The position numbers were made by a program, and so were the translations under genes. The notes under the pieces are model-generated. The model did not search any database. It was not told the DNA's origin and saw only the letters and a program-made list of their open reading frames with translations. Source: a bacterium (GTDB lineage: Bacteria > Patescibacteriota > Minisyncoccia > Phycocordibacterales > UBA2100). Taken from it: a stretch of DNA of 64,000 nucleotides. Shown here one piece after another: positions 1 through 64,000 of this stretch. How positions within the stretch are numbered: position 1 is the stretch's first letter; each line of letters begins with the position of its first letter. The DNA is taken from positions 1,066 to 65,065 of the forward strand of contig RFQR01000003.1 of assembly GCA_009924895.1 (NCBI GenBank), written 5' to 3'.

Positions 1-9278: not shown

Positions 9279-10463
9279 TTGTATGATGCTTGGATGACAT
9301 TATTGCGCCCCCGGCAACACACTCTTTTAATTGCCCTCGTTGCAGTAATGCTTGGATATCCCATGTTGAAAATGGAGCAAATTCATACGCAGGAAACTTT
9401 TGAAATGCAGGGTCAGACTGCGGCTGTGAGTACCCCAGAAAAAGCACTGCCTGAAAAAAGCAACGAGATAAACAAAGAAAGATCGGGGCTTCCGACTTCC
9501 CCGATACCTCCAAAAGCTTTGACAGCCACACCTTCATCTTCAGACATACGAAGAGTAGGGATCACGACTAAACCCAACCAAGCGCAACGACTCATTAATC
9601 CCTACCCCTTCCCTCCTTCTGCACCCGAAATTATAAATGCGCAAGCCCGTACGGCACTCATAAATATTATCTGTGCCGGCGAAAATTCTATTCAGCCTGT
9701 TTCGGGAAGCGGTGTTTTTATCGATCCACGGGGCATTATCCTTACCAACGCTCATGTCGCGCAGTACGTTTTGCTCTCCGAAGACCCCCGTGTAGACCTC
9801 TCATGCTCCATCCGCTCCGGCTCTCCCGCCGAATCTCGATTTCGGGCTCGCGTGTTACACCTTCCGCGTTCATGGGTCGAGGAACACGCTGATGAAATCA
9901 ATAAAAGCAGGATCAAGGGTACCGGAGAACACGACTATGCGCTCCTTTTGATTACCGCCGGTGTCGACTCTCCCCTTCCCAGTACTTTTCCCTTCATACC
10001 TATCGATGCACGTGAGGCAATCGCCTTTACGGATGATACTGTCCTCACCGCAAGTTACCCTGCAGAATTTACAGGAGGACTTATAACACAGCGTGAGTTG
10101 TATGCTGTGAGTGCATGGGCACATATAACTGAATTGCATACCTTCAGGACAGGAACTGTTGACGCTTTTTCCCTGAGCAGTACAGTCGGCAGCCAGAGCG
10201 GTTCCTCTGGTGGCCCCGTTGTTAATGGCTGGCAACGTCTTGTTGGGATTATCACCACAATGAGCGGCGGGACTGCGACTGCAGACCGAAGCCTCCAGGC
10301 AATTAGTCTTGCCAGTATTTCTCGTGATATGCAAACTGATACCGGCTCGACATTAGAGCAATTTCTTACCCAAAATATTGAGGATCTGCTGGAGCGATTT
10401 GAAAAAATACGCAGCGAACTTTTGAATACTCTTGTAGCCCCGCTGTTGAAGCAACCTCGTTAG
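9279..10463 (+). CDS. Membrane-anchored trypsin-like (S1/HtrA-type) serine protease
   Basis: N-terminal TM helix; catalytic His (GSGVFIDPRGIILTNAHV), Asp (HDYALL), and Ser (GSSGGPVV). Confidence 0.7.
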   Translation: MYDAWMTLLRPRQHTLLIALVAVMLGYPMLKMEQIHTQETFEMQGQTAAVSTPEKALPEKSNEINKERSGLPTSPIPPKALTATPSSSDIRRVGITTKPNQAQRLINPYPFPPSAPEIINAQARTALINIICAGENSIQPVSGSGVFIDPRGIILTNAHVAQYVLLSEDPRVDLSCSIRSGSPAESRFRARVLHLPRSWVEEHADEINKSRIKGTGEHDYALLLITAGVDSPLPSTFPFIPIDAREAIAFTDDTVLTASYPAEFTGGLITQRELYAVSAWAHITELHTFRTGTVDAFSLSSTVGSQSGSSGGPVVNGWQRLVGIITTMSGGTATADRSLQAISLASISRDMQTDTGSTLEQFLTQNIEDLLERFEKIRSELLNTLVAPLLKQPR

Positions 10464-10464
10464 C

Positions 10465-10487
10465 TCGTGTCGGGCCGCTGGGAATCG
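10465..10487 (+). repeat. Distal 23-nt direct repeat of the tRNA-Pro 3' end plus 5 nt of trailer
   Basis: tcgtgtcgggccgctgggaatcg is identical to 10633..10655. Confidence 0.8.
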
Positions 10488-10594
10488 GTCAGGTATATTA
10501 ATTCTGTCGTCACAGAATTATTTGCACGACCCTGACTCGGCTGTTTTGCTTATGCGCAAAACATGCCTCCGTCTTTCGATTCCCAACGCAGCGG
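10487..10594 (+). repeat. Copy A of the tRNA-trailer structured repeat family
   Basis: ggtcagg, then hairpin1 aattctgtcgtcacagaatt, then ttgcacgaccctgactcgg, then hairpin2 gttttgcttatgcgcaaaac, then catgcctccgtctttcgattccc. Confidence 0.7.
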
Positions 10595-10637
10595 TGTACT
10601 GACACTACTGCTGCGACCCGCACACACTTCGTTCGTG

Positions 10638-10708
10638 TCGGGCCGCTGGGAATCGAACCCAGTCTACATGGTCCCAAACCATGCGTACTACCGGTATACT
10701 ACGGCCCG
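10638..10708 (-). tRNA. tRNA-Pro (anticodon UGG), no encoded CCA
   Basis: Acceptor CGGGCCG/CGGCCCG, anticodon arm CATGG-TTTGGGA-CCATG, T-arm CTGGG-TTCGATT-CCCAG. Confidence 0.85.
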
Positions 10709-10814
10709 CTCTTTGAAAACAGTCGAATAGTACCACATTGCACGCTGATTGGCTATTTGAAGCTGAAAATACTCGACTTTTTAGTGTTTCGCGGGACTGA
10801 TTTATAAAAGACAT

Positions 10815-11195
10815 CTAAAGGACATTCTCCGTAAATCTGCATTGCGCCCTCTTTTGCTCGGTATTTAAAAATACCGCAATGACATCTACCTGTGCTTCTG
10901 AGTTGGGGTACTTTTCTCGTAAATAGAACTCACCTGCTTTTCGAATCTTTTCCACCTTTCTTGGATCCACCTTCTCTTCTGGGTCCATCATTTCACGTGA
11001 AAAAGCCGAATCGGGTTCACGTGTAACGCTTTTAACCTCAACAAAGTGAATAACTCCTTCCTTCTTTGCAATAATATCCACCTCTCCCCATGGCTTACGA
11101 TAGCCTGTTTCAATGATTCGAAAGCCTTTTTGCTCTAAGAATCTGCAGGCGATTAACTCGCCTGTACCACCCCATTTTTTATTTTCACTTTTCAC
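10815..11195 (-). CDS. yraN: YraN-family (UPF0102) predicted endonuclease
   Basis: GELIACRFLEQKGFRII...GEVDIIAKKEGVIHFVEVK. GTG start. Confidence 0.75.
   Translation of the reverse strand: MKSENKKWGGTGELIACRFLEQKGFRIIETGYRKPWGEVDIIAKKEGVIHFVEVKSVTREPDSAFSREMMDPEEKVDPRKVEKIRKAGEFYLREKYPNSEAQVDVIAVFLNTEQKRAQCRFTENVL
10991..11002. promoter_or_regulatory. TTTCACGTGAAA palindrome, site 1 of 4 (inside yraN coding sequence)
   Basis: Perfect 12-bp palindrome. Confidence 0.5.
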
Positions 11196-11201
11196 GTGAA
11201 A
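11190..11201. promoter_or_regulatory. TTTCACGTGAAA palindrome, site 2 of 4 (overlaps the yraN GTG start)
   Basis: Perfect 12-bp palindrome. Confidence 0.5.
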
Positions 11202-11236
11202 TAGTGTATCACCTTGATAAAGCTCTATTTTAATCT

Positions 11237-11248
11237 TTTCACGTGAAA
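11237..11248. promoter_or_regulatory. TTTCACGTGAAA palindrome, site 3 of 4
   Basis: Perfect 12-bp palindrome. Confidence 0.5.
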
Positions 11249-11390
11249 TGGTCTTTCATTCGCAACTACAGCTACCTTCAGAGTTTTCAGTACAAAACAA
11301 TGTTCCTGCTTATCCGCATAGTAGAGCCACAACGTATTTCACAAGAAACGTATTTATTGCTACGTAGGCAATACTCAGACGAGTGAACCA

Positions 11391-11402
11391 TTTCACGTGA
11401 AA
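11391..11402. promoter_or_regulatory. TTTCACGTGAAA palindrome, site 4 of 4
   Basis: Perfect 12-bp palindrome. Confidence 0.5.
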
Positions 11403-11516
11403 ATATGTTTCTTAAGTAACATACTAATGAACAACAATGAAAATCTGTTTTATCCATGTTTAACGCCCTACTATCCTGCTATGGTACAAAATACTGACTT
11501 TTACATCTTTTGTCCT

Positions 11517-11556
11517 TTATCCACATATCCCCACAGTTTTCCACAGTTATGCACAT
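11517..11556 (+). promoter_or_regulatory. Cluster of four tandem DnaA-box-like 9-mers
   Basis: TTATCCACA (perfect), TATCCCCACA, TTTTCCACA, TTATGCACA: tttatccacatatccccacagttttccacagttatgcaca. Confidence 0.5.
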
Positions 11557-11692
11557 TCTTCCCCTATTAGGACGTTATGCGTCTAGCCAATCTTTACCAG
11601 CCAACCAGGGGTATAGAGGCTCTTTCAAAAATTGTGACTTGACAAGAACACTTCTTTTGTAATAGGGTGGCGACACATCCTTGCTATTTCAT

Positions 11693-12631
11693 ATGAACCA
11701 TCTTCTTTCTCGTGGCCTCCTGAGTACCTGTTTGGGGATTGTTGTTTTTCTAAGTCTTAGCGCTACTGCGCACGCTGACGTATCCAGCGTTGTGGTTACA
11801 AAAACTCTTGGTACCGGTTCATGTACCCCTCTTATGGTTTCAGCAATTCGCCCCTATATCTACGACGGCAATTTGCACTCTTTTGATATAACAGTGCGCG
11901 ATAATTCGAATGTTGTCATCACCGGCATAGCGGGTACAGAGGCTATACCATTTGAGGCACTATCACGATGGGGTACTGGCGTCCCAGGAGAAATACGAAT
12001 GCACGTTGATGTAGACACAACGAGTCTGGTACGCGCTCTCCCCGTCACCGTTACCATGATTTCAACCAAAGGGCAGGGGAGTCCGATCTGTATTTCTAAT
12101 GTCCAGTTTGTGCTTCCGTCGCAAAAGCCAATACCTGAGCCTCAGGCGCCAGCGCTTCCAAACCCTGTCTCATACACACCGACAATAAGTGTCATACCTA
12201 AAAATGAAATCCCTTCAGCACCCTCTACCGGTAAGACACCGACATCAAAATCCGATAGCAGGGAAGGGGAAGTTGCCCAGAAACCTACCCCCGGTGTATC
12301 CGTAACGAGCGCACTCACACAATCACTAAAGCGCGCCTGCGAGACACAACGATCGTCGCAGACTATTTGGGGACTCCTCCTCCTTGGATATGCGCTTTTT
12401 GCTGCCTATATTGCACTTATAAAGCCAGGCTTCCTCGCACGCTCACTTGAGGGACTTGCCGCAGCTATTGTGCTTCCGTTCATTGCACTCGTCGGATTCT
12501 GGTACTTCGCTGAACACTGCCGAGGAGCGGAGTGGGTGCAGCTTTTAACACCCGCTATCGCTTTGATAGCGCTTGTGGTTGCGTTTTGGGAAGAAGAGAA
12601 GGCACAGACTCTACCCTTGCTGCCTCGATAA
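11693..12631 (+). CDS. Secreted/membrane protein, hypothetical
   Basis: A signal peptide (MNHLLSRGLLSTCLGIVVFLSLSATAHA) and C-terminal TM helices. The ORF track begins at the TTG at 11681. Confidence 0.5.
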   Translation: MNHLLSRGLLSTCLGIVVFLSLSATAHADVSSVVVTKTLGTGSCTPLMVSAIRPYIYDGNLHSFDITVRDNSNVVITGIAGTEAIPFEALSRWGTGVPGEIRMHVDVDTTSLVRALPVTVTMISTKGQGSPICISNVQFVLPSQKPIPEPQAPALPNPVSYTPTISVIPKNEIPSAPSTGKTPTSKSDSREGEVAQKPTPGVSVTSALTQSLKRACETQRSSQTIWGLLLLGYALFAAYIALIKPGFLARSLEGLAAAIVLPFIALVGFWYFAEHCRGAEWVQLLTPAIALIALVVAFWEEEKAQTLPLLPR

Positions 12632-12645
12632 CATTCTTTACTTGT

Positions 12646-12676
12646 AAAAAGAGCCCCGTACGGGCTCTTTTTGCTT
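12646..12676 (+). terminator. Intrinsic terminator
   Basis: aaaaagagccc-cgtac-gggctctttttgctttt. Confidence 0.65.
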
Positions 12677-12711
12677 TTACAATGAAAAAAATATGCTATA
12701 GTCCCGTCATC

Positions 12712-12782
12712 GCGGGCATAGTTTAGTGGTAGAACGATACCTTGCCAAGGTATAGATCGGAGTTCGATTCTCCGTGCCCGCA
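12712..12782 (+). tRNA. tRNA-Gly (anticodon GCC), no encoded CCA
   Basis: Acceptor GCGGGCA/TGCCCGC, anticodon arm ATACC-TTGCCAA-GGTAT, T-arm CGGAG-TTCGATT-CTCCG. Confidence 0.85.
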
Positions 12783-12839
12783 CAAAACAATAAGCGAAGC
12801 GTTTGTTTTGGCTGGCACAGGAAAGTGCCTGCGCACTTT

Positions 12840-12942
12840 CCGTGGAGAATCGAAAAGCGGAATCATGTTTTTGCAGCAGCAAAAACGGATGAGCTAGGGT
12901 CGTGCGGCTTTGTGTGCGGCGGCGCACAAAGAACGCCTGACC
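12840..12942 (-). repeat. Copy E of the tRNA-trailer structured repeat family (antisense to tRNA-Gly GCC)
   Basis: The reverse complement reads ggtcagg, then hairpin ctttgtg..cacaaag, then ccgcacgaccctagctc, then hairpin gtttttgctgctgcaaaaac, then catgattccgcttttcgattctcc. Confidence 0.7.
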
Positions 12943-12993
12943 GATCGAGTGCCCTCCATGCTTGGGAGATTCGAGTGACTGCACAAAAGAGCT

Positions 12994-13497
12994 TTAGGTT
13001 GAAATAATGTCATTTTTACCGACGAAGTAACCCTCGGTCATTTCAAGTTCTATTGGTTCAGATAAATATTGAATTGTATTTTTCGCAACTGCATTTTCAA
13101 TGAGTTGATTGGAGTATACAGGACTCACACCTTCTGAACACGAGAGGGTAATGTGAGGGTATTTATTAGTTGATTTCGGGTTTTCGACCAGCAACGCATC
13201 ACCACGCTCATCTGATATACGTGCAAGAACTTTTATTCGACATTTACGCCCAACATCGATACCGTCAACTGAGCCTGGTTAAAAAGCGATTGTTGAGTGG
13301 TGCGCCAGAACTCGTTTATGTTTCGGTGGGAATTGCGAAATGAGGTCCGGGACGTTATTTACAAACAGAGCTGTGTAGACCGGTACTATCGCTTCTGCTT
13401 TTTCTAGCCCCTTACGATAAAAATGGTTTCCAATTTTACAACATCTCCCGCCCGTGGCTTTTCTTTCATGGTGACATTCTAGCATCCTACGCAACAT
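12994..13497 (-). pseudogene. LigT/ThpR-like 2H phosphoesterase (RNA 2',3'-cyclic phosphodiesterase) interrupted by one in-frame TAA
   Basis: The two H-x-T/S-x motifs (HHSTIAF and HITLS) lie in the same frame, split by a TAA at 13279..13281. Reading through gives a ~167 aa protein: ...HHSTIAF*PGSVDGIDVGRKCRIKVLARISDERGDALLVENPKSTNKYPHITLS.... Confidence 0.55.
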
Positions 13498-13546
13498 GAC
13501 TATAGGTCACAGATATTTGCTTACCTCGGCAAAAAGGGTCTTTTGT

Positions 13547-13639
13547 GGTCAGAGATAATTTCTGCTCCGTCGAGCAGAAATTTCCACGACCCTGCCTCCG
13601 CCGTTTTCTCTGCTGAGAAAACATGCGTCCAACTTGCAC
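13547..13639 (+). repeat. Copy B of the tRNA-trailer structured repeat family
   Basis: ggtcag, then hairpin aatttctgctccgtcgagcagaaatt, then ttccacgaccctgcctccg, then hairpin gttttctctgctgagaaaac, then catgcgtccaacttgcac. Confidence 0.7.
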
Positions 13640-13683
13640 AAAAGCAGAAAACCTGGCGTTAGCCAGGCTTTCTGTTTTTAGGT

Positions 13684-13776
13684 GGTCAGGAATAATGCAC
13701 TTGTCGCCACTCATGCATTTTCCCGACCCGGACTCGTCCGTTTTTGCTACTGCAAAAACATGACTCCGTCTTGCAC
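13684..13776 (+). repeat. Copy C of the tRNA-trailer structured repeat family
   Basis: ggtcagg, then aatgca..tgcatt, then ttcccgacccggactcg, then hairpin gtttttgctactgcaaaaac, then catgactccgtcttgcac. Confidence 0.7.
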
Positions 13777-13782
13777 TACGCG

Positions 13783-13815
13783 AAAAGAGACTGGCGCAGG
13801 CCAGTCTCTTTTCGT
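13783..13815. terminator. Hairpin terminator between the repeat array and tRNA-Arg
   Basis: gagactgg-cgcagg-ccagtctc flanked by T-runs (ttttcgtctt). Confidence 0.5.
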
Positions 13816-13820
13816 CTTAG

Positions 13821-13892
13821 TGCACCCGTCAGGACTTGAACCTGAAATAGCGCTTCCGAAGAGCGCCGTGATATCCATTTCACCACGGGTGC
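13821..13892 (-). tRNA. tRNA-Arg (anticodon UCG), no encoded CCA
   Basis: Acceptor GCACCCG/CGGGTGC, D-arm GTGA..TCAC, anticodon arm GCGCT-CTTCGGA-AGCGC, T-arm TCAGG-TTCAAGT-CCTGA. Confidence 0.85.
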
Positions 13893-13904
13893 AGTGTGAG
13901 AACT

Positions 13905-14588
13905 CTATCGTTTTTTTACGAAATGTGCAAAAAGCAACTTCTGAAAAAATTGCATGGTGCGAAGTGTTCTTATTCCTGGAATTTCCAACCTTAAGCAACC
14001 TTTGTAGTTAGGTCTCTTTTTGTATTGCAATCCGGTTGGTTTATAAATCGTTTTCAAGAACTGCCCCAGCGGAACCCCGAGCTCTTTGGACCACCACTCT
14101 TCACACCGCTCGTGCGCGTATGACTTATGAATATACAAGCGGAATCTCATCTCATTTTTGGAAAACTTCAAAAACTTTTCTGCCCAGAGAACGATAACAT
14201 TCATCATTTCGCTATCAGAGTTAACAAACTGGAATGCACTGCTTCTCTTTGCTCCCTCAGCCCAGTACAGAGAAACTCCGGCGGTGAAAAAAGAATCCTC
14301 GGCAAAGTTTGTAAACATATGTTCGCATTCTTTAAACAATATTGCTTCCCTAGCAAGTCGTGCATTTCTGTGAGCGGATGCTGCACGTATTCTACCTTTT
14401 GTTACATTTTTACTAACTCGATTCAGGAGTGACCTCTTCTCGTCTTTTGTTAAAGGAAAATCTTTGAGCCACAGTGACAGTAAACTTTTTGCAACGGGCA
14501 GTATTTGTCGTATCTCACGGTAACTCAAGCCCCTCCTTCTTAATTGCATAGCCTGCTCTCTTTCTGAAACCAGTTTCCTCATGTACAT
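13905..14588 (-). CDS. HTH + LAGLIDADG-like protein, paralog of 8552..9247
   Basis: LRRRGLSYREIRQILPVAKSLLSLW (HTH), AGVSLYWAEGAK (LAGLIDADG-like), WSKELGVP. It ends 12 nt before the tRNA-Arg 5' end. Confidence 0.5.
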   Translation of the reverse strand: MYMRKLVSEREQAMQLRRRGLSYREIRQILPVAKSLLSLWLKDFPLTKDEKRSLLNRVSKNVTKGRIRAASAHRNARLAREAILFKECEHMFTNFAEDSFFTAGVSLYWAEGAKRSSAFQFVNSDSEMMNVIVLWAEKFLKFSKNEMRFRLYIHKSYAHERCEEWWSKELGVPLGQFLKTIYKPTGLQYKKRPNYKGCLRLEIPGIRTLRTMQFFQKLLFAHFVKKR

Positions 14589-14644
14589 AACAATAACACA
14601 AGGTTCATATAGTGCTTTGGGTGCTTGTGTATTACAATTTGCCC

Positions 14645-16108
14645 ATGCACCAGCTTCACATTCCCCATGAAGTTCGCGCGCTGTGCGAGCAACTCAAAGC
14701 AGCGGGGTATGAGTGCTACCTTGTGGGCGGGTGTGTGCGCGATTTATTGCTTCATCGGGAACCAAAAGACTGGGATATAACCACAAACGCTACCCCCGAA
14801 CAGGTACAGGCAGTATTCCCCGACTCATTCTATGAAAACGACTATGGCACCGTGGGGGTCAAAACAGGGTCTGAAAATGCAAAATTAGCAGTAGTGGAGA
14901 TAACGCCGTACCGCACCGAGGGGTCATACACGAATGCGAGGCATCCCGATCATGTTTCATGGAGTACGATGCTCTCAGAAGACCTTAAACGGCGAGATTT
15001 TACGATAAACGCGATCGCCTATGATGCACTTGCACACACTCTCGTGGATGAGCATGGAGGACAGACAGATCTGCAGCGCAAAGTATTGGTAACGGTAGGG
15101 GATCCGCATGCTCGTTTTACGGAAGATGCCCTGCGCATGCTCCGAGCAATACGGCTTTCAGTAGAACTTGATTTTGCACTCGATGGCACAACCGCCACGG
15201 CGATAGCCGAACAGTCGACGCATCTTGAGAAGATATCAAAAGAGCGTATTCGAGACGAATTTTCTCGACTAATCCTGAGTGATCGACCGATGCAAGCCCT
15301 GTATGTCGCCCAGAAACTCGGCGTTTTGAAACATATTGTGCCCGAGCTGGAAGAGGGAATAGGGTGCGATCAAAACCAAGCTCACTCATTCGATGTGTTT
15401 GAGCACAACCTCCGTTCACTGCAGCATGCAGCGGATAAGAACTGGTCGCTCCAAGTACGACTCGCTGCGCTCCTGCATGATGTAGGAAAACCAGCGGCGC
15501 GTAGATGGGGGGATGAAAAGAGGGACTGGACCTTCCATGGTCATGAGGTACTTGGCGCACGCATGGCCGAGAAAATCTTGAAAACACTAGTGTTTCCGAA
15601 GGATATCATCCAAGTGGTAACTTCGTTGGTGCGCTGGCACATGTTTTTTGCTGATCCGGACCAGGTGACACTCTCTGCAGTACGCCGCATCATCACCAAC
15701 GTAGGAAAAGAACACATTACTGACTTGCTTCACCTGCGCATGTGCGACCGCATAGGAACAGGGCGACCGAAAGAACAGCCCTTTCGCTTGCGCAAATACA
15801 TGGCAATGGTCGACGAAGCACTTCGTGACCCAATCACGGTTGGGATGCTCAAAATTGATGGTACGAAGCTCCTTGCTATGGGGGAAAAACCGGGGCCGCG
15901 CATCGGATGGACACTCCACGCGCTCCTTGAGGAGGTTCTCGATAATCCCGAAAAAAACACTTCCGAATATCTTGACAAGCGAGCAAAAGAATTGTTTATA
16001 CTAAATGAAGCCGAGCTCCGATCTCTCGGAGAGGCGGGAAAGGAAAGGCGTGGAAAGGAAGATGAGGCTGCAGTTGCGGCACTACGAACACATCACCACG
16101 TAGCATAA
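14645..16108 (+). CDS. cca: CCA-adding tRNA nucleotidyltransferase with HD domain
   Basis: GGCVRDLLL...DWDI (pol-beta NTase) and HD (LLHDVGKP). The ORF-track start at 14612 is a GTG; the ATG at 14645 is preferred. Confidence 0.8.
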   Translation: MHQLHIPHEVRALCEQLKAAGYECYLVGGCVRDLLLHREPKDWDITTNATPEQVQAVFPDSFYENDYGTVGVKTGSENAKLAVVEITPYRTEGSYTNARHPDHVSWSTMLSEDLKRRDFTINAIAYDALAHTLVDEHGGQTDLQRKVLVTVGDPHARFTEDALRMLRAIRLSVELDFALDGTTATAIAEQSTHLEKISKERIRDEFSRLILSDRPMQALYVAQKLGVLKHIVPELEEGIGCDQNQAHSFDVFEHNLRSLQHAADKNWSLQVRLAALLHDVGKPAARRWGDEKRDWTFHGHEVLGARMAEKILKTLVFPKDIIQVVTSLVRWHMFFADPDQVTLSAVRRIITNVGKEHITDLLHLRMCDRIGTGRPKEQPFRLRKYMAMVDEALRDPITVGMLKIDGTKLLAMGEKPGPRIGWTLHALLEEVLDNPEKNTSEYLDKRAKELFILNEAELRSLGEAGKERRGKEDEAAVAALRTHHHVA

Positions 16109-16156
16109 GTATAAAAGACAAAAACCATCCAGACAGTATGGATGGCCTTGAAAGAA

Positions 16157-16225
16157 GAGGCCGACTGACGGAACGGTTGCAAGTTGTTTCTTTTTCTTTT
16201 GCAACCGCCTACGTCAGGCGGCCTC
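16157..16225 (+). other. Long imperfect stem-loop downstream of cca
   Basis: gaggccg-actgacg-gaac-ggttgcaa-[T-rich loop]-ttgcaacc-gcctacgtcagg-cggcctc, with a T-rich tract following. Confidence 0.4.
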
Positions 16226-16548
16226 ATTCACAGGATTCTTTGCTATTATATTATTTTGTTCTTTTTCTTGGGTTTTTTGTACTTTCTTTTCCAAGCGGTG
16301 AAGACGAGTGGTCCTCCCATAAATATGCTCGAGAGTACACTGTATGCCCTTTTGGTGAACAATCTAACGTATTAGGCTCTTCGAATCCCAAAGAACCTCT
16401 GTCCTATATGGTATGTCCTTTATAAAAAGCGTCAAGGACATTGGTGTGGATAACTATGGGTAGTGCTTAGCGACTAGGGTTTAGTCACGAGCAAGGTCCA
16501 GAAATCTGAATTTATTTTCACTATACCCTAACCACTAGTGGCTATTTC

Positions 16549-17343
16549 CTACATCTTGAGTTCTATCGAAACAGGGCAATGATCAGAACCAAGAATATCA
16601 GGATGTATTTCCGCCTTTTTTACCGATTTTTTGAGCGAATCGGTGACAAAAAAATAATCGATTCTCCAACCCACATTACGCGATCGAGCGTTTCCAAAAT
16701 TACTCCACCAGCTATAGTGACCATTGCCCTTGTGGAACATGCGAAAAGTGTCCACAAAACCCGCTGCAATAATCTTATCGGCTCCCTCTCGCTCTTCTTT
16801 TGTAAAACCATGCTCTCCCTCATTTTGTTTTGGGTTTGCAAGGTCATCGGGCGTATGAGCAACATTTAGATCACCGCAGAAAATAACAGGTTTTTCACTT
16901 TGGAGCTGTTTGCAGTAGAGGAGGAAGGCTGGGTCCCAATGTTTATGACGCATCTCAAGTCGCGAAAGGTCTGGTTTCGCATTCGGTGTATAGCAATTCA
17001 CGATGACAAAATCCTCGTATTCTGCTGCGATAACCCTCCCTTCGGCATTCAAATCACCATAGTCGTCGCGGAGGCGAAACTTTTTCATGATTGTTTCAGG
17101 GAACCCAAATCGAACTGATACTGGTTTCACTTTTGAAAATATAGCGGTACCGCTATAGCCTTTCTTGGTTGCAGAGTTCCAGTATTCTTCATATTCAAGA
17201 AGATCGACCTCCGACTGGTGCTCCTGTGCCTTCGTCTCTTGGAGGCACAAAATATCGGGTTTCAGTTGTTCGACCGCGGGAGTGAAAAGTCCTTTGCGAT
17301 GCACTGCCCGTATACCATTTACATTCCATGAAACGAGTTTCAT
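16549..17343 (-). CDS. xth: Exodeoxyribonuclease III
   Basis: MKLVSWNVNGIRA...DILCLQETK...GDLNVAH...SDHCPV. Confidence 0.9.
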   Translation of the reverse strand: MKLVSWNVNGIRAVHRKGLFTPAVEQLKPDILCLQETKAQEHQSEVDLLEYEEYWNSATKKGYSGTAIFSKVKPVSVRFGFPETIMKKFRLRDDYGDLNAEGRVIAAEYEDFVIVNCYTPNAKPDLSRLEMRHKHWDPAFLLYCKQLQSEKPVIFCGDLNVAHTPDDLANPKQNEGEHGFTKEEREGADKIIAAGFVDTFRMFHKGNGHYSWWSNFGNARSRNVGWRIDYFFVTDSLKKSVKKAEIHPDILGSDHCPVSIELKM

Positions 17344-17359
17344 GCAATCATCCTACCAT

Positions 17360-18268
17360 TTATGCACGTCGTTTGCCGTGAAATTTACTGTGAACCTCGC
17401 GGAGGTGTTTGTCGGTCACATGGGTGTAGACCTGCGTCGTAGCAATATTAGCGTGACCGAGGAGTGCTTGGACACTGCGCAAATCCGCACCATTCTCGAG
17501 GAGGTCCGTCGCAAACGAGTGGCGAATGACGTGTGGCGTGACTTTGCGCGTAATACCAGCCTTTATCGCATACTGTTTTACCATACGCTCTACCGAGCGG
17601 GTGGTAAGACGTTCAGGTTCTTTTTTACGCGATCCTTTACCGTAGCCAACGAAGAGCGCATCGCTTATGTCGCCACGCTTGTCGAGATACTTTTTAATTG
17701 CATGTTTCGCGGCAGGGGAGAGAAAGACAACGCGCACTTTTTCGCCCTTGCCTCGCACCGAAAATTCATCGCGTGACAAATCAAGATCATTATTGAGCGC
17801 ACACAATTCTGAGACGCGCAGTCCAGTAGAAAAAAAGAGTTCGAGAATAGCGCGATCGCGAAGCGCGGGAAGCTCCTCGCCCTGCGGCCCTTTCATGAGG
17901 CGGTCTAACTCTGCTGCGGTAATAAGATCGAGGTCGCGCGCGCCGATTTTGGCAAGTTCTATCTTTTCCGGATTGAGTGACGGAATCTCGAGTTTTCGTA
18001 GGTATTTGAGAAACGCACGTAGCGCAATTAAGTAATAGTTTTGCGTTTTGCGCTTCATTTCTCCTGAAACACCTTTTTGGCGATTAAGCCATGTGCGAAA
18101 CTCACGTACATTCGTTTCTGTTATATCACTTGGTTTTTTGACAGGGGAGTGCTCAAGAAAACGCTCTAAGTAGTGTTGGTAGTTCTCAACGGTTTTTACC
18201 GAGCGACCTTTTTCGATTTCGAGATATTCAAGGAATTGTCGGGTGAGGCCGCGCACATCGCTTACCAT
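17360..18268 (-). CDS. Tyrosine recombinase XerC/XerD family
   Basis: The catalytic HVIRHSFATDLLENGADLRSVQALLGHANIATTQVYTHV (R..H..Y) and an N-terminal SAM-like domain. Confidence 0.85.
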   Translation of the reverse strand: MVSDVRGLTRQFLEYLEIEKGRSVKTVENYQHYLERFLEHSPVKKPSDITETNVREFRTWLNRQKGVSGEMKRKTQNYYLIALRAFLKYLRKLEIPSLNPEKIELAKIGARDLDLITAAELDRLMKGPQGEELPALRDRAILELFFSTGLRVSELCALNNDLDLSRDEFSVRGKGEKVRVVFLSPAAKHAIKKYLDKRGDISDALFVGYGKGSRKKEPERLTTRSVERMVKQYAIKAGITRKVTPHVIRHSFATDLLENGADLRSVQALLGHANIATTQVYTHVTDKHLREVHSKFHGKRRA

Positions 18269-18552
18269 GCCGTGATTGTACCAGTGACCCTCTCTCCATG
18301 CACTTGACTTACTGTAGTGGTGGACAATGCCTCGCTGCTTTGCAACGAGATAGAGGGCAAAGCTGTTTTATGTACTGATCTCTGACAAAAAGCACATAGA
18401 AAACTGCTATTATGATGATATCGATGAATTTGAGCGCTCTAACTCATTCGAAAAAATTCCTCTCTCGCCAGAATTTTTCGAGCTCATGATTGAGTATGCA
18501 GATAACGTCGTTTAATTCTATCGAGTCAAGATCTGGCTCAAAAAACTATGTT

Positions 18553-19686
18553 TCATTTAAAATACTTTTTCTTTTTCAGTTTTTCGGGCAAATAGCTTTC
18601 TCCGTCATACATTTCATAGTCTTTGCCGTACTTCAAATCTTTCATGAGTTTTGTTGGTGCGTTACGGATTTTAAGCGGAATGGGGAGGGGGCCATATTTT
18701 TTCACATCTTCTTGCGCGGCACGCAGTGCGTCATATGCGCTCCTGTCTTTTTTACACCGAGACAAATAGGCAGCACCGTGAGCAAGGTTGATTGCAGCTT
18801 CGGGGTAGCCAACGGTTTCAACGGCACGAAATACCGCGTTTGCAACGACGAGCGCAGTCGGTTGCGCAAGCCCGACATCCTCAGAAGCAAAAATAACCAT
18901 GCGACGCGCGATAAAAATCGGATCTTCTCCTGCCTCAACCATACGCGCTAAGTAGTACATCGCCGCATCTGCTTGCGACGCGCGCATTGATTTAATAAAC
19001 GCAGAGATGGTGTTGTAGTGCTCTTCACCTTTTTTGTCATACCGAAAGAGGTTGGTTTGAAGGGCGTTTTTTAGATTTTCAACAGTTACTTCACCGTACA
19101 GCTTTTGCGCCGTCTCGAGCGCAGTGAGCGCCATGCGAGCATCACCATGAGCAAAACCGGTCAGCCATTCAAGTACATCCTTTTTTATTGGCACACAAGA
19201 GCGCTTAATAACTTTTTTTAATTCTGCATCAGAAAGTTCGTTGAGTACAAAAACACGGCACCGTGAGAGAAGCGGTGCAATAATTTCAAACGAAGGGTTT
19301 TCTGTCGTCGCCCCAATAAACGTTACATCGCCTCGTTCAACAAATGGTAATAAAAAATCTTGCTGTGCTTTATTGAAGCGGTGGATTTCATCAATAAAGA
19401 GAACCTTGGGCTTTTTGCTGAGTAACTGACCTCGCCCCAACACTTTTTTTATGTCATCTTTTCCCGCATCGACGGCGGAAAGTTCGAAAAATTCCGCATC
19501 AACAGCATGCGCGTATATACGAGCAAGCGTCGTCTTACCGCACCCTGGCGGACCCCAGAGCACAAACGAGAATAACTCTTTCTTCTCGATTGCTACACGA
19601 AGAGGCTTTCCTAGTCCAACGAGATGATCTTGGCCAACAAATTCGTGCAACACTTCTGGACGAATTCGAGAGGCGAGGGGTTCCAT
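18553..19686 (-). CDS. rarA: Replication-associated recombination protein A (AAA+ ATPase MgsA/RarA)
   Basis: PLASRIRPEVLHEFVGQDHL...LWGPPGCGKTTLA...ILFIDEIHRFNK. Start at MEPLASR; the ORF-track TTG extension was discarded. Confidence 0.85.
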   Translation of the reverse strand: MEPLASRIRPEVLHEFVGQDHLVGLGKPLRVAIEKKELFSFVLWGPPGCGKTTLARIYAHAVDAEFFELSAVDAGKDDIKKVLGRGQLLSKKPKVLFIDEIHRFNKAQQDFLLPFVERGDVTFIGATTENPSFEIIAPLLSRCRVFVLNELSDAELKKVIKRSCVPIKKDVLEWLTGFAHGDARMALTALETAQKLYGEVTVENLKNALQTNLFRYDKKGEEHYNTISAFIKSMRASQADAAMYYLARMVEAGEDPIFIARRMVIFASEDVGLAQPTALVVANAVFRAVETVGYPEAAINLAHGAAYLSRCKKDRSAYDALRAAQEDVKKYGPLPIPLKIRNAPTKLMKDLKYGKDYEMYDGESYLPEKLKKKKYFK

Positions 19687-19756
19687 ACCATGAGTATACG
19701 CAGCTATGCACTGTCCACAATTGCACACTCTCAAATTGGCAGTATCATGAACCAAT

Positions 19757-20275
19757 ATGAATAAGGTACTTATCGCATCTTTTGCCGTTGTTATTATTGC
19801 GCTTCTCGGCGGCGCGTATTATTACTTCTCACTATCCTCAGGAGCTGCATCTCAAAACAACCAAAACACTTCTGCCCAAACTCCTGCGGCAGGTGACAAG
19901 GTAGAAGCGCAGGAAGTGAAAGTCGGGACCGGGGCAGCAGCCGTCCCCGGAACTTTCGTTTCAGTCTTGTACGAAGGTAAGCTGGAAAATGGCACAACCT
20001 TTGATAGTTCCGCTGCACACAACAATGAGCCGCTTGTATTTGAACTAGGGACCCAGGGTCTCATTCCCGGGTTTCAAATTGGCGTCAACGGCATGAAAGA
20101 GGGTGGCGAACGCGTTATCGCTATTCCACCCGCACTCGGCTATGGGGACAAGGACGTGAAAGACCCTTCAGGAAAAGTCATTATTCCTGCTAATTCCAAG
20201 CTTATTTTCGCTCTGAAACTCATAAAAGTTGAGCAGAAGCCAGCGAACGCCTCCTCGACCTCGGTTAAGAAGTAA
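19757..20275 (+). CDS. FKBP-type peptidyl-prolyl cis-trans isomerase, membrane-anchored
   Basis: N-terminal TM; VSVLYEGKLENGTTFDSS...GFQIGVNGMKEGGERVIAIPPALGYG. Confidence 0.8.
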   Translation: MNKVLIASFAVVIIALLGGAYYYFSLSSGAASQNNQNTSAQTPAAGDKVEAQEVKVGTGAAAVPGTFVSVLYEGKLENGTTFDSSAAHNNEPLVFELGTQGLIPGFQIGVNGMKEGGERVIAIPPALGYGDKDVKDPSGKVIIPANSKLIFALKLIKVEQKPANASSTSVKK

Positions 20276-20294
20276 TTATGGCGTAACTACACGA

Positions 20295-20320
20295 AAAAGG
20301 CGCATACTTGTGCCTTTTTT
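20295..20320 (+). terminator. Intrinsic terminator after the FKBP gene
   Basis: aaaaaggcgca-tacttg-tgcctttttt. Confidence 0.55.
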
Positions 20321-20343
20321 GTGTGTATGGTATACTCCCAGAC

Positions 20344-20610
20344 ATGTTAACCAAGCGAAAGAAGGCAAACGCGACAAAAACCGTTCAGCGCCATGACACC
20401 GACACGGGTTCTCCTGAGGTGCAGGTAGCGCTTTTGACACGCCGGATTGAAGAGCTTTCTTCCCATTTGGACAAAAATAAGAAGGATAAGCATTCGCGTC
20501 GCGGTCTTTTGGGTCTCGTAGCGCAGCGCCGATCCCACTTGTCATATCTCGAAAAGACCAACAAGCGTGCGTATAACGCAGTCTTGAAAGAAGTTGGGCT
20601 CAAGAAATAG
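20344..20610 (+). CDS. rpsO: 30S ribosomal protein S15
   Basis: MLTKRKKANATKTVQRHDTDTGSPEVQVALLTRRIEELSSHLDKNKKDKHSRRGLLGLV. Confidence 0.9.
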   Translation: MLTKRKKANATKTVQRHDTDTGSPEVQVALLTRRIEELSSHLDKNKKDKHSRRGLLGLVAQRRSHLSYLEKTNKRAYNAVLKEVGLKK

Positions 20611-20646
20611 GCACTAGCCACTCGTGGATAGGGTATAGTGTAGAAT

Positions 20647-21006
20647 ATGCAGAGCTATCGAGAGCTTTTGGTATGGCAAAAAAGTATCGAATTGGTGGCA
20701 GAAATTTATAAATTAATATCACATTTTCCAAAATCAGAATTATTTGCATTAACCACCCAGGTGCGTAGAGCAGCTGTTTCAATACCATCAAACATTGCCG
20801 AGGGTTATACCCATAAGCATAAGGCAGAATACATTCAGTTTTTACGAATCGCATTCGGTTCAGGCGCAGAATTAGAGACACAACTTTGCATTGCGAAAAA
20901 AGTAGGACTTGCAGAAGAAAAACTTTTTATGATTTCTGATGGGCTCTTATCTGAAGTAATGCGCATGTTAAACAAATTACAATCATCCCTAGTGGCAAAA
21001 CCCTAG
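20647..21006 (+). CDS. Four-helix-bundle protein (23S rRNA intervening-sequence protein family)
   Basis: YRELLVWQKSIELVAEIYKLISHFPKSELFALTTQVRRAAVSIPSNIAEG is the family signature. Visibly AT-rich. Confidence 0.75.
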   Translation: MQSYRELLVWQKSIELVAEIYKLISHFPKSELFALTTQVRRAAVSIPSNIAEGYTHKHKAEYIQFLRIAFGSGAELETQLCIAKKVGLAEEKLFMISDGLLSEVMRMLNKLQSSLVAKP

Positions 21007-21026
21007 TGACTAACTATCTATAACTT

Positions 21027-21626
21027 ATGGCAATTATTAAACATTCTGAACAGCGCGTGGGCGTCTTTATCGATACACAAAACGTCTATCACAGCGCGAA
21101 AAACATTTATCATACTCGTGCAAACTTTGGCGCAATCCTGAAAGATGCGGTCGCGGGCCGCCGCCTCGTGCGTGCTCGTGCGTATTCAGTAACCACCGAA
21201 AGTGGCGACGAAACAGCGTTTTTTGACGCTTTGACAAAAATTGGTATTGAAATGCGCACCAAAGATCTTCAGGTCTTTTCGGGCGGCGCCAAAAAGGCAG
21301 ATTGGGACGTGGGTCTCGCCATCGATGCGATAACCGCATCACCAAAACTCGATACCGTTATCTTAATTACTGGCGACGGCGACTTTGTGCCACTCGTACA
21401 GTATTTACAGATGCACGCGGGTTGTCAGGTAGAAGTAGTCTCGTTTGGCCGTTCCACCTCCTCAAAACTGCGAGAAGCAGCCGATGACTTCCTCGACCTC
21501 GATGAGGAAGCGCGAAAATATCTCTTAAATTACCGACCCCTACGCCATTCACGCCGTGGAACGAGCCGCACTGAAGGAAGTGAAGAACCATCAACAATTG
21601 AGGTGTCGTTACCGCCGGAAGAATAA
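21027..21626 (+). CDS. NYN-domain (LabA/PIN-like) protein
   Basis: VGVFIDTQNVYHSA...DWDVGLAIDAIT...ILITGDGDFVPLV. Confidence 0.7.
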   Translation: MAIIKHSEQRVGVFIDTQNVYHSAKNIYHTRANFGAILKDAVAGRRLVRARAYSVTTESGDETAFFDALTKIGIEMRTKDLQVFSGGAKKADWDVGLAIDAITASPKLDTVILITGDGDFVPLVQYLQMHAGCQVEVVSFGRSTSSKLREAADDFLDLDEEARKYLLNYRPLRHSRRGTSRTEGSEEPSTIEVSLPPEE

Positions 21627-21639
21627 GTTTGAAACGTGG

Positions 21640-21984
21640 TTATCGAGTGATCTTGACTAGCCGCTCTCCATTTCCTTTGTCTTCGGATTCAACTTTGTAG
21701 CCAAAATCACTTTGGGCTTTTGCTAGCACTCTTTTGAAGGACTCTTCAAGTAGTCTTTGGCTATGACCTACCGTTCCGTCATCAATTGCATCAAACAAGT
21801 CTTTTGCGGCCTTATTTACCAAGATTGCAGAAGCCCATTCATCGTTTGAAACAATCAACTCAACTGTTTCTGTATTATTTCGCAAAAAATCAGTACCGCG
21901 CTCGATACTTTTTTGAACCAGAGGGTTTATTTTATCTGAACCTCCATCATTAAGTACATCAGGCAATAGGCATGTGAATACCAA
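21640..21984 (-). CDS. Hypothetical protein
   Basis: A 114-aa ORF with no recognisable motif. Confidence 0.3.
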   Translation of the reverse strand: MVFTCLLPDVLNDGGSDKINPLVQKSIERGTDFLRNNTETVELIVSNDEWASAILVNKAAKDLFDAIDDGTVGHSQRLLEESFKRVLAKAQSDFGYKVESEDKGNGERLVKITR

Positions 21985-22118
21985 CTACTGAAGAAATTGT
22001 ATCACGACAAAATCAGCATTTTGTGGTACTGTGTGGACATTAGAAGCAACCCCCAGATACGTAGATCTCCCGATAACGGAGACCTAAAATCTGGAGGTTG
22101 GTAAATTAAATAGTAATT

Positions 22119-24320
22119 ATGCAGAAAAAAGAGTATTCCCTTGAAATAGGAGGGAAGACAATGACCGCCGAGTTTAACGACTGGGCAAACCAAGCGAACG
22201 GTTCGGTTCTCTTGCGCTACGGCAACTCTGCCGTCCTCGCAACCGCAGTTATGGGTTCAAAGGAGTCAAATCTCGATTATTTCCCACTCTCTGTTGAATA
22301 CGAGGAGAAGTTTTACGCAGCGGGCGCAATTCTCGGTTCACGTTTTGTGCGTCGCGAAGGCCGCCCATCTGATGAGGCGGTCCTCTCAGGGCGCATTGTC
22401 GACCGTACCATCCGCCCCCTCTTTCCAAAGGGATTAAAGCGCGATGTGCAGGTCATCATCACCGTGCTCTCGCTCGAAGACTATGACCCCGATGTTCTCG
22501 CGGTTACTGCAGCGTCTCTCGCACTTTCTACTTCCAACATCCCATTTGGTGGACCGGTATCTGCCATACGCGTGGGACTTGAAGAGACTAGCGACAAATT
22601 CATAGTGAATCCTACTTACAAAGAGCGCGATGAGAGTGGTTCCCCTAAAGCAACGCTTGATCTCTTGGCATGTGGCAAAGACAATCTCATCAACATGATA
22701 GAAGTCGGCGCTCGTGAAGTTCCCGAGGACACACTCGAAAAGGCATTCACCTTTGCAAGTACCGAAATCGAAAAGATCCAAGGCTGGCAGAAGGGAATCG
22801 TCGCAGAACGCGGCATTGAAAAAGCTCCGTTTGTAAAACCAACTGATAACGAAGCTGTTACCGCACTCTGGATGAGTGAGATGGAACCAAAACTCCTCGC
22901 AACGGGCGGCGTGCTCGACAAAAAGAAACTCGGCGAGCTCAAATCTGATTGGCTGAAAATTGCAACCGAGAAAATGCCTGACGACGTGAAAGCTGCGGAT
23001 GGATACTACGAACACCGCCTCGACCAGTATGTTCACGACATCGCAATTGACGAAGGGAAGCGTGTCGACGGCCGCAAATTTGACGAGATTCGCTCACTCT
23101 ACGCACAGGCTGGCGGTGTCTCTCCTATGATCCACGGCACCGGCATCTTCTATCGTGGCGAAACACACGTCCTTGCAGCGCTTACGCTCGGCGGCCCAGG
23201 GGACGCGCAACTCGTCGACACTATCGAATACCGCGACACCAAGAAGACCTTTATGCTCCACTACAACTTCCCACCGTTTTCAGTGGGTGAGACAGGACGT
23301 ATGGGTGGTACCAACCGTCGCATGATTGGCCACGGCGCGCTCGCTGAGAAAGCACTGCGCGCCGTCATGCCAGAGAAAACTGATTTCCCGTATACAGTAC
23401 GTATCGTCTCAGAATGCCTCGCATCAAACGGCTCAACATCTCAGGCGACTATTTGTGCTGGCACGCTCGCACTCATGGACGCAGGTGTCCCTATCAAAGC
23501 CCCTGTTGCCGGTATTGCGATGGGTATGATGTCTGACCCGAAGCGAAATGCATACAAAGTGTTGACCGACATCCAAGGACCAGAAGATCACCATGGTGAT
23601 ATGGACTTCAAAGTTGCAGGCACCAAAGACGGTGTCACCGCGGTACAAATGGATGTGAAAGTAGAAGGCGTACCGCTTCCCGTACTCTTCGAGGCATTTG
23701 CGCAAGCAAAGAAAGCGCGCCTCCAGATTCTCGAAGCCATCACCAAGGAGATTGCAGCACCACGCCCACAACTTCCAACCCGTGCTCCAAAAATTCTTAC
23801 GCTCCAAGTCAAAGTGGACCAGATTGGTCTTGTTATCGGTCCTGGTGGCAAAACCATCAACGGCATCAAAGACCGCACCCAATGTGACGACATCACCATC
23901 GAAGAAGACGGTACCGTCTTTATTACCGGAAGCAACGGAACCGCAGAAGCAGCGCACAAAGAAATCTATGACCTCACCCGTGAATACATGGTGGGAGAGC
24001 GATTTGAAGGTGAGGTAGTTCGCATGATGGACTTTGGCGCCTTTGTTAAAATTGGTCCCAACACAGACGGACTCGTGCACGTCTCTGAAGTTGCACCATT
24101 TCGCATTGGCAACATTGCAGATGCCGTACAGATTGGTGATATTGTCCCAGTGGTCCTCAAAGAAATCGACGAAAAAGGGCGGTATAATCTTTCTATCAAA
24201 GCCGCTGATCCTGACTTTGCTGCTCGAAAGGGCTTGAAGCCACAAGAAGGCGGGGGAGACCGACATGACCGAGGAAACTTCAAACCACGACGCGACGACA
24301 AACCCTGGAGGGGAATCTAA
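22119..24320 (+). CDS. pnp: Polynucleotide phosphorylase
   Basis: Two RNase PH domains, a KH domain (IGLVIGPGGKTINGI), and an S1 domain. Confidence 0.95.
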   Translation: MQKKEYSLEIGGKTMTAEFNDWANQANGSVLLRYGNSAVLATAVMGSKESNLDYFPLSVEYEEKFYAAGAILGSRFVRREGRPSDEAVLSGRIVDRTIRPLFPKGLKRDVQVIITVLSLEDYDPDVLAVTAASLALSTSNIPFGGPVSAIRVGLEETSDKFIVNPTYKERDESGSPKATLDLLACGKDNLINMIEVGAREVPEDTLEKAFTFASTEIEKIQGWQKGIVAERGIEKAPFVKPTDNEAVTALWMSEMEPKLLATGGVLDKKKLGELKSDWLKIATEKMPDDVKAADGYYEHRLDQYVHDIAIDEGKRVDGRKFDEIRSLYAQAGGVSPMIHGTGIFYRGETHVLAALTLGGPGDAQLVDTIEYRDTKKTFMLHYNFPPFSVGETGRMGGTNRRMIGHGALAEKALRAVMPEKTDFPYTVRIVSECLASNGSTSQATICAGTLALMDAGVPIKAPVAGIAMGMMSDPKRNAYKVLTDIQGPEDHHGDMDFKVAGTKDGVTAVQMDVKVEGVPLPVLFEAFAQAKKARLQILEAITKEIAAPRPQLPTRAPKILTLQVKVDQIGLVIGPGGKTINGIKDRTQCDDITIEEDGTVFITGSNGTAEAAHKEIYDLTREYMVGERFEGEVVRMMDFGAFVKIGPNTDGLVHVSEVAPFRIGNIADAVQIGDIVPVVLKEIDEKGRYNLSIKAADPDFAARKGLKPQEGGGDRHDRGNFKPRRDDKPWRGI

Positions 24321-24346
24321 AGCACAAGTTTCAAGTGCTCCGTATA

Positions 24347-24381
24347 AACCCGCGCCCGGTATTCTGGGCGCGGGTTTTTTG
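24347..24381 (+). terminator. Intrinsic terminator after pnp
   Basis: aaacccgcgccc-ggtattct-gggcgcgggttttttg. Confidence 0.75.
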
Positions 24382-24468
24382 ACTCCTCCTCAGACGGTAA
24401 CAACTCCTCCGCCGACACCGGGAGAGACACCTCTCACCTTACAGACTATCGTACCTGAAAAAAGAAAG

Positions 24469-25488
24469 ATGCCCGATATGAAAGAAGATATTGCCCGCAT
24501 TCTCAAAGAGATACAGCTCCCTGAGCGGCGTGATGTGAAAAATACTCCCCCCGCTGTAGCGCCTACAGCACCCAGAGCAGTTCAACCACAGAGCGTGCCA
24601 CCCGAAAGGCAGGCCCCGCCAGAGCCGCTCGATGTGCCGCTGGTAAGTGGCATGCACACCTTAAAAGATGATCTTGTGCATGCCGCACGCGTACAAAATA
24701 TCACGGTTATTAAAGCGACGGCGCTCGAAGAACAAAAACGGCACCAAGAAAAGCCGAAAGATTTTGATAAAGCAGTGGCTCGTAGCAAAGTCTCGCCCGC
24801 GCTTACCGCGAGCAGCATTCTGTTCGTACTGGGTGTAGCCGCGCTTGTGGGCGTATACCTTGCAATGCCACAGGCGACCGAAACCACGGTCGCAGTACCT
24901 GACTCTCTCATGTTTGCGGAACAAACCGCACGCTTTCCTCTCAACCAAGAGTCTTCGTCTGACACACGTCGACTACTGTCGTCGCTGCGAAATCAAGGAG
25001 TAACACTCGGCGCCATGCTCCGCATTGCCGCAACGACCAATTCGTCTGGAGAAGACCGCCTTGCGAGTGCAGAAGAGTTCATTCGCTCCCTCGGGACGCA
25101 AGCGCCGGAGAGTTTCATGCGTTCGCTGCAGGGAATCCCATTCATCGGTATTCACTCAGTTGATCAAAATGCGCCAGTCTTGGTATTTAAAGTTTCATCG
25201 TACGAAAATGCATTTGCAGGAATGCTCTCGTGGGAAAAAACAATAAACCAGGATCTAAGTCCCTTCTTTACCGCGATTCCCGATACGGTGGTAAAAAATG
25301 GAGTACCAACCGTACGCACCTTTAGCGATGAGGTCATCAAAAACTATGACATTCGCGCACTGCGCGATGATAATGGAAAAATAGTTATGTACTATTCGTT
25401 TCCCTCGCGCTCTATTCTCATCATTGCCGAGAGCCCTTTTAGCTTCACTGAGTTACTCACACGTCTTCGTGCCCAGCGCGAGTTGTAG
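24469..25488 (+). CDS. Hypothetical membrane-anchored protein
   Basis: One TM helix (ILFVLGVAALVGVYLAM). Start chosen at MPDMKED, downstream of the pnp terminator. Confidence 0.45.
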   Translation: MPDMKEDIARILKEIQLPERRDVKNTPPAVAPTAPRAVQPQSVPPERQAPPEPLDVPLVSGMHTLKDDLVHAARVQNITVIKATALEEQKRHQEKPKDFDKAVARSKVSPALTASSILFVLGVAALVGVYLAMPQATETTVAVPDSLMFAEQTARFPLNQESSSDTRRLLSSLRNQGVTLGAMLRIAATTNSSGEDRLASAEEFIRSLGTQAPESFMRSLQGIPFIGIHSVDQNAPVLVFKVSSYENAFAGMLSWEKTINQDLSPFFTAIPDTVVKNGVPTVRTFSDEVIKNYDIRALRDDNGKIVMYYSFPSRSILIIAESPFSFTELLTRLRAQREL

Positions 25489-25511
25489 GAGAGACGCGCG
25501 CAGTCTATACT

Positions 25512-25889
25512 GTGCACATGAAAAAGAAACACTCTGCAGAACTTGATCAGGTACAGTTCGAAGAATTGCGCTCCATGCTCGAAGCTGAGCGTGATTCGCT
25601 TCTCGAAGAGCTTGCCACCTATGGCGTAAAAAAAGACGGTGATTGGCAAGGGTCTTCCCTGAGTCCAGAAGGAGAGGAAAGTGATCCCATTGATGCAGCT
25701 GATCAGATTGAAGAACTCTCGGTAAATGTGCCCCTTGTTGAAGAACTTGAAAAACGGTTGAAAGAAGTAAATGCGGCGGTAGCAAAAATGGAAAAAGGCG
25801 GGTATGGTATCGATGAGGACAGCGGAGAAGACATTCCGTTTGATCGCCTGATGGCAAACCCGGCAGCACGCACCAACGTGGAAGAATAA
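25512..25889 (+). CDS. DksA/TraR-family protein lacking the zinc-finger cysteines
   Basis: KGGYGIDEDSGEDIPFDRLMANPAART aligns to the DksA GxYGxCExCGxxIPxxRLxAxPxA segment, with Cys replaced by D/S. Confidence 0.55.
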   Translation: MHMKKKHSAELDQVQFEELRSMLEAERDSLLEELATYGVKKDGDWQGSSLSPEGEESDPIDAADQIEELSVNVPLVEELEKRLKEVNAAVAKMEKGGYGIDEDSGEDIPFDRLMANPAARTNVEE

Positions 25890-25904
25890 GTTACACAAGA
25901 TAAA

Positions 25905-25937
25905 ACAATGGCGCTAACCTCGGCGCCATTGTTTTCG
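25905..25937 (+). terminator. Intrinsic terminator
   Basis: aacaatggcgc-taacctcg-gcgccattgttttcg. Confidence 0.65.
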
Positions 25938-26082
25938 TAAAAAGAGAACCACTCCTGGGTAGGAGTGGCAGAACAAAAGGGCGGAGATAACAAAAGGCGT
26001 TGGGCCGCGAGACAAAGCGGTTGTATGACCTCATGCCCAGCGTTATCCCCACTGCCGTAGTTATACACCAGACTTACTTTGC

Positions 26083-27639
26083 GTGCCAGCAAACTTGTAC
26101 AATGCGGTTGTGGAAAAACAAAAAATTGAATCGGGGTTTGCACGCGTTTTCGGCGCACAAAGCGGTCTTCCCGGCACCCTCGTATCCGTTGAATGCGATA
26201 TCGTGAAAGGACTTCATGCATTCACGATTGTCGGACTTCCTGATAAATCAGTCGAAGAAGCAAAGGATAGGATTGCCGCTGCCATAAAAAATTCTGGACT
26301 CGAATCTCCAAAGCGAAGCAACAAAAAAATTGTGTTCTCGCTCGCTCCCGCAGCACTCAAGAAAGAAGGTGCTGCTTTTGATATTCCAATTGCAATTGCA
26401 TTTTTACTTGCATCAGAACAAATCAAATGCGATACGTCACATTCACTTTTTGCAGGCGAACTTGCGCTCGATGGGTCAGTGCGCCCCATCACCGGAGCAC
26501 TCTCAATCGCTACTGTTGCACGCGAAAACAATCTGAGTGATTTGTATGTCCCGGAAGAAAACGCCGAAGAAGTTGCACTTGTCTCAGGACTCAGAATCAT
26601 TCCCATAAAATCACTCGAAGATTTAATCAAACAACTCACCTCAACCACAAAGCGCATTTATGCGCGCAAGAAAACAACGAGTACAAAGATAACAGAGGAA
26701 AATTCCTTTGATGAAATTCGTGGACAAGAAGCAGGGAAGCGCGGCCTCATCATCGCTGCATCTGGCGCACACAACATCGCACTCTACGGTCCACCAGGCA
26801 CTGGAAAAACGCTTCTTGCACGCGCAATCGCTTCAATCCTTCCTGATCTTGATGAACGCGAAACCATCGAGGTCACCACCATTCACTCACTTGCTGGTGC
26901 GTTACACGGAGTCATGACACGGCCTCCGTTCCGCTCACCGCATCACACATCATCATACGCGTCACTGATTGGTGGCTCTGCAACACCAAAACCAGGCGAG
27001 GCTTCTCTTGCACATCGTGGCATACTCTTTTGCGATGAGTTTCCCGAGTTTAGACGTGATGTCATTCAGGCATTGCGCGAACCGCTCGAAGATCGTGTGG
27101 TTTCTGTTTCGCGTGCAAAAGGCAGTGCAATTTTCCCCGCAAACTTTATGTTGGTCGCGGCGCTCAATCCCTGTCCCTGCGGTCACTACGGAACAGGGAA
27201 GTGTCAGTGTATGCCGCACGTTGTTGAAAAATATCGCCGCAAAATTTCAGGCCCGATTGCTGATCGTATCGATATGTGGGTACACGTAAACGCGATGCCA
27301 CTTGAGAGACTTTCGCTTCAGAAAAAAAGTGTTTCGGGTGAAGGAGAGAAAGCACGCGCGTCAGTTTCTCACGCGCGAGCATTGCAGAAAAAGCGTTTCG
27401 CAAACACAAAACTTTCAACAAACACCGACATGGGACCGAAAGAGATCGAAAGTTTTGCTCAGCTTTCTAAAGAAGCAGAAGACACCCTACTCAAAGCTGC
27501 CAGCTCGCTCAAACTTTCCGCACGTGGATTTCACCGCACCATCAAACTTGCTCGTACCATTGCCGACCTCGCCGAAAGTGAATCCATTTTGGTACCTCAT
27601 ATGCTCGAAGCGCTCCAATATCGCGCAAAGGACGCCTAG
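26083..27639 (+). CDS. YifB/ComM-family Mg-chelatase-like AAA+ ATPase
   Basis: HAFTIVGLPDKSVEEAKDRI, Walker A GPPGTGKT, and C-terminal Mg_chelatase_C. GTG start; the exact start is uncertain. Confidence 0.85.
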   Translation: MPANLYNAVVEKQKIESGFARVFGAQSGLPGTLVSVECDIVKGLHAFTIVGLPDKSVEEAKDRIAAAIKNSGLESPKRSNKKIVFSLAPAALKKEGAAFDIPIAIAFLLASEQIKCDTSHSLFAGELALDGSVRPITGALSIATVARENNLSDLYVPEENAEEVALVSGLRIIPIKSLEDLIKQLTSTTKRIYARKKTTSTKITEENSFDEIRGQEAGKRGLIIAASGAHNIALYGPPGTGKTLLARAIASILPDLDERETIEVTTIHSLAGALHGVMTRPPFRSPHHTSSYASLIGGSATPKPGEASLAHRGILFCDEFPEFRRDVIQALREPLEDRVVSVSRAKGSAIFPANFMLVAALNPCPCGHYGTGKCQCMPHVVEKYRRKISGPIADRIDMWVHVNAMPLERLSLQKKSVSGEGEKARASVSHARALQKKRFANTKLSTNTDMGPKEIESFAQLSKEAEDTLLKAASSLKLSARGFHRTIKLARTIADLAESESILVPHMLEALQYRAKDA

Positions 27640-27643
27640 GGCA

Positions 27644-28633
27644 TCAGTGGGTCAAATGACTGACACTGCCACCAACTCGCGTTGCCTGAAACACCGCATC
27701 TGCAAGAAGTGAGTCGATTGGCACCATAGAAAGCCATGATTTGGTATGTTTCACAAAATCTGCACTGCGAGGAATAGATGTAGAACACATGACGGGAACC
27801 TGCGCGCGTGCAAAATGCTCGAGCGAGTCGCCGCTAAAAATGCCGTGCGTTGCACACACAAACACCTCTCGCGCTCCGCGCTCTTTGAGTACACTGACCA
27901 CGCCACGGATCGTTCCGCCCGTATCAATCATGTCATCGCAGATGATAACGGTCTTACCTTCAATCGGCTCTCCCACAATTGAAACTACTTCGGAAGCATT
28001 TACTCGCGGACGCCGCTTTTCAAAAATCGCCACCGGAGCGTCACCCAACTTTTTTGCAAATCTGCGTGCGCGTACTGCTCCCCCGAAATCTGGAGCAACC
28101 ACTACAAAGTTTTCACGGGTCTTTTTAAATTGAATGAGAAATTGTTCCACAAACACATGCATACCCTGCACGTTATCAACCGGAATAGAAAAGAATCCTT
28201 GTTCTTGATCTGCGTGCATGTCAACGGTGATGATGCGTTCCACGGCGCGATTTGATTCAATGATGTCGGCAAGCATGCGGGCAGAAATCGGTACCCGTGG
28301 TTTGTGTTTGCGATCTTGTCGTAAATAGGGGATGTACGGAAGTACCAACGTGATACCAGCAACCGACGCGCGCATAAGCATATCGTTCACCAGGAGCAGT
28401 TTCACAATCGCGTCATTGGGTGACGGAAGTTGCATAGGATGAAACAAAAACACGTGCTGACGGCGCACGGTAACTGGAACATGCGGAAGCACTTCACCGT
28501 TTGCAAATGGTTCGTACTCCACTCTGTAGTGCGGAAGTTGTATCCGATATTTTTTTGCAAGGATTTTCAAAACACTCGCAGCAGTTTCATGCATTCCTTC
28601 GGTCGAGACGATAACGAATGGGCTAGTTTTCAT
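27644..28633 (-). CDS. prs: Ribose-phosphate pyrophosphokinase
   Basis: VICDDMIDTGGTI and the PRPP-binding loop. The ATG at 28633 is preferred over the ORF-track extension. Confidence 0.9.
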   Translation of the reverse strand: MKTSPFVIVSTEGMHETAASVLKILAKKYRIQLPHYRVEYEPFANGEVLPHVPVTVRRQHVFLFHPMQLPSPNDAIVKLLLVNDMLMRASVAGITLVLPYIPYLRQDRKHKPRVPISARMLADIIESNRAVERIITVDMHADQEQGFFSIPVDNVQGMHVFVEQFLIQFKKTRENFVVVAPDFGGAVRARRFAKKLGDAPVAIFEKRRPRVNASEVVSIVGEPIEGKTVIICDDMIDTGGTIRGVVSVLKERGAREVFVCATHGIFSGDSLEHFARAQVPVMCSTSIPRSADFVKHTKSWLSMVPIDSLLADAVFQATRVGGSVSHLTH

Positions 28634-28744
28634 ACCCGTATGGTACACGAAGCATCGCCAAAGGGGGAGCGGTAATCGAAGTAAGGGGAATCTATCCCCC
28701 ACAACAGAATTGTGCAGTGTCAGTGAGGTGGTATCCTGAGAGGC

Positions 28745-29611
28745 ATGGCAATTGATACTACTCCTACCACAGACGCTCCGAAAAAATCTCGCGTTGAAGA
28801 ACTAATGGAAACAACAAGAGACCGTTCTCGTGAACAGGCGCGCATGAGTGCAAGCATGGACAGCTTACCCGGAAACAATCGATGGACAGAGAGACTAGGG
28901 GTTGCAACTCGTGGCCGTCTCTCAGCGTTTCGCACGTGGGCAGGAACGATAAAAGATCGCAATTTTGCTCACTGGCATGCCGGGACCGCAGGTGCACTTG
29001 AAGGTAAACTTGGCACTTTAGAACTCGACACAGAAAAACTCGAAAAAAAACTACTCCAAATACAAATGAAGCGAGATACGCTCATGATAAAAAATGAGGG
29101 CAGAAATAAGATTTTTCAGTGGTGGACCAATAACGTTACGCTTCCTGGCCTCGCACAGGATGAAAGTGCAACACAAGACTCACTTCAAGTTACTCGCAGC
29201 GAAGCCGAAGCGGTAAAACTTCTAATTCAACGAGCCCGAGACAAGGAAAGTAAACACGACCGGAGAATCAACTCGATAGCTGAGAAGCATTCAAAATCTC
29301 TCCGCGATCAGCTCGCCATTGTGGAAGTTAAAAAACGCACCTTAGACGCTGAAGCTGAGAAGTACGGAAACATCATCCGAGAGTACGAAGAAGGCATCGC
29401 CGCCATGCGTGGAAAAATGCTCCAGGGTCAGGCAGTGTTACTGGGGAGAAAGGACTTTACAGAAGCGCAGCGAACTCAGGCGCGCAATGTTCTAAGAGAA
29501 TTAAACCGCAAGATTCTTCGCGCCGAAGCATCCCTAGAAACAGAGAAAAAGGCCTACCAATCGTGCGAAGAGCATCGTTCTCGTGTGGCGCGCAGCCACA
29601 TGCTTCTTTAG
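28745..29611 (+). CDS. Hypothetical coiled-coil protein
   Basis: Long charged, helical composition; no motif. Confidence 0.4.
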   Translation: MAIDTTPTTDAPKKSRVEELMETTRDRSREQARMSASMDSLPGNNRWTERLGVATRGRLSAFRTWAGTIKDRNFAHWHAGTAGALEGKLGTLELDTEKLEKKLLQIQMKRDTLMIKNEGRNKIFQWWTNNVTLPGLAQDESATQDSLQVTRSEAEAVKLLIQRARDKESKHDRRINSIAEKHSKSLRDQLAIVEVKKRTLDAEAEKYGNIIREYEEGIAAMRGKMLQGQAVLLGRKDFTEAQRTQARNVLRELNRKILRAEASLETEKKAYQSCEEHRSRVARSHMLL

Positions 29612-29650
29612 AGTGAAATCAGTCGAGTTGTAGGTGGATATGCCCGTGAA

Positions 29651-30631
29651 GTGGCAAACGCATCAACTATTCCGCACACTGAAGCCGGAAATACTGCGAT
29701 GGAGGCGCAACGAAGCAGGGCGGGAATGGAGTTTTTTGATCAATTGGCAACTGAAAACAACATCACTGACCCCAACGCGGCACGAAGTCGCCCCGGACAG
29801 CAAGGCCCAGACACAGCTCGTCCACGCGCACAAAACGAAACAACCCCTCGACAATCCTCACCGAATCCTCCCGAATGGCAGCTAGGTCCCCAAGAAATAT
29901 TAAATGGTTCGGACCCAAACAGAGAGGATGGACCACCCGTCGCGGAAGAGAGGATTGAAAGGGTTGTCCCACCCGTACGTCAACGTAAAGAAATACCAAC
30001 CCGTGTTCCACCACGCAGACAGGAGAGAACCCAAACACGAGCAGACGCGGTGGAAATTCCTGATGCACAGGCGTTAGTACAAAAGGCACGTAGCGACCGC
30101 GACAAGGGAATAGGTTCATTTGTTAAAACACTGTTTGGTAAAGGCTGGCTCTGGGGAGAGGGTGCATTTTGGAAAAGGAAACCTGCGCGTACTATAGATG
30201 CGCCTCGCCAAGTACCTGCAAATGGCGATGACAATGCCACCAATGCGGTAGCGAACCGGACATCGGATTCGACAAGAGCCGCAGGCACTGAAAGAACGCA
30301 AGCTGATTATGGGAAGATCGTAAGTTTCAACAAGGAAGACTTGTCAGTTGAAACTCAAATTTCTCTTATTAACAAGATATTCAATGAATCCTTCAAAGAC
30401 ACGGGAGCATTCATAAGCCATTTCAACCCTAATTTTAAGGCAGAAGAATACACTTTTAACAGTATGAGCGGCAAGGATTTTGCTGATGCACTGAGAGATA
30501 TGGCTACACAATCAATCAGCACAGCTTATAGTGGGGGAGGGGAAGCGAACTTCTGGAAATATCTGCGAGAAAAGGGAATATCATCATCTGAACTTTCTGA
30601 CAAATTGGCGAAGGCTTTTTATCAATCCTAA
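29651..30631 (+). CDS. Hypothetical low-complexity protein
   Basis: Pro/Arg/Gln-rich N-terminal half. Confidence 0.35.
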   Translation: MANASTIPHTEAGNTAMEAQRSRAGMEFFDQLATENNITDPNAARSRPGQQGPDTARPRAQNETTPRQSSPNPPEWQLGPQEILNGSDPNREDGPPVAEERIERVVPPVRQRKEIPTRVPPRRQERTQTRADAVEIPDAQALVQKARSDRDKGIGSFVKTLFGKGWLWGEGAFWKRKPARTIDAPRQVPANGDDNATNAVANRTSDSTRAAGTERTQADYGKIVSFNKEDLSVETQISLINKIFNESFKDTGAFISHFNPNFKAEEYTFNSMSGKDFADALRDMATQSISTAYSGGGEANFWKYLREKGISSSELSDKLAKAFYQS

Positions 30632-30640
30632 ATTCTCATC

Positions 30641-30874
30641 ATGACCACGAACCCCGACATGACAACTAATGAATTGCTCGCTTCTCTCAGCGAGCTTGAT
30701 TGTGAGATTGATTCTACAGTGACGAAATTCGAGCAAGATACTACTGCTACCCGCTCAACACTGAATGAACGTTTTGCAGACGCAGATAAGGCGTTAGAAG
30801 ATTTTGTAGAGGAAATTAGCATCACAAGCGATCTAACACCTGTCAGTGAAACAGAGGAAGACCTTACAAAATAA
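30641..30874 (+). CDS. Hypothetical small acidic protein
   Basis: 77 aa, directly downstream on the same strand. Confidence 0.3.
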   Translation: MTTNPDMTTNELLASLSELDCEIDSTVTKFEQDTTATRSTLNERFADADKALEDFVEEISITSDLTPVSETEEDLTK

Positions 30875-30923
30875 ATGCTCGCACGAGGGTCATTACGTAG
30901 TGAAAAAGATTGTGATTCATAGA

Positions 30924-31955
30924 TTATCGGGCAAATGGGTTGCGGGGACCGTTACGGACCTCAAAGTGAAGGTGGGGGCCCGTTGAGCGACCGGTGTTGC
31001 CTACATAACCAATCACCTGACCCTGTACGACATTTTCACCAACACCAACGACAATTCGCGACTGGTGCGCATAGAGGGTCTGCGAGCCGTTGTCATGCTG
31101 GATGACTACGTAGTTGCCATACCCACCATTCCATCCACCTTGGCGCGCAACGATGACTTCACCATCTGCTGAAGCCATAATTGGCGTACCTATCGAATTA
31201 CCCATGTCAACGCCGTTAAAGCCGTGCAATCCCTGTGTCAGAGTATAGCGTGCAAGCGGCGCCGCATAGTAAGCGTTTTCCGCAAGAGTCCCAATAGGAC
31301 CTACGTCATGTGGTGTATTTGTTCTCGGTTTCTGGGGCTTTGCGGGGCGCGTTACGACTGGTATCGGCACTTCCGCATCGGGAATGGTAATCACTTTTCC
31401 TGGGGTGAGCACCTCGCCAAGCTCGTTGTAATTCACGATTTCATCAGCATCTGCCTTAAATGTCTTTGCAATTGATGCGATGGTATCACCTTTTTTCACC
31501 GTGTACGTGATACCTGAAACTGGTAATATAGTGAGTGTATCACCCACCTTGAGCGGCGCCCCCGGCGCAAGGTTATTTGCCCATCGAATCGTATTTACAC
31601 TGACATCAAAGAGCTTTGCGATTCCTGAAATAGTGTCTCCCTGCTTCACAACGTAGATACTGATTTGTGAGTTGCGCGGTCGTTCGAGATCGGCAACGGT
31701 CCCGACCGGACCTTCGTCAGGAACGAGCGCCGAATCGCCCACAATCGTTAAATCACCCCCGCCTTGGGCTGGCGAAGGGTCAATGTTACTTGCAGGGCGC
31801 GCAAGAGGCATGGTTTGCACGGTTTCGGTGCGACTTTGCGGCTGATTTTTGAGCCCGAGAGAGGTCAAAATGTCTGAAATCACACCCGCATGAACAGACG
31901 CAGGGAGGAAGCTCCCGATGAGAAGAAGGGCAGAGATGAGTGGAGCACTACGCAC
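30924..31955 (-). CDS. Secreted LysM-LysM-M23 peptidase
   Basis: Signal peptide; two LysM repeats (YVVKQGDTISGIAKLF; YTVKKGDTIASIAKTF); M23 motifs (HGFNGVDMG...GNYVVIQHDNGSQTLYAH...GNTGRSTGPHLHFE). Confidence 0.85.
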   Translation of the reverse strand: MRSAPLISALLLIGSFLPASVHAGVISDILTSLGLKNQPQSRTETVQTMPLARPASNIDPSPAQGGGDLTIVGDSALVPDEGPVGTVADLERPRNSQISIYVVKQGDTISGIAKLFDVSVNTIRWANNLAPGAPLKVGDTLTILPVSGITYTVKKGDTIASIAKTFKADADEIVNYNELGEVLTPGKVITIPDAEVPIPVVTRPAKPQKPRTNTPHDVGPIGTLAENAYYAAPLARYTLTQGLHGFNGVDMGNSIGTPIMASADGEVIVARQGGWNGGYGNYVVIQHDNGSQTLYAHQSRIVVGVGENVVQGQVIGYVGNTGRSTGPHLHFEVRNGPRNPFAR

Positions 31956-32232
31956 AGCAGAAGCCTCTCTCGTATGTGCCCTCGAGGAGCGGAATTTCCG
32001 CTCTCGAGAGGATGGTTGTATGAGTTGTATAAGCCTCAGTAAATACGGGCACCCGAAACGGTATAAACTGTAATCCTTGGCTTAATAGAAGGCTTTTTTA
32101 GTGCTTTCTACTCCAGGACCGAGCGTGTCAGAGGGGTACCAGTAGGTCCACTGTAGCCTTTTTAACGCTTTCGAGTCAATAGAGTATTTATTTCACAATT
32201 GTATAACTAATTGTCAATTTTTTGACCCCTCC

Positions 32233-35200
32233 ATGGGGTATACTGCCCCCATGTCAGACCATCTTCAGGCCCTCAACAGCGCCCAAAGGCAAGCGGCTGA
32301 ACATCTCCACGGCCCCCTCCTTATCGTCGCCGGGGCGGGGGCGGGAAAAACGAAAACCGTCACGCATCGCATAGCAAATCTCATTGCACACGGGGTGCCA
32401 GGCCACTCTATACTTGCCCTAACCTTTACGAACAAGGCCGCGGGGGAGATGAAGGAGCGCGTATACAAACTCCTTACTGGTACGGGGGGTGGCGTACCCT
32501 TTGTCGCAACATTCCATACTCTCGGGGTACGCCTTTTACGTGAATTCCATGTTGAAGCCCGGGTCCCCAAGCATTTCAGTATCTGGGATCGTGATGACTC
32601 GCTCCGTGCCACGAAGCGTATCTTGAAAGAGATGGGGGACGAAAAGAGCGCTCCTCGTACCATTTTTGGCGCACTGTCGAAGGCGAAGGGTCTTGGGAAA
32701 ACGATTCAAGAATACCGGGACGAGAGCTCGAGCTACTTTCGAGACCAAGTTGTACGAGTATGGGAGAAATACGAAACGACATTACATGAAGAAGGCGCAC
32801 TTGATTTTGAGGATTTACTTGTTCGCACCCGAAACCTCTTGCGCGACAACACCCATGTGCGCTCCCTCCTCAATCACCGCTGGCAATTTATCACGATCGA
32901 TGAGTATCAGGATACCAACGCAATCCAGTATGATATTGCTCGTCTTCTGGCCGGAGAAAAGATGAATTTGTGTGTCGTGGGCGACGTGGATCAATGCCTC
33001 GTTGAGGGTACACCAGTAACCATGGCAGACCAGACTCTAAAAAATATTGAGGAGATAAAAAGAGGCGACTGGGTCTTATCAAATTACGGACAGGGTTCTT
33101 TGCGTCCGGCACAGGTGCTCTCTACTCGAGCGCATACGACAAAAAAAATTGTGCGCATCACGTTTCAGAACGGAGATCACCTTGAAAGTACGCCGGAACA
33201 TATTCATTTTGCCGGTTATAAACTAGGATTGACTACTCAAACATATTTTACGTATCTCATGCACAAAAGAGGAAAGGGTTTCCGCCTTGGAGTATCCCAG
33301 GTATACACTCGGGGACAGAAACAAGCAGTGGTTGGATTTGTGCAACGATGCAACCAGGAGCATGCAGACGGTGTGTGGATTATTGAAACCCACAACAGCA
33401 TCCAAAAAGCGCGCGTTGCTGAGTATGTGCTGTCGCTCAAATACAAGATTCCTACACTACCTTTTGTTGCACGCAAAGGTGGAAGTACGAATGGATATGT
33501 ACATGACCAAACCGTTCTTGACGAGGTATTTGAACGCCTCGAAACCGAGAGCGCAGGAGAAGCACTCTTACACGATGCCGGATTATACAAAGAGTTTCCT
33601 CATCACGCGCCACGCTCTCGCGCTAGTAGCCGCAGGAATATGGTTATAACATTGTGCGCGAGTTCTCGCGGTAAAACGCCAATGCACACTATTTCGATAG
33701 TTGGTAACGATGCACAAGGAAAAAAAGATTTATTGGCACTTGGGTTTTCAGTGCGTCCTGCAAAAAAAGGTTCAGAAAGCTGGCGGTTTGAAACCGCGCA
33801 CGCGTCTTTTGACGACGTCATGTCTCGAGTCCAAAAAGTACTGTCCTTATGGCCAGATGCTCACATCATTAAAACTGCTCGACTTGGCGGCAAGAAGGAC
33901 AAACCTAAAGACGGTAATTCACTACCCTTTACTCCCGCATCTTCGGTACGCGCCGGTATGGTGCTCTTTAGAGCTGATGGAGGATATGAAACGGTACAGA
34001 GCGTTGAGACGATAGAAGCAAAACGATCGGTGTACGATCTCAACATCACCCCCACACACAACTTTATCGCGCACGGCATCGTGACCCATAACTGTATTTA
34101 CTCATGGAGAAATGCTGACATTGGGAACCTGCTCTTGTTTGAAAAAACTTTTCCTGGCACCAAAACCGTAACACTTGAGGAAAACTATCGTTCAACACGC
34201 ACCATTCTTGCCGCAGCAAACGGTGTGATAGAAAAAAATGTGCGACGAGTGCCAAAAAAACTCTTCACCCACAACGATACCGGCGAAGCAATTGTGGTCT
34301 ACGGGGCAGGGGACGAGACCGGAGAGGCTTTGTTTGTTGCAGGAGAAGCCGCGCGACTGGTGCGAGAGGGTGTGCGTCCGCACTCCATCGCCGTTCTCTA
34401 CCGTCAAAATTTTCAATCGCGCGCACTTGAAGAAGCCTTTTTACGTCTCAGGCTTCCATATCATGTTCTGGGGACACGCTTCTTCGAACGAGCAGAGGTA
34501 AAAGACGTGCTTTCATATCTGCGTGCAGCATTAAATCCCACAAGCGTGAACGATATTTCACGTATTATCTCCTCTCCACCGCGCGGCATCGGTAAGCAAA
34601 CGCTCGAAAAAATGTTTGCAAAGCAGGAGGCCTCGCTCCCCGCTGCAGCTCGAGGAAAAATCGCTGCATTTCGCGCCTCGCTCGAGAAAGTCCGTCATGC
34701 GTGCCTCACGCTACCACCATCAGAAACGGTTCGATTTGCGATAGAGGAGAGCGGTCTTGAAAAGCACTGGAGCGGAGATGACGAAGAATCAAAAGAGCGC
34801 CTTGGTAACATGCGCGAACTGGTAAACCTTGCGACCCGCTATGACCATGAGACACCCGAGGAGGGAATCGCGCACCTCTTAGAAGAAGCGGCGCTCCAGA
34901 GCGAGCAAGATACGTTGAAAGAAGAGGGCGGCATGATATCGCTTATGACCATTCACGCCTCCAAGGGACTCGAGTTTGATGCAGTATTTGTGACGGGACT
35001 CGAACAGGGACTTTTTCCCAATGAGCCGCGCGAGGAAGACATCGATCGCGATGAAGAAGAGGAACGTAGGCTCTTTTATGTCGCACTCACCCGTGCGCGC
35101 AAACATGCGTATCTGACATATGCCCGCTCGCGCATGAAATACGGTTCCCGCGAGAGTGCATTCCCTTCAGAATTTATTGCCGATATCGATGAACGCCTTG

Positions 35201-35283
35201 TGGAGGATCGCACCCCTGTTGAAGTAAAGAAGTTTTCTGGCTTTCGAGGATTTCTTGATGACGACGAGGACATTATTCGCTGA
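32233..35283 (+). CDS. UvrD/PcrA-family DNA helicase containing an intein
   Basis: Walker A GAGAGKT, DEYQDTN, and VGDVDQ|[intein]|CIYSWRNA (motif III interrupted). The extein is ~650 aa. Confidence 0.85.
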   Translation: MGYTAPMSDHLQALNSAQRQAAEHLHGPLLIVAGAGAGKTKTVTHRIANLIAHGVPGHSILALTFTNKAAGEMKERVYKLLTGTGGGVPFVATFHTLGVRLLREFHVEARVPKHFSIWDRDDSLRATKRILKEMGDEKSAPRTIFGALSKAKGLGKTIQEYRDESSSYFRDQVVRVWEKYETTLHEEGALDFEDLLVRTRNLLRDNTHVRSLLNHRWQFITIDEYQDTNAIQYDIARLLAGEKMNLCVVGDVDQCLVEGTPVTMADQTLKNIEEIKRGDWVLSNYGQGSLRPAQVLSTRAHTTKKIVRITFQNGDHLESTPEHIHFAGYKLGLTTQTYFTYLMHKRGKGFRLGVSQVYTRGQKQAVVGFVQRCNQEHADGVWIIETHNSIQKARVAEYVLSLKYKIPTLPFVARKGGSTNGYVHDQTVLDEVFERLETESAGEALLHDAGLYKEFPHHAPRSRASSRRNMVITLCASSRGKTPMHTISIVGNDAQGKKDLLALGFSVRPAKKGSESWRFETAHASFDDVMSRVQKVLSLWPDAHIIKTARLGGKKDKPKDGNSLPFTPASSVRAGMVLFRADGGYETVQSVETIEAKRSVYDLNITPTHNFIAHGIVTHNCIYSWRNADIGNLLLFEKTFPGTKTVTLEENYRSTRTILAAANGVIEKNVRRVPKKLFTHNDTGEAIVVYGAGDETGEALFVAGEAARLVREGVRPHSIAVLYRQNFQSRALEEAFLRLRLPYHVLGTRFFERAEVKDVLSYLRAALNPTSVNDISRIISSPPRGIGKQTLEKMFAKQEASLPAAARGKIAAFRASLEKVRHACLTLPPSETVRFAIEESGLEKHWSGDDEESKERLGNMRELVNLATRYDHETPEEGIAHLLEEAALQSEQDTLKEEGGMISLMTIHASKGLEFDAVFVTGLEQGLFPNEPREEDIDRDEEEERRLFYVALTRARKHAYLTYARSRMKYGSRESAFPSEFIADIDERLVEDRTPVEVKKFSGFRGFLDDDEDIIR
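32995..34092 (+). mobile_element. Intein (366 aa) inserted in helicase motif III of the UvrD-like gene
   Basis: Begins with Cys (CLVEGTPV, block A), has TPEH (block B), ends ...NFIAHGIVTHN, and is followed by Cys+1. The central domain is presumably endonuclease-like. Confidence 0.75.
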
Positions 35284-35300
35284 TTCCCAATGATTGCAAT

Positions 35301-35336
35301 GTTGCTATTTATTCACGGTCGTGAATAAATAGCAAC
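35301..35336. repeat. Perfect 16-bp inverted repeat with a 4-nt loop
   Basis: gttgctatttattcac-ggtc-gtgaataaatagcaac, between the helicase stop and rsmA. No T-run follows. Confidence 0.6.
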
Positions 35337-35372
35337 TTAGTCGAACGCTTCTAGTGTGATACCGTACTGCAG

Positions 35373-36155
35373 ATGGGTGCGCGTTTAGGACAACATTTTC
35401 TCACTTCTGAAGGAGCGGCACATTCGTTGGTGAACGCGTTGCCGCTGCAAACGGGGGATACGATTGTTGAAATTGGGCCAGGAAAAGGAGCACTTACCAA
35501 AGTACTACTAAAAACGGGGAACCGAGTGGTCGCGATTGAAAAAGACGAGTTGCTTGCCGAGACGCTACACGAAACGTTTCGTGCTGAATGTGCTGCGGCG
35601 CAGTTACAGATTGTTACCGGAGATGTGCGTGATTTTGATCCACAGCAACACACAAGGGGTCCTTATGTACTTGCTGCGAATATTCCCTACTACATTACGG
35701 GCGAGATACTACGAATGTTTCTCACCGCATCGAAACAGCCGCACGCGATGGCACTTTTAATGCAAAAAGAGGTGGCGGAACGCATTGTGGCACGAGACAA
35801 AAAAGAGAGCCTGTTATCGCTTTCGGTGAAAGCGTACGGCACGCCAAAGATTGTGGCAAAAGTGAAACGGGGATCGTTTTCACCGCCGCCAAAAGTCGAC
35901 TCAGCGATTCTTCTCATTGATACAATTTCTCGTGATTTTTTTACTTCCATTTCTGAGAACGAATTTTTTGAGGTGCTGCATGCGGGTTTTGCCGCAAAGC
36001 GGAAGCAACTCGGCGGCGCACTCGAAAAAGTGTTTGGCACAAGAGCGCGAGAGGCACTCGGTCAATGCAGCATATCAGAAAAAGCCCGGGCAGAAGATCT
36101 ATCTCTTGAGCAGTGGAAAAAACTCACAGAGACTTTATCTTCCTGGGGTCGGTGA
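35373..36155 (+). CDS. rsmA: 16S rRNA (adenine1518/1519-N6)-dimethyltransferase
   Basis: LGQHFL...VVEIGPGKGALT...VVAIEKD...ANIPY. Confidence 0.9.
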   Translation: MGARLGQHFLTSEGAAHSLVNALPLQTGDTIVEIGPGKGALTKVLLKTGNRVVAIEKDELLAETLHETFRAECAAAQLQIVTGDVRDFDPQQHTRGPYVLAANIPYYITGEILRMFLTASKQPHAMALLMQKEVAERIVARDKKESLLSLSVKAYGTPKIVAKVKRGSFSPPPKVDSAILLIDTISRDFFTSISENEFFEVLHAGFAAKRKQLGGALEKVFGTRAREALGQCSISEKARAEDLSLEQWKKLTETLSSWGR

Positions 36156-37070
36156 GCCGGTGCTTACCCAATCAGAAGCGCTGTCTGTATCGCGTGCCAA
36201 CGATGAACGAATAAGCGACGAGCCGCGAGGAGGTGTGGAAGCTGGTGTCGCAAACACCGCGGTATCGGTACCCCACGATAGGGCATCGACTATCACACCA
36301 CTTGAATCACGAAGTATTAGCTGTTCGTTCTGCAACATCGGCTGTGAAAATACGGCGGCAACAACAAGAGAGGGCGTAATCCTCCAATACTGAGCGGTCG
36401 CGACTGTCGGTGAAATAACTATGTATGCTCCCGAATTCAATACTGTATTTGCTGCAATAGTCGCCTGAGCACGGCTCGTGGCAATAGTCCAGCGTGATAT
36501 ATCGACAGGTGAGGCGGTTGGATTATAAAGTTCAATCCAGAGATTTTCTGCATCGGTACCGTGTGAAGAGTCCGAGAATGGGTACACCTCACTAACCAGT
36601 ATATGGTTCACCGCTCCCCCGCTATTTGGAGCCGTAGACGGATTTTCGCCTGATTGCCCACTACACGCGACACCCGCAATCTTGCATGCAAGCTGCGAAG
36701 GGTTGAGTGTCACGGGAGGCACACCAGTTCCCGGCGATCCTCCGCCAAAATTAAATCCAGAAGCATAACTCGAACCCATCATAAAAATTGAGTCGGCAGG
36801 CCAACTATCCACTGGACTAATCGACACTATACACATGTATGGTACGCCAGAGAGACCCAAAAGCCACTGACCAACTGATTTTGGCGGACCGAATTGATAT
36901 GTTCTTGTAGAAGGGGTCCATACAAAATCACCGCCGTTTGGTGGACCAAGGCGTGCAAATATTGCCGAGTTGTAACACCCGCGCACTATCGAAGCCTGCC
37001 CTCCGAAGGGGTATGCTTGTGCAACAATCGGAACAATCAGCACAACAAGCGCAAGCCATGCTAAACGCAT
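36135..37070 (-). CDS. Secreted lamin-tail-domain (LTD) protein
   Basis: Signal peptide; HILVSEVYPFSDSSHGTDAENLWIELYNPTASPVDISRWTIA is the LTD signature. Confidence 0.6.
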   Translation of the reverse strand: MRLAWLALVVLIVPIVAQAYPFGGQASIVRGCYNSAIFARLGPPNGGDFVWTPSTRTYQFGPPKSVGQWLLGLSGVPYMCIVSISPVDSWPADSIFMMGSSYASGFNFGGGSPGTGVPPVTLNPSQLACKIAGVACSGQSGENPSTAPNSGGAVNHILVSEVYPFSDSSHGTDAENLWIELYNPTASPVDISRWTIATSRAQATIAANTVLNSGAYIVISPTVATAQYWRITPSLVVAAVFSQPMLQNEQLILRDSSGVIVDALSWGTDTAVFATPASTPPRGSSLIRSSLARDTDSASDWVSTGSPTPGR

Positions 37071-37126
37071 GCAGTTATTCTAGCACCATTCTTGCCGGGC
37101 CTAGTCTCGTGGTGAATACTGTGAGT

Positions 37127-37945
37127 ATGTTCTCCACTCAGGCATGGGCGGTTTCGATTGCTGTTATTCTTGCGCTTGGCGCGCTCGTCGTTGCACGCCA
37201 CCAGCCGAGAGTGGTGGGTGAGGGATCGGTATGGACCACTGAAGCCATTGTCGAACCTTCGCTTGAACGCCGGTTTGCATCGCAACAGATTCAAGGCGAA
37301 ACACTCACCGCTCAAGACCTTCCCCTTGTCACGTTACGTAGCGCAGAAGTGCCTCCTCTTACGGAGCAATCCGGCGCCGCACAGACAAATCCTGCAAATG
37401 TGGCAGGGGAGAGCATTCTCAGCTCAATAGTTGCCGCGCTACCTCATGGCACTCTGACATTAGACTCTCCGCCGCAGGCTGAAAAACGCAGCTCCTACCA
37501 GCAAAACCTTTACGACTATGGCAATGCCGCTGGTCGAATTATTGAAGCATATCAGGCCGAATACCAGGCGCGGCAAGTCCCGATTATGCGAGATTTTTAT
37601 GCAGACAGACAAAACCTTGAGAAGCAGGCGGCGGTGCAAAAAATGGCGAAGGCTCTCGAAGAGGTAGGAGACTCTTTACGCGCACTGGATTCTGTTCCGT
37701 CAGGTACGCTCATCACTCACCAAAAACTCGCGCGTGATTATGTGAGTGTCGGTCAAAATCTTGCCACGCTCTCTCGAAGCGCCACCGATCAATCGCTTTT
37801 GGAATCAATTTCTACGTACAACACGAGTGTCGAATCGCTTATCAAAGACTATGTCGCGCTTGCCGACATGTTTTCACTTGCACAAGTAACGTTTTCGAAC
37901 GACGACCCCGGTCGCGTATTTGTCTTCACAAGTGCGTCGCTGTAG
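37127..37945 (+). CDS. Membrane-anchored hypothetical protein
   Basis: N-terminal TM; the start was moved to the ATG at 37127 to avoid overlap with the LTD gene. Confidence 0.4.
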   Translation: MFSTQAWAVSIAVILALGALVVARHQPRVVGEGSVWTTEAIVEPSLERRFASQQIQGETLTAQDLPLVTLRSAEVPPLTEQSGAAQTNPANVAGESILSSIVAALPHGTLTLDSPPQAEKRSSYQQNLYDYGNAAGRIIEAYQAEYQARQVPIMRDFYADRQNLEKQAAVQKMAKALEEVGDSLRALDSVPSGTLITHQKLARDYVSVGQNLATLSRSATDQSLLESISTYNTSVESLIKDYVALADMFSLAQVTFSNDDPGRVFVFTSASL

Positions 37946-37993
37946 TACACACTTTTTTCATACACCTGCCGCTGGGCGCGGTATACTGAAGAG

Positions 37994-38809
37994 GTGAATT
38001 CATTTCGTTCCGCACTCGGTCGTGGGCGCTTTTTGATTAGCGCGGGGTTTTCGCTCTGTCTTGTTCTCGGTACGCTTTTCTATGTTGCACACACCAAGGA
38101 AATCGCTCAGCCACATTTCAGTCGAGTTACCGAAGTCGCGACCTCGACTGCATCTGGAGCAGAAAAACCAAAGTGGCAACAATACCTCCTCTCGCAAGCT
38201 TCAAGCCCTCCGCGCGCATCGGATGATGTGATTCTCTCGGGCGCAAGCGATGCGCTGACCGAACGCGTTTCGCAGCTGTACACCGTCATGCAGAAAGGGG
38301 GACTGTATACGCCCGAAAATCTAAGCCAGGTAGGAGCAACCGTCGCCGATACCATGAAATTGGAACCGACCTTTGACCGAATAACACGCGCCGAGCTTAC
38401 TATCGACCCTGATTCTTCATACGATCGCATGCTCACGTATCGCGCTGATATGCGCGTTGCGCTCGAGCCGCTTCTTACAAACAAAGAGCCCGAATTTGAG
38501 GTGTTTGCTCGATATCTCGAGACCAAAAATGAAATATATCTTGAACAGCTTGCAACTACTGCTGCAAACTACACGCGGGCAGCACGTCAGGCGCGCGCGG
38601 TTCCCGTTCCTGTTGACGCAGCTGAGGCACATGTCCGGACGATAAACTCACTCTCACTCTTTGCAACAACACTGACCCACATGAGCAAGCACGGCGCAGA
38701 CCCCGTTGCTTCTCTCATGCTCTTACGTGCATACAACGATGCTGAACAGGAAGTCTTTTCTGCATTCAACGAACTCGCACTGTATTACCGAAACAAAAAA
38801 CACGTATGA
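37994..38809 (+). CDS. Membrane-anchored hypothetical protein
   Basis: N-terminal TM (FLISAGFSLCLVLGTLFYV). Confidence 0.4.
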   Translation: MNSFRSALGRGRFLISAGFSLCLVLGTLFYVAHTKEIAQPHFSRVTEVATSTASGAEKPKWQQYLLSQASSPPRASDDVILSGASDALTERVSQLYTVMQKGGLYTPENLSQVGATVADTMKLEPTFDRITRAELTIDPDSSYDRMLTYRADMRVALEPLLTNKEPEFEVFARYLETKNEIYLEQLATTAANYTRAARQARAVPVPVDAAEAHVRTINSLSLFATTLTHMSKHGADPVASLMLLRAYNDAEQEVFSAFNELALYYRNKKHV

Positions 38810-40326
38810 AGCGCGCCTTTCTCGTTCTTATACTCGTACCCTTTTTTGCATCGGCCCAAAGTACGGGAGGTCCGAGCGCCCTCCTTACCCAGCCAGGCGG
38901 GCTTGGGAACTGCAGCCGCACCGGAGCGTACTCGATGAGTGTGGGTGCGTTTTCTGCAATCGGTGGTGTCTATGTGCCCGTAAACGATGCCGCAGTAACT
39001 CTCAACACCGGATATTTGGTCTACAAGGAATGTATCTTGCGTCCTGCGGTCAACAAGCAGCGCGAGGCGATAACTGCAGAAATGGTAGGAAAAGCGGCGA
39101 AAAGAATCCTAAACGGCAGAGACGGTGGGGCATACTACCTGCAGCGCTTTGATGAAGCAACCAAAATGGCAAACAAAGCGGCAGCAAGAGCGTTTGAAAT
39201 TATTCAACCTCAGGTAAAGCCTGAGGTTTTGCGCGCATCAGCGAAGCGGTACGTGGATAGCCAAAAGGTAAATCTTGAGTGTCCGAAAAAAGCAACCGCA
39301 CAATCGTCTGCATGGCAGAGCCTTGCGAATTTGCGAGATGAGCGCTGTGACGAGTACCGCGCCTCGCTAGCAGTTCGCTCGTATGTCGAAACGCAGGTCG
39401 CACTTGCCCAAGAGTGTTTTTGGAAGAATTTGCAATACGGCGAAGGCTTCTATCCTGTTACCGAGGAAGACCCCGACTCAGTTTGTGAGAAAATCCTTAC
39501 ACCGGCATCGGTGGTACGTGAAAGTTTCCAAAACATCATAAGCTCTCCTACGCGCCAAGCAGAAGCGGCAAATGATGTGGGGCAACTCATTAGCCCGCTT
39601 TTTGCGAACCTCGAATCGCAGGCTATTGGATCTGAAAAAGGCCTTGAGGGTTTACTCCAGGCTGCGGGGGGATTGCCGTCGTATATCGACCGCATGATGA
39701 GAGAGTCGGCATCGGGTGCCCGGGTGAGCGCTCTCAATATCGGCATCAGTATCCTTAATGCATACCGACAAATAGAATCAGATTATCTTGCCGCAAAAAC
39801 ATCAATAAAAACTGCGATCGAAAATGCAAAAAACCAGCTCCGCTCAGCTGAAAGCCAGTGCTGGAGCACAATCATCAGCAAAGTCTGCCAGTCAAACGTT
39901 ACCTCACAAAACACCTGCACTGATGCAACCGGGACTACGCTGCGCATCGCAACCACGACTTCCGCTTCTCAGGCGGTTATTGATTCTCAGATTACTCCAA
40001 TAGTCGGACAGGTTGACAGCGACATCACCAAATCACGCTCCGCACTCGACAGACTCAACGCAATTGCTGCAGGACTTACGAGCGGAAATTCCACCACCCA
40101 AGCACAAGCACTTGCACAACTTGACGCTCTCGCGGCAACAAACAGTATTCATAATCAATATGATCTGCAGCAGGCTCGCCAGCAACGAGACGATGCCACC
40201 AATGCCCTGAGTACGTTGGTACAAGACGCTATCAAGGCATGGCAAACATCAACCGATGTAACTACGGGGTGGTGCAATGTCGATAATGCCGCCGTGATTA
40301 CGCGTTGGAAAAATCAATGGAAATGA
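38806..40326 (+). CDS. Secreted hypothetical protein (T4SS-cluster associated)
   Basis: Signal peptide MKRAFLVLILVPFFASAQS; 506 aa. Confidence 0.45.
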   Translation: MKRAFLVLILVPFFASAQSTGGPSALLTQPGGLGNCSRTGAYSMSVGAFSAIGGVYVPVNDAAVTLNTGYLVYKECILRPAVNKQREAITAEMVGKAAKRILNGRDGGAYYLQRFDEATKMANKAAARAFEIIQPQVKPEVLRASAKRYVDSQKVNLECPKKATAQSSAWQSLANLRDERCDEYRASLAVRSYVETQVALAQECFWKNLQYGEGFYPVTEEDPDSVCEKILTPASVVRESFQNIISSPTRQAEAANDVGQLISPLFANLESQAIGSEKGLEGLLQAAGGLPSYIDRMMRESASGARVSALNIGISILNAYRQIESDYLAAKTSIKTAIENAKNQLRSAESQCWSTIISKVCQSNVTSQNTCTDATGTTLRIATTTSASQAVIDSQITPIVGQVDSDITKSRSALDRLNAIAAGLTSGNSTTQAQALAQLDALAATNSIHNQYDLQQARQQRDDATNALSTLVQDAIKAWQTSTDVTTGWCNVDNAAVITRWKNQWK

Positions 40327-40328
40327 GT

Positions 40329-42692
40329 ATGAAAAGATTCATTATTTTGTTTACTTTTGTTCTCATATCGGTCTCTACATCTCTCACTTTTCCTTCACAC
40401 GCAGATGCAGCCTCATGCCCTGCAGGAACAACTGCTAAACCAAAAATGGAACCTATCACGGGACTAACAATGGTCGACGGCTGCTACAGAGGTGACAAAC
40501 TGGTAGGCTATGCTGGTTTCAATTCATATGTACAAATTGAACCAATCTCATGCAAGGGTACGTATAACTACTCAAAGAACCTTCCCGATTGTATTTTACG
40601 GAGTTTTTCTGTTTGGGCTGGCACTACGCTCATATCAGCTTCTGCTTTTCTGCTCACTATAACTGGTCTTTTATTCAACCTAGTTATCACGAAAACTATA
40701 GCGCTCTTTAGCACCACACTTGCCACTACGGGGGCGCAATCGTTTATAAATGTGGCTTGGACGATTTTCCGCGATATTGCAAACATTCTTATCGTCGGCA
40801 TATTTATCTACCTCGCAATTATGATTATTGCAGGTCAAAACTCGCGTGGCAAAAAACAATACATAGCACATGTGATTGTCGTTGCTACACTCATAAACTT
40901 TAGCCTCCTTTTTTCGGTCACCATTGTCAAAGTTGGAAACGCCGTTGCTACCACAATTTATCCCGCTCTTACCGGCGAACCTGTTGCATCACTCCAAAAG
41001 GATGGCTGGGGTGGAGGAGTTGGTTTTGGTATAACAACCAACGATCCTCGGGCATTTCCGAGAGATGGTGTCGCTGGCAGTTTCATAAAAATGCTTGGTA
41101 TTACGGGTCTTTCGGACACAAAAGAGATGCTTGATGAAGTAGCCGAAACAAACGACAGCGCATCTCTTCCTATACTTCACGGTCTCTTTGCTGCAACAGT
41201 GCTTCTCTTTGCTAGTGCTGTATTTTTATTCGCGAGCTTGCTTTTAGTAGTCCGTGTTGTCATACTTCTTTTTCTGATGATACTCGGCCCGATTGCTTTT
41301 GCCGCTTTTTTGATTCCGAACTATTCAGACAAATTTCTTTTATGGTGGCGCAATCTTATCCAATACTCACTGATTGCCCCGGTATTGTTTCTTCTTCTTT
41401 TAGTCACTAAGCAAATGGCAACAGCAGTAACAGCAGGCTCCGGTGGCGGGACGCTTGGGGGAGCGTTGGGCAAACCGGGCGAATACACTAATATTGTTGC
41501 ATTCCTAAACTATTTCCTTGTCGTCGGCATGCTGGTTCTAACCGTATATCTTACGATCAGGTTTGCGCAGGTGGTCGCGGGAGGAAATTGGGCGGCAGCT
41601 CTCACCCTGCTTCCTATCACAGGAACTGCGCTTGGCGCCGCTGCGGTTCTGCGCAATTGGCGCGGTGCAAGAGCATATCGTGAAATCAATCAACGAAATA
41701 CCGAGATCGAAGCTACAAAGATGGACCGTAGCTTGACGAGTGAAGCGCGGATCGAAAAACTGAGAAGTCTCATGGAAATGCGTGACAAGGCAACGCTCCG
41801 CTCAGGAAAGGAATACAACGCAATGAATGCAAAAGTATTTGGTCGCTCAATTGGCGATAGGATCGGCGGTTTGGTGGGAACTGTGCCTAAACCATTGTCA
41901 AGAGTTATCACTGGTACAACCGAGGGTGGTGGTTACGCGGGCCGTGTAAAAACCGCTGTCAAAGAAGGTGAGGGCGAGTTCAAGGATCTTGGATACTCAG
42001 GCGCAGAACAAGAGAAATTCATCACGAATTTGCAAAAAGAAACAGCACAACAAAAGGAAACCGTTGAGAATAGTCGCAGGGCTGCCAAAGAACTTGCGGA
42101 CGAGACTCGTGATTCACTGCAAAGCGCTCGAGACGAGGCGAAGACCGCAGCGACTATAGAGATGAATCCGCTAACGAAACGTCAACAAATAGAAGTAAAA
42201 AAGCAAGTAGACACCTTGAAAGACAAGCCCGCGGACGAACGAGAAACCGCAATGAGCGGCATGAGAGAAAGGATAAGAAAAGCGGTTCGGGCAAGCCTTA
42301 AATATCATGATGCTGAAACTGAACTTAAACTCCATGATCGTGATGTTAATACCTCAATGCGGCGCTTTGATGCAACGAGCGCGCGGCTCGATGCGCAGTT
42401 ACAAGAACAGCGCCAAGAAGGACTCACTCAACTGCAAGGATACGCTCAGGCGCTGGGTAATCAGATTGCAAGCAAAGTCGGGGACGATGTGGGCAAGGCT
42501 ATTGCCAAGAACGTCGGGATTAGCGACTCTTTGAAACAGTTCAAAAAAGAGCTTGAGAAGTTGCCGAAGGCAGTTACCTCAGCACAACAGCGCGCCACTC
42601 GCTTAGATCGCCGAGCAAGTACGCTTGAAGCCCGAACTGGCCTGCGCTCTCCTGGTCCCACCGACGGCACGTTCCCGCCTCCTCGCGCCTAA
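40329..42692 (+). CDS. Polytopic membrane protein, VirB6/TrbL-like T4SS component with a C-terminal coiled coil
   Basis: Signal/TM start, then many TM helices, then a long charged C-terminal tail. Start at MKRFIILF, just after the upstream stop. Confidence 0.5.
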   Translation: MKRFIILFTFVLISVSTSLTFPSHADAASCPAGTTAKPKMEPITGLTMVDGCYRGDKLVGYAGFNSYVQIEPISCKGTYNYSKNLPDCILRSFSVWAGTTLISASAFLLTITGLLFNLVITKTIALFSTTLATTGAQSFINVAWTIFRDIANILIVGIFIYLAIMIIAGQNSRGKKQYIAHVIVVATLINFSLLFSVTIVKVGNAVATTIYPALTGEPVASLQKDGWGGGVGFGITTNDPRAFPRDGVAGSFIKMLGITGLSDTKEMLDEVAETNDSASLPILHGLFAATVLLFASAVFLFASLLLVVRVVILLFLMILGPIAFAAFLIPNYSDKFLLWWRNLIQYSLIAPVLFLLLLVTKQMATAVTAGSGGGTLGGALGKPGEYTNIVAFLNYFLVVGMLVLTVYLTIRFAQVVAGGNWAAALTLLPITGTALGAAAVLRNWRGARAYREINQRNTEIEATKMDRSLTSEARIEKLRSLMEMRDKATLRSGKEYNAMNAKVFGRSIGDRIGGLVGTVPKPLSRVITGTTEGGGYAGRVKTAVKEGEGEFKDLGYSGAEQEKFITNLQKETAQQKETVENSRRAAKELADETRDSLQSARDEAKTAATIEMNPLTKRQQIEVKKQVDTLKDKPADERETAMSGMRERIRKAVRASLKYHDAETELKLHDRDVNTSMRRFDATSARLDAQLQEQRQEGLTQLQGYAQALGNQIASKVGDDVGKAIAKNVGISDSLKQFKKELEKLPKAVTSAQQRATRLDRRASTLEARTGLRSPGPTDGTFPPPRA

Positions 42693-42698
42693 CACGGT

Positions 42699-43271
42699 AT
42701 GAACACTCCTTCATCTCAACAAGATATCGTTGCCCTGCTCCACGAACGCTTTAGTGCGCTACCGCAAGTGGTGCAAGATGCGATTCGGTCCTCGGATATT
42801 GAACATCAGTTACAGGGCCTTGCTCGTACACACAAACTGCACCTTGATCAATGGGAGCTCTTGGAAAACGAAGTGTTACTTGCTCTCCTTGGCGTAACCT
42901 CGGCGGGAGATCTTCAGAGCGCAATCCAATCAAAAACGGGCATAGATACAGATTCTGCCAAAGCTCTTACCAGTGATATTTCCGCGGCTATTTTTGAACC
43001 AATTCGAGCCGAGTTGGAACGCGACCTCGATCACCCGAGCGCAGTAGAAAAACAGGAAACTGCGGTAGAACAAGTGCGCACCGAGCTCCTTGCAGAATCT
43101 AAACGTGACGCTTCGGTATTGTTGCCAGCACCAAAAGCACCTGCCGTTGCCCCGACCACGCCACCACCTCCTAAACCCGAAACAAAAGCGGTACGTGAGA
43201 TAGTGCCGTCGGTAGAAATCTCGTCTCCTAAAAAGATCGCTATAAACGACCCCTACCGCGAACAGGTGTAG
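42699..43271 (+). CDS. Hypothetical protein
   Basis: 190 aa, Pro-rich C-terminus. Confidence 0.35.
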   Translation: MNTPSSQQDIVALLHERFSALPQVVQDAIRSSDIEHQLQGLARTHKLHLDQWELLENEVLLALLGVTSAGDLQSAIQSKTGIDTDSAKALTSDISAAIFEPIRAELERDLDHPSAVEKQETAVEQVRTELLAESKRDASVLLPAPKAPAVAPTTPPPPKPETKAVREIVPSVEISSPKKIAINDPYREQV

Positions 43272-43314
43272 AAAACTCGAAAGCCACTTCTTCAAAAGAG
43301 CTATACTGTAGAGA

Positions 43315-43815
43315 ATGCAGTTTCAAGTACCGCAATTTATTGAGGTCGAGGATAAGATTTTTGGTCCTCTCACCTTTAAGCAGTTTGTCTACGTCCTCGG
43401 TGGACTCGGATGCGCCTATCTTGCGTATCGCATGCTGCCCCTTTACGCTGCTGCGCCGTTTATGCTCTTAGGCGCGGCGGCAGGCGGAGCACTCGCTTTT
43501 ATGGAATACAATGGGCGGCCTCTCATACTTGCGCTTGAGCATGGTTTTTTCTTTTTGATTCGCTCGAAGCTGTACCTCTGGAACAACACCCGCCAGTTGC
43601 CGGTACGCGCTCCGACGAAAGACGCGACACCGCAGCCCCTGCCGTATGTTCCTCGTTTGTCGGAGAGTAGGCTGCATGAACTCTCGTGGAGCCTTGATAT
43701 AAAAGAGCGCATCAGTGATGGCGTTGCGACCCAAAAAGATCGCACACAGAACACTAATTCTTTGAGCACCATCGTCGCGCCCGTGCGCACTGCGCGAGAA
43801 AGTCTGATACGATGA
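43315..43815 (+). CDS. PrgI-family (VirB3-like) T4SS membrane protein
   Basis: MQFQVPQFIEVEDKIFGPLTFKQFVYVLGG... is the PrgI-like N-terminus, with two TM helices. Confidence 0.6.
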   Translation: MQFQVPQFIEVEDKIFGPLTFKQFVYVLGGLGCAYLAYRMLPLYAAAPFMLLGAAAGGALAFMEYNGRPLILALEHGFFFLIRSKLYLWNNTRQLPVRAPTKDATPQPLPYVPRLSESRLHELSWSLDIKERISDGVATQKDRTQNTNSLSTIVAPVRTARESLIR

Positions 43816-43822
43816 CCCTCGT

Positions 43823-44467
43823 ATGCCACCAACTACACGCGCGGCCACCAATGCAACACAGGATTTCGTACCCATACAAGAGGTGCGCGACGGTATCGTA
43901 GTCCTCAAGGACGGAAGCTACCGCGCGATTCTCCTTGCCTCGTCAATCAATTTTGCCTTGAAATCAGAAGACGAACAGACCGCATTTATCGTGCAGTTTC
44001 AGAGCTTTCTCAACTCCCTTGATTTTTCATGTGAGATTTTCGTCCAGTCGCGCATGCTCGACATTCGCCCCTATCTTGCAACCCTCGAAGCGCAGTACAA
44101 AAAGCAGCTCGATGATTTGATGCGCATTCAGATTCGCGAATACATCGGCTTTGTCAAAAGCTTTACCGAAGCGGCAAGTATTATGTCGAAAAACTTTTTT
44201 GTCGTCGTCCCATATGCACCGAATGTTATTGAAACAAAAAAAGGCGGGCTCTTTTCTTTTGGCTCGACCTCCGCGTCGGTGACAAAAGATCGTTCATTTG
44301 AGGAACACCTCTCGCAGCTCGAACAGCGCATCTCAATCGTACAGCAGGGCCTCGCGCGCACCGGGGTACGCACCGTACAGCTCGGAACGGAAGAGGCGAT
44401 TGAGTTGTTCTATAAATTATTTAATCCAGGGGAAGACAGTAAGCCAATGTCCTTGACTAACAGGTAG
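43823..44467 (+). CDS. VirB4/TrsE N-terminal-region-like protein, encoded as a separate ORF
   Basis: DFVPIQEVRDGIVVLKDGSYRAILLASSINFALKSEDEQ...FLNSLDF resembles the N-terminal domain of Gram-positive VirB4/TrsE ATPases. It sits 50 nt upstream of the VirB4 gene, in a different frame. Confidence 0.45.
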   Translation: MPPTTRAATNATQDFVPIQEVRDGIVVLKDGSYRAILLASSINFALKSEDEQTAFIVQFQSFLNSLDFSCEIFVQSRMLDIRPYLATLEAQYKKQLDDLMRIQIREYIGFVKSFTEAASIMSKNFFVVVPYAPNVIETKKGGLFSFGSTSASVTKDRSFEEHLSQLEQRISIVQQGLARTGVRTVQLGTEEAIELFYKLFNPGEDSKPMSLTNR

Positions 44468-44517
44468 GCGTTACCGTGCCATCGGGGCGGTTTTTTGCGG
44501 TATACTTTTTCTAACGT

Positions 44518-46350
44518 ATGGGTCTTTTTGATTTTATTGCGCCAAAAAAAGAAGTCGCATCGGTGCGGCCTGTGCTTCCTGACGACATCTATCAGAGCGG
44601 TACTCTCGAGCTGCAAGATGTTATCGCGCCGCACGCGCTCAAAATAAATCCGCGCGAACTGGATTTGGGCGAGCGTATTGCGCGTACTTTTTTCGTGATC
44701 TCCTATCCACGCTTTCTCACGACAGGTTGGTTCGCCCCCATCATCAACATGGACAAAGTCATTGACGTGGCGATTTATATACACCCCCTCAATTCGAACG
44801 ACATGCTGCGTAAGTTTCAAAAAAAAGTAGCAGAAGTTCAGAGTCAAATCTCGCAGCGAGAAGAGAAGGGGATGGTGCGCGATCCGTTACTCGATACCGC
44901 ATACCAAGACATAGAGCATCTGCGCGACCAGCTGCAGCAGGCACAAGAGCGTATTTTTGATGTTGGCCTCTATATCACCATCTATGGCAATACCCGCGAG
45001 GAGCTTGATAAGGTGGAGTCCGAGGTGCGCTCTATTCTTGAATCGCGACTCATTTACATTCGTCCGGCGCTTTTTCAGCAAGAACAAGGCTTTCGTTCCG
45101 TATTACCGCTGTGCTCCGACGAGCTTGAGGTCCACACCAAATTGAACTCGCAGCCGCTCTCGTCGATTTTTCCTTTTATCTCGTTTGACCTTACCTCTGA
45201 TCGCGGTATTCTCTACGGCGTCAATCGCCACAACTCATCACTCATTCTCTTTGACCGTTTCTCGCTCGAAAACTATAACTCCGTTACGTTTGCGAAATCT
45301 GGTAGCGGAAAAAGCTATACAACAAAGCTCGAGATACTTCGATCGCTGATGTTTGATGCCGAAGTAATTGTGATTGACCCCGAGCGCGAATATGAATATC
45401 TCGCAGAGACCGTGGGTGGTCGCTACTTTAACATCTCGCTCTCCTCGGAGCACCATATCAATCCGTTTGACTTACCAATCCCGCGTGAAGATGAGAATCC
45501 CACTGATGTTCTGCGCAATAACATCATTACGCTTGTCGGACTCTTCCGTATCATGCTCGGCGGTCTTACCCCCGAAGAAGATGCAATTATTGATAAAGCA
45601 ATTACCGAGACGTATGCGCTTAAGGACATTACTCCCGATGCAAACTTTGCACAGGTAGAGCCTCCGCTTCTCTCAGACTTTGAACTCGTGCTCTCAGGCA
45701 TGGAAGGATCTGATTCTCTCGTGCAGCGTCTTTCAAAATACACGAAAGGCACCTGGTCGGGCTTTATGAATCGACCGACGAACGTCGACATGAACAAAAA
45801 GCTCGTTGTTTTTTCCGTACGCGACATGGAAGACGACTTGAAGCCCGTTGCAATGTACATTATTACGCATCATATCTGGACTGTGGTGCGCAAAGAGCTG
45901 CGCAAGCGCCTCTTGGTAATTGATGAGGCGTGGTGGATGATGAAGTCGGAAGATACTGCATCCTTCTTGTTCGGTATCATAAAGCGCGGCCGTAAATACT
46001 ATCTCGGCGTTTCTACGATTACGCAAGACGTGTCTGACTTTTTAAACTCTCCCTACGGAGTACCAATGATTACGAACTCCTCGATTCAGCTGCTCTTGCG
46101 TCAGTCGCCGACATCGGTCGACCTCGTGCAACAAACGTTTAAACTTTCAGATGAAGAGAAATACCTGCTTCTCGAGTCTGATGTAGGGGAGGGAATCTTT
46201 TTTGCCGGCCTCAAACATGTTGCGATTAAAGTCATCGCGAGCTATACTGAGGACCAAATTATTACCTCTGATCCATCGCAAATTTTGGCAATTAAAAAGG
46301 CAAAACAAGATCTTGCGGCACAGCAGGAAGCCAGCGCTCCCGCGGTATGA
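44518..46350 (+). CDS. VirB4-family T4SS ATPase
   Basis: Walker A FAKSGSGKSYTTK, Walker B LLVIDEAWWMM, and the CagE/TrbE/VirB region at the N-terminus. Confidence 0.85.
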   Translation: MGLFDFIAPKKEVASVRPVLPDDIYQSGTLELQDVIAPHALKINPRELDLGERIARTFFVISYPRFLTTGWFAPIINMDKVIDVAIYIHPLNSNDMLRKFQKKVAEVQSQISQREEKGMVRDPLLDTAYQDIEHLRDQLQQAQERIFDVGLYITIYGNTREELDKVESEVRSILESRLIYIRPALFQQEQGFRSVLPLCSDELEVHTKLNSQPLSSIFPFISFDLTSDRGILYGVNRHNSSLILFDRFSLENYNSVTFAKSGSGKSYTTKLEILRSLMFDAEVIVIDPEREYEYLAETVGGRYFNISLSSEHHINPFDLPIPREDENPTDVLRNNIITLVGLFRIMLGGLTPEEDAIIDKAITETYALKDITPDANFAQVEPPLLSDFELVLSGMEGSDSLVQRLSKYTKGTWSGFMNRPTNVDMNKKLVVFSVRDMEDDLKPVAMYIITHHIWTVVRKELRKRLLVIDEAWWMMKSEDTASFLFGIIKRGRKYYLGVSTITQDVSDFLNSPYGVPMITNSSIQLLLRQSPTSVDLVQQTFKLSDEEKYLLLESDVGEGIFFAGLKHVAIKVIASYTEDQIITSDPSQILAIKKAKQDLAAQQEASAPAV

Positions 46351-47312
46351 GATTTTTGATTATTGTGCTTCTCTTGAGCGCGAGCCCTCTCTACGCACAA
46401 ACGTTCCAAGCCCCGCTTGAGCCGTCATTCTCCCTCAGTCCTTCCATCGTTACCCCCGGTGCTACGGTCCTGATTACTCTTAAAAATGTAGAAAACGCAC
46501 GGACTACCATGGTGCGCTGGTTTCGAGATGGAGTGCTTGTGGGCAGCGGGATCGGCATGACTGATATGCAAATAACCGCAAGCAATGCAGGCATAACATC
46601 AGTCGTCCAGGCGCAGCTTGAGAGTGGTGAGTCCGCAGAAATTCGCATACAACCTACATCGGTCGATCTTCTCTGGAGCGCTGATTCCTATGTTGCCCCC
46701 TTTTTTAAGGGAAGAGCACTTGCGGGGGCGGGGAGTGTCCTCCGATTTGAGGCGCTGCCTCACCTCTATCGTGACGGCGCCGCGCTTCCCGTTTCCGATC
46801 TCTTTTTTGTGTGGAAGGTAGACGGCGCCACGAAAAAGAATCTCTCGGGACGGGGGCGAAATACGATTGCGCTGCCCGACTCCTCGTTTCGCGTCGATGA
46901 AGTATCCGTCACCGTTGAAAATGATGATGGAACGATTCGGGGAACGGCACAGATGCGCATACCCCAGAGAGATACCGTACTCGAACTGTACCAAGAGCAT
47001 CCCCTCTTTGGCGTACTATTTCATAGTCCCATTCCCGACCAGTTTGTTACCAATAGCCGCGACATCATTGTCTTTGGAGTCCCGTGGTACGCCGGCACGG
47101 CGCAGGGAACTCGCGGGATTCAATACGAGTGGAAACTTGGTGAAAAGCAAGCACAGATTGACGAAGCCCATCCGTACCACATGTCAATTAACGCGAGCGC
47201 TCCGGTGAGTACTCAGGTCACCCTCTCAATACGCAACACCGCAACGTGGCTTGAAGACACGCGACGTACCTGGACGCTCTTTTTGGGCGAACGCGGTACA
47301 CTACTGCCATGA
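46347..47312 (+). CDS. Secreted hypothetical protein
   Basis: Signal peptide MRFLIIVLLLSASPLYAQT; overlaps the virB4 stop (ATGA). Confidence 0.45.
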   Translation: MRFLIIVLLLSASPLYAQTFQAPLEPSFSLSPSIVTPGATVLITLKNVENARTTMVRWFRDGVLVGSGIGMTDMQITASNAGITSVVQAQLESGESAEIRIQPTSVDLLWSADSYVAPFFKGRALAGAGSVLRFEALPHLYRDGAALPVSDLFFVWKVDGATKKNLSGRGRNTIALPDSSFRVDEVSVTVENDDGTIRGTAQMRIPQRDTVLELYQEHPLFGVLFHSPIPDQFVTNSRDIIVFGVPWYAGTAQGTRGIQYEWKLGEKQAQIDEAHPYHMSINASAPVSTQVTLSIRNTATWLEDTRRTWTLFLGERGTLLP

Positions 47313-48529
47313 ACCAGACAGTGCTTCGGATTGTTTCCCTTGGTGTCATGGTACTCTGCGTACTCTCACTCGCTCTGTGGTATACCGCCCTCTCGCGACA
47401 AAAAGCGACCATCACAACCCGTGATACTGCGCGGGGGTATAAAGCGGAAGAGCCGGTACCACCCATATCCCTCCTTGGCAGTACCTTCGAAAATATCTCG
47501 GCAGAAGTGGGAGCCTCGAGAGCAAGCTCCTCAGTAAAGACCCGGTCATCCCGTATTTATCGAGTAAGTCAGGCGCCTGTTGCAGGTATGGGATTCAAAA
47601 AAACAAATGAGGGGGTGCGTCTCCTTTTTGTTGAACGAGCGACCGGCCATATATTCTCAGAAAATCCTGAGACGGGTTCGATTGAGCGTATAAGTAATAT
47701 GCTTATACCTCGTATGTACGAAGCTTTGTGGAACACGAATGGCTTAGTTGCGCTTCGAGGGCTTGATGAAAATCTCGCTATCACCACCTTTGTTGCTTCA
47801 CCGGAGCGCAGTACCTCAAGTGCGAGCGTACTTACGGGGCAATTTTTGCCACCAAATATCGACTCATTTGTGTGGTCGCCATCAGGAAACGATTTTGCCT
47901 ATTCACTCCTCACTGATGCCGGCACCGCAATCTATCGCGGCGCCCCCGACAAGAAACCCTCTCTTATAGCAAGTTCGGGTGTGCGGGACTGGGGGCTTTT
48001 GTGGAGCGATCGTATTCTCGCACTTCAACGACCTGCAGCGAACACAAACGGCGCACTCTACTCACTCGGCGCGGGGGTATGGGAAAAACTGCTTGAAGCA
48101 CCGGCGCTCTCGATAACAGCGGAAACAGACGGGCTCGTTATAGCAAGCAGTGTCGTGGGCGGCTCTCCGTCAGCAACAATCTCATCTTCAAGCGCCGTAT
48201 CACGGCGCGCCACACTGCCTACGGTAGCAGACAAATGTGCATGGGGGTCGCTGCCAAAAACCACTGGTCGTGAAGAAAGAATTGCATACTGTGCTGTCCC
48301 CGAGTACGTATCTCGTGAATTTCCTGATTCCTGGTACCGCGGTTCAGAGCATACAACTGATACATGGTGGTCTATTGATGCCGTAACCGGCGATTCAAAA
48401 AAAATGCTGACTGACTCAGAGCTGCCGTCGTTTGATGTCATGCGGCCTCTTGTAAGTAGTGATGGTCGGTATCTTGCCTTTATGAATGCGCGTGATTTAT
48501 CGCTTTGGGTGGTAAAATTAAGCGATTAA
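47309..48529 (+). CDS. Membrane-anchored beta-propeller-like (TolB-like) protein
   Basis: N-terminal TM; a C-terminal DG..LAF repeat (SSDGRYLAF). Confidence 0.4.
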   Translation: MNQTVLRIVSLGVMVLCVLSLALWYTALSRQKATITTRDTARGYKAEEPVPPISLLGSTFENISAEVGASRASSSVKTRSSRIYRVSQAPVAGMGFKKTNEGVRLLFVERATGHIFSENPETGSIERISNMLIPRMYEALWNTNGLVALRGLDENLAITTFVASPERSTSSASVLTGQFLPPNIDSFVWSPSGNDFAYSLLTDAGTAIYRGAPDKKPSLIASSGVRDWGLLWSDRILALQRPAANTNGALYSLGAGVWEKLLEAPALSITAETDGLVIASSVVGGSPSATISSSSAVSRRATLPTVADKCAWGSLPKTTGREERIAYCAVPEYVSREFPDSWYRGSEHTTDTWWSIDAVTGDSKKMLTDSELPSFDVMRPLVSSDGRYLAFMNARDLSLWVVKLSD

Positions 48530-48531
48530 GT

Positions 48532-48897
48532 ATGTACCCGCCACCAAACCCTCTGGGAGTACAAGCGGTAAACAATGCAACCGACTTCATAGGAAAGTCT
48601 TTCGATTTTGGTAGCGGCTCAATTCCCGATATTCTTCAGGCATTTTTCTATATGGCGCTCTCAGTCGGCGCGATTCTCGCAGTGATTCGCATTTCGTGGG
48701 CGGGATATCTCTATGTCACGGGGGACATAAAGCCTGAGAACAAATCAAAAGCAAAAGAGGTACTTCAAGATGCAATACTAGGACTTATTATCTTGCTTTC
48801 GGTATGGGCGGTACTCAACACTATAAATCCCGACATCTTAAATAAAGATCCGTTTCGGAGCCTCAAAAGCATGAGCTCGGGTACCGCAGCGCCGTAA
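48532..48897 (+). CDS. TrbC/VirB2-family pilin
   Basis: LQAFFYMALSVGAILAVIRISWAGYLYVTGD...ILGLIILLSVWAVL are the two hydrophobic helices typical of VirB2 pilins. Confidence 0.6.
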   Translation: MYPPPNPLGVQAVNNATDFIGKSFDFGSGSIPDILQAFFYMALSVGAILAVIRISWAGYLYVTGDIKPENKSKAKEVLQDAILGLIILLSVWAVLNTINPDILNKDPFRSLKSMSSGTAAP

Positions 48898-48902
48898 AGA
48901 TG

Positions 48903-49361
48903 TTAGATGATATATTTGATAACGACTCGTCGATCGCGCCCTTCACCGCGCGATTCTGTTTTAATACCGGGTACGCCTTGCAGGGTGGAGTGAATGATGA
49001 GTCGCTCATATGCCGTCATAGGACTGAGTTCCACATCATATTTAAAGGCCTTCGCTCGCTCTGCCATCATGCGAGCCTTATCCTGGAGTTCTTTGATAAG
49101 CTCCGCACGATATCCCGCCACATCAATAAGCGCCATGCGCTCCTCTGAGACGCTCCCAAGAGGGGACTGCGCTTCGGCTATTTTCTTTACTACGTGATCA
49201 AGGGCGCGAATAGACTCGCCACGCTGTGCTTTCCAGGGAGTTGCGTCCTCAACGTCTATAGTAACAATGGCTTGCCCTGCGATTTCTCCGGTAGTGATGC
49301 CTTTATGGGTTACGCCAAGTGACTGAAGGAGGTCCGAAATAATAGGTGTCAAATCTTTCAT
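48903..49361 (-). CDS. jag: Jag/SpoIIIJ-associated KH-R3H RNA-binding protein
   Basis: An R3H domain, ERLIIHSTLQGVPGIKTESRGEGRDRRVVI, downstream of yidC. Confidence 0.8.
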   Translation of the reverse strand: MKDLTPIISDLLQSLGVTHKGITTGEIAGQAIVTIDVEDATPWKAQRGESIRALDHVVKKIAEAQSPLGSVSEERMALIDVAGYRAELIKELQDKARMMAERAKAFKYDVELSPMTAYERLIIHSTLQGVPGIKTESRGEGRDRRVVIKYII

Positions 49362-50092
49362 CGCCTCTGTATATCAGAAAATCGTCTCCCCGACAAATAC
49401 TCCTGAGCGATCATAAAACAATTTCCGGTTAACCAGTAGAGAGGAGCGGCGGCGGCAACATAGTACGAAAAGACCCCGAAGAGTACGGGAAGGGCGTAGC
49501 GCGCCTGGAGATCAAAGCTTGCTGCCATATCCTCGGAAAACGATGATTTTTCGATGATCTGTTTTGTGCGCGGACCCATAGCGAGCCGGGTATAGAGCGC
49601 TTGGGAGAGTGCGACCAAGACTGCAAGCACCATGCTCTTGCCGCCCAAATCGATAACTCCGAGAAACTGCATATGAATTGACTCCGGGGCGTGTACAAAC
49701 GAGTAGAGAAGGGTAGTGTCAACCGTGGGGAGGCCTGCGAGTGCAAAAATCCAATAGAGCGCGAGCAAAATGGGGATCTGGATGAGAAGGAGGAGGAGTC
49801 CCGAAAACGGATTAACTCCTTTCTCACGATAGAGCTTAAAAATGGCTTCGTTCTGGGCTTTTAAGTCATCTTTAAACTTCTTTTTTACTTCCTCAATTGC
49901 GGGTGCCACCTCTTTCATTTTTTGTTGCGAGGCAATCGCCCGTTTTGAAAGAGGGTAGAGCACCAGGCGCACAACAATAGTAAGTGCAATAATCGCAAAA
50001 CCCATGTCGTGAAAGGGCATCCAGTCTACGATGCCGATGAGGGCGTTGTAGAGCGGAACATACACGCCGACATGGAATGCATGGGAAATCAT
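49358..50092 (-). CDS. yidC: Membrane protein insertase YidC/Oxa1 (short form)
   Basis: PLSKRAIASQQKMKEVAPAIEEVKKKFKDD, the 60 kDa inner-membrane protein family core. Confidence 0.85.
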   Translation of the reverse strand: MISHAFHVGVYVPLYNALIGIVDWMPFHDMGFAIIALTIVVRLVLYPLSKRAIASQQKMKEVAPAIEEVKKKFKDDLKAQNEAIFKLYREKGVNPFSGLLLLLIQIPILLALYWIFALAGLPTVDTTLLYSFVHAPESIHMQFLGVIDLGGKSMVLAVLVALSQALYTRLAMGPRTKQIIEKSSFSEDMAASFDLQARYALPVLFGVFSYYVAAAAPLYWLTGNCFMIAQEYLSGRRFSDIQRR

Positions 50093-50111
50093 GGCTGTAA
50101 GTGTCGCATAT

Positions 50112-50432
50112 TTAGGGCATTGAGGCTATTCCAAAGGCCTTCTGAAGTGCGGCATGAAGATTGGCTGTACACTCTTCAAACGTGCGCGGGTGCGTACGAA
50201 TGTGAACAACGAGAAGAGTTCGCGCGGGGAGCGGTGTCTTGCGCAACGCCTCCCGATACCAGCGCTTCAGGCGGTTACGCGCAACGGCGCTGCGAGCGAC
50301 CTTTTTGGAGACAACACACGTATACCGCGTCTGCAAACTGGGAGCAATGAGAAGAAGAAGTGCTGGGGTAGAGGAGCGCTGAAATACCGAGACGGGTATC
50401 TGCGCGATTACTTCCCGGGAAACCCGAGTCAT
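50112..50432 (-). CDS. rnpA: RNase P protein component
   Basis: VSKKVARSAVARNRLKRWYRE; follows rpmH. Confidence 0.85.
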   Translation of the reverse strand: MTRVSREVIAQIPVSVFQRSSTPALLLLIAPSLQTRYTCVVSKKVARSAVARNRLKRWYREALRKTPLPARTLLVVHIRTHPRTFEECTANLHAALQKAFGIASMP

Positions 50433-50435
50433 GGG

Positions 50436-50570
50436 CTAAGCTGAGAGGCGTGTGCGTCCTTTGCGACGACGACGCACAAGCATCTTACGTCCTCCAACCG
50501 TTTTGAGTCGTGCTCGAAAACCATGCGTACGTGCACGCTTGCGTTTTTTAGGTTGGTATCTGCGTTTCAT
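50436..50570 (-). CDS. rpmH: 50S ribosomal protein L34 (not in the ORF track)
   Basis: Hand translation of the minus strand gives [44 protein letters not shown]. Confidence 0.9.
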
Positions 50571-50627
50571 GGGAAAGAGTATAGACTAAAAGCGTCAAAA
50601 CTTCAATGGTTGGGGTGTGAATTGAGG

Positions 50628-50647
50628 CTATCCACATCTTATCCCCA
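50628..50647 (+). promoter_or_regulatory. Two tandem DnaA-box-like 9-mers upstream of dnaA
   Basis: CTATCCACA and TTATCCCCA. A TATAAT lies at 50693..50698, 11 nt before the dnaA ATG. Confidence 0.5.
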
Positions 50648-50708
50648 TAAAAAATGTGTTTGTCTCCGCCTCGCTTTGAAACCTTACCTGCGTATAATGC
50701 ACTCTACT

Positions 50709-52061
50709 ATGCAAGAAATGAGTAATCGCGAGCTCTGGCAGAATGCACTTGTTCAGATTGAGCTCGGCACCTCGCCTGCAAGCTTTCACACTTGGTTCCG
50801 TTCGACCGACATCACCCATCGCGACTCAGGCACCGTACAAGTCGCTGTTCCCTCGAAGATCGTTAAAGAATGGTTATCGCAAAAACACCACAAAACGATT
50901 CTTGGCGCACTACGAAACCTCGACAGCTCAATCCGCACTGTGGAATATGTAGTGCATCGGGTATTACCAAAAGAGGAGCGTCGCAAAAAGGCACAGCCAC
51001 CAACAAACGCCTCCCTCGATCTCCAGGCACTCTATATCGACAAACGCGACAACCTAAACCCTCGATACACCTTCGAAACCTTTATCGTGGGTCCTTTTAA
51101 TGAGCTCGCACACGCTGCGTCAAAAGCAGTCGTAGAGCGGCCCGGGCTTTCGTATAATCCGCTCTTTATTTATGGCTCGACCGGACACGGAAAAACGCAT
51201 CTTATCCAAGCAATTGGCAATCACTTCAAAAAAACACATGCGAACAAGAAGGTGTTTTATGTCACTTCTGAGCGCTTTGCTGTCGATTACATCAACTCAG
51301 TTCGTGCGGGACGCGCAAACGCCTTTAAAGACCAGTATCGCCAGTATGACGTCCTTATCATGGACGACGTCCAGTTCATCGCAAACACTGAAAAGACTCA
51401 GGAGGAGCTTTTCCACCTTTTTAACGCGCTGCGCGACAGCAACAAGCAAATTATTTTTTCATCAGATAAACACCCTGCGCTTCTTCCTGGATTTGAAGAT
51501 CGTATAAAGGGCCGCTTTAGCGCAGGCCTTATCGCTGAAATCCCTGAGCCTGATGTTGAATCTCGTATTGCCATCATACGCGCAAAGCTCGACCAGCACG
51601 GTTTTTCTCTCGGAGAAGACATTATTCAGCACCTTGCAGAGAACGTGCGCGGCAACATTCGCGAACTCGAAGGCATTCTCAATATGATTGTCTGCAAATC
51701 ACAACTCAAAGGCCGCCCCGTCACCATTCTCGATGTTCGCTCGTTAGTAAAGCACAACGTCAAACCGAGTCGGGGAATTTCGATTGAAGAAGTGATTCGC
51801 CGCGTGTCGCAGTACTACGAAGTGCCTGAGAAAAATATTCTCGAAAAAACACGTAAGAAAGAAGTAGTGAAGCCACGACAGGTGATTATGTATCTTTTGC
51901 GTGAAGAGTTTAATGTTTCTTTTCCAACGATTGGGGAAAAGCTGGGAGGACGCGATCACACAACCGTTATTCACTCATGCGAAAAAATCAAGACCGACCT
52001 CAAAAATTCACCGGCGCTTGAACAAGAACTGGATCATGTTCGTTCACTTCTTCACTCGTGA
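50709..52061 (+). CDS. dnaA: Chromosomal replication initiator DnaA
   Basis: Walker A GSTGHGKTHL, the AAA+ core, and a C-terminal DNA-binding domain. Start at MQEMSNRELW; the long ORF-track N-extension was discarded. Confidence 0.9.
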   Translation: MQEMSNRELWQNALVQIELGTSPASFHTWFRSTDITHRDSGTVQVAVPSKIVKEWLSQKHHKTILGALRNLDSSIRTVEYVVHRVLPKEERRKKAQPPTNASLDLQALYIDKRDNLNPRYTFETFIVGPFNELAHAASKAVVERPGLSYNPLFIYGSTGHGKTHLIQAIGNHFKKTHANKKVFYVTSERFAVDYINSVRAGRANAFKDQYRQYDVLIMDDVQFIANTEKTQEELFHLFNALRDSNKQIIFSSDKHPALLPGFEDRIKGRFSAGLIAEIPEPDVESRIAIIRAKLDQHGFSLGEDIIQHLAENVRGNIRELEGILNMIVCKSQLKGRPVTILDVRSLVKHNVKPSRGISIEEVIRRVSQYYEVPEKNILEKTRKKEVVKPRQVIMYLLREEFNVSFPTIGEKLGGRDHTTVIHSCEKIKTDLKNSPALEQELDHVRSLLHS

Positions 52062-52271
52062 ACAGCATGTGAACAGTACTGAAAAACAGTATGAACAACC
52101 ACTGCATATGCACTACCAAGTATCTCCATGCACCTCAACTACTCTCATAATCCACACATCTCACCGCGATTATTCCAAAACTATTCACAGAAAAAAATTC
52201 TCGGAACATCATATCTTGTTTGATAAAAAACACTTATTCACAGTACTAACAGCACTAATAGTAATAGTAAT
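52062..52271. other. Candidate oriC: AT-rich dnaA-dnaN intergenic region with three same-orientation DnaA-box-like 9-mers
   Basis: TAATCCACA (52148), CTATTCACA (52181), TTATTCACA (52234), plus A/T tracts (aaaaaaattc, aatagtaatagtaat). Confidence 0.55.
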
Positions 52272-53363
52272 ATGAATTTTATAACTACAAGAGAATACCT
52301 TCTCCGAACAATTGCACTCACTGAGCGTGTGGTTGGAAAAAAAGAATCACTCCCGGTTCTCTCATGTTTTTCAATAACAATAGAAAATGAATGCGTTGTG
52401 CGAGCAACGAATCTTGAGTCAGGAGTCCAAGTGGTAGTACCGGGCGAGATAAAAGAAAAAGGGGTTATTGCAGTTCCCGCCGCACTTTTTAGCTCAGTAG
52501 TCCGTTCGCTCTCCTCTGACCCTATAACACTTCGTAGCGAAGGAGATAATCTTCTTGTGGAAGCTAAAGGAAGTAAAACCCTGGTAAAGTGTGTTCCTCA
52601 TGAAGAATTTCCCGTGTTTTCAATGGCACAAGGAGAAACTGAAGTGTTGCCCCGTGTCGAACTTATCAAAGCGATACAATCGGTACTGTACGCGGCCTCG
52701 CCGTCAATGATACGCCCCGAGCTGGGAAGCGTTCTGGTGCGCTGTGACGAGGGAGAGCTTATCTCCGCAGCAACCGACTCATTTCGTTTAGCTGAGAAGA
52801 GAATACGCGGCCTCACAGGTGGTTCTATTGAACTCCTTATTCCACTCAAGCATGCACAAGAGCTGCTGCACATCCTTGAGAAAATATCAGGTGATACGCT
52901 CTCGATTGCAATCTCGGACTCTCAGTTGGTGGTGAAGGTTGAAGCGGTTATCTTTTTTTCTCGCATTACCGAAGGTTCGTTTCCTCAGTATACGGAGGTT
53001 ATTCCAAAGCAGTTTTCTACCGAGGCGATAGTTCTTAAGAGTGACCTATCTGACACACTCAAAAAGGCACGACTCTTCTCGGGTACTGACCACCATATCG
53101 GTTTTCATCTCTACCCGAAGCGAAAGATTTTTTCTGCAACGGCGCAGAGTCCGAATGTAGGGGAAATGTCAGAGGTCCTCGAAGGATCAATAACCGGTGA
53201 GGATCTTGATATTAACTTTCACTTAGGCTACCTCGGTGACTGTCTCGCAAGCATTCCGTCGGACAGTGTTACCTTGCAATTTGCAGGCGTCGGGCGGCCA
53301 CTCGTTATGCGCGGAGTTTCCGATACGACTTTTACGTACCTGGTAATGCCACTCAATCGATAG
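52272..53363 (+). CDS. dnaN: DNA polymerase III beta sliding clamp
   Basis: Three-domain beta clamp, 363 aa, immediately after dnaA. Confidence 0.85.
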   Translation: MNFITTREYLLRTIALTERVVGKKESLPVLSCFSITIENECVVRATNLESGVQVVVPGEIKEKGVIAVPAALFSSVVRSLSSDPITLRSEGDNLLVEAKGSKTLVKCVPHEEFPVFSMAQGETEVLPRVELIKAIQSVLYAASPSMIRPELGSVLVRCDEGELISAATDSFRLAEKRIRGLTGGSIELLIPLKHAQELLHILEKISGDTLSIAISDSQLVVKVEAVIFFSRITEGSFPQYTEVIPKQFSTEAIVLKSDLSDTLKKARLFSGTDHHIGFHLYPKRKIFSATAQSPNVGEMSEVLEGSITGEDLDINFHLGYLGDCLASIPSDSVTLQFAGVGRPLVMRGVSDTTFTYLVMPLNR

Positions 53364-53364
53364 G

Positions 53365-55851
53365 TTATTGGATACTAAAGACGACGGTATCCTCTTCAGC
53401 GCCAAAGTTACTTTCTGCAACAGCGCGCACGGTTGCTTGCCCTGTTGCGTTTGGCATGTAGGAAAGTGAGAACGGTTCGCGGTTTGATGCGCCCAAAAAT
53501 GTACCGTTGATATAAAAAGCAACGCGAGTCACCGTTTCCGGGTTTGGGTGGCGTACCTGCACGGTGAGTAACTGTCCTCGACTCACCGCAGTGCCGTTTT
53601 GCGGGAACGCAATTTTGAAATGAGGTTTTGCTGAAACAGGTGGTGGCACATTGGTCTGTGCACCAGGAATTGCGATGGGGTTTTCGCTTGCCCACAGTGC
53701 GACAGGATAGTCCCAACGGGCAAACTGCTCTTCACGCCACGATGCGCCCATACTTCCCGCACGAGGATTGCTTGCATCTACCCAGTAGAGAATCTCGTGC
53801 ACGCCTTTGCTTGGGTCGGTATTCCAGTTGCCGCGCAAGACCGGTGGTAATTGCGCAACGTCAGGATCGGGTGATGGCGGAGCAAAATCAGTCGGCGGAT
53901 ATTTCTTCATTGCAAACTCAAAAAACTCGTGCCACATCGGAGCGATAATAAAGGCGGCGATTTTTTTCACCATCGGAATGTTGTTGTTATTCCCTGCCCA
54001 TGCACCCACCGCAAGTTCCGGCGTGTACCCAATAATCCATACGTCGCGGTAGTCGTTCGTGGTTCCGGTTTTGGCCGCGACGTGCAGTCCCGGAAAATAG
54101 AGCGGCGAGGTGGCTCCAAATTCTGGCGTGCGCGCCTCGTTGTCGGCAAGAACATCACTAATTTGTCGCGCGACCTCGGTATTAATGACGCGAGTTGGAT
54201 CGGGTTTGTACTCTTCAAGAGTAGAGCCCGAGCGATCTTTTACCGATATGATTGGCGTTACAGGATTTTTGATACCTTCATTTGCAAAAACGCTGTAAGC
54301 ACCCACCATATCAAGCAGCGTTACCTCGCCACCACCTAAAACCAGCGTGAGGCCGTATCGAGAGGCGTTGGTAAGCGTCGTAATGCCCATAGTGCTTGCC
54401 ATAGTGAGTGAGTCTTTGATGCCCGCGAGGAAAAGCGTTTTGACGGCAGGAATGTTTTTTGATTGTGCGAGCGCGTCGCGCATGGACATGGGCCCCGCCC
54501 ATTTTCCGTCATAGTTTTCTGGGCTATAGCACGGAGGTTCGTCGGAGAAATCGTTCGGAGCGCATAGTGATGAAAACTGCGTCTTCAAGTCAAAGAGCAT
54601 GGTGTCGGGAGTATATCCCTTTTCAAATGCCGTCGCGTACACAAAGGGTTTAAATGCAGACCCAGGCTGTCGGTATGCAGTTGCGATATTAAATTTTCCG
54701 TCAATACCGTCATCAAAGTACCCGCGAGAACCAACCATGGTGAGAATCTGTCCCGTTTTTGGATTAACTGCGACGAGGCCCGCGTTCTCAGCGTTAAAAT
54801 TCTTCTCATTTTGAAGCGCATTGCGACGCACTACCTCTTCTGCCTCTTTTTGCAAATCATAATCGATTGTTGTGATGACCTGGAGACCGCCGTTTGACAC
54901 GGCATCAGCGCCATATTTGGTTTCAAGATATTCCCGTACAAAAAATACAAAGTGTGGAGCCTTAATGCCCGAGTCAGACTCCTCATTAAAGGTGACTTTT
55001 TCAGCAAGCGCTTTCTCGTACTCGGCGCCGGTGAGAGATCCGAGTTCGCGCATGCGAGAAAGTACAAGATTTTTTCGCTTTTCAAGTTCGTCACGGTGTG
55101 ATCCGTAGGGGGAGTAACGAGTAGGCGCTTGTGGCAAGGCGGCAAGGTATGCGGACTGTGCGACGGAGAGGTCTTTTGCGGCGATGCCAAAAAAGTATTG
55201 GCTCGCCTCTTCTATACCGTAGATAGTACCGCCATACGGAATTTCGTTGAGATACGTTTCTAAAATCTGGTCCTTTGTATACGTTCGTTCAAGCTTAAGC
55301 GCGAGAATAATCTCTTTGATTTTGCGGGTTATGTTTTTATCTTGCGTAAGGAGCGTGTTCTTTACTACCTGCTGCGTAATCGTTGAGCCACCCTGGGTGT
55401 ACCCTCCTGTTGTAAGGTTGACCCATACGGCCCGCAAAAATGCGAGGGGCCGCACCCCCGCATGTTCGTAAAATGTGGCATCCTCTATCGCAATTGAAGC
55501 GTGTTTTGCACTCTCTGCAATTTCAGAGAGGGGAACTGCAGTACGTCGCATGGTGCCGTGCACGTCGTATAAAAGAACCGTTCCCGTGCGGTCATAAATC
55601 TTGGTCGATTCGGCAACGCGGCGATTTTGGAAGTTATCTATTGACGGAATTGAAATAAACAGTGCCCACGCAGCGGTGATGCCGGCAAAGAACACTATCG
55701 AAGCGCCAATACCAAGAAAGAGCGAGCGAATAATGTGGCGGGGGCCGCGGCGAATGTGTCGCGCCACGTGGTGTTTCCCCTGATTAAAAAAATGACGAAC
55801 CATGGTGTAGAAAACAGGTGGATTGTAACGCTTTTCCAGTGTTTTTTCCAC
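53365..55851 (-). CDS. Penicillin-binding protein 1A-type bifunctional transglycosylase/transpeptidase
   Basis: GT51 motifs (EDATFYEHAGV, GGSTITQQ) and the transpeptidase SAFKP. GTG start at 55851, or the ATG at 55803. Confidence 0.85.
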   Translation of the reverse strand: MEKTLEKRYNPPVFYTMVRHFFNQGKHHVARHIRRGPRHIIRSLFLGIGASIVFFAGITAAWALFISIPSIDNFQNRRVAESTKIYDRTGTVLLYDVHGTMRRTAVPLSEIAESAKHASIAIEDATFYEHAGVRPLAFLRAVWVNLTTGGYTQGGSTITQQVVKNTLLTQDKNITRKIKEIILALKLERTYTKDQILETYLNEIPYGGTIYGIEEASQYFFGIAAKDLSVAQSAYLAALPQAPTRYSPYGSHRDELEKRKNLVLSRMRELGSLTGAEYEKALAEKVTFNEESDSGIKAPHFVFFVREYLETKYGADAVSNGGLQVITTIDYDLQKEAEEVVRRNALQNEKNFNAENAGLVAVNPKTGQILTMVGSRGYFDDGIDGKFNIATAYRQPGSAFKPFVYATAFEKGYTPDTMLFDLKTQFSSLCAPNDFSDEPPCYSPENYDGKWAGPMSMRDALAQSKNIPAVKTLFLAGIKDSLTMASTMGITTLTNASRYGLTLVLGGGEVTLLDMVGAYSVFANEGIKNPVTPIISVKDRSGSTLEEYKPDPTRVINTEVARQISDVLADNEARTPEFGATSPLYFPGLHVAAKTGTTNDYRDVWIIGYTPELAVGAWAGNNNNIPMVKKIAAFIIAPMWHEFFEFAMKKYPPTDFAPPSPDPDVAQLPPVLRGNWNTDPSKGVHEILYWVDASNPRAGSMGASWREEQFARWDYPVALWASENPIAIPGAQTNVPPPVSAKPHFKIAFPQNGTAVSRGQLLTVQVRHPNPETVTRVAFYINGTFLGASNREPFSLSYMPNATGQATVRAVAESNFGAEEDTVVFSIQ

Positions 55852-56322
55852 TTACCGCACGGATGCCAAGTGGGTAACAGCAATACCAATTGCGTCGTAT
55901 TCGTCATCAAGTAGTACTTTTTTGTCGATTTTCAAAAGCGCGTGGAGAAGCCGGGAGACCGCGGTTTTGTCAGAGCCACCCCATCCGGTTACAGCAGCCT
56001 TTACCTGCATCGGAGTGTATTCGTAAATAGGAAGCCCTGCCTCATGGGCAACATAGATAAGTGCGCCGCGCACCTCGGCGACGTTCATTGCGGTCTTTTG
56101 GTTGTTGCTCACGAAAAGTTTCTCAAGCGCGATTGTGTCGGGTTTAAATTCGGTGATAAGCCGTGAGCATTCGTTCGCAACGCCCGCAAGACGGGCATAG
56201 AAATCTAATTTTGAGGATGTTTCAACGCACATTGAATTGATCCACTTCTCTTTGCCATTAACACGATCGACAACCGCAAATCCACATCGGCCAAACCCGG
56301 GGTCTATCGCAAGAACGCGCAT
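55852..56322 (-). CDS. ruvC: Holliday junction resolvase RuvC
   Basis: MRVLAIDPGFGRCGFAV. Confidence 0.85.
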   Translation of the reverse strand: MRVLAIDPGFGRCGFAVVDRVNGKEKWINSMCVETSSKLDFYARLAGVANECSRLITEFKPDTIALEKLFVSNNQKTAMNVAEVRGALIYVAHEAGLPIYEYTPMQVKAAVTGWGGSDKTAVSRLLHALLKIDKKVLLDDEYDAIGIAVTHLASVR

Positions 56323-56377
56323 GACAATAAGTATCAAGCATCAACAGGCAAGCATCAAGGAACTAATCCCTGACCTA

Positions 56378-56698
56378 TCAAAAACACACATGGACTTTTT
56401 GAAGAAGCTTTTGCAGGGCATTGCTTGTGAGCGAGTCGATAGTTTTTCCCATCGTTACTTTTTCTGCACTAAACATATTTTGAAGACTGATGTGCGACTC
56501 TTTTATCATTTTTTGTCGCGTGAGCTCACTGTTGAGTAGGGGCAATGAGTTCATTGTTTTTTTTCCATACACACCAAGGAGAATCACGTTTTTGTGATGA
56601 TTGTAGCGATTATTTGAAATGACGACTGCGGGCCTGAGTTTTTTCTCAGATAGATCAGAAAAAGGAAATGCTACGGTGATAATATCGCCCTGCTTCAT
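56378..56698 (-). CDS. mazF: MazF/PemK-family endoribonuclease toxin
   Basis: KQGDIITVAFPFSDLSEKKLRPAVVIS. Confidence 0.75.
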   Translation of the reverse strand: MKQGDIITVAFPFSDLSEKKLRPAVVISNNRYNHHKNVILLGVYGKKTMNSLPLLNSELTRQKMIKESHISLQNMFSAEKVTMGKTIDSLTSNALQKLLQKVHVCF

Positions 56699-56931
56699 GA
56701 AAAATCAAAAAGACTATCGTGTATGGGGTCAGACCAGTCTCGCATGGTGGCGTCAAGAAGTTGCGCATGTTCTCTGTCAGCGCTTTGTGTGAGAGGCTGA
56801 ATGAGAACCACGCCGTTTTGTTCGGTAAATTGCACCGCTCGTGCGCCCGCAAATGCCGGAGAGCGCCGAATTGACTGGGGGAGAGTCACTTGCCCTCGCT
56901 CAGTGACTTTGCTTATTAGTACATTATTCAT
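56695..56931 (-). CDS. mazE: MazE/AbrB-family antitoxin
   Basis: SKVTERGQVTLPQSIRR, the SpoVT/AbrB swapped-hairpin motif. It overlaps mazF by 4 nt. Start chosen at MNNVLISKV. Confidence 0.65.
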   Translation of the reverse strand: MNNVLISKVTERGQVTLPQSIRRSPAFAGARAVQFTEQNGVVLIQPLTQSADREHAQLLDATMRDWSDPIHDSLFDFS

Positions 56932-56963
56932 ATATTCATATAATATGAATATATGAATAATGT
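56921..56963. promoter_or_regulatory. 43-bp near-perfect palindrome (21-bp arms, 1-nt centre) overlapping the mazE start
   Basis: acattattcatatattcatat-a-atatgaatatatgaataatgt; contains TATAAT-like sequences. Confidence 0.65.
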
Positions 56964-57004
56964 CAATCAAGACATTTCCTCACGACTACCGTCGTCGCTT
57001 CTCC

Positions 57005-57535
57005 TCACCCTGCATTCGTGTACACCTCTTCCACATCGTCGTGCTCATCTATTTTTTCAAGAATGCCCATAAGGGTTGCATCGTCCTCGTCTGAGAGTTC
57101 GATTGTGGTTTGGGGTACCCAGCCTTCGCGAGTTTTTTCAAACGCCCAGGTCGCAGAGCCGGGCGAGGCAAGAGAGAGCCCTTGTTCAGAGAGGAGGTGC
57201 TTTATTTCTTGTGCGGTGCGTTTGTGGTTGTCGGTCAACGTTTCAATAACGATGGCGCATCCGCCAGGGCCATAGGTTTCATACGTGATTGCTTCGAGTG
57301 AAGCAGTATCGTGCGCAGCACCCTTTGCGACAGCGCGTTCGATACTATCTTTCGGCATGTTTGACTCCTTTGCCTTTTCAATTGCAGTGCGTAAACCAAC
57401 TGCATTCATATCCCCCTGCGCAAGTCGCGTCTCGACTGCGATACGTTTCCCTAGTTTGCCAAAGAGCTTGCTGCGCGCGGCATCATTTGCACCTTTTTGT
57501 CGCTTAATTTGTGCCCATTTTGAATGACCTGCCAT
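57005..57535 (-). CDS. YebC/PmpR-family transcriptional regulator (short form)
   Basis: MAGHSKWAQIKRQKGANDAARSKLFGKLGKRI. Confidence 0.8.
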   Translation of the reverse strand: MAGHSKWAQIKRQKGANDAARSKLFGKLGKRIAVETRLAQGDMNAVGLRTAIEKAKESNMPKDSIERAVAKGAAHDTASLEAITYETYGPGGCAIVIETLTDNHKRTAQEIKHLLSEQGLSLASPGSATWAFEKTREGWVPQTTIELSDEDDATLMGILEKIDEHDDVEEVYTNAG

Positions 57536-57738
57536 AAGGGTAGAGACTAGTGAATAGCCACTAGGATATAGGAAAAACAGCAAGTCGGGAAGATGCGATA
57601 CACTTTGAGCCATATAATTCCGTGGATTTTAGGACTTTGCCTTCTTGCGTTTCAGGCGACCGTTTTGTTTCTCAAGGTTCAGCCATCTATTTGTGCATGT
57701 GGGTATGTTGCGTTGTAGCACGGTGAAGTACTTTCGAG

Positions 57739-58161
57739 TTGGAATTCACAGACCTTACCGATTGGTACACGTTTTCTCACGTTATCCACGGCTTTTTGTT
57801 CTATCTCTTGTTCTGGTATTTATTCCCAAGACGTAGTGTGTGGCAAAGGCTTCTCATGGCGATGAGTCTTGAAACCGGGTGGGAACTTTTGGAAAACAGC
57901 CCCCTCATCATCGATCGCTACCGAGAAACTGCACTCGCGCTTGGCTATTCGGGAGACAGCATCATCAATTCAGTCAGCGACACGCTTGCAATGACGATGG
58001 GGTTCTTGGCGACTTCCCGAGTGAGCATGGGATACATTGTCACTCTCGCATTATTTTTTGAGGTATATACCGGCTACATGATTCGCGATAACCTTACACT
58101 CAATGTCGTGCAGCTCATTCATCCAAGTGAAGTAATTTCTCGGTGGCAAAGCAGCATCTAG
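57739..58161 (+). CDS. DUF2585/UPF0314-family membrane protein
   Basis: WHE-like ETGWELLEN...IIDRYRE...GYSGDSIINSVSD pattern with four TM helices. Confidence 0.5.
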   Translation: MEFTDLTDWYTFSHVIHGFLFYLLFWYLFPRRSVWQRLLMAMSLETGWELLENSPLIIDRYRETALALGYSGDSIINSVSDTLAMTMGFLATSRVSMGYIVTLALFFEVYTGYMIRDNLTLNVVQLIHPSEVISRWQSSI

Positions 58162-58351
58162 ACATCAAGTGAGCCTGTCATGTTTTTGGGATAGTGCACC
58201 CCAATGTGTTCGTATCCTTTTTCGGTCACAGCGCGACCGCGGGGCGTGAGATGGGGATGGGGCCCCATCGCAAGACCGGACTGAGCACAGGCGAAGGAGG
58301 TTGGGGTCGCACAACTCGCTAGCAAGCGAGTATGCGTGACCGCTCCAATCT

Positions 58352-59383
58352 TTATAGTAGTTTGGACTGCTTCTCTGTTGGTGGTAACTCGCCAATGTGC
58401 TCAAATCCCTTTTTTGTTACCACTCTTCCGCGTGGCGTTCGTTCAAGTAATCCCAATTGCATGAGATAGGGTTCGTTTACTTCTTCTACCGTAGCGTCTT
58501 CTTCGGAAAGGGAAGCTGCAATTGTCTTAAGTCCAACAGGACCGCCCCCAAATTTCTCTACTATAACCGTGAGAAGGTCACGATCTGTTTGATTGAGGCC
58601 CGCTTCGTCAATCTCAAGAAGTGCAAGCGCCTTTTTTACGGTCTTGATGTCGAGTGAGGTTCCCGACACATCGGCAAAATCGCGGGCACGTTTCAAAAGA
58701 TAGTTTGCGGTGCGAGGTGTTGCGCGCGAGCGGCGTGCAATTTCCATAAGCGACTCAGTATCTACCTCGATATCGAGAATTTTCGCCGAGCGTCGGATGA
58801 TTTCTGCAATTTCGTCCACTGTATAGTATTGCAATCGAAACGTGCCGCCCGAAAAGCGCGATCGCAGTGGCGCAGAGAGCATGGAAATGCGCGTTGTTGC
58901 CGCAACGAGTGTGAATGCGGGAAGCTCCAGTTGTACGGTGCGCGCTGAAGGACCTTTACCAATAACAATATCGAGCATGCCCGCTTCCATCGCGGGGTAG
59001 AGCACCTCCTCAATGGTCTTATTCAATCGGTGTACTTCATCAACAAACAAAACGTCGCCCGGTGAAAGGTTGGTGAGGATGGACGCAAGGTCACCGACGC
59101 GCTCAATTGCGGGGCCAGAGGTCGTACGAAGATTTGCGCCGATTTCTCGTGCAATCAGGTGGGCGAGAGTGGTCTTACCGAGACCAGGGGGACCATAGAG
59201 AAGCACATGCTCCGGTTGGTGCTTTCGTCCCTTTGCAGCAGTTAAAAGTATACGCAAGTTCTCTTTAATAGGTCCTTGACCCACGTACTGTTCCCACTGC
59301 GCAGGGCGCAAGGCCTGGTCGAGAGAGCGGGAATTTCCTTCGCTTTTCTCGAGCTCGGTTGAGGAGGAGGCTTGACTTTTCAT
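58352..59383 (-). CDS. ruvB: Holliday junction branch migration ATPase RuvB
   Basis: [18 protein letters not shown]...LFVDEVHRL. Confidence 0.9.
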
Positions 59384-59735
59384 AAGGCATGTGATAGTAT
59401 TATAACAGATTTGCTTTATGCGCCACTACTTTTCCTAAGTCGAATTTGATTGGGAACACTTTGTCATTATATAAGCACGTTTCAGTGCGGGTTTTGTGTG
59501 TAAAAAGTAAGAGCGCACAAGTCGGGTACACAATTCTCTCATCGCGTGTGACATCGCCAAGGACGACGGCGGTTCTTGCCTTACGAGGCCTGTTGCGGCC
59601 TCCATCCTCAGGTTTCTGTTGCACCTTTTTCAAAAGAGCCGATGAGAGAATTGTACACCTGAAATCAAAACTCAAAATCTGCGAAGACAATAACACTTCA
59701 ATATCGCCACGCAACATGTTTGTGTGGTGTATTGT

Positions 59736-61427
59736 TTATGCAATCGTTTCCAAGAGCACCTCGTCACGCAAATCTACAATTCGTCCAAGTTCATCAAGCG
59801 AGGTGATGCCTTGTAATACTTTTATCGCACCATCTTGCGCCATGCGGCGAATGTTTTGGTGGCGTGCTGCGTGCCAGATGACACGCTCTGATGCAGAGGT
59901 GCGCACCGCCCCTTCAATGTCTTTATCCATGAGAATTACTTCAACAACACCAAGGCGTCCTTTGTATCCAAGTCCGCCACATTTGTCGCAGCCTTTTGCA
60001 ACCCACATCGTGTCGCGATTTTCGGGAAGTCCTTCGGGGTGGGGAATTGTTGCTAAAAGCGGTGCAAGTGTCTTTGCGTCATCGCCCATAATCGGTTTTG
60101 CTTCGCGGCAGTGGGGGCAGAGTTTGCGCACGAGGCGTTGCGCCATCGCGACGGTAACCGCTGCACCCATGATGTCGGCGTTCACCCCCATGTCCAAAAG
60201 GCGTGGGAAGGTACCCGCCGCGTCGTTAGTGTGAAGCGTTGAGAATACCAAGTGACCAGTGAGTGCGGCATGCACGGCGGTTGCGGCAACTTCCGCATCG
60301 CGAATCTCACCCACCATAATGATGTCGGGATCTTGGCGCAAGGTCGAGCGAAGTCCGGAGGCAAACGTGTAATCGCGTGATACCTGAGTCTGCACGATGC
60401 CCGGCAAGTGGTATTCAATCGGGTCTTCAATCGTGATTATTTTGATGCCCGGCTCAGACACCTGGCGCAAAAAAGCGTAGAGTGTCGTTGTTTTACCGCT
60501 TCCGGTGGGCCCTGTGTTCAAAATCAAGCCATTTGGCTTCTGAATCTCTTTTTTGAAAATGTCCATGAGATAGGTATCAAAGCCGAGCGCATCCATGGGA
60601 AGTGCGATTGTTTTAGGATCCAAAATACGCATGACGATGGTTTCGGCTGCGTTACTCGGCAACACGCTGGTACGAATTTCCATCTCACGTTCATTAACCA
60701 CAATGGAGAATCGCCCGTCTTGTGCGGCATTTTTAATGTTGAGTTTGAGGCCAGAGAGGAGTTTGAGGCGCGCAGCAATCAGTGAATAGGTAGGATAATC
60801 AAACGTAAGAGTTTCGACCAACACGCCATCGAGTCGATATCGCATGCGCACCTGTGTCTCTTCGGGCTCGAGGTGCACGTCGGAGGCTCCGAGGGAAAGC
60901 GCACCCGCCATCATAATTTCAAGAATTCGTGAGACGCGGTGTGTGTCTTTGCTGCTCGCATTGTCTACAATCATGTCGCGCAGTTCATTGAGCGTATGCA
61001 CTTGCTCGAGTGTTTTTTGGATAGTTTCGTTCGAAAGCGTCAGAATACCTGCTTCCGACTCAGTAGCAAACGAGAGGTCCTTGTACCGTTCCCATGCATG
61101 CTCAAGCGACGCTTTCGAGGCGATAAAGTGCTTGGTGGTGTACCCAAGCCGCTCAAGTTCCTCGAGAGCCTTCAATGAGTCCGCACGCTCGGGGGAGCGC
61201 ATTGCGACCATGATGCGCTTGTTTACTTTATGAAACGCCGCAACCTCAGTCATGCGCGCTCGTTCCTCGGGGATGAGGCGCAGCGCATCTGTCTCAATTG
61301 ATTTACGGGTGAGGTCGACGTATTCAACGTTGTATTTGGCGGCAAGCATTTCTGCAAGCTGTTCTTCTTCTATACGGCGGAGCTCTTCAAGCCGCTCATC
61401 GCGCTTTGATTCGTCAAACTGAGTCAT
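59736..61427 (-). CDS. GspE/PilB-family type II/IV secretion (type IV pilus assembly) ATPase
   Basis: ILNTGPTGSGKTTTLYAF, the tetracysteine CPHC...CDKCGG, and an N-terminal GSPII_E_N domain. Start at MTQFDESK. Confidence 0.85.
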   Translation of the reverse strand: MTQFDESKRDERLEELRRIEEEQLAEMLAAKYNVEYVDLTRKSIETDALRLIPEERARMTEVAAFHKVNKRIMVAMRSPERADSLKALEELERLGYTTKHFIASKASLEHAWERYKDLSFATESEAGILTLSNETIQKTLEQVHTLNELRDMIVDNASSKDTHRVSRILEIMMAGALSLGASDVHLEPEETQVRMRYRLDGVLVETLTFDYPTYSLIAARLKLLSGLKLNIKNAAQDGRFSIVVNEREMEIRTSVLPSNAAETIVMRILDPKTIALPMDALGFDTYLMDIFKKEIQKPNGLILNTGPTGSGKTTTLYAFLRQVSEPGIKIITIEDPIEYHLPGIVQTQVSRDYTFASGLRSTLRQDPDIIMVGEIRDAEVAATAVHAALTGHLVFSTLHTNDAAGTFPRLLDMGVNADIMGAAVTVAMAQRLVRKLCPHCREAKPIMGDDAKTLAPLLATIPHPEGLPENRDTMWVAKGCDKCGGLGYKGRLGVVEVILMDKDIEGAVRTSASERVIWHAARHQNIRRMAQDGAIKVLQGITSLDELGRIVDLRDEVLLETIA

Positions 61428-61456
61428 AGTGGTTATTGTAGCGTATCGAACGTACA

Positions 61457-61891
61457 ATGAAGTCCATGAATGCACATGATGAGCAGTCTCTCGTACGCGA
61501 GGCGTGCAGCTTTGTGAGCGCACTGGTGCCGAGTGAGCATGCGGTTGTCGTGACCCTCTCGGGTGATTTAGGCACGGGTAAGACGACGTTTGTTCGTGCC
61601 ATGCTTCAAGAACTCGGAGTCCTTGGCGCCGTCATCAGCCCGACATTTGTCCTTGAACGTATCTATTATCCAACGAGAGGTCTGTTCAAAAAGGTGGTGC
61701 ATATTGATGCGTACCGACTAACCAGCGCTCACGAGCTTGAGGCCCTCGGGTGGCGCGACATCCTTGCCGAGCGCGACACGCTCATTCTTTTGGAATGGCC
61801 AGAGATGGTAGCGGACCTCATACCGAAAGAAGCGAAACGAGTTACACTTGCTTTTGTAGAGGATACAAAACGCACGCTTATCTATGGCTGA
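61457..61891 (+). CDS. tsaE: tRNA threonylcarbamoyladenosine biosynthesis ATPase TsaE
   Basis: VVVTLSGDLGTGKTTFVRAMLQELG. Confidence 0.8.
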   Translation: MKSMNAHDEQSLVREACSFVSALVPSEHAVVVTLSGDLGTGKTTFVRAMLQELGVLGAVISPTFVLERIYYPTRGLFKKVVHIDAYRLTSAHELEALGWRDILAERDTLILLEWPEMVADLIPKEAKRVTLAFVEDTKRTLIYG

Positions 61892-64000
61892 AAAAACAAA
61901 ACTCGTTTTGCTGGATTCGCATGCGATTTTACATCGCGCATACCATGCGCTGCCTGATTTTGCCTCCGCAAAAGGAGAGGCAACGGGCGCGCTCTATGGC
62001 CTTGCCGCGATGCTTATAAAAATCGCCCAGGAACTTAAGCCTGACTATATTGTTGCCTGCCGCGATCTTCACGGAAAAACACATCGTCATACCGTCTACG
62101 CTGACTACAAGGCAACGCGCGCACAAGCAGAAGACGCGCTCATCGAGCAGCTCAAAAAGGCACCAGAAGTATTTGCCGCTTTTGGCATCCCCGTCTTTTC
62201 TGCGGCAGGGTACGAGGCGGATGATTGTCTCGGCACCATCGTGCATCAGCTCAAACATAAAAAGAACATCGAGATTATCATCGCAACAGGAGACATGGAC
62301 ACACTGCAGCTCGTCGGCGACAACGTGAAAGTCTTCACGCTGCGCAAAGGGCTCAATGATACGATTATGTACGATAGCGCCGGCGTGCGTGAACGGTACG
62401 GTTTTGGGCCAGAGCATGTAACCGACTACAAAGGTTTGCGCGGCGATCCGTCGGATAACATTAAAGGAATAAAAGGGATTGGCGAAAAGACGGCGACTGA
62501 TTTAATACAGGCGTTCGGTTCGATTGAGGAGCTCTACAAAGTGCTTGAGAAAAGCGAGCAGAAGTTTCTCGATGCTGGCGTAAAGCCGCGTATCATAGAG
62601 CTTTTGAAAGCGGGGAAATCCGATGCGGAATTTTCAAAAAAATTAGCGACTATCAGCCACGACGCGCCGATATCCTTTGCGCTCCCAGAGCATGTATGGC
62701 GCATGTCTGATTATGCGGAAACTATAGTGAAGATGTGCGACGAACTCGACTTTAAGTCACTCAAAGAGCGCGTAAAAAAACAAATAGAAAAACACGCACC
62801 CACGAGCGCCTCGCTCAGCCTCTTTGGCGCAGAACCCGAGCCAGTCAGGCAAGATGTCGATCCTGCTCGGCTCCAAGAAACATCAGTTGCCTGTTGGTTG
62901 GTAAGGTCGGATGTCAGTAACCCGTCACTTGAGGACATACTGCGCTACGCCAAAGTTTCTGACTTTGAACAAGCGCGAACTATTATTTTTAGAGACTTAA
63001 AACAAACGGGGAAACTGCAGGAAGTGTTTGACACGATTGAGAAACCGCTCATCCCGGTCGTCAATCAGATGAACAAAAATGGTATTAAGATCGATGTTCC
63101 TCACATGAAGGGTTTGGTCAAGGAGTATAGCGGCGAACTTAAGAAAATCTCTGTGCGTATTTACAAACATGCTGGACATGAATTTAACATTAATTCGACG
63201 CAGCAGCTTGCAACGGTTTTATACGACGAGCTTCGCATCTCGCTTCCCAAACAAAAGAAAACTGCAACCGGCGCACGCACCACGCGCGAAGAAGAGCTAC
63301 AGAAAATGGCGGACCAACACCCTGTTATTGCCGACGTGCTCGCGTATCGTGAATTGCAGAAGTTAGTCTCAACGTACGTCGAAAAAATACCGAAGCTCGT
63401 AGCGGCGGATGGACGTTTATATACGACATTTGTGCAGGCGGGGACAACGACGGGTCGTATGGCGTGCGAAGAACCAAATTTGCAGAACATTCCTATCAAA
63501 ACCGAATACGGTCGTCGGATTCGCGAGGGTTTTGTAGCACGTAAAGGATTCTCACTTGTTGCGCTCGACTATTCACAAATAGAATTACGCATTGCGGCGG
63601 GTATTTCCGGCGATACGCATCTTGTCGATGCGTTTAAAAAAGGCGAGGATATTCACCGTGCTGTTGCGGCACAAGTCTTTAATGTTCCCGCCGAAAAAGT
63701 AGATGCAGAAATGCGTCGTAAAGCAAAGGTGATCAACTTTGGCATCCTCTATGGTATGGGGGTGAGTGCCTTGCGCGCAGCGCTCGGCACGGAAACGTCG
63801 CGCGAAGAAGCTTCGCGATTTATGGATGAGTACTTTGCAAAATTTCGTGGCCTCGCAAGCTATATCGAACATGCAAAAGTACTCGCAAAACGTCGTGGAT
63901 TTACCGAAACCATCTTCGGTCGCCGAAGGTACTTGCCCGGGCTTCAATCGCCCCTGCCAAACATCCAGGCACAAGCAGAACGTTTTGCGATTAACGCCCC
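61884..64000 (+). CDS. polA: DNA polymerase I, 5' part; continues past the window end (not in the ORF track because there is no stop)
   Basis: A 5'-3' exonuclease domain (LVLLDSHAILHRAYHAL...GYEADDCLGT...GDPSDNIKGIKGIGEKTA) and polymerase motifs (RRKAKVINFGILYGM). Overlaps the tsaE stop (ATGGCTGA). Confidence 0.9.
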   Translation, partial: MAEKTKLVLLDSHAILHRAYHALPDFASAKGEATGALYGLAAMLIKIAQELKPDYIVACRDLHGKTHRHTVYADYKATRAQAEDALIEQLKKAPEVFAAFGIPVFSAAGYEADDCLGTIVHQLKHKKNIEIIIATGDMDTLQLVGDNVKVFTLRKGLNDTIMYDSAGVRERYGFGPEHVTDYKGLRGDPSDNIKGIKGIGEKTATDLIQAFGSIEELYKVLEKSEQKFLDAGVKPRIIELLKAGKSDAEFSKKLATISHDAPISFALPEHVWRMSDYAETIVKMCDELDFKSLKERVKKQIEKHAPTSASLSLFGAEPEPVRQDVDPARLQETSVACWLVRSDVSNPSLEDILRYAKVSDFEQARTIIFRDLKQTGKLQEVFDTIEKPLIPVVNQMNKNGIKIDVPHMKGLVKEYSGELKKISVRIYKHAGHEFNINSTQQLATVLYDELRISLPKQKKTATGARTTREEELQKMADQHPVIADVLAYRELQKLVSTYVEKIPKLVAADGRLYTTFVQAGTTTGRMACEEPNLQNIPIKTEYGRRIREGFVARKGFSLVALDYSQIELRIAAGISGDTHLVDAFKKGEDIHRAVAAQVFNVPAEKVDAEMRRKAKVINFGILYGMGVSALRAALGTETSREEASRFMDEYFAKFRGLASYIEHAKVLAKRRGFTETIFGRRRYLPGLQSPLPNIQAQAERFAINA

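Follow-up and report, generated by a model that had tools for sequence, protein, structure and literature searches.

Does the exact duplication of a tRNA 3' end mark site-specific recombination or homing, as an earlier note on this DNA had argued from the identical boundaries of two such repeats, or is it part of something else? The locus lies behind a tRNA-Pro(TGG) gene in a 64,000-nt stretch of Patescibacteria DNA, here called the window. The sequence TCGTGTCGGGCCGCTGGGAATCG has exactly two copies in the window (X and X' in Table 1), with no third match there even when 3 mismatches were allowed; none of 100 dinucleotide-preserving shuffles gave a match, and none is expected by chance. On the tRNA strand the repeat reads CGATT CCCAG CGGCCCG A CACGA, which spans T-loop C56 to the discriminator A73 plus 5 trailer bases. 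The window search and the shuffles bear out what had been reported of this repeat, namely that it is exact and where its copies lie. Also correct were the 23-nt repeat at tRNA-Gly(TCC), which likewise runs from C56 to +5, the start-to-start spacings of 168 bp (Pro) and 175 bp (Gly), and the description of the Pro insert as a copy of a repeated element, which the covariance model R1 recognizes with 86.5 bits at 10487-10577(-).

That the duplication is an assembly artefact, a collapsed or chimeric repeat, has next to no probability. Contigs of two other assemblies of the species do break inside the neighbouring Gly(GCC) repeat region, but an independent 388-kb assembly of the same species (L122) is 100% identical over the Pro and Gly(TCC) units, and the architecture recurs in >100 independent, unrelated MAGs.

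The unit bounded by the repeat

The 145 nt between the two copies contain the tRNA end once more, in antisense, and a ~90-nt core of two hairpins, so that on the tRNA strand the unit has the order tRNA-X, hairpin, antiX, core, X' (Table 1). The antisense segments of the Pro insert had been overlooked, as had the antisense tRNA-end copy inside each of the other inserts. There is no ORF in the 145 nt, which are flanked by yraN and by a convergent trypsin-like protease gene (9279-10463), with X' beginning 1 nt beyond the stop codon of the latter. No integrase gene or remnant of one was found between or beside the Pro repeats; the nearest recombinase gene in the window is XerC/D-like, at a distance put at about 3.5 kb and, measured from tRNA-Pro, at about 7 kb. 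A gene for a CCA-adding enzyme (14612-16108) is adjacent.

Table 1. Positions of the parts of the tRNA-Pro unit and of related units in the window
Feature	Positions	Strand	Basis
tRNA-Pro(TGG), CCA not encoded	10637..10708	-	ARAGORN; Rfam tRNA model, 61.4 bits
X, proximal 23-nt repeat, C56-A73 + 5 trailer nt	10633..10655	-	repeat search
antiX1, GTGTGCGGGTCGC, antisense of acceptor 3' strand, discriminator and first trailer bases	10613..10625	-	sequence, MFE fold
P1 hairpin, between the two antisense segments	10588..10614	-	MFE fold
antiX2, GTTGGGAATCGAA, antisense of T-loop T54-T60 and T-stem 3' strand	10575..10587	-	repeat search, MFE fold
Core hairpin P2	10534..10573	-	alignment A1, RNAalifold, pair counts, R1 hit (86.5 bits)
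Core hairpin P3	10487..10531	-	alignment A1, RNAalifold, R1 hit, pair counts
X', distal 23-nt repeat	10465..10487	-	repeat search
Unit behind tRNA-Gly(TCC)	8311..8508	-	repeat search, R1 25.6 bits, fold
Gly(TCC): X	8486-8508	-	
Gly(TCC): terminator-like hairpin	8451-8482	-	
Gly(TCC): contiguous antiX	8425-8444	-	
Gly(TCC): divergent core	8334-8424	-	
Gly(TCC): X'	8311-8333	-	
Unit behind tRNA-Gly(GCC)	12783..12992	+	R1 95 bits, fold, strain comparison
Gly(GCC): hairpin	12783-12810	+	
Gly(GCC): P1	12820-12841	+	
Gly(GCC): antiX2	12842-12854	+	
Gly(GCC): core	12855-12942	+	
Gly(GCC): diverged distal arm	12943-12961	+	
Gly(GCC): degenerate tRNA 3'-end copy	12964-12992	+	
Two tandem short-type units behind tRNA-Arg(TCG)	13538..13816	-	R1 96.3 and 92.4 bits
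Arg: cores	13684-13770, 13547-13633	-	
Degenerate element copies	8333-8427, 58270-58341		R1 scan

P2 is made up of an outer 3 bp, a GGA/GA internal loop and an invariant CAUGUUUU/AAAAC stem, and P3 of a conserved foot, GGUCG/UGACC with a conserved G.U pair, and a GACG loop; the last C of P3 (10487) doubles as C56 of X'. The MFE fold predicted for the Pro unit has antiX1 paired to the 3' part of X' (positions 66-73 and beyond) and antiX2 to its 5' part (56-65), and P1 sits at the acceptor/T-stem junction of the resulting mimic. The helix reproduces an acceptor stem stacked on a T stem and keeps the discriminator and a single-stranded 3' tail; bases 56-60 of the T-loop take part in pairing, and the core stands in for the loop. 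P1 recurs among family members, usually with a CUGC loop. MFE folds of three long units all pair antiX with X' around P2/P3 (z-scores -7.2, -4.4 and -6.7), and even in short units antiX:X' is more stable than permuted controls (-7.8 vs -5.3 kcal/mol, p = 1.5e-5). Alternatively, antiX can pair upstream with the real tRNA end, in which case the pairing spans the junction (T54-T55 plus X). The Pro repeat is not a bare target-site duplication; its copies are the two sense arms of a folded element unit.

The distal duplicates previously described at tRNA-Arg and tRNA-Gly(GCC) are present, but their details needed correction. Each Arg unit has a P1/terminator-like hairpin, a short antiX, a core and an X' of ~7-9 nt; the distal copy noted there is thus only about 7 nt, that of a short-type unit. 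At tRNA-Gly(GCC) a better distal copy, recognized only via comparison with a conspecific strain, lies further 3' than the string first put forward (Table 1).

Core structure, distribution and junctions

At the gathering score, Rfam 15 finds only the four tRNAs in the window, and a search of 8000-14500 at E <= 5 gave no relevant match for the insert. The core family is uncatalogued and has no counterpart in Rfam, and full-text literature searches returned no description of the element. Compensatory (double) changes are seen in 19 of the 30 pairs of the core structure. Its cells are paired in 97.6% of cases, against 40-49% with the partner slid, and its covariation score of 0.564 compares with at most 0.107 slid and was reached by 0 of 500 shuffles. 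One G.U pair is kept in 86 of 89 sequences. Because G.U cells in the core far outnumber A.C cells (163 vs 18), the fold belongs to the tRNA-sense strand; the core is a structured sequence with strong strand-specific covariation. In the antiX:X' arms, G.U mismatches are no commoner than A.C mismatches (19 each); without a wobble bias, the arms look like decaying DNA copies and not like RNA-selected helices. There is no promoter-like site inside the units, so any transcript would be read-through from the tRNA; some of the unit hairpins resemble intrinsic terminators. A small ORF starting at a conserved CATG was considered and rejected, as the window's Pro copy stops after 4 codons and the P2 loop varies in length. 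Nor do the conserved loops, compared by eye with the covariation table, fit a kink-turn, box C/D, H/ACA or hammerhead motif.

The core occurs at no fewer than 118 genome loci, at least, almost all of them labelled Patescibacteria. Among the 122 pattern matches listed, 68 have a tRNA upstream on the same strand at a distance of 43-128 nt (mode 54-58), with at least 26 anticodons represented. Profile hits are behind tRNAs in 107 of 159 cases, and others are behind tmRNA, dnaJ-like and efp-like genes, where the same logic of X, antiX and X' holds. A distal 3'-end copy of >=12 nt follows 56 of 223 tRNAs, compared with 6 in an upstream control, and an antisense copy of >=12 nt follows 42 of the 223, compared with 1 in the control; such 3'-end copies occur with several unrelated cores. 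At the sampled loci, this core stands behind roughly one tRNA gene in two, and about a quarter of the tRNA genes have both sense and antisense 3'-end copies, frequencies that are biased by the selection of the sample through the core pattern. Some sub-families keep to one tRNA in different species, as at tRNA-Leu(TAG), with 7 loci. At 7 loci the element is oriented divergently to a tRNA, and no gene precedes it on its own strand.

C56 is the first base in 13 of 13 long repeats that adjoin this core behind tRNAs and in 3 of 3 behind tmRNA, and this 5' limit is a rule for the core type, not a coincidence. In other sub-families the 5' limit falls at positions 57-62. The 3' limit of the long repeats varies from -8 to +10 relative to the tRNA end, which makes the "+5" shared by Pro and Gly(TCC) coincidental. 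Repeats of 3 to 30 nt occur within the family; of 109 units, only about 19 reach >=11 nt, and in most units the distal copy has only 4-9 nt. From the identical boundaries at two tRNAs, the earlier note had inferred site-specific recombination or homing rather than random duplication. Its case for a non-random origin holds, the C56 limit is a rule, and the element shows the gain, loss and amplification described below, but the boundaries are not fixed at their 3' side, and neither classical site-specific recombination nor homing predicts an antisense arm that closes a strand-specifically covarying core.

The most familiar form of such recombination is integration of a prophage or island by a tyrosine integrase into the T-loop, in which case the repeats would be attL and attR and the 145-bp insert a deletion remnant. 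Williams is said to have described, in 2002, that T-loop-integrating elements give a block of identity from the T-loop to just beyond the tRNA end. A direct repeat of this kind is present here (C56 to +5), and as at classical tRNA sites the tRNA is left intact through a 3' end supplied by the insert. Moreover, at one locus (L125) a tRNA-Pro 3'-end copy lies 135 nt downstream and has no antisense arm and no core of this type, from which it follows that plain att-like duplications also occur at tRNA-Pro. However, the present insert has ~145 bp and no adjacent integrase, and an antisense target copy, covarying hairpins, tandem units and 4-9-nt arms are unexpected of att sites and left unexplained by them. 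The targets that share one core type number dozens, with at least 26 tRNA species besides tmRNA and protein genes, and no single att-specific integrase would account for this. No integrase or transposase travels with the element, and the core pattern had no match in 2.9 million viral contigs, on which ground a phage origin was dropped. The att reading is largely refuted, and we consider it highly improbable.

A MITE-like, non-autonomous transposon, with the repeat as a target-site duplication from staggered transposase cuts, is also very unlikely. The units are short, structured, multi-copy intergenic repeats that are polymorphic for presence and have near-identical copies at different loci, all as expected of MITEs. 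But a duplication of 3 to 30 nt in one family is not of fixed length, the inverted target copy lies inside the element, no transposase is nearby, and the units keep a strict placement and orientation with respect to gene ends. Terminal inverted repeats common to all copies are missing; antiX/X' alone is inverted, and these arms derive from the target and differ per locus. Neither a uniform duplication length nor an autonomous partner sharing the element ends was seen.

Turnover between genomes

Comparison of genomes shows gain, loss and amplification of the element during evolution. In L013 and L120/L121, relatives with conserved synteny, the tRNA-Pro gene lacks it, and in a conspecific strain of roughly 100% identity the Gly(GCC) unit is tandemly doubled. 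Tandem arrays are also found in L088, L096 and L097. For an empty tRNA-Pro allele of the species itself, the exact 36-mer junction had 0 hits in JGI metagenomes, a result that is uninformative alone; a scan with the tRNA-Pro body, used in its place, gave 22 loci. Cores at different loci of one genome can be 92-98% identical and carry different arms, a similarity that could reflect gene conversion rather than movement. The nearest-neighbour core is usually at another tRNA, with the same tRNA label shared in 13 of 83 cases. In L107, an arm that matches tRNA-Ala sits behind an unrelated terminator.

The explanation that we favor, with about even confidence, is a duplicative element, selfish or domesticated, that folds as a single strand, probably as read-through RNA, and takes its arms from its target. 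A unit would land 3' of a gene, mostly a tRNA gene, and copy its arms from that gene end, giving X, one or two small hairpins (often terminator-like), antiX, the ~90-nt P2/P3 core and X'. For tRNAs, antiX runs from the trailer back to T54, and in this sub-family X' and P3 meet at C56, the final base of P3. In the single strand antiX would pair with X' and the helix would close the core, with the long Pro form producing a minihelix mimic. Activity of the core would reside in the tRNA-sense strand, most likely in RNA transcribed onward from the tRNA, with transcription assumed to continue through the hairpins, including the terminator-like ones. The direct repeats X and X' may then support unequal recombination or slippage, which would keep them identical, generate tandem arrays and permit clean loss. 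We infer transcription, the copying step and any cellular role, and we know of no demonstrated process by which a target is duplicated in sense and antisense on the two sides of an insert. This point, the 7 loci divergent from a tRNA, the arms without wobble bias and the failure to find an empty tRNA-Pro allele in JGI metagenomes count against our explanation. An origin from a classical integrase or transposase agrees poorly with the data.

Alternative mechanisms and known systems

Instead of acting as RNA, a miniature integrating element might recombine as folded ssDNA, with the duplex of antiX and X mimicking the tRNA-gene target. A host tyrosine recombinase or an HUH enzyme would exchange one strand at T55|C56, and replication would complete the event. 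A circle of X, hairpin, antiX and core that opens at core|X and is ligated into a target cut at 55|56 would yield exactly tRNA(1-55)-X-hairpin-antiX-core-X'-flank, the observed order. The scheme also predicts the fixed C56 5' junction with a variable 3' limit, the antisense arm, a ~90-nt structured "loop," tandem arrays and strand-specific folding with G.T tolerated; arms without wobble bias fit DNA copies, and the window holds a XerC/D-like recombinase gene. It has a precedent in CTXphi attP(+), a folded (+)ssDNA with a 90-bp spacer that undergoes a single strand exchange completed by replication, and the integrated product of CTXphi/IMEX has a direct target repeat with an inverted copy near one end (PMC4246890).

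With CTXphi/IMEX and integron attC sites the units share inverted target-like copies ~90 nt apart, a hairpin on one strand, structure conserved above sequence and arrays. Unlike in those systems, the target here is a local gene end and not dif or attI, of which no consensus is involved in the units; the arms differ per locus, there is neither cargo nor a dedicated recombinase, and the "loop" is a conserved two-hairpin structure. Several observations weigh against the ssDNA scheme, which we regard as rather unlikely. The element lacks a consistently linked recombinase, the conserved foot of P3 (CCTGAC) is unlike the tRNA half-site (GGGTT) that a tyrosine recombinase would need, and the arms of short-type units have just 4-9 nt. 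L107 lacks the X and hairpin that should transfer together in a circle, and near-identical cores with different arms in one genome would require the arms to be reprogrammed at each move. A ~150-nt ssDNA circle has, to our knowledge, never been observed.

Alternatively, the units could encode a host-functional, vertically inherited ncRNA linked to tRNAs, in which X' resembles X because both pair with antiX. The minihelix mimic might be cut by RNase P or RNase Z and given a CCA, or the RNA might switch between two states, in which the 3' half of the tRNA is sequestered or free. The strong core covariation, conserved loops and conserved G.U pair fit such a role, as do the consistent location 3' of highly expressed RNA genes, the retention of sub-families at the same tRNA across species, and the adjacent gene for a CCA-adding enzyme next to tRNAs whose CCA is not encoded. 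At Gly(GCC), moreover, the antiX:X' helix is kept although X' has diverged and no longer resembles X. An acceptor/T-stem minihelix with discriminator and tail is the part of a tRNA that RNase P, RNase Z and the CCA-adding enzyme recognize, and the predicted fold shares its acceptor and T stems, discriminator and 3' tail with the tRNA-like domain of tmRNA, YrlA, MALAT1 mascRNA and viral TLS. It differs from these in having no T-loop, whose bases are paired and replaced by the core, and in being specific to the adjacent tRNA. We nevertheless consider a host ncRNA distinctly unlikely. X and X' are identical at 23/23, 23/23, 18/18 and 22/22 positions, including unconstrained trailer bases, which speaks for copying and not convergence. 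Relatives differ in whether a given tRNA carries the element, copy number differs between strains, nearest-neighbour cores seldom share a tRNA label (13/83), the arms lack wobble bias, and degenerate copies exist.

REP/BIME/REPIN, ERIC, Correia and BOX repeats resemble the present units in being short, multi-copy and hairpin-forming at gene 3' ends. They are co-transcribed, show compensatory changes and copy-number variation, and persist for a long time. They are, however, fixed sequences or have TIRs, without sense and antisense copies of a neighbouring gene end, and none that we know of is tied to tRNA position 56. In IS200/IS605 elements and in group I introns (P1/P10), an internal guide likewise pairs with the upstream flank or a downstream copy. 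The guide here has 7-23 nt, compared with 4-6 nt there, and there is no TnpA/TnpB.

A group I intron spliced at 55/56 was rejected. The P3-P9 catalytic core of such introns takes about 200 nt or more and is inserted within a gene; here the ~90-nt core of two hairpins is far too small for a ribozyme, the upstream tRNA is intact, no Rfam intron model gave a hit, and U.G and omega-G splice-site signatures are missing. The tRNA introns emphasized in a study of Patescibacteria lie at anticodon-loop position 35/36 (PMC13011429). We also discarded a retroviral-type primer-binding site, as the antisense arm complements trailer bases and not CCA, and a DGR TR/VR pair, for which the repeat is too short and adenine-specific differences are missing. 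Genes with an HTH/LAGLIDADG fold lie upstream of two of the tRNAs, and their products were examined as candidate homing enzymes. These belong to a conserved Patescibacteria family of >500 members, and the genes are outside the repeats, whereas LAGLIDADG-driven homing would place the endonuclease gene within the mobile insert; we therefore do not assign them to the element.

More tentatively, the units may represent an unrecognized class of elements that fold as single strands and either home to tRNA 3' ends or use them as templates, with antisense and sense copies and a junction at 55/56. If this is true at the DNA level, it would imply a new guide- or att-mimic mechanism of integration; at the RNA level, minihelix RNAs specific to each tRNA and entering the tRNA-processing machinery would form a new family. 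A tRNA-specific acceptor/T-stem mimic would then stand behind a quarter to half of the sampled Patescibacteria tRNA genes. Patescibacteria have some of the smallest bacterial genomes, and the element would be either an unusually successful tRNA-gene parasite, which does no harm because it restores the tRNA end, or a new layer of tRNA biology acting in processing, in termination or through decoy minihelices. The defined T55|C56 junction, a conserved core outside the Rfam families, natural copy-number variants and empty sites make this a testable system. For annotation, the units are of practical concern, in that they create pseudo-tRNA ends, break assemblies and can pass for prophage att sites.

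The tRNA-Pro repeat and the unit around it

The 23-mer TCGTGTCGGGCCGCTGGGAATCG is present as two exact copies in the 64-kb window, at 10465-10487 and 10633-10655. We found no further copy in the window at up to 3 mismatches, and 0 of 100 dinucleotide-preserving shuffles contained a match. Read on the tRNA strand (CGATT-CCCAG-CGGCCCG-A-CACGA), the repeat runs from T-loop C56 to the discriminator A73 and five trailer bases. Because it agrees in length and limits with the repeat at tRNA-Gly(TCC) (see table), the earlier note's description of matching 23-nt duplications is correct; its interpretation is partly supported. It missed an antisense copy of the insert's own tRNA end, which lies inside each insert and at tRNA-Pro consists of two segments.

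Repeats, antisense segments and core model hits in the window
Feature	Position	Strand	Remarks
tRNA-Pro(TGG)	10637-10708	minus	CCA not encoded
tRNA-Gly(TCC) repeat	8311-8333 and 8486-8508		length and limits equal those at tRNA-Pro
antiX2 of Pro unit	10575-10587		GTTGGGAATCGAA; complementary to T54 to C66
antiX1 of Pro unit	10613-10625		GTGTGCGGGTCGC; complementary to acceptor 3' strand, discriminator and first trailer bases
Core, Arg first unit	13684-13774	-	96.3 bits
Core, Gly(GCC)	12852-12942	+	95.0 bits
Core, Arg second unit	13547-13637	-	92.4 bits
Core, Pro	10487-10577	-	86.5 bits
Core, Gly(TCC), divergent copy	8333-8427	-	25.6 bits
Core, weak orphan	58270-58341	+	24.9 bits, E = 3e-4

Related sequence follows all four tRNAs of the window (4/4), in each case on the tRNA's own strand. 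The order of the unit is the gene 3' end (X), one or two small hairpins, the antisense copy (antiX), a ~90-nt core of two hairpins (P2 and P3), and the distal sense copy (X'). In single-strand folds of the Pro, Gly(GCC) and Gly(TCC) trailers, an antiX:X' helix closes a junction bearing P2 and P3, with fold energies much lower than shuffled sequence gives (z = -7.2, -4.4 and -6.7, respectively). The predicted helix of the Pro unit is equivalent to the tRNA acceptor stem stacked on the T stem, with the upstream hairpin P1 leaving at the junction of the two stems and the core taking the place of the T-loop. The tRNA-Arg carries two short-form units, with arms of just ~7-9 nt and a P1 that resembles an intrinsic terminator. 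The antiX:X' helix was more stable than permuted pairs, short units included (-7.8 vs -5.3 kcal/mol, p = 1.5e-5), and at tRNA-Gly(GCC) it is kept despite X' having lost its likeness to X.

Structure and distribution of the core

A search pattern derived from the four good window copies, applied to one-genome-per-species GTDB contigs, matched at least 118 loci, labeled nearly exclusively as Patescibacteria (Kaiser-, Nomura-, Taylor-, Lloyd-, Zambryski-, Vogel- and Adlerbacteria, or Paceibacterota). The pattern had no match in 2.9 million viral contigs, Rfam 15 contained no family matching the element, and we found no description of such an element in the full-text literature. The family is widespread in Patescibacteria, mimics tRNA 3' ends and is apparently undescribed so far.

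An alignment of 89 cores contains 30 base pairs, 19 of which show compensatory double changes. Paired cells made up 97.6% of the total, compared to 40-49% when the 3' partner was slid by 1-3 columns; the covariation score was 0.564, against at most 0.107 after sliding, and was equalled by 0 of 500 shuffles. Wobble cells far outnumbered A.C cells (163 vs 18), and a G.U pair at the P3 foot was conserved in 86 of 89 cores; this assigns the fold to the tRNA-sense strand, whether RNA or DNA. The conserved elements are the loops CUGC in P1, AGCA in P2 and GACG in P3, the P2 segment CAUGUUUU/AAAAC, and the P3 foot GGUCG/UGACC.

A covariance model made from this alignment and run on the window gave the core hits in the table. 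The weak orphan has an intact P3-like hairpin and a shortened P2, with no tRNA or Rfam match nearby, and is probably a decayed core copy. Some cores elsewhere (L023 and L007, two of the genome and metagenome loci compared) possess an extra ~55-nt hairpin domain within P3 (ACCACAGGAGTACTTCCATTTCTC...), a modular expansion like that known from functional RNAs.

Junctions and host genes

Distal copies of at least 11 nt were seen in ~19 of 109 full units vs 4 in the control. Where this core type follows a tRNA or tmRNA, all 16 long copies start at C56, 13 of them in units linked to tRNAs (including Gly CCC, Pro, Cys, two Ser, Trp, Leu, His, Gly TCC and Ile) and three in units linked to tmRNA; C56 doubles as the final base of the conserved P3 strand ...TGAC/C (slash, junction). 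Counted from the tRNA end, the 3' limit of these copies lies anywhere between -8 and +10, and antiX extends two bases beyond the 5' limit of X', always to T54. The identical boundaries from which the earlier note argued thus reflect a real rule for this core type at the 5' limit and a coincidence at the 3' limit.

A wider survey covered all 223 tRNAs of the loci compared, irrespective of core, counting copies of at least 12 nt. A 3'-end copy located 45-445 nt downstream followed 56 of these tRNAs (6 in the upstream control), although 9 of the 56 begin at the 5' strand of the T stem and are possibly neighboring tRNA genes; an antisense copy was present for 42 (1 in the control). Just half of the 56 have this core type. 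The remaining copies adjoin unrelated structured cores ending ...AGAT/T, ...GGGA/G and similar, and start at positions 57-62. The plan of X, antisense, core and X' is common to no fewer than three or four further core types (L013 6900-7045, L120 2147-2290, L096, L017, L070, L126 and L023), for example GCCCGATTG...CAATCGGG with an added small hairpin, or a GGTGCC...GGGA type; one of these types is kept behind tRNA-Leu(TAG) in seven genomes.

Among the matches listed, 68 of 122 pattern matches had a same-strand tRNA 43-128 nt upstream (mode 54-58), representing at least 26 anticodons, and a profile search placed 107 of 159 elements 3' of a tRNA. Within the sampled loci, 97 of 202 tRNAs carried an element, a sample biased by the choice of loci by core. 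Of the orphans, which are not placed behind a tRNA, seven lie behind tmRNA, with anti-acceptor, anti-T and distal arms, and more follow the stop codons of dnaJ-like or efp-like genes. The arms match, in each case, the sequence before the first hairpin; they are therefore target-derived, and the element is not in principle restricted to tRNA.

Turnover and candidate mechanisms

L013, a syntenic relative, shares the tRNA cluster (Arg TCG, Gly GCC, yraN, Pro TGG, protease, Gly TCC); its tRNA-Pro lacks the element and is followed by the next gene after 2 nt. The tRNA-Pro is likewise empty in L120/L121, which by YraN (59% identity) is the nearest relative outside the species; in place of the window's two short units, its tRNA-Arg is followed by a long-form unit whose core is a GC-rich variant and whose 18-nt distal copy is perfect. 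Across 22 metagenome loci that share the tRNA-Pro body, a variant long-form unit is present only in L134 and a plain distal copy only in L125; the others have nothing. In L125 (Ga0169931_10052205), the tRNA-Pro acceptor stem is identical to the window's, and the copy, TTCGATTCCCtcGGCCCGA, starts from T54 at 135 nt 3' of the tRNA; as it lacks both antisense arm and core, plain 3'-end duplications around other inserts occur at tRNA-Pro too.

Within the species, the ~100% identical independent assembly L122 has the Gly(GCC) unit tandemly doubled (8560-9120 vs window 12775-12992) with a 15-nt indel, two more assemblies (L123 and L124) stop exactly at this unit, and L122 matches the window exactly over the Pro and Gly(TCC) units. 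Tandem arrays were also found in L088, L096 and L097. Cores 92-98% identical occur at separate loci of one genome with differing arms (L116 Ala/Val; L032/L089), L107, which stands behind an unrelated terminator, has an arm that fits tRNA-Ala, like that of L095 from its genome, and nearest-neighbor cores had the same tRNA label in only 13 of 83 cases. Given the empty sites, copy-number changes and similar cores at other loci, the family turns over: it is gained, lost, amplified, and either moved or homogenized. An assembly artefact, the alternative allowed for in the earlier note, is excluded by independent assemblies and more than 100 MAGs. Of its reading as site-specific recombination or homing, the non-random placement, the site rule and evolutionary mobility hold; a simple recombination or homing scar does not.

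The evidence establishes the architecture, its conservation as a strand-specific structure, the rule of a C56 junction in this core type, and turnover among relatives and strains. Confidence is high in this descriptive model and moderate to low in any specific mechanism. We propose that the unit is a duplicative element whose arms would be copied from the gene end where it lands, and which would function folded, as a single strand that is most probably RNA from tRNA read-through. We found no promoter-like site inside the units, and their first hairpins are terminator-like. Unlike the core, arm mismatches show no wobble bias (G.U 19, A.C 19); the arms look like DNA copies in neutral decay, which counts against a purely RNA reading.

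At the DNA level, the most attractive rival would be integration of a miniature folded single-strand DNA, after CTXphi attP(+), where two inverted att sites with 90 bp between them fold on the (+) strand (PMC4246890), or integron attC. A circle of X, hairpin, antiX and core, opened between core and X and joined to a tRNA gene opened between T55 and C56, would reproduce the observed order exactly and account for tandem arrays and for a junction that is fixed on the 5' side while the 3' limit varies. Against this, the element has no linked recombinase, the P3 foot is unlike the tRNA half-site, near-identical cores bear different arms, and L107 lacks parts expected on such a circle.

Under the proposed duplicative element, the direct repeats X and X' could hold each other identical by unequal recombination or slippage, with tandem gain and clean loss as outcomes; we infer that the L122 duplication is one instance. 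The long form makes a predicted tRNA-specific minihelix mimic, a candidate substrate of RNase P, RNase Z and the CCA-adding enzyme.

Other known insertion types fit poorly. Classical integrase att duplication is at odds with the variety of targets, the antisense arm, the missing integrase and the lack of matches in viral contigs, and transposase target-site duplication with the variable length and the lack of shared terminal repeats. Group I introns are known in Patescibacteria tRNA genes, with insertion at position 35/36 highlighted (PMC13011429); size and signatures do not fit here.

Several features of the neighborhood were also recorded. The 12-bp palindrome TTTCACGTGAAA or close variants occur in four copies around yraN (10989-11403) and recur in the same neighborhood in L013 (~4080) and downstream of tRNA-Pro in L125 and L143; it resembles a conserved protein-binding site. 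ORF fragments at 12994-13497 (-), with a weak match to PF08302 (2',3'-cyclic phosphodiesterase domain, tRNA ligase; E = 2.8e-5), look like a disrupted gene, situated between the Gly(GCC) unit and those behind tRNA-Arg. By coordinates mapped from L122, an XerC/D-type tyrosine recombinase gene lies at ~17366-18274 (-), ~3.5 kb from the tRNA cluster, and a gene for a four-helix 23S-rRNA-IVP/Avd-like protein at ~20653-21012, ~3 kb beyond it.

Follow-up and report, generated by a model that had tools for sequence, protein, structure and literature searches.

The window, by which we mean the whole 64-kb stretch of DNA analysed here, carries yraN on its minus strand and, divergently oriented from it across a 490-bp spacer, a gene encoding a secreted or membrane protein. 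Exactly four perfect copies of the 12-bp palindrome TTTCACGTGAAA were found when the whole window was scanned, starting at positions 10991, 11190, 11237 and 11391. Their placement agrees with the preliminary description of this DNA: one copy lies in yraN, one covers the GTG start codon of this gene and two (sites 3 and 4) are located in the spacer before the gene at 11693. The same description considered the array incompatible with chance, and indeed not a single match to TTTCACGTGAAA was obtained in 100 dinucleotide-preserving shuffles. Moreover, two degenerate copies, GTTCACGTGTAA at 11015 and TTTCACAAGAAA at 11337, fall within the same 410 bp, and the 8-mer TCACGTGA does not occur outside the cluster anywhere in the 64-kb window. 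Similarity among the copies ends 2-4 nt outside the 12-mer, being limited to 14-20 nt. Seven contigs of the same organism, each assembled independently, preserve all four sites. One of the other contigs matching the window originates from a freshwater metagenome.

The palindromes share their region with a group of DnaA boxes, defined here as sequences with at most one mismatch to TTATCCACA. This group, which had also been reported from the first inspection of the sequence, is real: the box at 11517 is perfect, and those at 11310, 11537 and 11547 contain one mismatch each. A classical origin-type neighbourhood is present elsewhere in the window, where rpmH-rnpA-yidC-jag diverge leftward from dnaA-dnaN at ~49-53 kb. 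A non-coding RNA in the 490-bp spacer was considered and rejected, as Rfam gave no match there: at gathering score only four tRNAs were detected in the window, and nothing better than E = 2 was returned for positions 10700-11800. Likewise, a scan of the spacer for sigma-70-type promoters found nothing. Names given to homologues of YraN include "Patescibacteria group bacterium" and "Parcubacteria". The coordinates of all features are listed in Table 1.

Table 1. Features of the yraN locus and of the dnaA region, with positions in the 64-kb window.
Feature	Position	Strand	Remarks
yraN	10815-11195	-	UPF0102 (Pfam E = 6.5e-22); nuclease-like, role unknown; contains or adjoins the parS cluster throughout the class
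parS-like site 1, CATTTCACGTGAAAAA	10989..11004 (12-mer 10991-11002)	.	inside yraN, minus-strand codons F65-S66-R67-E68
Degenerate parS-like site, core GTTCACGTGTAA	11013..11028 (core 11015-11026)	.	codes for YraN V57-T58-R59-E60; 24 bp from site 1
parS-like site 2, CTTTTCACGTGAAATA	11188..11203 (12-mer 11190-11201)	.	overlaps yraN GTG start codon (11195-11193)
parS-like site 3, CTTTTCACGTGAAATG	11235..11250 (12-mer 11237-11248)	.	~45 bp upstream of yraN
Extra DnaA box, TTATCCGCA	11310..11318	+	one mismatch
Degenerate copy, core TTTCACAAGAAA	11335..11350 (core 11337-11348)	.	same variant in relative L008 at 6314
parS-like site 4, CATTTCACGTGAAAAT	11389..11404 (12-mer 11391-11402)	.	borders AT-rich stretch
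AT-rich stretch	11403..11450	.	~25% G+C; between parS-like sites and DnaA boxes
Three-box DnaA array, TTATCCACA (perfect), TTTTCCACA, TTATGCACA	11517..11555	+	on the yraN strand: TGTGCATAAcTGTGGAAAActgtggggataTGTGGATAAaggaca
Divergent secreted/membrane-protein gene	11693..12631	+	ATG at 11693; no Pfam match
Weak DnaA boxes near dnaA	50628, 50639, 52148, 52234		
dnaA-dnaN	50709..53363	+	usual marker of the origin, given for reference; outside the array, 39 kb away from the palindromes

The 12-mer TTTCACGTGAAA is identical to positions 3-14, that is the inner 12 bp, of canonical chromosomal parS, TGTTTCACGTGAAACA, the consensus tabulated for many Gram-positive and Gram-negative species (PMC7022226). 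When aligned with the 16-bp palindrome TGTTNCACGTGAAACA, all four sites match at 12 of the 12 inner positions, while positions 2 and 15 of parS are A/T in this strain and not G/C. A guanine at position 1 of the half-site is found in none of the eight half-sites of the window, which have A or T instead; its share of the half-sites is 56% among the closest relatives and 77% among those further removed. In Caulobacter, Arg173 of ParB hydrogen-bonds guanine 1 of the half-site GTTTCAC, and the paralogue Noc reads adenine 1 through a Gln (PMC7383237). The absent guanine is a detail of specificity and no bar to parS membership, natural parS sites being variable at their outer positions. Judging from the sequence, a standard ParB might bind the G-less sites more weakly, or the ParB of this lineage may have changed. 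Either the outer positions matter little to the ParB of the lineage or its recognition residues are altered.

Conservation of the array, the decisive test of its identity, was evaluated with an alignment of YraN, which was used to scan GTDB species represented by one genome each. This yielded 80 loci from Paceibacteria, among them Kaiser-, Adler-, Nomura-, Yonath- and Yanofskybacteria; neighbouring genes are partly conserved among the loci, the species not being fully independent. At least one core with at most one mismatch lies between -600 and +500 of the yraN start in 65 of the 80 species. The 88 kb nearest yraN contain 63 perfect and 87 one-mismatch cores over these species, as opposed to no perfect and six one-mismatch cores in the 514 kb downstream. 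In the 573 kb upstream, 10 perfect and 51 one-mismatch cores were counted, for which the positions listed are mostly 0.6-3.5 kb away, on the cca side. The sites form one cluster per sampled region and are not spread over the upstream sequences of many genes; in the window this cluster is located 39 kb from dnaA-dnaN. Additionally, three more distant relatives share the gene order cca, yraN, trypsin-like protease and HU, and all three have the motif at yraN.

Not only the core but also the complete parS sequence recurs at this place. The exact 16-mer TGTTTCACGTGAAACA is found just upstream of yraN in two relatives (L012 and L013), and the 71 upstream sites from the 80 GTDB species include 27 that equal the 14-mer GTTTCACGTGAAAC and eight that equal the 16-mer. 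The half-site consensus derived from the non-coding sites is (T/C)G-TTTCAC. Individual positions are kept as well: site 3 of the window occupies the position of the most conserved site among relatives (-40 to -110 of yraN), relative L010 has a site at the position matching site 2 over the yraN start, and the pair of in-gene sites spaced by 24 bp is also present in L008 (6610/6634) and L010 (357/381).

The copies inside yraN coincide with a V/I/F-T/S-R-E motif of the protein and follow the codon pattern GTT-NCA-CGT-GAA. Codon use was examined for 44 [VIF][TS]RE motifs of YraN from diverged species. Arg is encoded by CGT in 39 of these motifs (background 20%) and Glu by GAA in all 44 (background 64%), while Ser/Thr is encoded by NCA in 36 of the 44 and Val by GTT in each of the 37 Val codons. 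The combination NCA-CGT-GAA was observed in 31 of the 44 motifs, against an expectation of ~3%. The in-gene copies are therefore held by synonymous codon choice, which shows selection on the DNA, and the yraN reading frame serves to carry parS.

The DnaA boxes show a comparable anchoring to yraN. Over the 80 species, their density amounts to 5.4 per kb between -250 and 0 of yraN, 2.2 per kb between -500 and -250 and ~0.4 per kb elsewhere, corresponding to a more than 10-fold enrichment upstream of yraN; 50 of the enriched boxes are perfect. Orientation is shared by 149 of 177 boxes, with a phasing of ~10 bp. A phased DnaA-box module, aaaaCTGTGGATAActcTGTGGAcATGTGGATAAaGGACA, is conserved in 66 of the 80 relatives, in which the order is aaaaCTGTGGATAActcTGTGGAcATGTGGATAAaGGACA, ~100 bp at ~70% A+T, parS and yraN. 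The window contains the same module on the minus strand (11555-11517), and the parS sites lie 100-350 bp from the DnaA-box array. Phased, co-oriented DnaA boxes and an AT-rich region, both expected of an oriC, are thus found together, and the stretch at 11403-11450 is a candidate DNA-unwinding region, where the strands would open. The locus departs from the usual, though not obligatory, arrangement of an oriC beside dnaA: the distance is 39 kb in the window, and just three of the 80 relatives have dnaA and yraN less than 10 kb from each other.

Nucleotide skew changes at the same place. Averaged over the relatives, GC skew turns from negative to positive exactly at the yraN locus, and a strand-corrected regression of the skew at third codon positions (GC3), comprising 952 genes, placed the best breakpoint between -1000 and 0 of yraN. 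Skew on the right exceeds that on the left in 36 of 42 species (p = 3e-6). For the window with its extensions (78 kb), gene-wise skew regression is compatible with a breakpoint anywhere between ~11 kb and ~52 kb. In close relatives, boxes that are for the most part imperfect are also present in the flanks of dnaA, where the skew flips too, though less strongly. The spacer between cca and yraN is probably the replication origin of the class, or else a conserved DnaA-binding element linked to the origin, and in the present genome too the origin may fire at the yraN spacer. A paper on Patescibacteria equates the origin with dnaA, by assumption (PMC12102498).

We next turn to the protein that would bind these sites. 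Neither a six-frame motif search of the window nor Pfam analysis of 40 ORFs detected ParB or ParA, and no parA or parB gene was found when the window was extended by ~9 kb at its left end and ~5 kb at its right (about 78-84 kb). Likewise, ~2.2 Mb of related loci yielded neither ParB nor ParA using motif searches, tblastn, an HMM of 120 ParB proteins and phmmer with Soj. The tblastn queries were four ParB/Soj sequences, the validity of which was confirmed by a database search with a ParB alignment. This search returned proteins from Helicobacter and Thermus and Firmicutes-like proteins only, and no ParB from Patescibacteria.

We take COG1475 to be the ParB/Spo0J orthologous group, its label 'Predicted transcriptional regulators' being that of an old release. 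COG1475 is tabulated under that label for 13 of 17 Parcubacteria genomes, and smc for 14 of 17 (Nelson & Stegen 2015, PMC4508563 Table S1). In RAAC4, whose genome is closed, ~200 genes separate the COG1475 gene from dnaA, and the COG1475 locus tags of several genomes are close to those of dprA, dnaX and clpB (PMC4508563). The lack of a ParB gene near dnaA and yraN may thus be due to the COG1475 gene sitting elsewhere, as it does in RAAC4. The table does not establish the presence of ParB in this particular genome. The Parcubacteria core-gene table has no row for ParA (PMC4508563); there are hints of a ParA-less system in the group.

As a positive control, the 12-mer was searched for in 0.8 Mb of sequence surrounding ParB genes of an unrelated collection. 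Seven perfect copies were found, where ~0.05 were expected, and all seven lie within 2 kb of parB. Control locus L205 contains four canonical sites arrayed at spacings of 36-54 bp. In locus L181 the parB gene itself includes the A-flanked variant TATTTCACGTGAAATA. The ParB protein of L181 has a Gln at the position of Arg173. So does that of L205, beside canonical G sites, and a rule by which Gln173 in ParB goes with A at position 1 is therefore unsupported; the link between Gln-type ParB and A-flanked sites is weak.

From these comparisons, the palindromes are very probably chromosomal parS sites, forming a predicted loading array for ParB (Spo0J) beside a probable origin or origin-linked DnaA element. 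What is observed in favor of this reading is the sequence identity with parS, the conservation at the orthologous locus and the distribution as a single cluster, together with selection at the DNA level, the presence of DnaA boxes at the same place and the inflection of skew seen in the relatives. The preliminary description had interpreted the array as an operator for a dimeric transcription factor, which would then control yraN and the divergent membrane-protein gene. Part of that interpretation holds, in that the sites are of the kind bound by a dimeric helix-turn-helix protein and in that their proximity to the DnaA boxes is meaningful; the function as a transcription-factor operator is not supported, since the sites have the core of parS. 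The palindromic nature of the sites and the overlap of two of them with the yraN start codon and promoter zone would suit an operator, and repression of neighbouring genes is possible for ParB-type as well as other helix-turn-helix dimers (PMC7022226). However, the canonical parS 16-mer occurs exactly at the same locus in relatives, and the copies in the coding sequence are maintained by synonymous codons, which is not what an operator model predicts. Furthermore, the motif occurs at one locus only and not as a regulon, without a further site in the 64 kb, and 0.94 Mb centered on dnaA of 80 close relatives (DnaA 70-82% identical) contains no perfect core and a single one-mismatch core. No regulator gene is adjacent to the array, and the divergent partner is not conserved: the membrane-protein gene is lineage-specific, being present in four of the 80 relatives, whereas cca is the divergent neighbour of yraN in 58 of the 80. 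An operator function is accordingly highly improbable.

It is similarly improbable, though still worth weighing, that the sites are bound by an origin-specific factor other than ParB, for instance a lineage-specific initiation regulator that converged on parS or took it over. The tight interleaving of the sites with DnaA boxes would agree with such a factor, as would the loss of G at position 1 in this strain and the results of the searches for ParB and ParA in the window, its extensions and the ~2.2 Mb of related loci. Yet COG1475 is among the reported core genes of the group, and a different protein would need to have converged on a parS sequence of 14-16 bp; because identity to parS over this length is conserved across the whole class, we consider a non-ParB factor improbable.

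For two other explanations the probability is close to nil. In one of them the copies are a repeat or the remnant of a mobile element, such as the ends of a MITE, or sites of a restriction-modification system. Sites 3 and 4, separated by 134 nt, do constitute an inverted repeat of 20 nt, and CACGTG, which is at the center of all copies, is a known restriction site. The preliminary description had itself reasoned that a comparable density of the motif elsewhere would point to a generic repeat or a restriction-modification-related site, and the motif proved absent from the remainder of the 64 kb and nearly so around the dnaA genes of relatives. The abrupt end of similarity just outside the 12-mer leaves no room for a longer element body, and with four copies at one conserved locus and no further ones a MITE or dispersed repeat was rejected. 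In addition, the position of the sites is kept across species whose YraN proteins are only 35-59% identical and is therefore not that of a recent insertion, and the window contains five other CACGTG hexamers that lack the flanks. According to the other explanation, the resemblance to parS is a by-product of constraint on the YraN protein combined with chance, as two of the six sites fall in codons of the conserved V(T/S)RE motif. Three of the perfect sites are non-coding, however, synonymous positions are fixed far beyond the expectation from codon usage and the shuffled sequences gave no matches, so that this explanation is effectively refuted.

If the palindromes are parS, a ParB dimer would recognise each of them via its helix-turn-helix domains, and nucleation of ParB would involve all six sites, the four strong and the two weak ones. 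Bound ParB would then close into a CTP-dependent clamp and slide onto the adjoining DNA, giving a single partition complex over ~0.5 kb that could spread to a few kb and include the yraN and DnaA-box regions. Such a complex would be expected to load SMC condensin and to mark the newly replicated origin region for segregation. The binding, spreading and loading steps are established ParB biology (PMC7022226, PMC8299390), from which we infer that they would also take place at the yraN array. Centromere and initiation site would in this way be fused within a few hundred bp, at 39 kb from dnaA. As a secondary effect, ParB covering the yraN start may damp the expression of this gene, sites 2 and 3 being located on its start codon and likely promoter.

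Compared to known systems, the array is closest to the chromosomal parS/ParB systems of Bacillus subtilis, Caulobacter crescentus and Thermus, which have the same core TTTCACGTGAAA within TGTTNCACGTGAAACA. In those systems as here, parS sites are few, near the origin and in some cases inside coding sequences. The differences are that the outer positions are A/T here, that the cluster is anchored on yraN instead of parB, that no parA or parB is present in the window and its extensions and that a DnaA-box array lies within 100-350 bp. The oriC of Escherichia coli is an origin located away from dnaA. The present locus resembles an origin of this type in having a DnaA-box array and an AT-rich region tens of kb from dnaA; unlike it, the array is joined to parS sites, and its role as an origin is predicted.

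Pseudomonas aeruginosa has four parS sites next to oriC, one cluster of which was shown by genetics to be the functional centromere (PMC4368675). The packing of several parS sites close to the origin is alike in both cases, with a function that would be analogous here, but in P. aeruginosa the consensus is TGTTCCACGTGGAACA and the parAB operon is linked. Streptococcus pneumoniae has a ParB-parS-SMC system without ParA (PMC7022226, PMC4488948), and the sequence searched here likewise contains no ParA-like gene; ParB and SMC may constitute the whole system. Noc-binding sites (NBS, inner sequence ATTTCCCGGGAAAT) of the Firmicutes were also considered, as one half of each site in the window has the NBS-type A at position 1. 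Identity with NBS was rejected, the center being CACGTG and not CCCGGG in all copies. In addition, NBS are scattered over the chromosome, avoiding the terminus, while the sites described here form a single cluster. We know of no Noc outside the Firmicutes. NBS differ from parS at half-site positions 1 and 6, and both are bound by ParB-family proteins (PMC7383237).

In the literature on parS, ParB or oriC in Patescibacteria, CPR, Parcubacteria or Saccharibacteria, and on yraN, we did not find this arrangement described, nor any paper that connects Patescibacteria with parS, with yraN or with an origin away from dnaA; the reviews and descriptions of Patescibacteria that were examined do not mention ParB. 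parS sites and DnaA-box origins are textbook elements, and no concept is changed by their presence. For the location of parS at yraN, far from dnaA, we found no earlier report. A more comprehensive proposal is that the origin of the Paceibacteria (Candidate Phyla Radiation) is the cca-yraN spacer and not the flank of dnaA, fused to the only parS of the chromosome and with extra parS sites in the yraN frame, in a system that is possibly ParA-less and in a lineage that lost the guanine read by Arg173. We put this combination forward tentatively, giving it somewhat less than an even chance.

The main interest of the locus lies in a conserved origin-centromere module and in the drift at parS position 1. 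If it holds as a landmark, it could be used to orient and check metagenome-assembled genomes, to interpret estimates of replication rate from read coverage and to design replicating and segregating vectors for Patescibacteria genetics. Loss of the guanine read by Arg173 predicts a ParB with changed specificity residues, and the drift at position 1 would then be a natural case of joint change in ParB and parS specificity.

The DNA 5' of yraN contains a module in which three phased DnaA boxes are followed by AGGACA and then by about 100 bp of AT-rich DNA, an arrangement that is kept in 66 of the 80 Paceibacteria species whose yraN loci were compared. In these relatives, GC skew changes sign at the module, and dnaA usually lies more than 10 kb away. 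The module is probably a replication origin that does not adjoin dnaA. In many relatives, the interval separating the DnaA boxes from the parS site (a palindrome with a 12-bp core, read as a ParB-binding site) also contains a second recurrent motif, AAAATATGGCTTAAAATAAGG, which could serve as promoter for yraN or be a further element of the origin.

parS-like sequences are also present within yraN itself (10815-11195 in the window), with up to four copies per gene in the window and the relatives. As these occupy fixed codon positions, the V(T/S)RE repeats of the YraN protein may partly be owed to the DNA sites.

Positions of features in the window and in the compared loci (offsets relative to the yraN start)
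Feature	Position	Strand	Remarks
DnaA-box array (three, phased)	11517-11555		-150 to -350 of yraN in relatives (L014-L093)
AAAATATGGCTTAAAATAAGG	~11440-11465	-
AAAATATGGCTTAAAATAAGG, relatives	AT-rich stretch, DnaA boxes to parS		L018, L023, L033, L037, L039, L048, L053, L058
parS-like sequences in yraN	~+48, +145 to 169, +190, +320 to 340		~+48 codes for F-L-V-K
dnaA, mechanical ORF	50523-52061		512 aa
Type IV secretion system-like cluster	36938-48529	+	PrgI-like, VirB4/TraG P-loop ATPase
parB, L181	5929-7629
parB, L205	5956-7536
Paralogous ORFs	8552-9364, 13905-14588	both -	each adjoins a tRNA gene
UvrD/PcrA-type helicase gene	32233-35283	+	intein-interrupted; Pfam Intein_splicing and Hint
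AbiEii-type toxin gene and DUF6922 gene	3717-4349 and neighbours	- (3717-4349)	between tig and clpP

DnaA boxes are found around dnaA as well. The called dnaA gene (450 aa) is shorter than the mechanical ORF and starts near 50709, which puts two DnaA boxes (50628 and 50639, both imperfect) in the rpmH-dnaA spacer of 139 bp; two further boxes (52148 and 52234) lie in the dnaA-dnaN spacer. The type IV secretion-like cluster adjoins jag-yidC-rnpA-rpmH and dnaA, in agreement with the description of Patescibacteria in PMC12102498.

No Soj/ParA-like ATPase was found in any locus searched (about 2.2 Mb in total). The Parcubacteria core genes listed in PMC4508563 (Table S1) include a ParB-family COG and smc, and the table is without a ParA-like ATPase. 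These bacteria may have a ParB-SMC system operating without ParA. The positive-control loci L181 and L205 (viral_contigs) encode two long ParB proteins of about 530-570 aa, phage- or plasmid-type, both with Gln at the position of Arg173, the Caulobacter ParB residue contacting guanine 1 of the parS half-site. In L181, TATTTCACGTGAAATA lies inside the parB gene itself; L205 carries four canonical parS sites in tandem (4011-4170), 1.9 kb upstream of parB.

The two paralogous ORFs resemble homing-endonuclease relics. Both have an N-terminal helix-turn-helix, which in the first ORF is a Pfam HTH_23 match below threshold and in the second is recognised by eye; the second ORF intervenes between yraN and cca, the usual divergent neighbour of yraN in relatives. 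Both ORFs also contain a GEG motif, a candidate LAGLIDADG-like element. Finally, the AbiEii-type and DUF6922 genes look like a putative toxin-antitoxin pair.

Follow-up and report, generated by a model that had tools for sequence, protein, structure and literature searches.

A gene for a miniature 2H phosphoesterase, located on the minus strand at 12994..13497 of the window (the whole 64,000-nt stretch of DNA that was analysed), was shown to be interrupted by a single in-frame TAA codon. The evidence presented here indicates that this is probably a recent and real AAA to TAA nonsense mutation that has inactivated a dispensable, single-copy gene for a mini-CNPase-like phosphodiesterase. An earlier note on this DNA had put forward three options for the interruption, namely a fresh nonsense pseudogene, a sequencing error and stop-codon read-through, and the first of these was the best supported. 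The host of the gene is an uncultured, ultra-small, Paceibacteria-like CPR/Patescibacteria bacterium.

The interrupted reading frame and its homologues

Translation of the minus-strand frame from 13497 to 12994 gave 72 codons, a TAA, 94 codons and a second TAA, the read-through product being MLRRM...AHHSTIAF, stop, PGSVDGI...HITLSC...DIIST, stop. The two motifs HHSTIAF (13302..13282) and HITLS (13155..13141) were found to share this single frame, as claimed in the earlier note, and the TAA was likewise the sole interruption, with neither a frameshift nor a second stop. The coordinates in that note were also found to be correct; the strand had been left unstated and is the minus strand. The gene contains the following features:

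12994..13497, minus strand: the whole interrupted gene, 504 nt (72 codons, TAA, 94 codons, TAA), of which the part at 13407..12997 is conserved in homologues
13282..13497, minus strand: N-terminal ORF of 72 aa, with strand 1, helix 1, strand 2 and the first catalytic motif; under efficient termination, the sole expected product
13282..13302, minus strand: first catalytic motif HHSTIAF (H-x-T-x-x-F), directly preceding the stop; H66, H67, T69 and I70 are invariant
13279..13281, minus strand: premature in-frame TAA, the complement of plus-strand tta; the same in the assemblies L008 and L009 (see below)
12997..13278, minus strand: the downstream 94 codons in the same frame, expected to be translated only upon read-through, with five of the eight secondary-structure elements; 143.9 bits on their own against the family HMM
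13141..13155, minus strand: second catalytic motif HITLS (H-x-T-x), inside the PF08302 match; H115, T117 and S119 are invariant
12994..12996, minus strand: natural stop codon, TAA, at the point where homologues end

The read-through protein matched 286 proteins from public genomes and metagenomes (best E = 1e-53, 61-63% identity), and the best matches extended over 75-88% of the query, including sequence before and after the stop. More than 280 of the homologues were intact, 116-209 aa long (median 139.5 aa) and 50-63% identical, and aligned straight through the stop. All named homologues were from CPR/Patescibacteria (Parcubacteria, Paceibacteria, Colwellbacteria and Berkelbacteria). In an alignment of 27 sequences the gene retained 20 of 20 invariant residues, and both histidines and both threonines were invariant across 27-72 homologues. 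A tblastn search of the window with the two closest homologues gave one ungapped alignment from 13407 to 12997, across the TAA, and no match to a further copy of the gene. Judged from these alignments, the homology of the read-through frame to the 2H family is far above chance, and the alignment to this family on which the earlier note had made its reading depend was thereby found. The statement that read-through would give a normal enzyme also held, but the length of about 167 aa given for it had to be corrected: the conserved domain is about 137 aa, close to the median homologue, and the first approximately 30 of the 167 codons had no counterpart in most homologues.

The stop aligned with K44 of the closest homologue (P0001), the residue directly after the strand carrying the first motif. 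In the homologues this column contained K in 61 sequences, R in 26, E in 14, Q in 7, N in 3, A in 2 and M in 1, with AAA or CGN as the codon in homologue DNA. A sense codon, for which the earlier note had proposed to search in orthologs, is thus present in relatives and is mostly Lys (AAA). The local minus-strand sequence, GCT TTT TAA CCA, corresponds to TTY AAA/CGN CCN in homologues, and the simplest change would be a Lys codon AAA altered to TAA by an A to T substitution at the first codon base (plus-strand position 13281). No relative, all being at most 63% identical, had a stop at the same codon, and no member of the family was split among the 286 homologues. The closest relatives in genome and metagenome contig scans were only 47-56% identical, and the next neighbours beyond the same species showed at most 63% identity for the 2H gene and at most 58% for the adjacent ORF227.

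State of the gene and reality of the stop

A family HMM was built from 71 intact homologues and used to score 49 held-out intact members. The read-through sequence reached 213.9 bits compared to a median of 212.2 bits (range 183-246) for the intact members. Apart from the stop there was no decay, i.e., no frameshift, no second stop and no lost invariant residue, which points either to a recent lesion or to continued selection on the downstream part; at sequence level, the intact remainder fits both a recent lesion and selection for a read-through product. The locus carries a real disabling lesion in a codon that specifies an amino acid in relatives, as expected of a pseudogene by nonsense mutation, which would in addition yield no functional full-length product. 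Termination right after the first HxTxxF motif would leave a 72-aa fragment consisting of strand 1, helix 1 and strand 2. Since this fragment would lack five of the eight structural elements as well as the second catalytic histidine, the enzyme is expected to be inactive, and the dispensability of the gene would explain why the loss is tolerated. Inactivation of an accessory gene by a nonsense mutation is an ordinary finding of little consequence.

It is unlikely, although it would account for the fully conserved downstream half, that the gene is still used as a pseudo-pseudogene in which a few ribosomes read through the TAA by means of a near-cognate Lys, Gln, Glu or Tyr tRNA. A low level of full-length enzyme would let selection keep the downstream half, the stop column tolerates K, Q and E, which are residues that near-cognate tRNAs would insert, and the base at +4, C, does not provide the strongest context for termination. 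Surveys have reported that in-frame stops are widespread in prokaryotic genes and that some of these genes are translated at a low level (PMC7918605, PMC9122581). Such pseudo-pseudogenes resemble the present gene in having one nonsense codon in an otherwise intact sequence and in posing the same question of whether the gene is dead or leaky, but the stop here is TAA, the least favourable codon for read-through; the stop singled out as leaky is TGA (PMC7918605). Besides UAA being generally the least leaky stop, TAA was shown to be the commonest terminator in the window, where it ended 22 of 48 non-overlapping long ORFs (at least 150 aa), compared to 13 each for TAG and TGA, and TAA-C, the context of the internal stop, normally ends six of these 48. 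RNA downstream of the stop was found to fold no better than shuffled sequence (z = 0.23), so that no stimulatory structure was detected there, and none of the four tRNAs of the window, Gly(tcc), Pro(tgg), Gly(gcc) and Arg(tcg), is a suppressor or has a UUA anticodon. The absence of the stop from the available relatives (at most 63% identical) also argues against read-through. The more specific proposal that UAA read-through with Lys, Gln or Glu keeps a tuned-down or conditional RNA-end-healing enzyme at a low level appears quite improbable; if it were true, the enzyme might act on RNA ends arising from the structured tRNA-trailer elements of about 140 nt described below.

A two-piece enzyme, with the halves made separately and reassembled, each contributing one HxT motif, would be compatible with the 2H fold, which is pseudo-symmetric with one motif per half, but is very improbable. 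The earlier note had proposed that a TTG start keeps the second half open. This TTG, at 13194, is the first in-frame ATG, GTG or TTG and lies 28 codons past the stop within a conserved beta-strand, so that initiation there would delete strand E56-66, which makes a two-piece enzyme implausible. Furthermore, no ribosome-binding site was found, no gene caller called the second ORF and the family contained no split member. The TTG is merely the first start codon that the ORF lister reports and does not constitute evidence for a second gene.

The mutated base sits at the junction of a T-run and an A-run, where a true AAA codon could in principle have been misread (T4A3 as T5A2). However, comparison with independent assemblies leaves a sequencing or assembly artefact with next to no probability. 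The exonuclease III protein encoded in the neighbourhood (16549..17343) showed an exact match on 11 public contigs, two of which were retrieved: L008 (ENA ERZ27247967, a 388-kb contig) and L009 (Logan SRR31802062). The 504-nt gene was 100% identical in both, TAA included, and no polymorphism was found within it across the three assemblies. Outside the gene both contigs, which come from other samples, differed from the window: L009 had three SNPs in 4.4 kb, and L008 had a single SNP, an indel of 15 nt and one additional 216-nt repeat unit. A fourth dataset, the GEM catalogue, lists precisely the 72-aa truncated product, as an ORF that ends exactly at the stop. A search of 5.8 billion protein clusters found no intact allele (>63% identity), despite the presence of the species on 11 contigs. 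The same TAA in assemblies that differ elsewhere, together with the absence of a called intact allele, excludes the sequencing-error option of the earlier note, and the stop, which occurs in all assemblies available for the species, appears to be fixed or, at a minimum, to predominate in the populations sampled.

Altered genetic codes (TGA) occur in some CPR lineages, but reassignment of TAA, or its efficient suppression by a tRNA dedicated to this purpose, is scarcely credible in this host and was ruled out by stop usage in the 48 long ORFs, since long conserved ORFs end in all three stops, the 2H gene itself ends in TAA where its homologues end, and the window contains no tRNA with a UUA anticodon. 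TAA is an ordinary terminator in the host genome.

Family, fold and predicted activity

The 2H superfamily is defined by two H-x-T/S-x motifs with hydrophobic x (PMC5434554), and HHSTIAF and HITLS are both present in one frame of this gene. The earlier note had described the product as a LigT/ThpR-like 2H phosphoesterase. The assignment to 2H was confirmed by both motifs and by the 286 homologues, but the assignment to LigT/ThpR was not: ThpR has the extended motifs HxTxxF and HxTxxR (PMC4201822), and the second motif of the present protein, HITLSC, is without the ThpR arginine. Neither the HxTxxF plus HxTxxR pair nor a match to a curated ThpR/LigT model was found. What the protein shares with LigT/ThpR (E. 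coli ThpR, PDB 4qak; PMC4201822) is the superfamily, the two-lobed fold and the first motif HxTxxF.

The single significant Pfam match was to PF08302 (tRNA_lig_CPD, the CPD of fungal tRNA ligase), located over the second motif. Scores were 24.0 bits for the read-through sequence, 25.1 bits for the C-terminal half and 23.3 bits for P0001, compared to a cut-off of 23, and the match is marginal, covering about 50 residues (model positions 172-225 of 250). NCBIfam gave no match for the protein, and a profile search of PDB sequences showed nothing meaningful (best E = 0.019, an engineered I-CreI).

An AlphaFold2 model was made for P0001, the closest homologue, with 71 aligned sequences; it had high confidence (pLDDT 95.2, pTM 0.88) and showed a two-lobed alpha/beta 2H fold with strand 12-17, helix 20-26, strand 38-43, strands 56-66, 70-75 and 86-91, helix 99-109 and strand 114-129. 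A Foldseek search of the PDB with this model matched dozens of entries of the CNPase catalytic domain (TM 0.67-0.71, E about 1e-4) as well as the Candida Trl1 kinase-CPD structure 6u05 (E = 1e-3), so that the closest structural neighbours are CNPase and Trl1 rather than other 2H clades. Among the PDB matches were the CNPase mutants T232A and F235L, which fit the HxTxxF spacing. Judged from the model, the family belongs to the CNPase/Trl1-CPD branch of the 2H superfamily, as a miniature stand-alone form, and not to LigT/ThpR.

By analogy to these relatives, the intact enzyme would be expected to open 2',3'-cyclic phosphates at RNA or nucleotide ends by hydrolysis, yielding a phosphomonoester; in CNPase and Trl1-CPD, the nearest structural relatives, the product is a 2'-phosphate. 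The catalytic domain of vertebrate CNPase (PDB 2xmi) is about 215 aa long compared to about 137 aa for the CPR core, with 14-20% identity, and CNPase has an N-terminal kinase-like domain and a membrane anchor, whereas the CPR protein has neither, is bacterial and has a predicted activity. The fungal Trl1 CPD (PF08302, 6u05) is linked to the CPR protein by the Pfam and Foldseek matches, and its chemistry, from RNA 2',3'-cyclic phosphate to 2'-phosphate, would presumably be shared; however, it is fused to ligase and kinase domains, whereas the CPR protein stands alone. No ligase or Tpt1 partner was found among the genes flanking the 2H gene or its homologues.

The family (P0001-P0120) consists of stand-alone CNPase-like 2H proteins of approximately 130-150 aa, compared to about 215 aa for CNPase and about 176 aa for ThpR. 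No account of this 2H family in Patescibacteria was found in a literature search. These uncharacterised stand-alone CNPase-like proteins, the named ones all from CPR, number several hundred and count as some of the smallest 2H enzymes. In annotations, the appropriate label for the locus is a pseudogene of a CNPase/Trl1-CPD-like 2H phosphoesterase rather than two hypothetical ORFs or empty space. More interesting than the pseudogene itself are two by-products of the analysis: this miniature CNPase-like 2H family and a tRNA-trailer element of about 140 nt without a match in Rfam.

The inter-tRNA slot and its trailer elements

On the strand of the gene, the order was shown to be ORF227, tRNA-Arg(tcg), two tandem repeats of about 140 nt and the 2H gene, followed by the convergent tRNA-Gly(gcc). 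The tRNA genes, the adjacent ORF and the copies of the trailer element are located as follows:

13905-14588, minus strand: ORF227, with CPR-wide homologues
13820..13892, minus strand: tRNA-Arg(tcg), upstream of the 2H gene and on the same strand
13540..13822, minus strand: two tandem trailer copies (13677-13822 and 13540-13685) between tRNA-Arg and the start of the gene
12800..12950, plus strand: trailer copy after tRNA-Gly(gcc), the inverted-repeat partner of the upstream copies
12712..12783, plus strand: tRNA-Gly(gcc), convergent with the 2H gene
10480..10624, minus strand: trailer copy directly after tRNA-Pro (84.7 bits with a covariance model from three copies)

The 2H gene had a GC content of 0.419 and a GC3 of 0.351, compared to 0.487+-0.026 and 0.478+-0.046 for the long ORFs of the window. 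These deficits of about 2.6-2.8 standard deviations suggest lateral acquisition. Two related genomes keep the order CCA-adding enzyme, ORF227, tRNA-Arg, X, tRNA-Gly, where X is never the 2H gene, and the neighbourhoods of 2H homologues elsewhere were unrelated and not conserved. The low GC, the variable slot and the unconserved neighbours argue for an accessory gene, and the 2H gene was probably acquired laterally into a variable slot between tRNA genes, judging from its composition and surroundings. The loss of such an accessory gene could be without cost. The nearby genes include, 1.1 kb from the 2H gene, one for a bacterial CCA-adding enzyme that carries an HD domain. The HD domain of the E. 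coli CCA-adding enzyme has 2',3'-cyclic phosphodiesterase activity, and one may speculate that the nearby enzyme could make the 2H enzyme redundant.

The slot between tRNA-Arg(tcg) and tRNA-Gly(gcc) contained the 2H pseudogene in the window (12712-13892), an HTH paralogue in the related locus L011 (4695-5641) and DUF2784 and NUDIX genes in the related locus L013 (2092-3157), and tRNA-Gly was inverted in the window compared to both. ORF227 showed no Pfam match and had at least 500 homologues across CPR of about 225 aa, a few of them with a weak HTH_23 match; it gave one 100% match and then nothing above 58%. It was found between the gene for the CCA-adding enzyme and tRNA-Arg(tcg) in the window and in loci L011-L014, which represents a conserved, uncharacterised pairing of a gene and a tRNA. 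In a Paceibacteria MAG (L004), a 2H homologue at 3001-3327 adjoins a divergent tRNA-Ser pair, 2692-2781 (minus strand) and 2905-2991 (plus strand), one of which was called by ARAGORN with the unusual anticodon ACT.

Inverted repeats of 84 nt and 45 nt bracket the 2H gene and were identified as trailer copies of the two convergent tRNA genes. A mobile cassette carrying the 2H gene was considered and rejected, the repeats being tRNA trailers and an extra copy being present after tRNA-Pro, 3 kb away, without a 2H gene. The trailer element was always in the orientation of the tRNA and contained three stem-loops. Covariation was strong: among three copies, 19 base pairs were changed on both sides, compared to 7.6+-2.1 for shuffles and at most 7 for slid registers. 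The G-U pairs were compatible with the tRNA-sense strand alone (-59 compared to -48 kcal/mol). The conserved core reads CATGTTTT-N10-AAAAC-NGNN-GAG-NNN-GGGTCG. No Rfam match was found for the trailer, BSnc120 with 32 bits compared to a gathering score of 114 being sub-threshold noise, and the core pattern was absent from viral contigs and from the loci of relatives. The trailer element is unannotated and may, as an observation, be more novel than the interrupted 2H gene.

The trailers were bounded by direct repeats of the 3' part of the tRNA, starting in the T-loop, at the following positions:

12766-12787 and 12968-12988, plus strand: tRNA-Gly(gcc), degenerate
10633-10654 and 10465-10486, minus strand: tRNA-Pro, exact (22/22), GATTCCCAGCGGCCCGACACGA
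8486-8507 and 8311-8332, minus strand: tRNA-Gly(tcc), exact (22/22), GATTCTCCCATCCCGCACTAAA

The element after tRNA-Gly(tcc) was a diverged variant of the trailer. The pattern of direct repeats is similar to the attL and attR sites that arise when an element integrates site-specifically into a tRNA gene, but the trailer insert is only approximately 135-175 nt long and encodes no protein. L008 (10384-10800) contained two tandem trailers after tRNA-Gly(gcc), corresponding to its extra 216-nt unit, and the window (12775-12962) contained one; this difference in copy number reflects variation between strains or, alternatively, the collapse of a repeat when the window was assembled.

Follow-up and report, generated by a model that had tools for sequence, protein, structure and literature searches.

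The type IV secretion systems (T4SSs) of the Patescibacteria combine VirB4, TrsD, PrgI/VirB3, VirB6 and PF18895 pilins and are of MPF_FATA ancestry (Quinonero-Coronel et al. 2025; PMC12102498). They are found without relaxases and, in Paceibacteria, lie near dnaA, dnaN, rnpA and ksgA. Of 3,035 Patescibacteria genomes surveyed, a mere 103 contained a relaxase, and most genomes of the group have VirD4-like genes at a distance from virB4 (PMC12102498). The studied example is the SEML1_0006-0019 cluster of Ca. Southlakia epibionticum ML1, a homologue of the locus analyzed here. Transposon sequencing (Tn-seq) found this cluster to be essential for epibiotic growth (Wang et al. 2023; PMC10633639), as is also reported in PMC12857230. 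In the same organism the T4SS genes are essential, while the homologue of the type IV coupling protein (T4CP) is not (PMC12102498). In addition, tubular structures seen at a parasite–host interface have been read as possible T4SS pili (bioRxiv 10.64898/2026.06.21.733656).

The locus analyzed here lies in a 64-kb stretch of DNA (the window) from a Paceibacteria/Kaiserbacteria-like patescibacterium, and is very probably a chromosomal T4SS of the Patescibacteria (CPR), in the form found in Paceibacteria/Kaiserbacteria. An earlier note, made from the letters of the window, had described a contiguous plus-strand cluster at 38806-48897. A check of the open reading frames (ORFs) found nine contiguous genes exactly there, with neighbors that overlap or are separated by gaps of 50 nt or less, and all nine are also called, independently, on a public contig of identical sequence (Table 1). 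The loci of 80 related species-level Patescibacteria genomes, which served as our comparison set, share its gene order and content. The start of the cluster at 38806 did not hold up as well as its genes did: the co-directional block probably extends two genes upstream and begins at about 37127, with the gene at 37127..37945 as its first. The two added genes encode anchored paralogues that co-occur with the 506-aa secreted protein. At the other end, a hairpin with eight pairs (five G-C) and a T-rich tail is the strongest terminator-like site within 35300-50600, and may be the end of the operon.

Table 1. Features of the T4SS-like block and its immediate surroundings (positions in the window).
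Feature	Position	Strand	Basis or remark
Membrane-anchored 272-aa protein	37127..37945	+	Maximal ORF from 36938; one TM-like segment
Membrane-anchored 271-aa protein	37994..38809	+	N-terminal TM segment, residues 13-31
Secreted Cys-rich 506-aa protein	38806..40326	+	Signal-peptide-like N-terminus
Extended VirB6/TrbL-like polytopic membrane protein	40317..42692	+	Family-level TrbL support
Soluble DPYRE-tail protein, 190 aa	42699..43271	+	Family alignment
PrgI/VirB3-like small membrane protein	43315..43815	+	PF12666
TrsD-like protein, 214 aa, stand-alone VirB4 N-domain homologue	43823..44467	+	NCBIfam VirB4/TrsD matches
VirB4-family ATPase, 610 aa	44518..46350	+	NF045971, PF19044
Secreted 321-aa protein, three tandem Ig-like beta-sandwich domains	46347..47312	+	Modelled fold
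N-terminally membrane-anchored 7-bladed beta-propeller protein	47309..48529	+	Modelled fold
VirB2-like T4SS pilin, 121 aa	48532..48897	+	PF18895; maximal ORF from 48505
Terminator-like hairpin	48932..48955	+	Directly 3' of the pilin stop codon; consensus match only

The motor gives the clearest indication of identity. The ATPase scores 366.9 bits against the NCBIfam CD1110-family model NF045971 (cut-off 325), of which it covers positions 179-733 of 752, and it also matches PF19044 (E 3e-24). Its P-loop AKSGSGKS (residues 259-266; 45292-45315) and Walker B motif LLVIDE (residue 465; 45910) are intact. It is 74-90% identical to the VirB4 of 80 Patescibacteria species but shares only 29-36% identity with the best plasmid VirB4s, which are without exception monoderm proteins of the CD1110 type from Firmicutes/Actinobacteria. 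Model score and identities, used here in place of a formal tree, thus appear to put it in the Patescibacteria clade. The 214-aa protein encoded just upstream had been taken for an N-terminal fragment of VirB4, and it does match the N-terminal ~120 positions of NCBIfam VirB4 models (E 1.4e-10 and 3.1e-7), with a precomputed match to the TraC-like family PF26593. However, its gene was found in 78 of the 80 related loci as a separate, intact ORF every time (78/78) and never fused, at a median identity of 60%, and all three reading frames relative to virB4 occur among these 78 loci. A broken VirB4 can therefore be ruled out; the ATPase call in the earlier note stands, and its fragment is a conserved stand-alone TrsD-like gene. 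The match to the NCBIfam TrsD/TraD model itself is far below the cut-off (E 9e-6, 25.6 bits versus 200).

HMM searches bore out the proposed VirB2 and VirB3 assignments and the VirB6 assignment in part. The small membrane protein reaches 46.5 bits against PF12666 (PrgI; gathering score 27), and its gene is found immediately upstream of the TrsD-like and virB4 genes in 76-77 of the 80 loci. The pilin, with two hydrophobic helices and no obvious cleavable signal peptide, scores 41.6 bits against PF18895 (gathering score 26.6). It is the sole pilin-domain ORF in the window, and an HMM recovered pilins in 69 of 80 loci, 65 of which have a single pilin gene. The VirB6/TrbL-like protein of the window remains below threshold when taken alone (18.2 bits against TrbL PF04610, E 0.0022; gathering score 25.9), and the identity is supported at the family level: TrbL is the top family for 9 of 45 orthologues, and three homologues that the family profile detects with E-values between 4e-77 and 8e-60 (P0175, P0178 and P0183) all pass the TrbL gathering score. 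The family profile gave no useful match to PDB sequences. The protein has 8 hydrophobic segments and runs from a signal-like N-terminus through an extracytoplasmic N-domain and ~7 TM segments into a charged helical tail of ~325 aa (39% E/K/R/D/Q). The earlier note had called this tail a coiled coil, and matches to coiled-coil proteins are marginal only. The gene lies upstream of that for PrgI in 61 of 80 loci.

Between VirB6 and PrgI, the block carries a further conserved component, which is unannotated and has no match in Pfam or PDB. This 190-aa protein is of the soluble type (no TM or signal sequence), and in the family alignment the helical domain at its N-terminus is conserved, the Pro-rich linker varies and the C-terminal DPYRE motif is near-invariant. 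Among the related loci, 64 of 68 occurrences of DPY[RH]E lie 4 residues or fewer from a C-terminus, nearly all in the ORF at the same position. A cut-off of E ≤ 1e-3 gives the family 2190 cluster representatives; of the best 150 of these, 110 have the motif at their end.

Several of the remaining genes encode proteins of the cell envelope, and we predict that the Ig-like, propeller and Cys-rich 506-aa proteins are located at the cell surface. Both secreted proteins named in the earlier note have signal-peptide-like N-termini. The 321-aa protein, for which structure prediction had been suggested, is modelled as three Ig-like domains and is conserved in 77 of 80 related loci. Similarly, the predicted beta-propeller, found in 68 of 80 loci, is recovered as a 7-bladed propeller in the modelled fold, and this protein is presumably extracytoplasmic. 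The 506-aa protein, which has 10 Cys and the signal-peptide-like N-terminus MKRAFLVLILVPFFASAQS, has no match in Pfam, NCBIfam or PDB sequences even as a family profile, and is restricted to the lineage, in 19-24 of 80 loci. The start of its gene is overlapped by 4 nt by the 3' end of the 271-aa gene, which was found in 25-27 related loci and whose product has no Pfam or NCBIfam match. The 272-aa protein, also without a Pfam match, is a paralogue of the 271-aa one (hhalign between families, probability 95.9%, E 6e-9). On the identical public contig it is likewise called with 272 aa, and its gene holds this position in 17 loci, at the level of Kaiserbacteria only. Just upstream of the cluster, a lamin-tail-domain protein is encoded (PF00932, 51 bits), as had been noticed before.

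The genomic context also agrees with published accounts of the clade. The cluster is chromosomal and origin-proximal, as in Paceibacteria, ~1.8 kb from dnaA and with the cumulative GC-skew minimum at ~52-54 kb of the window. Its flanks are housekeeping genes: uvrD and rsmA/ksgA, the latter upstream of the block, and downstream jag, yidC, rnpA and rpmH, then dnaA and dnaN. The synteny with these origin-proximal genes is fixed in 80 species, which argues for vertical inheritance and against a mobile element. A location on a plasmid or an integrative element is likewise at odds with this synteny and with a base composition that is the same in the block as in the rest of the window. The nearest integrase, a XerC/D-like gene, is ~20 kb away, and neither an integrase nor a repeat boundary adjoins the cluster. 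As reported earlier, no relaxase, VirD4 or VirB11 is present in the window, at least among the 29 ORFs of ~260 aa or more that were scanned, and the ORFs scanned gave no match to Mob, T4SS-DNA_transf or TraG-D_C domains. Nor was an oriT found in the window. One candidate for VirB11, the only T2SSE-family ATPase in the window (59736-61523, minus strand), was rejected because its MshEN domain marks it as a PilB-type ATPase of type IV pili. The block has no VirB1-like cell-wall hydrolase. An M23+LysM peptidase is encoded on the opposite strand at 30924-31955, 11 genes upstream of the block. No VirB8-like component was matched in the block by Pfam or NCBIfam; the two proteins that were modelled, the Ig-like and the propeller protein, have folds other than NTF2.

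The locus shares with the Patescibacteria clade a VirB4 with an adjacent TrsD, PrgI/VirB3, a VirB6-like protein and a PF18895 pilin, in a cluster that has no relaxase or T4CP. However, it differs from the Saccharimonadia in having a single pilin gene instead of an array of about six divergent pilins, and from S. epibionticum in that virB4 is followed by the Ig-like and propeller genes rather than by peptidase and lysozyme homologues. In the Clostridium perfringens plasmid pSXP-169_2 (NZ_CP143494.1), an example of the conjugative CD1110/CTn2 type of MPF_FATA, PrgI is also immediately upstream of a CD1110-family VirB4 (identity ~31%), and the locus shares with this type a monoderm architecture without outer-membrane core genes. 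The plasmid has MobC, a relaxase, a CD1115 VirD4 and an SLT transglycosylase, none of which is found in the window; its VirB4 is one protein of 783 aa rather than a TrsD and an ATPase; and relative to it the window adds a VirB2-like pilin. The trs systems of pGO1/pSK41, an MPF_FATA subclass, do have a separate small TrsD beside the VirB4 ATPase (PMC12102498), but they are plasmid-borne and conjugative, with a relaxase and T4CP and without a pilin. Archaeal Ced and Helicobacter ComB are relaxase-independent, non-conjugative T4SS derivatives that may be analogous in function.

The locus could be taken for an integrated conjugative element in decay, since its virB4 is seemingly split between two ORFs in different frames across a 50-nt gap and a relaxase and T4CP are missing. 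This reading is contradicted by the conservation data and has next to no credence, as all genes and the ATPase motifs are intact, the same split is kept throughout the related species, 11 of 13 genes compared between two strains have zero non-synonymous changes, and VirB4 is more conserved than DnaA. In the same loci, the median identity of VirB4 is 77.6%, versus 55.5% for DnaA, 50.4% for RsmA and 41.8% for YidC, which indicates strong purifying selection. Surface-related genes, by comparison, evolve fast. A tract that is hypervariable between strains is confined to two genes: that for the 506-aa secreted protein, with 21 SNPs and 13 amino-acid changes relative to a strain 99.5-99.7% identical and with a hypervariable N-terminal third, and the VirB6-like gene, with 31 amino-acid changes and a 37-codon indel.

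The evidence supports a minimal, Gram-positive-type, non-conjugative T4SS-like system of a reduced-genome bacterium, a reading that the earlier note had proposed and that agrees with what is published on Patescibacteria T4SSs (PMC12102498, PMC10633639, PMC12857230). A cytoplasmic-membrane core (VirB6-like, PrgI/VirB3, TrsD-like and VirB4) and one VirB2-like pilin are encoded together with a conserved envelope set, which consists of the Ig-like protein and the propeller, joined among the closest relatives by the Cys-rich protein and the two anchored paralogues. In the proposed machine, PrgI and VirB6 would be the docking site of VirB4 and TrsD, which would drive the building of a pilus or tube out of VirB2-like pilin subunits. 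This structure would touch a host cell at the cell surface, and there the Ig-like, propeller and Cys-rich proteins would decorate or support it. The machine would move macromolecules, importing host material or exporting proteins, in a manner other than relaxase-dependent conjugation.

Within this main explanation, the system could be a dedicated importer of DNA (or RNA), similar to Ced or ComB, that feeds a nucleotide-auxotrophic cell. This sub-case is possible, if somewhat unlikely. Patescibacteria are without nucleotide synthesis, import of host nucleic acid through the T4SS has been proposed (PMC12102498), and according to a 2026 preprint host RNA is fed upon and VirB4 is monophyletic (bioRxiv 10.64898/2026.06.21.733656); the lamin-tail-domain protein encoded beside the cluster is secreted. 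However, VirB4 shows only weak ATPase-domain matches to CedB (36.1 bits, cut-off 700) and CedD (16.1 bits, cut-off 600), no equivalents of CedA, CedA1/2 or ComB7-10 (the VirB7-10 proteins of the ComB type) were detected, and the block yielded neither a nuclease nor a DNA-binding domain. Less probable, and in our view unlikely, is an adhesive pilus or surface structure that serves host attachment only, without translocation. The pilin, a group of three to five proteins that are predicted to lie at the surface and have folds of an adhesion type (Ig-like, propeller), the fast evolution of surface-related genes and the lack of a coupling protein in the cluster would all fit such a structure. Still, the extremely conserved VirB4/TrsD motor and a VirB6-like channel have been kept, and the genome also has type IV pilus machinery for adhesion, to which the PilB-like ATPase belongs. 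A working conjugation system that sends DNA to other cells, with its relaxase, oriT and coupling protein elsewhere in the genome, is very unlikely. The core genes do have their origin in the conjugative systems of monoderms, Patescibacteria commonly carry VirD4-like genes in other parts of their genomes (PMC12102498), and the window covers about a tenth of the genome (the longest public contig is 631 kb). Nevertheless, the missing mobility genes and element boundaries, the vertical inheritance, the rarity of relaxases in Patescibacteria and the dispensable T4CP homologue of S. epibionticum all speak against it.

The locus is of an already known kind, as papers from 2023 and 2025 had described this composition and context in Patescibacteria and read them as non-conjugative. 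The published cluster descriptions that we examined do not include the DPYRE-tail family, the conserved secreted protein with three Ig domains and the membrane-anchored 7-bladed propeller, or the upstream anchored paralogues and the strain-level hypervariable tract. Our account of function draws wholly on homology and on experiments in another class, the Saccharimonadia. The ultra-small Patescibacteria probably use this T4SS in their interaction with host cells and not for conjugation.

The contiguous plus-strand block that the earlier note had marked out stands: nine ORFs are encoded on the plus strand of 38806-48897, neighboring ORFs overlap or are separated by gaps of no more than 50 nt, and an independent set of gene calls, made on a public contig whose sequence is identical to that of the window, agrees. 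Those gene calls were also used to refine the starts of the VirB6-like gene (40317), the pilin gene (48532), and the upstream gene for a 272-aa protein (37127). This last gene and the one that follows it form a tandem pair, co-directional with the block, whose products are paralogs (hhalign 95.9%). The pair co-occurs with the 506-aa cysteine-rich protein and is seen only in the closest relatives. For these reasons (direction and restriction to the closest relatives), the block probably starts at ~37127, making the operon two genes longer than first reported. A promoter scan of the cluster region was uninformative since it found fewer sites than in shuffles, and the sole element kept from the promoter/terminator scan is a hairpin 3' of the pilin gene. 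An Rfam search of the window returned four tRNAs only, with no match inside the cluster.

Features of the window and their occurrence in 80 related loci. Counts were obtained by comparing the window proteins with the loci by tblastn and, at ORF level, by blastp (pilin counted by HMM); many missing matches are contigs that end ahead of the gene.
Feature	Position	Strand	Remarks	Loci with a match
Four ORFs, 288-407 aa	24265-25488, 28745-29611, 29651-30631, 11681-12631	+	without a Pfam match at E<=0.001, nor at 0.01 for three of them	
LysM + M23 peptidase	30924-31955	-	11 genes 5' of virB4, opposite strand	
UvrD/PcrA helicase, intein-interrupted, 1016-aa ORF	32233-35283	+	Hint and Intein_splicing at ~residues 252-620	
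Membrane-anchored protein of unknown function, 272 aa	37127-37945	+	with the next gene, directly 5' of the cluster start at 38806	
Membrane-anchored protein of unknown function	37994-38809	+	4-nt overlap into the 506-aa gene	
VirB6-like protein				61/80
190-aa soluble protein, C-terminal DPYRE	42699-43271	+	between VirB6-like gene and PrgI	46-60/80
PrgI				76-77/80
TrsD				78/80
Ig-like protein	46347-47312	+		77/80
Propeller				68-69/80
Pilin domain				69/80 (HMM)
PilB-type type IV pilus assembly ATPase	59736-61523	-	T2SSE + MshEN; ~11 kb from the cluster	

The core parts of a T4SS were readily identified. In curated profile searches, PrgI (PF12666) scored 46.5 bits (gathering score 27) and the pilin (T4SS_pilin, PF18895) 41.6 bits (gathering score 26.6). 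The 610-aa protein matches the P-loop_TraG, AAA_10, and DUF87 set of Pfam profiles as well as the NCBIfam model "VirB4-like conjugal transfer ATPase, CD1110 family" (366.9 bits, cut-off 325), and its ATPase motifs are intact (P-loop AKSGSGKS at residues 259-266, Walker B LLVIDE at 465). The VirB4, PrgI/VirB3, and VirB2-like pilin assignments, first made from the sequence alone, all pass curated HMM cut-offs. The 610-aa protein covers positions 179-733 of the 752 in the CD1110 model, and the 214-aa protein just 5' of it aligns to positions 2-119; the latter also matches the corresponding N-terminal stretch of another VirB4 model and, weakly, TrsD/TraD (NCBIfam). Between them, the two proteins make up one full VirB4. 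The 214-aa ORF had been read as an N-terminal fragment of VirB4, but every locus that has both TrsD and VirB4 (78/78) encodes them in two ORFs, with no fusion in any, and all three relative reading frames occur among these loci. Consequently, it is a conserved stand-alone gene and not a frameshifted piece, and the same two-ORF arrangement rules out virB4 being a split pseudogene. A single-sequence search of PDB sequences with TrsD gave nothing useful.

The pilin gene varies in form among the related loci. In more distant Paceibacteria, the domain lies in far longer ORFs (300-615 aa), with extensions flanking it, among the genes 3' of virB4 in the related loci L029, L031, L033, L049, L053, L058, L067, L072-L074, and L078. 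These loci have the order Ig-like - pilin - propeller rather than Ig-like - propeller - pilin. Two pilin-domain genes are present in four loci.

Support for the VirB6/TrbL call is transitive. The sole notable Pfam match of the 795-aa window protein, TrbL/VirB6, is sub-threshold (18.2 against 25.9 bits, E 0.0022), so this protein taken singly does not carry the call; at the level of the family it is supported. Among the window protein and 44 orthologs gathered from related genomes, TrbL is the commonest family in a Pfam scan (9/45, best E 6e-5). A profile of the membrane domain retrieves 52 database homologs, three of which (profile E 4e-77 to 8e-60) pass the TrbL gathering score alone, at 28.7, 28.3, and 26.5 bits. 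We accept the assignment, with the caveat that it comes by way of these homologs. The protein has a signal-like N-terminus, ~7 further hydrophobic segments, and a 326-residue tail in which 39% of residues are charged or Gln, compared with 13% in the core, features that fit the "extended VirB6" type of PMC12857230. Searching PDB sequences with the family profile gave nothing useful, and the tail gave marginal coiled-coil matches only.

The VirB4 ATPase shares 74-90% identity with proteins from 80 species-level Patescibacteria genomes; those whose records give a lineage belong mostly to Paceibacteria-type groups (such as Kaiserbacteria, Nomurabacteria, Campbellbacteria, Taylorbacteria, and Paceibacterota). 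Upstream of the cluster are the intein-containing uvrD/pcrA, rsmA (ksgA), and a secreted lamin-tail-domain (LTD) protein, which had been noticed before and lies on the opposite strand. Downstream come the minus-strand genes jag, yidC, rnpA, and rpmH, and after them dnaA and dnaN. The cumulative GC skew has its minimum at ~52-54 kb, and the cluster therefore adjoins the replication origin. The whole block, 37127-48897, is transcribed towards this presumed origin (dnaA is at 50709), which makes it a lagging-strand block that meets replication head-on. It converges on jag-yidC-rnpA-rpmH, an arrangement kept in related loci. On the public contig identical to the window (L082), the stretch between ruvC and yebC carries a PemK-type toxin gene preceded by a small partner gene, probably a toxin-antitoxin pair, at 20032-20585 (~window 56380-56930, minus strand).

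As the earlier note had it, relaxase, VirD4-type coupling protein, and VirB11 are absent from the 64-kb window, among scanned ORFs of at least about 260 aa. The T2SSE ATPase at 59.7 kb is not a VirB11, as its MshEN domain and 595-aa size show. LysM/M23-domain proteins, like the one at 30924-31955, were counted among the VirB1-like candidates in a 2025 survey of Patescibacteria T4SS (PMC12102498).

Gene order in the 80 loci is fixed: uvrD and rsmA are followed, after intervening genes, by VirB6-like - 190-aa protein - PrgI - TrsD - VirB4, and then by Ig-like protein - propeller/pilin - jag - yidC - dnaA - dnaN. Occurrence of the LTD gene, the upstream pair, and the 506-aa protein is limited to the closest relatives (~17-27 loci). 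Across the related loci, VirB4 has a median identity of 77.6%, TrsD 60%, and PrgI 46%; DnaA has 55.5% and YidC 42%, and the Ig-like, propeller, and VirB6-like proteins only 26-29%. These values indicate a very strongly constrained motor with fast-evolving envelope parts, with the caveat that the loci were selected by VirB4 similarity.

The 506-aa and 321-aa (Ig-like) proteins have signal-peptide-like N-termini, in keeping with the two secreted proteins first proposed. The former has 10 Cys and no detected relative in Pfam, NCBIfam, or PDB sequences, family profile included; Pfam scans of all members of its family and of the propeller family found no family above noise. Variation between strains is concentrated in the genes for the 506-aa and VirB6-like proteins. 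A second strain (L083) has 99.5-99.7% nucleotide identity to the window, with 64 SNPs in 19.8 kb, 59 of which fall within 38731-42556 (binomial P about 4e-37), a tract that takes in the VirB6-like gene as well as the N-terminal third of the 506-aa protein. The N-terminal region of the VirB6-like protein also differs by a 37-codon indel. For these two genes pN/pS is 1.65 (49.5 non-synonymous and 9.5 synonymous differences), and there are zero amino-acid changes in the other eleven genes compared. A DGR origin of the tract is ruled out because the substitutions are not adenine-specific. Synonymous divergence in the tract is raised ~six-fold too, and recombination from a diverged strain together with relaxed or positive selection is therefore the likely source.

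In the 190-aa protein, the alignment shows a conserved helical N-terminal domain, a variable, Pro-rich, disordered linker, and a near-invariant DPYRE(P/Q)xx motif 2-4 residues ahead of the stop. DPY[RH]E occurs 68 times in six-frame ORFs of the 80 loci; 64 of the 68 lie no more than four residues from the C-terminus, and 64/64 of these ORFs sit between the VirB6-like gene and PrgI. A full HMMER search of a large protein library with the family found 2,190 cluster representatives, and 110 of the best 150 end in the motif, the others being mostly shortened or carrying close variants. The family profile had no PDB sequence match, a Pfam scan of all members found no family above noise, and the papers listed in a literature search for "DPYRE" were all unrelated, with no record of the motif among them. 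There is a slim chance that the protein serves the Patescibacteria T4SS as its dedicated adaptor or substrate, within a Paceibacteria-specific host-contact module. The DPYRE tail could dock on the TrsD/VirB4 motor, replacing the missing coupling protein.

The cluster is exactly the system described for Patescibacteria in PMC12102498, where a monophyletic VirB4 clade is nested in MPF_FATA, TrsD is the most frequent virB4 partner, and PrgI/VirB3, VirB6, and PF18895 VirB2-like pilins are close to virB4. In that survey, relaxases were found in only 103/3,035 genomes, and Paceibacteria clusters were near dnaA, dnaN, rnpA, ksgA, and rpmH. Tn-seq of Ca. Southlakia epibionticum showed a homologous cluster (SEML1_0006-0019), without recognizable coupling and relaxase proteins, to be essential for growth on the host (PMC10633639), and in a 2025 review (PMC12857230) such systems count as a new branch of the T4SS superfamily. 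The reading of the locus as a non-conjugative minimal T4SS thus agrees with a published system. The best plasmid VirB4 matches are CD1110-type, from Firmicutes and Actinobacteria (29-36% identity). For example, a Clostridium perfringens plasmid has the order MobC - relaxase - DUF3801 - VirD4 - two small genes - PrgI - VirB4 - SLT hydrolase. The PrgI-VirB4 pair is common to both; however, the plasmid VirB4 is a single 783-aa gene while that of the window is split, the relaxase, T4CP, and hydrolase are missing from the window, and the window adds pilin, Ig-like, and propeller proteins.

The data show directly which parts are present and how well they are conserved, that they lie on the chromosome close to the origin, and that genes specific to conjugation are missing from the neighborhood. 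Going by the protein families, PrgI/VirB3 and the VirB6-like channel would hold VirB4 together with TrsD at the membrane, and this motor would build a pilus or tube of the VirB2 type. Its host-facing extracellular part may be formed or decorated by the proteins that are secreted or anchored (Ig-like, propeller, and Cys-rich), and the machine would move macromolecules. Import of DNA or RNA is an attractive sub-hypothesis, but no feature of the window sequence argues specifically for it.

The T4SS cluster itself is already known, and the window offers no new system type; it is a clean Paceibacteria example with a list of conserved unannotated partners, which, like the strain-variable tract, are leads rather than findings. 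The DPYRE-tail, three-Ig-domain secreted, anchored beta-propeller, strain-variable VirB6-like, and Cys-rich proteins are candidates for host recognition or substrate selection. If the adaptor or substrate role were true, they would define a host-contact module with its own recognition signal. The Patescibacteria T4SS is among the few machines on which the epibiotic way of life in this very large and mostly uncultivated bacterial radiation has been shown to depend.
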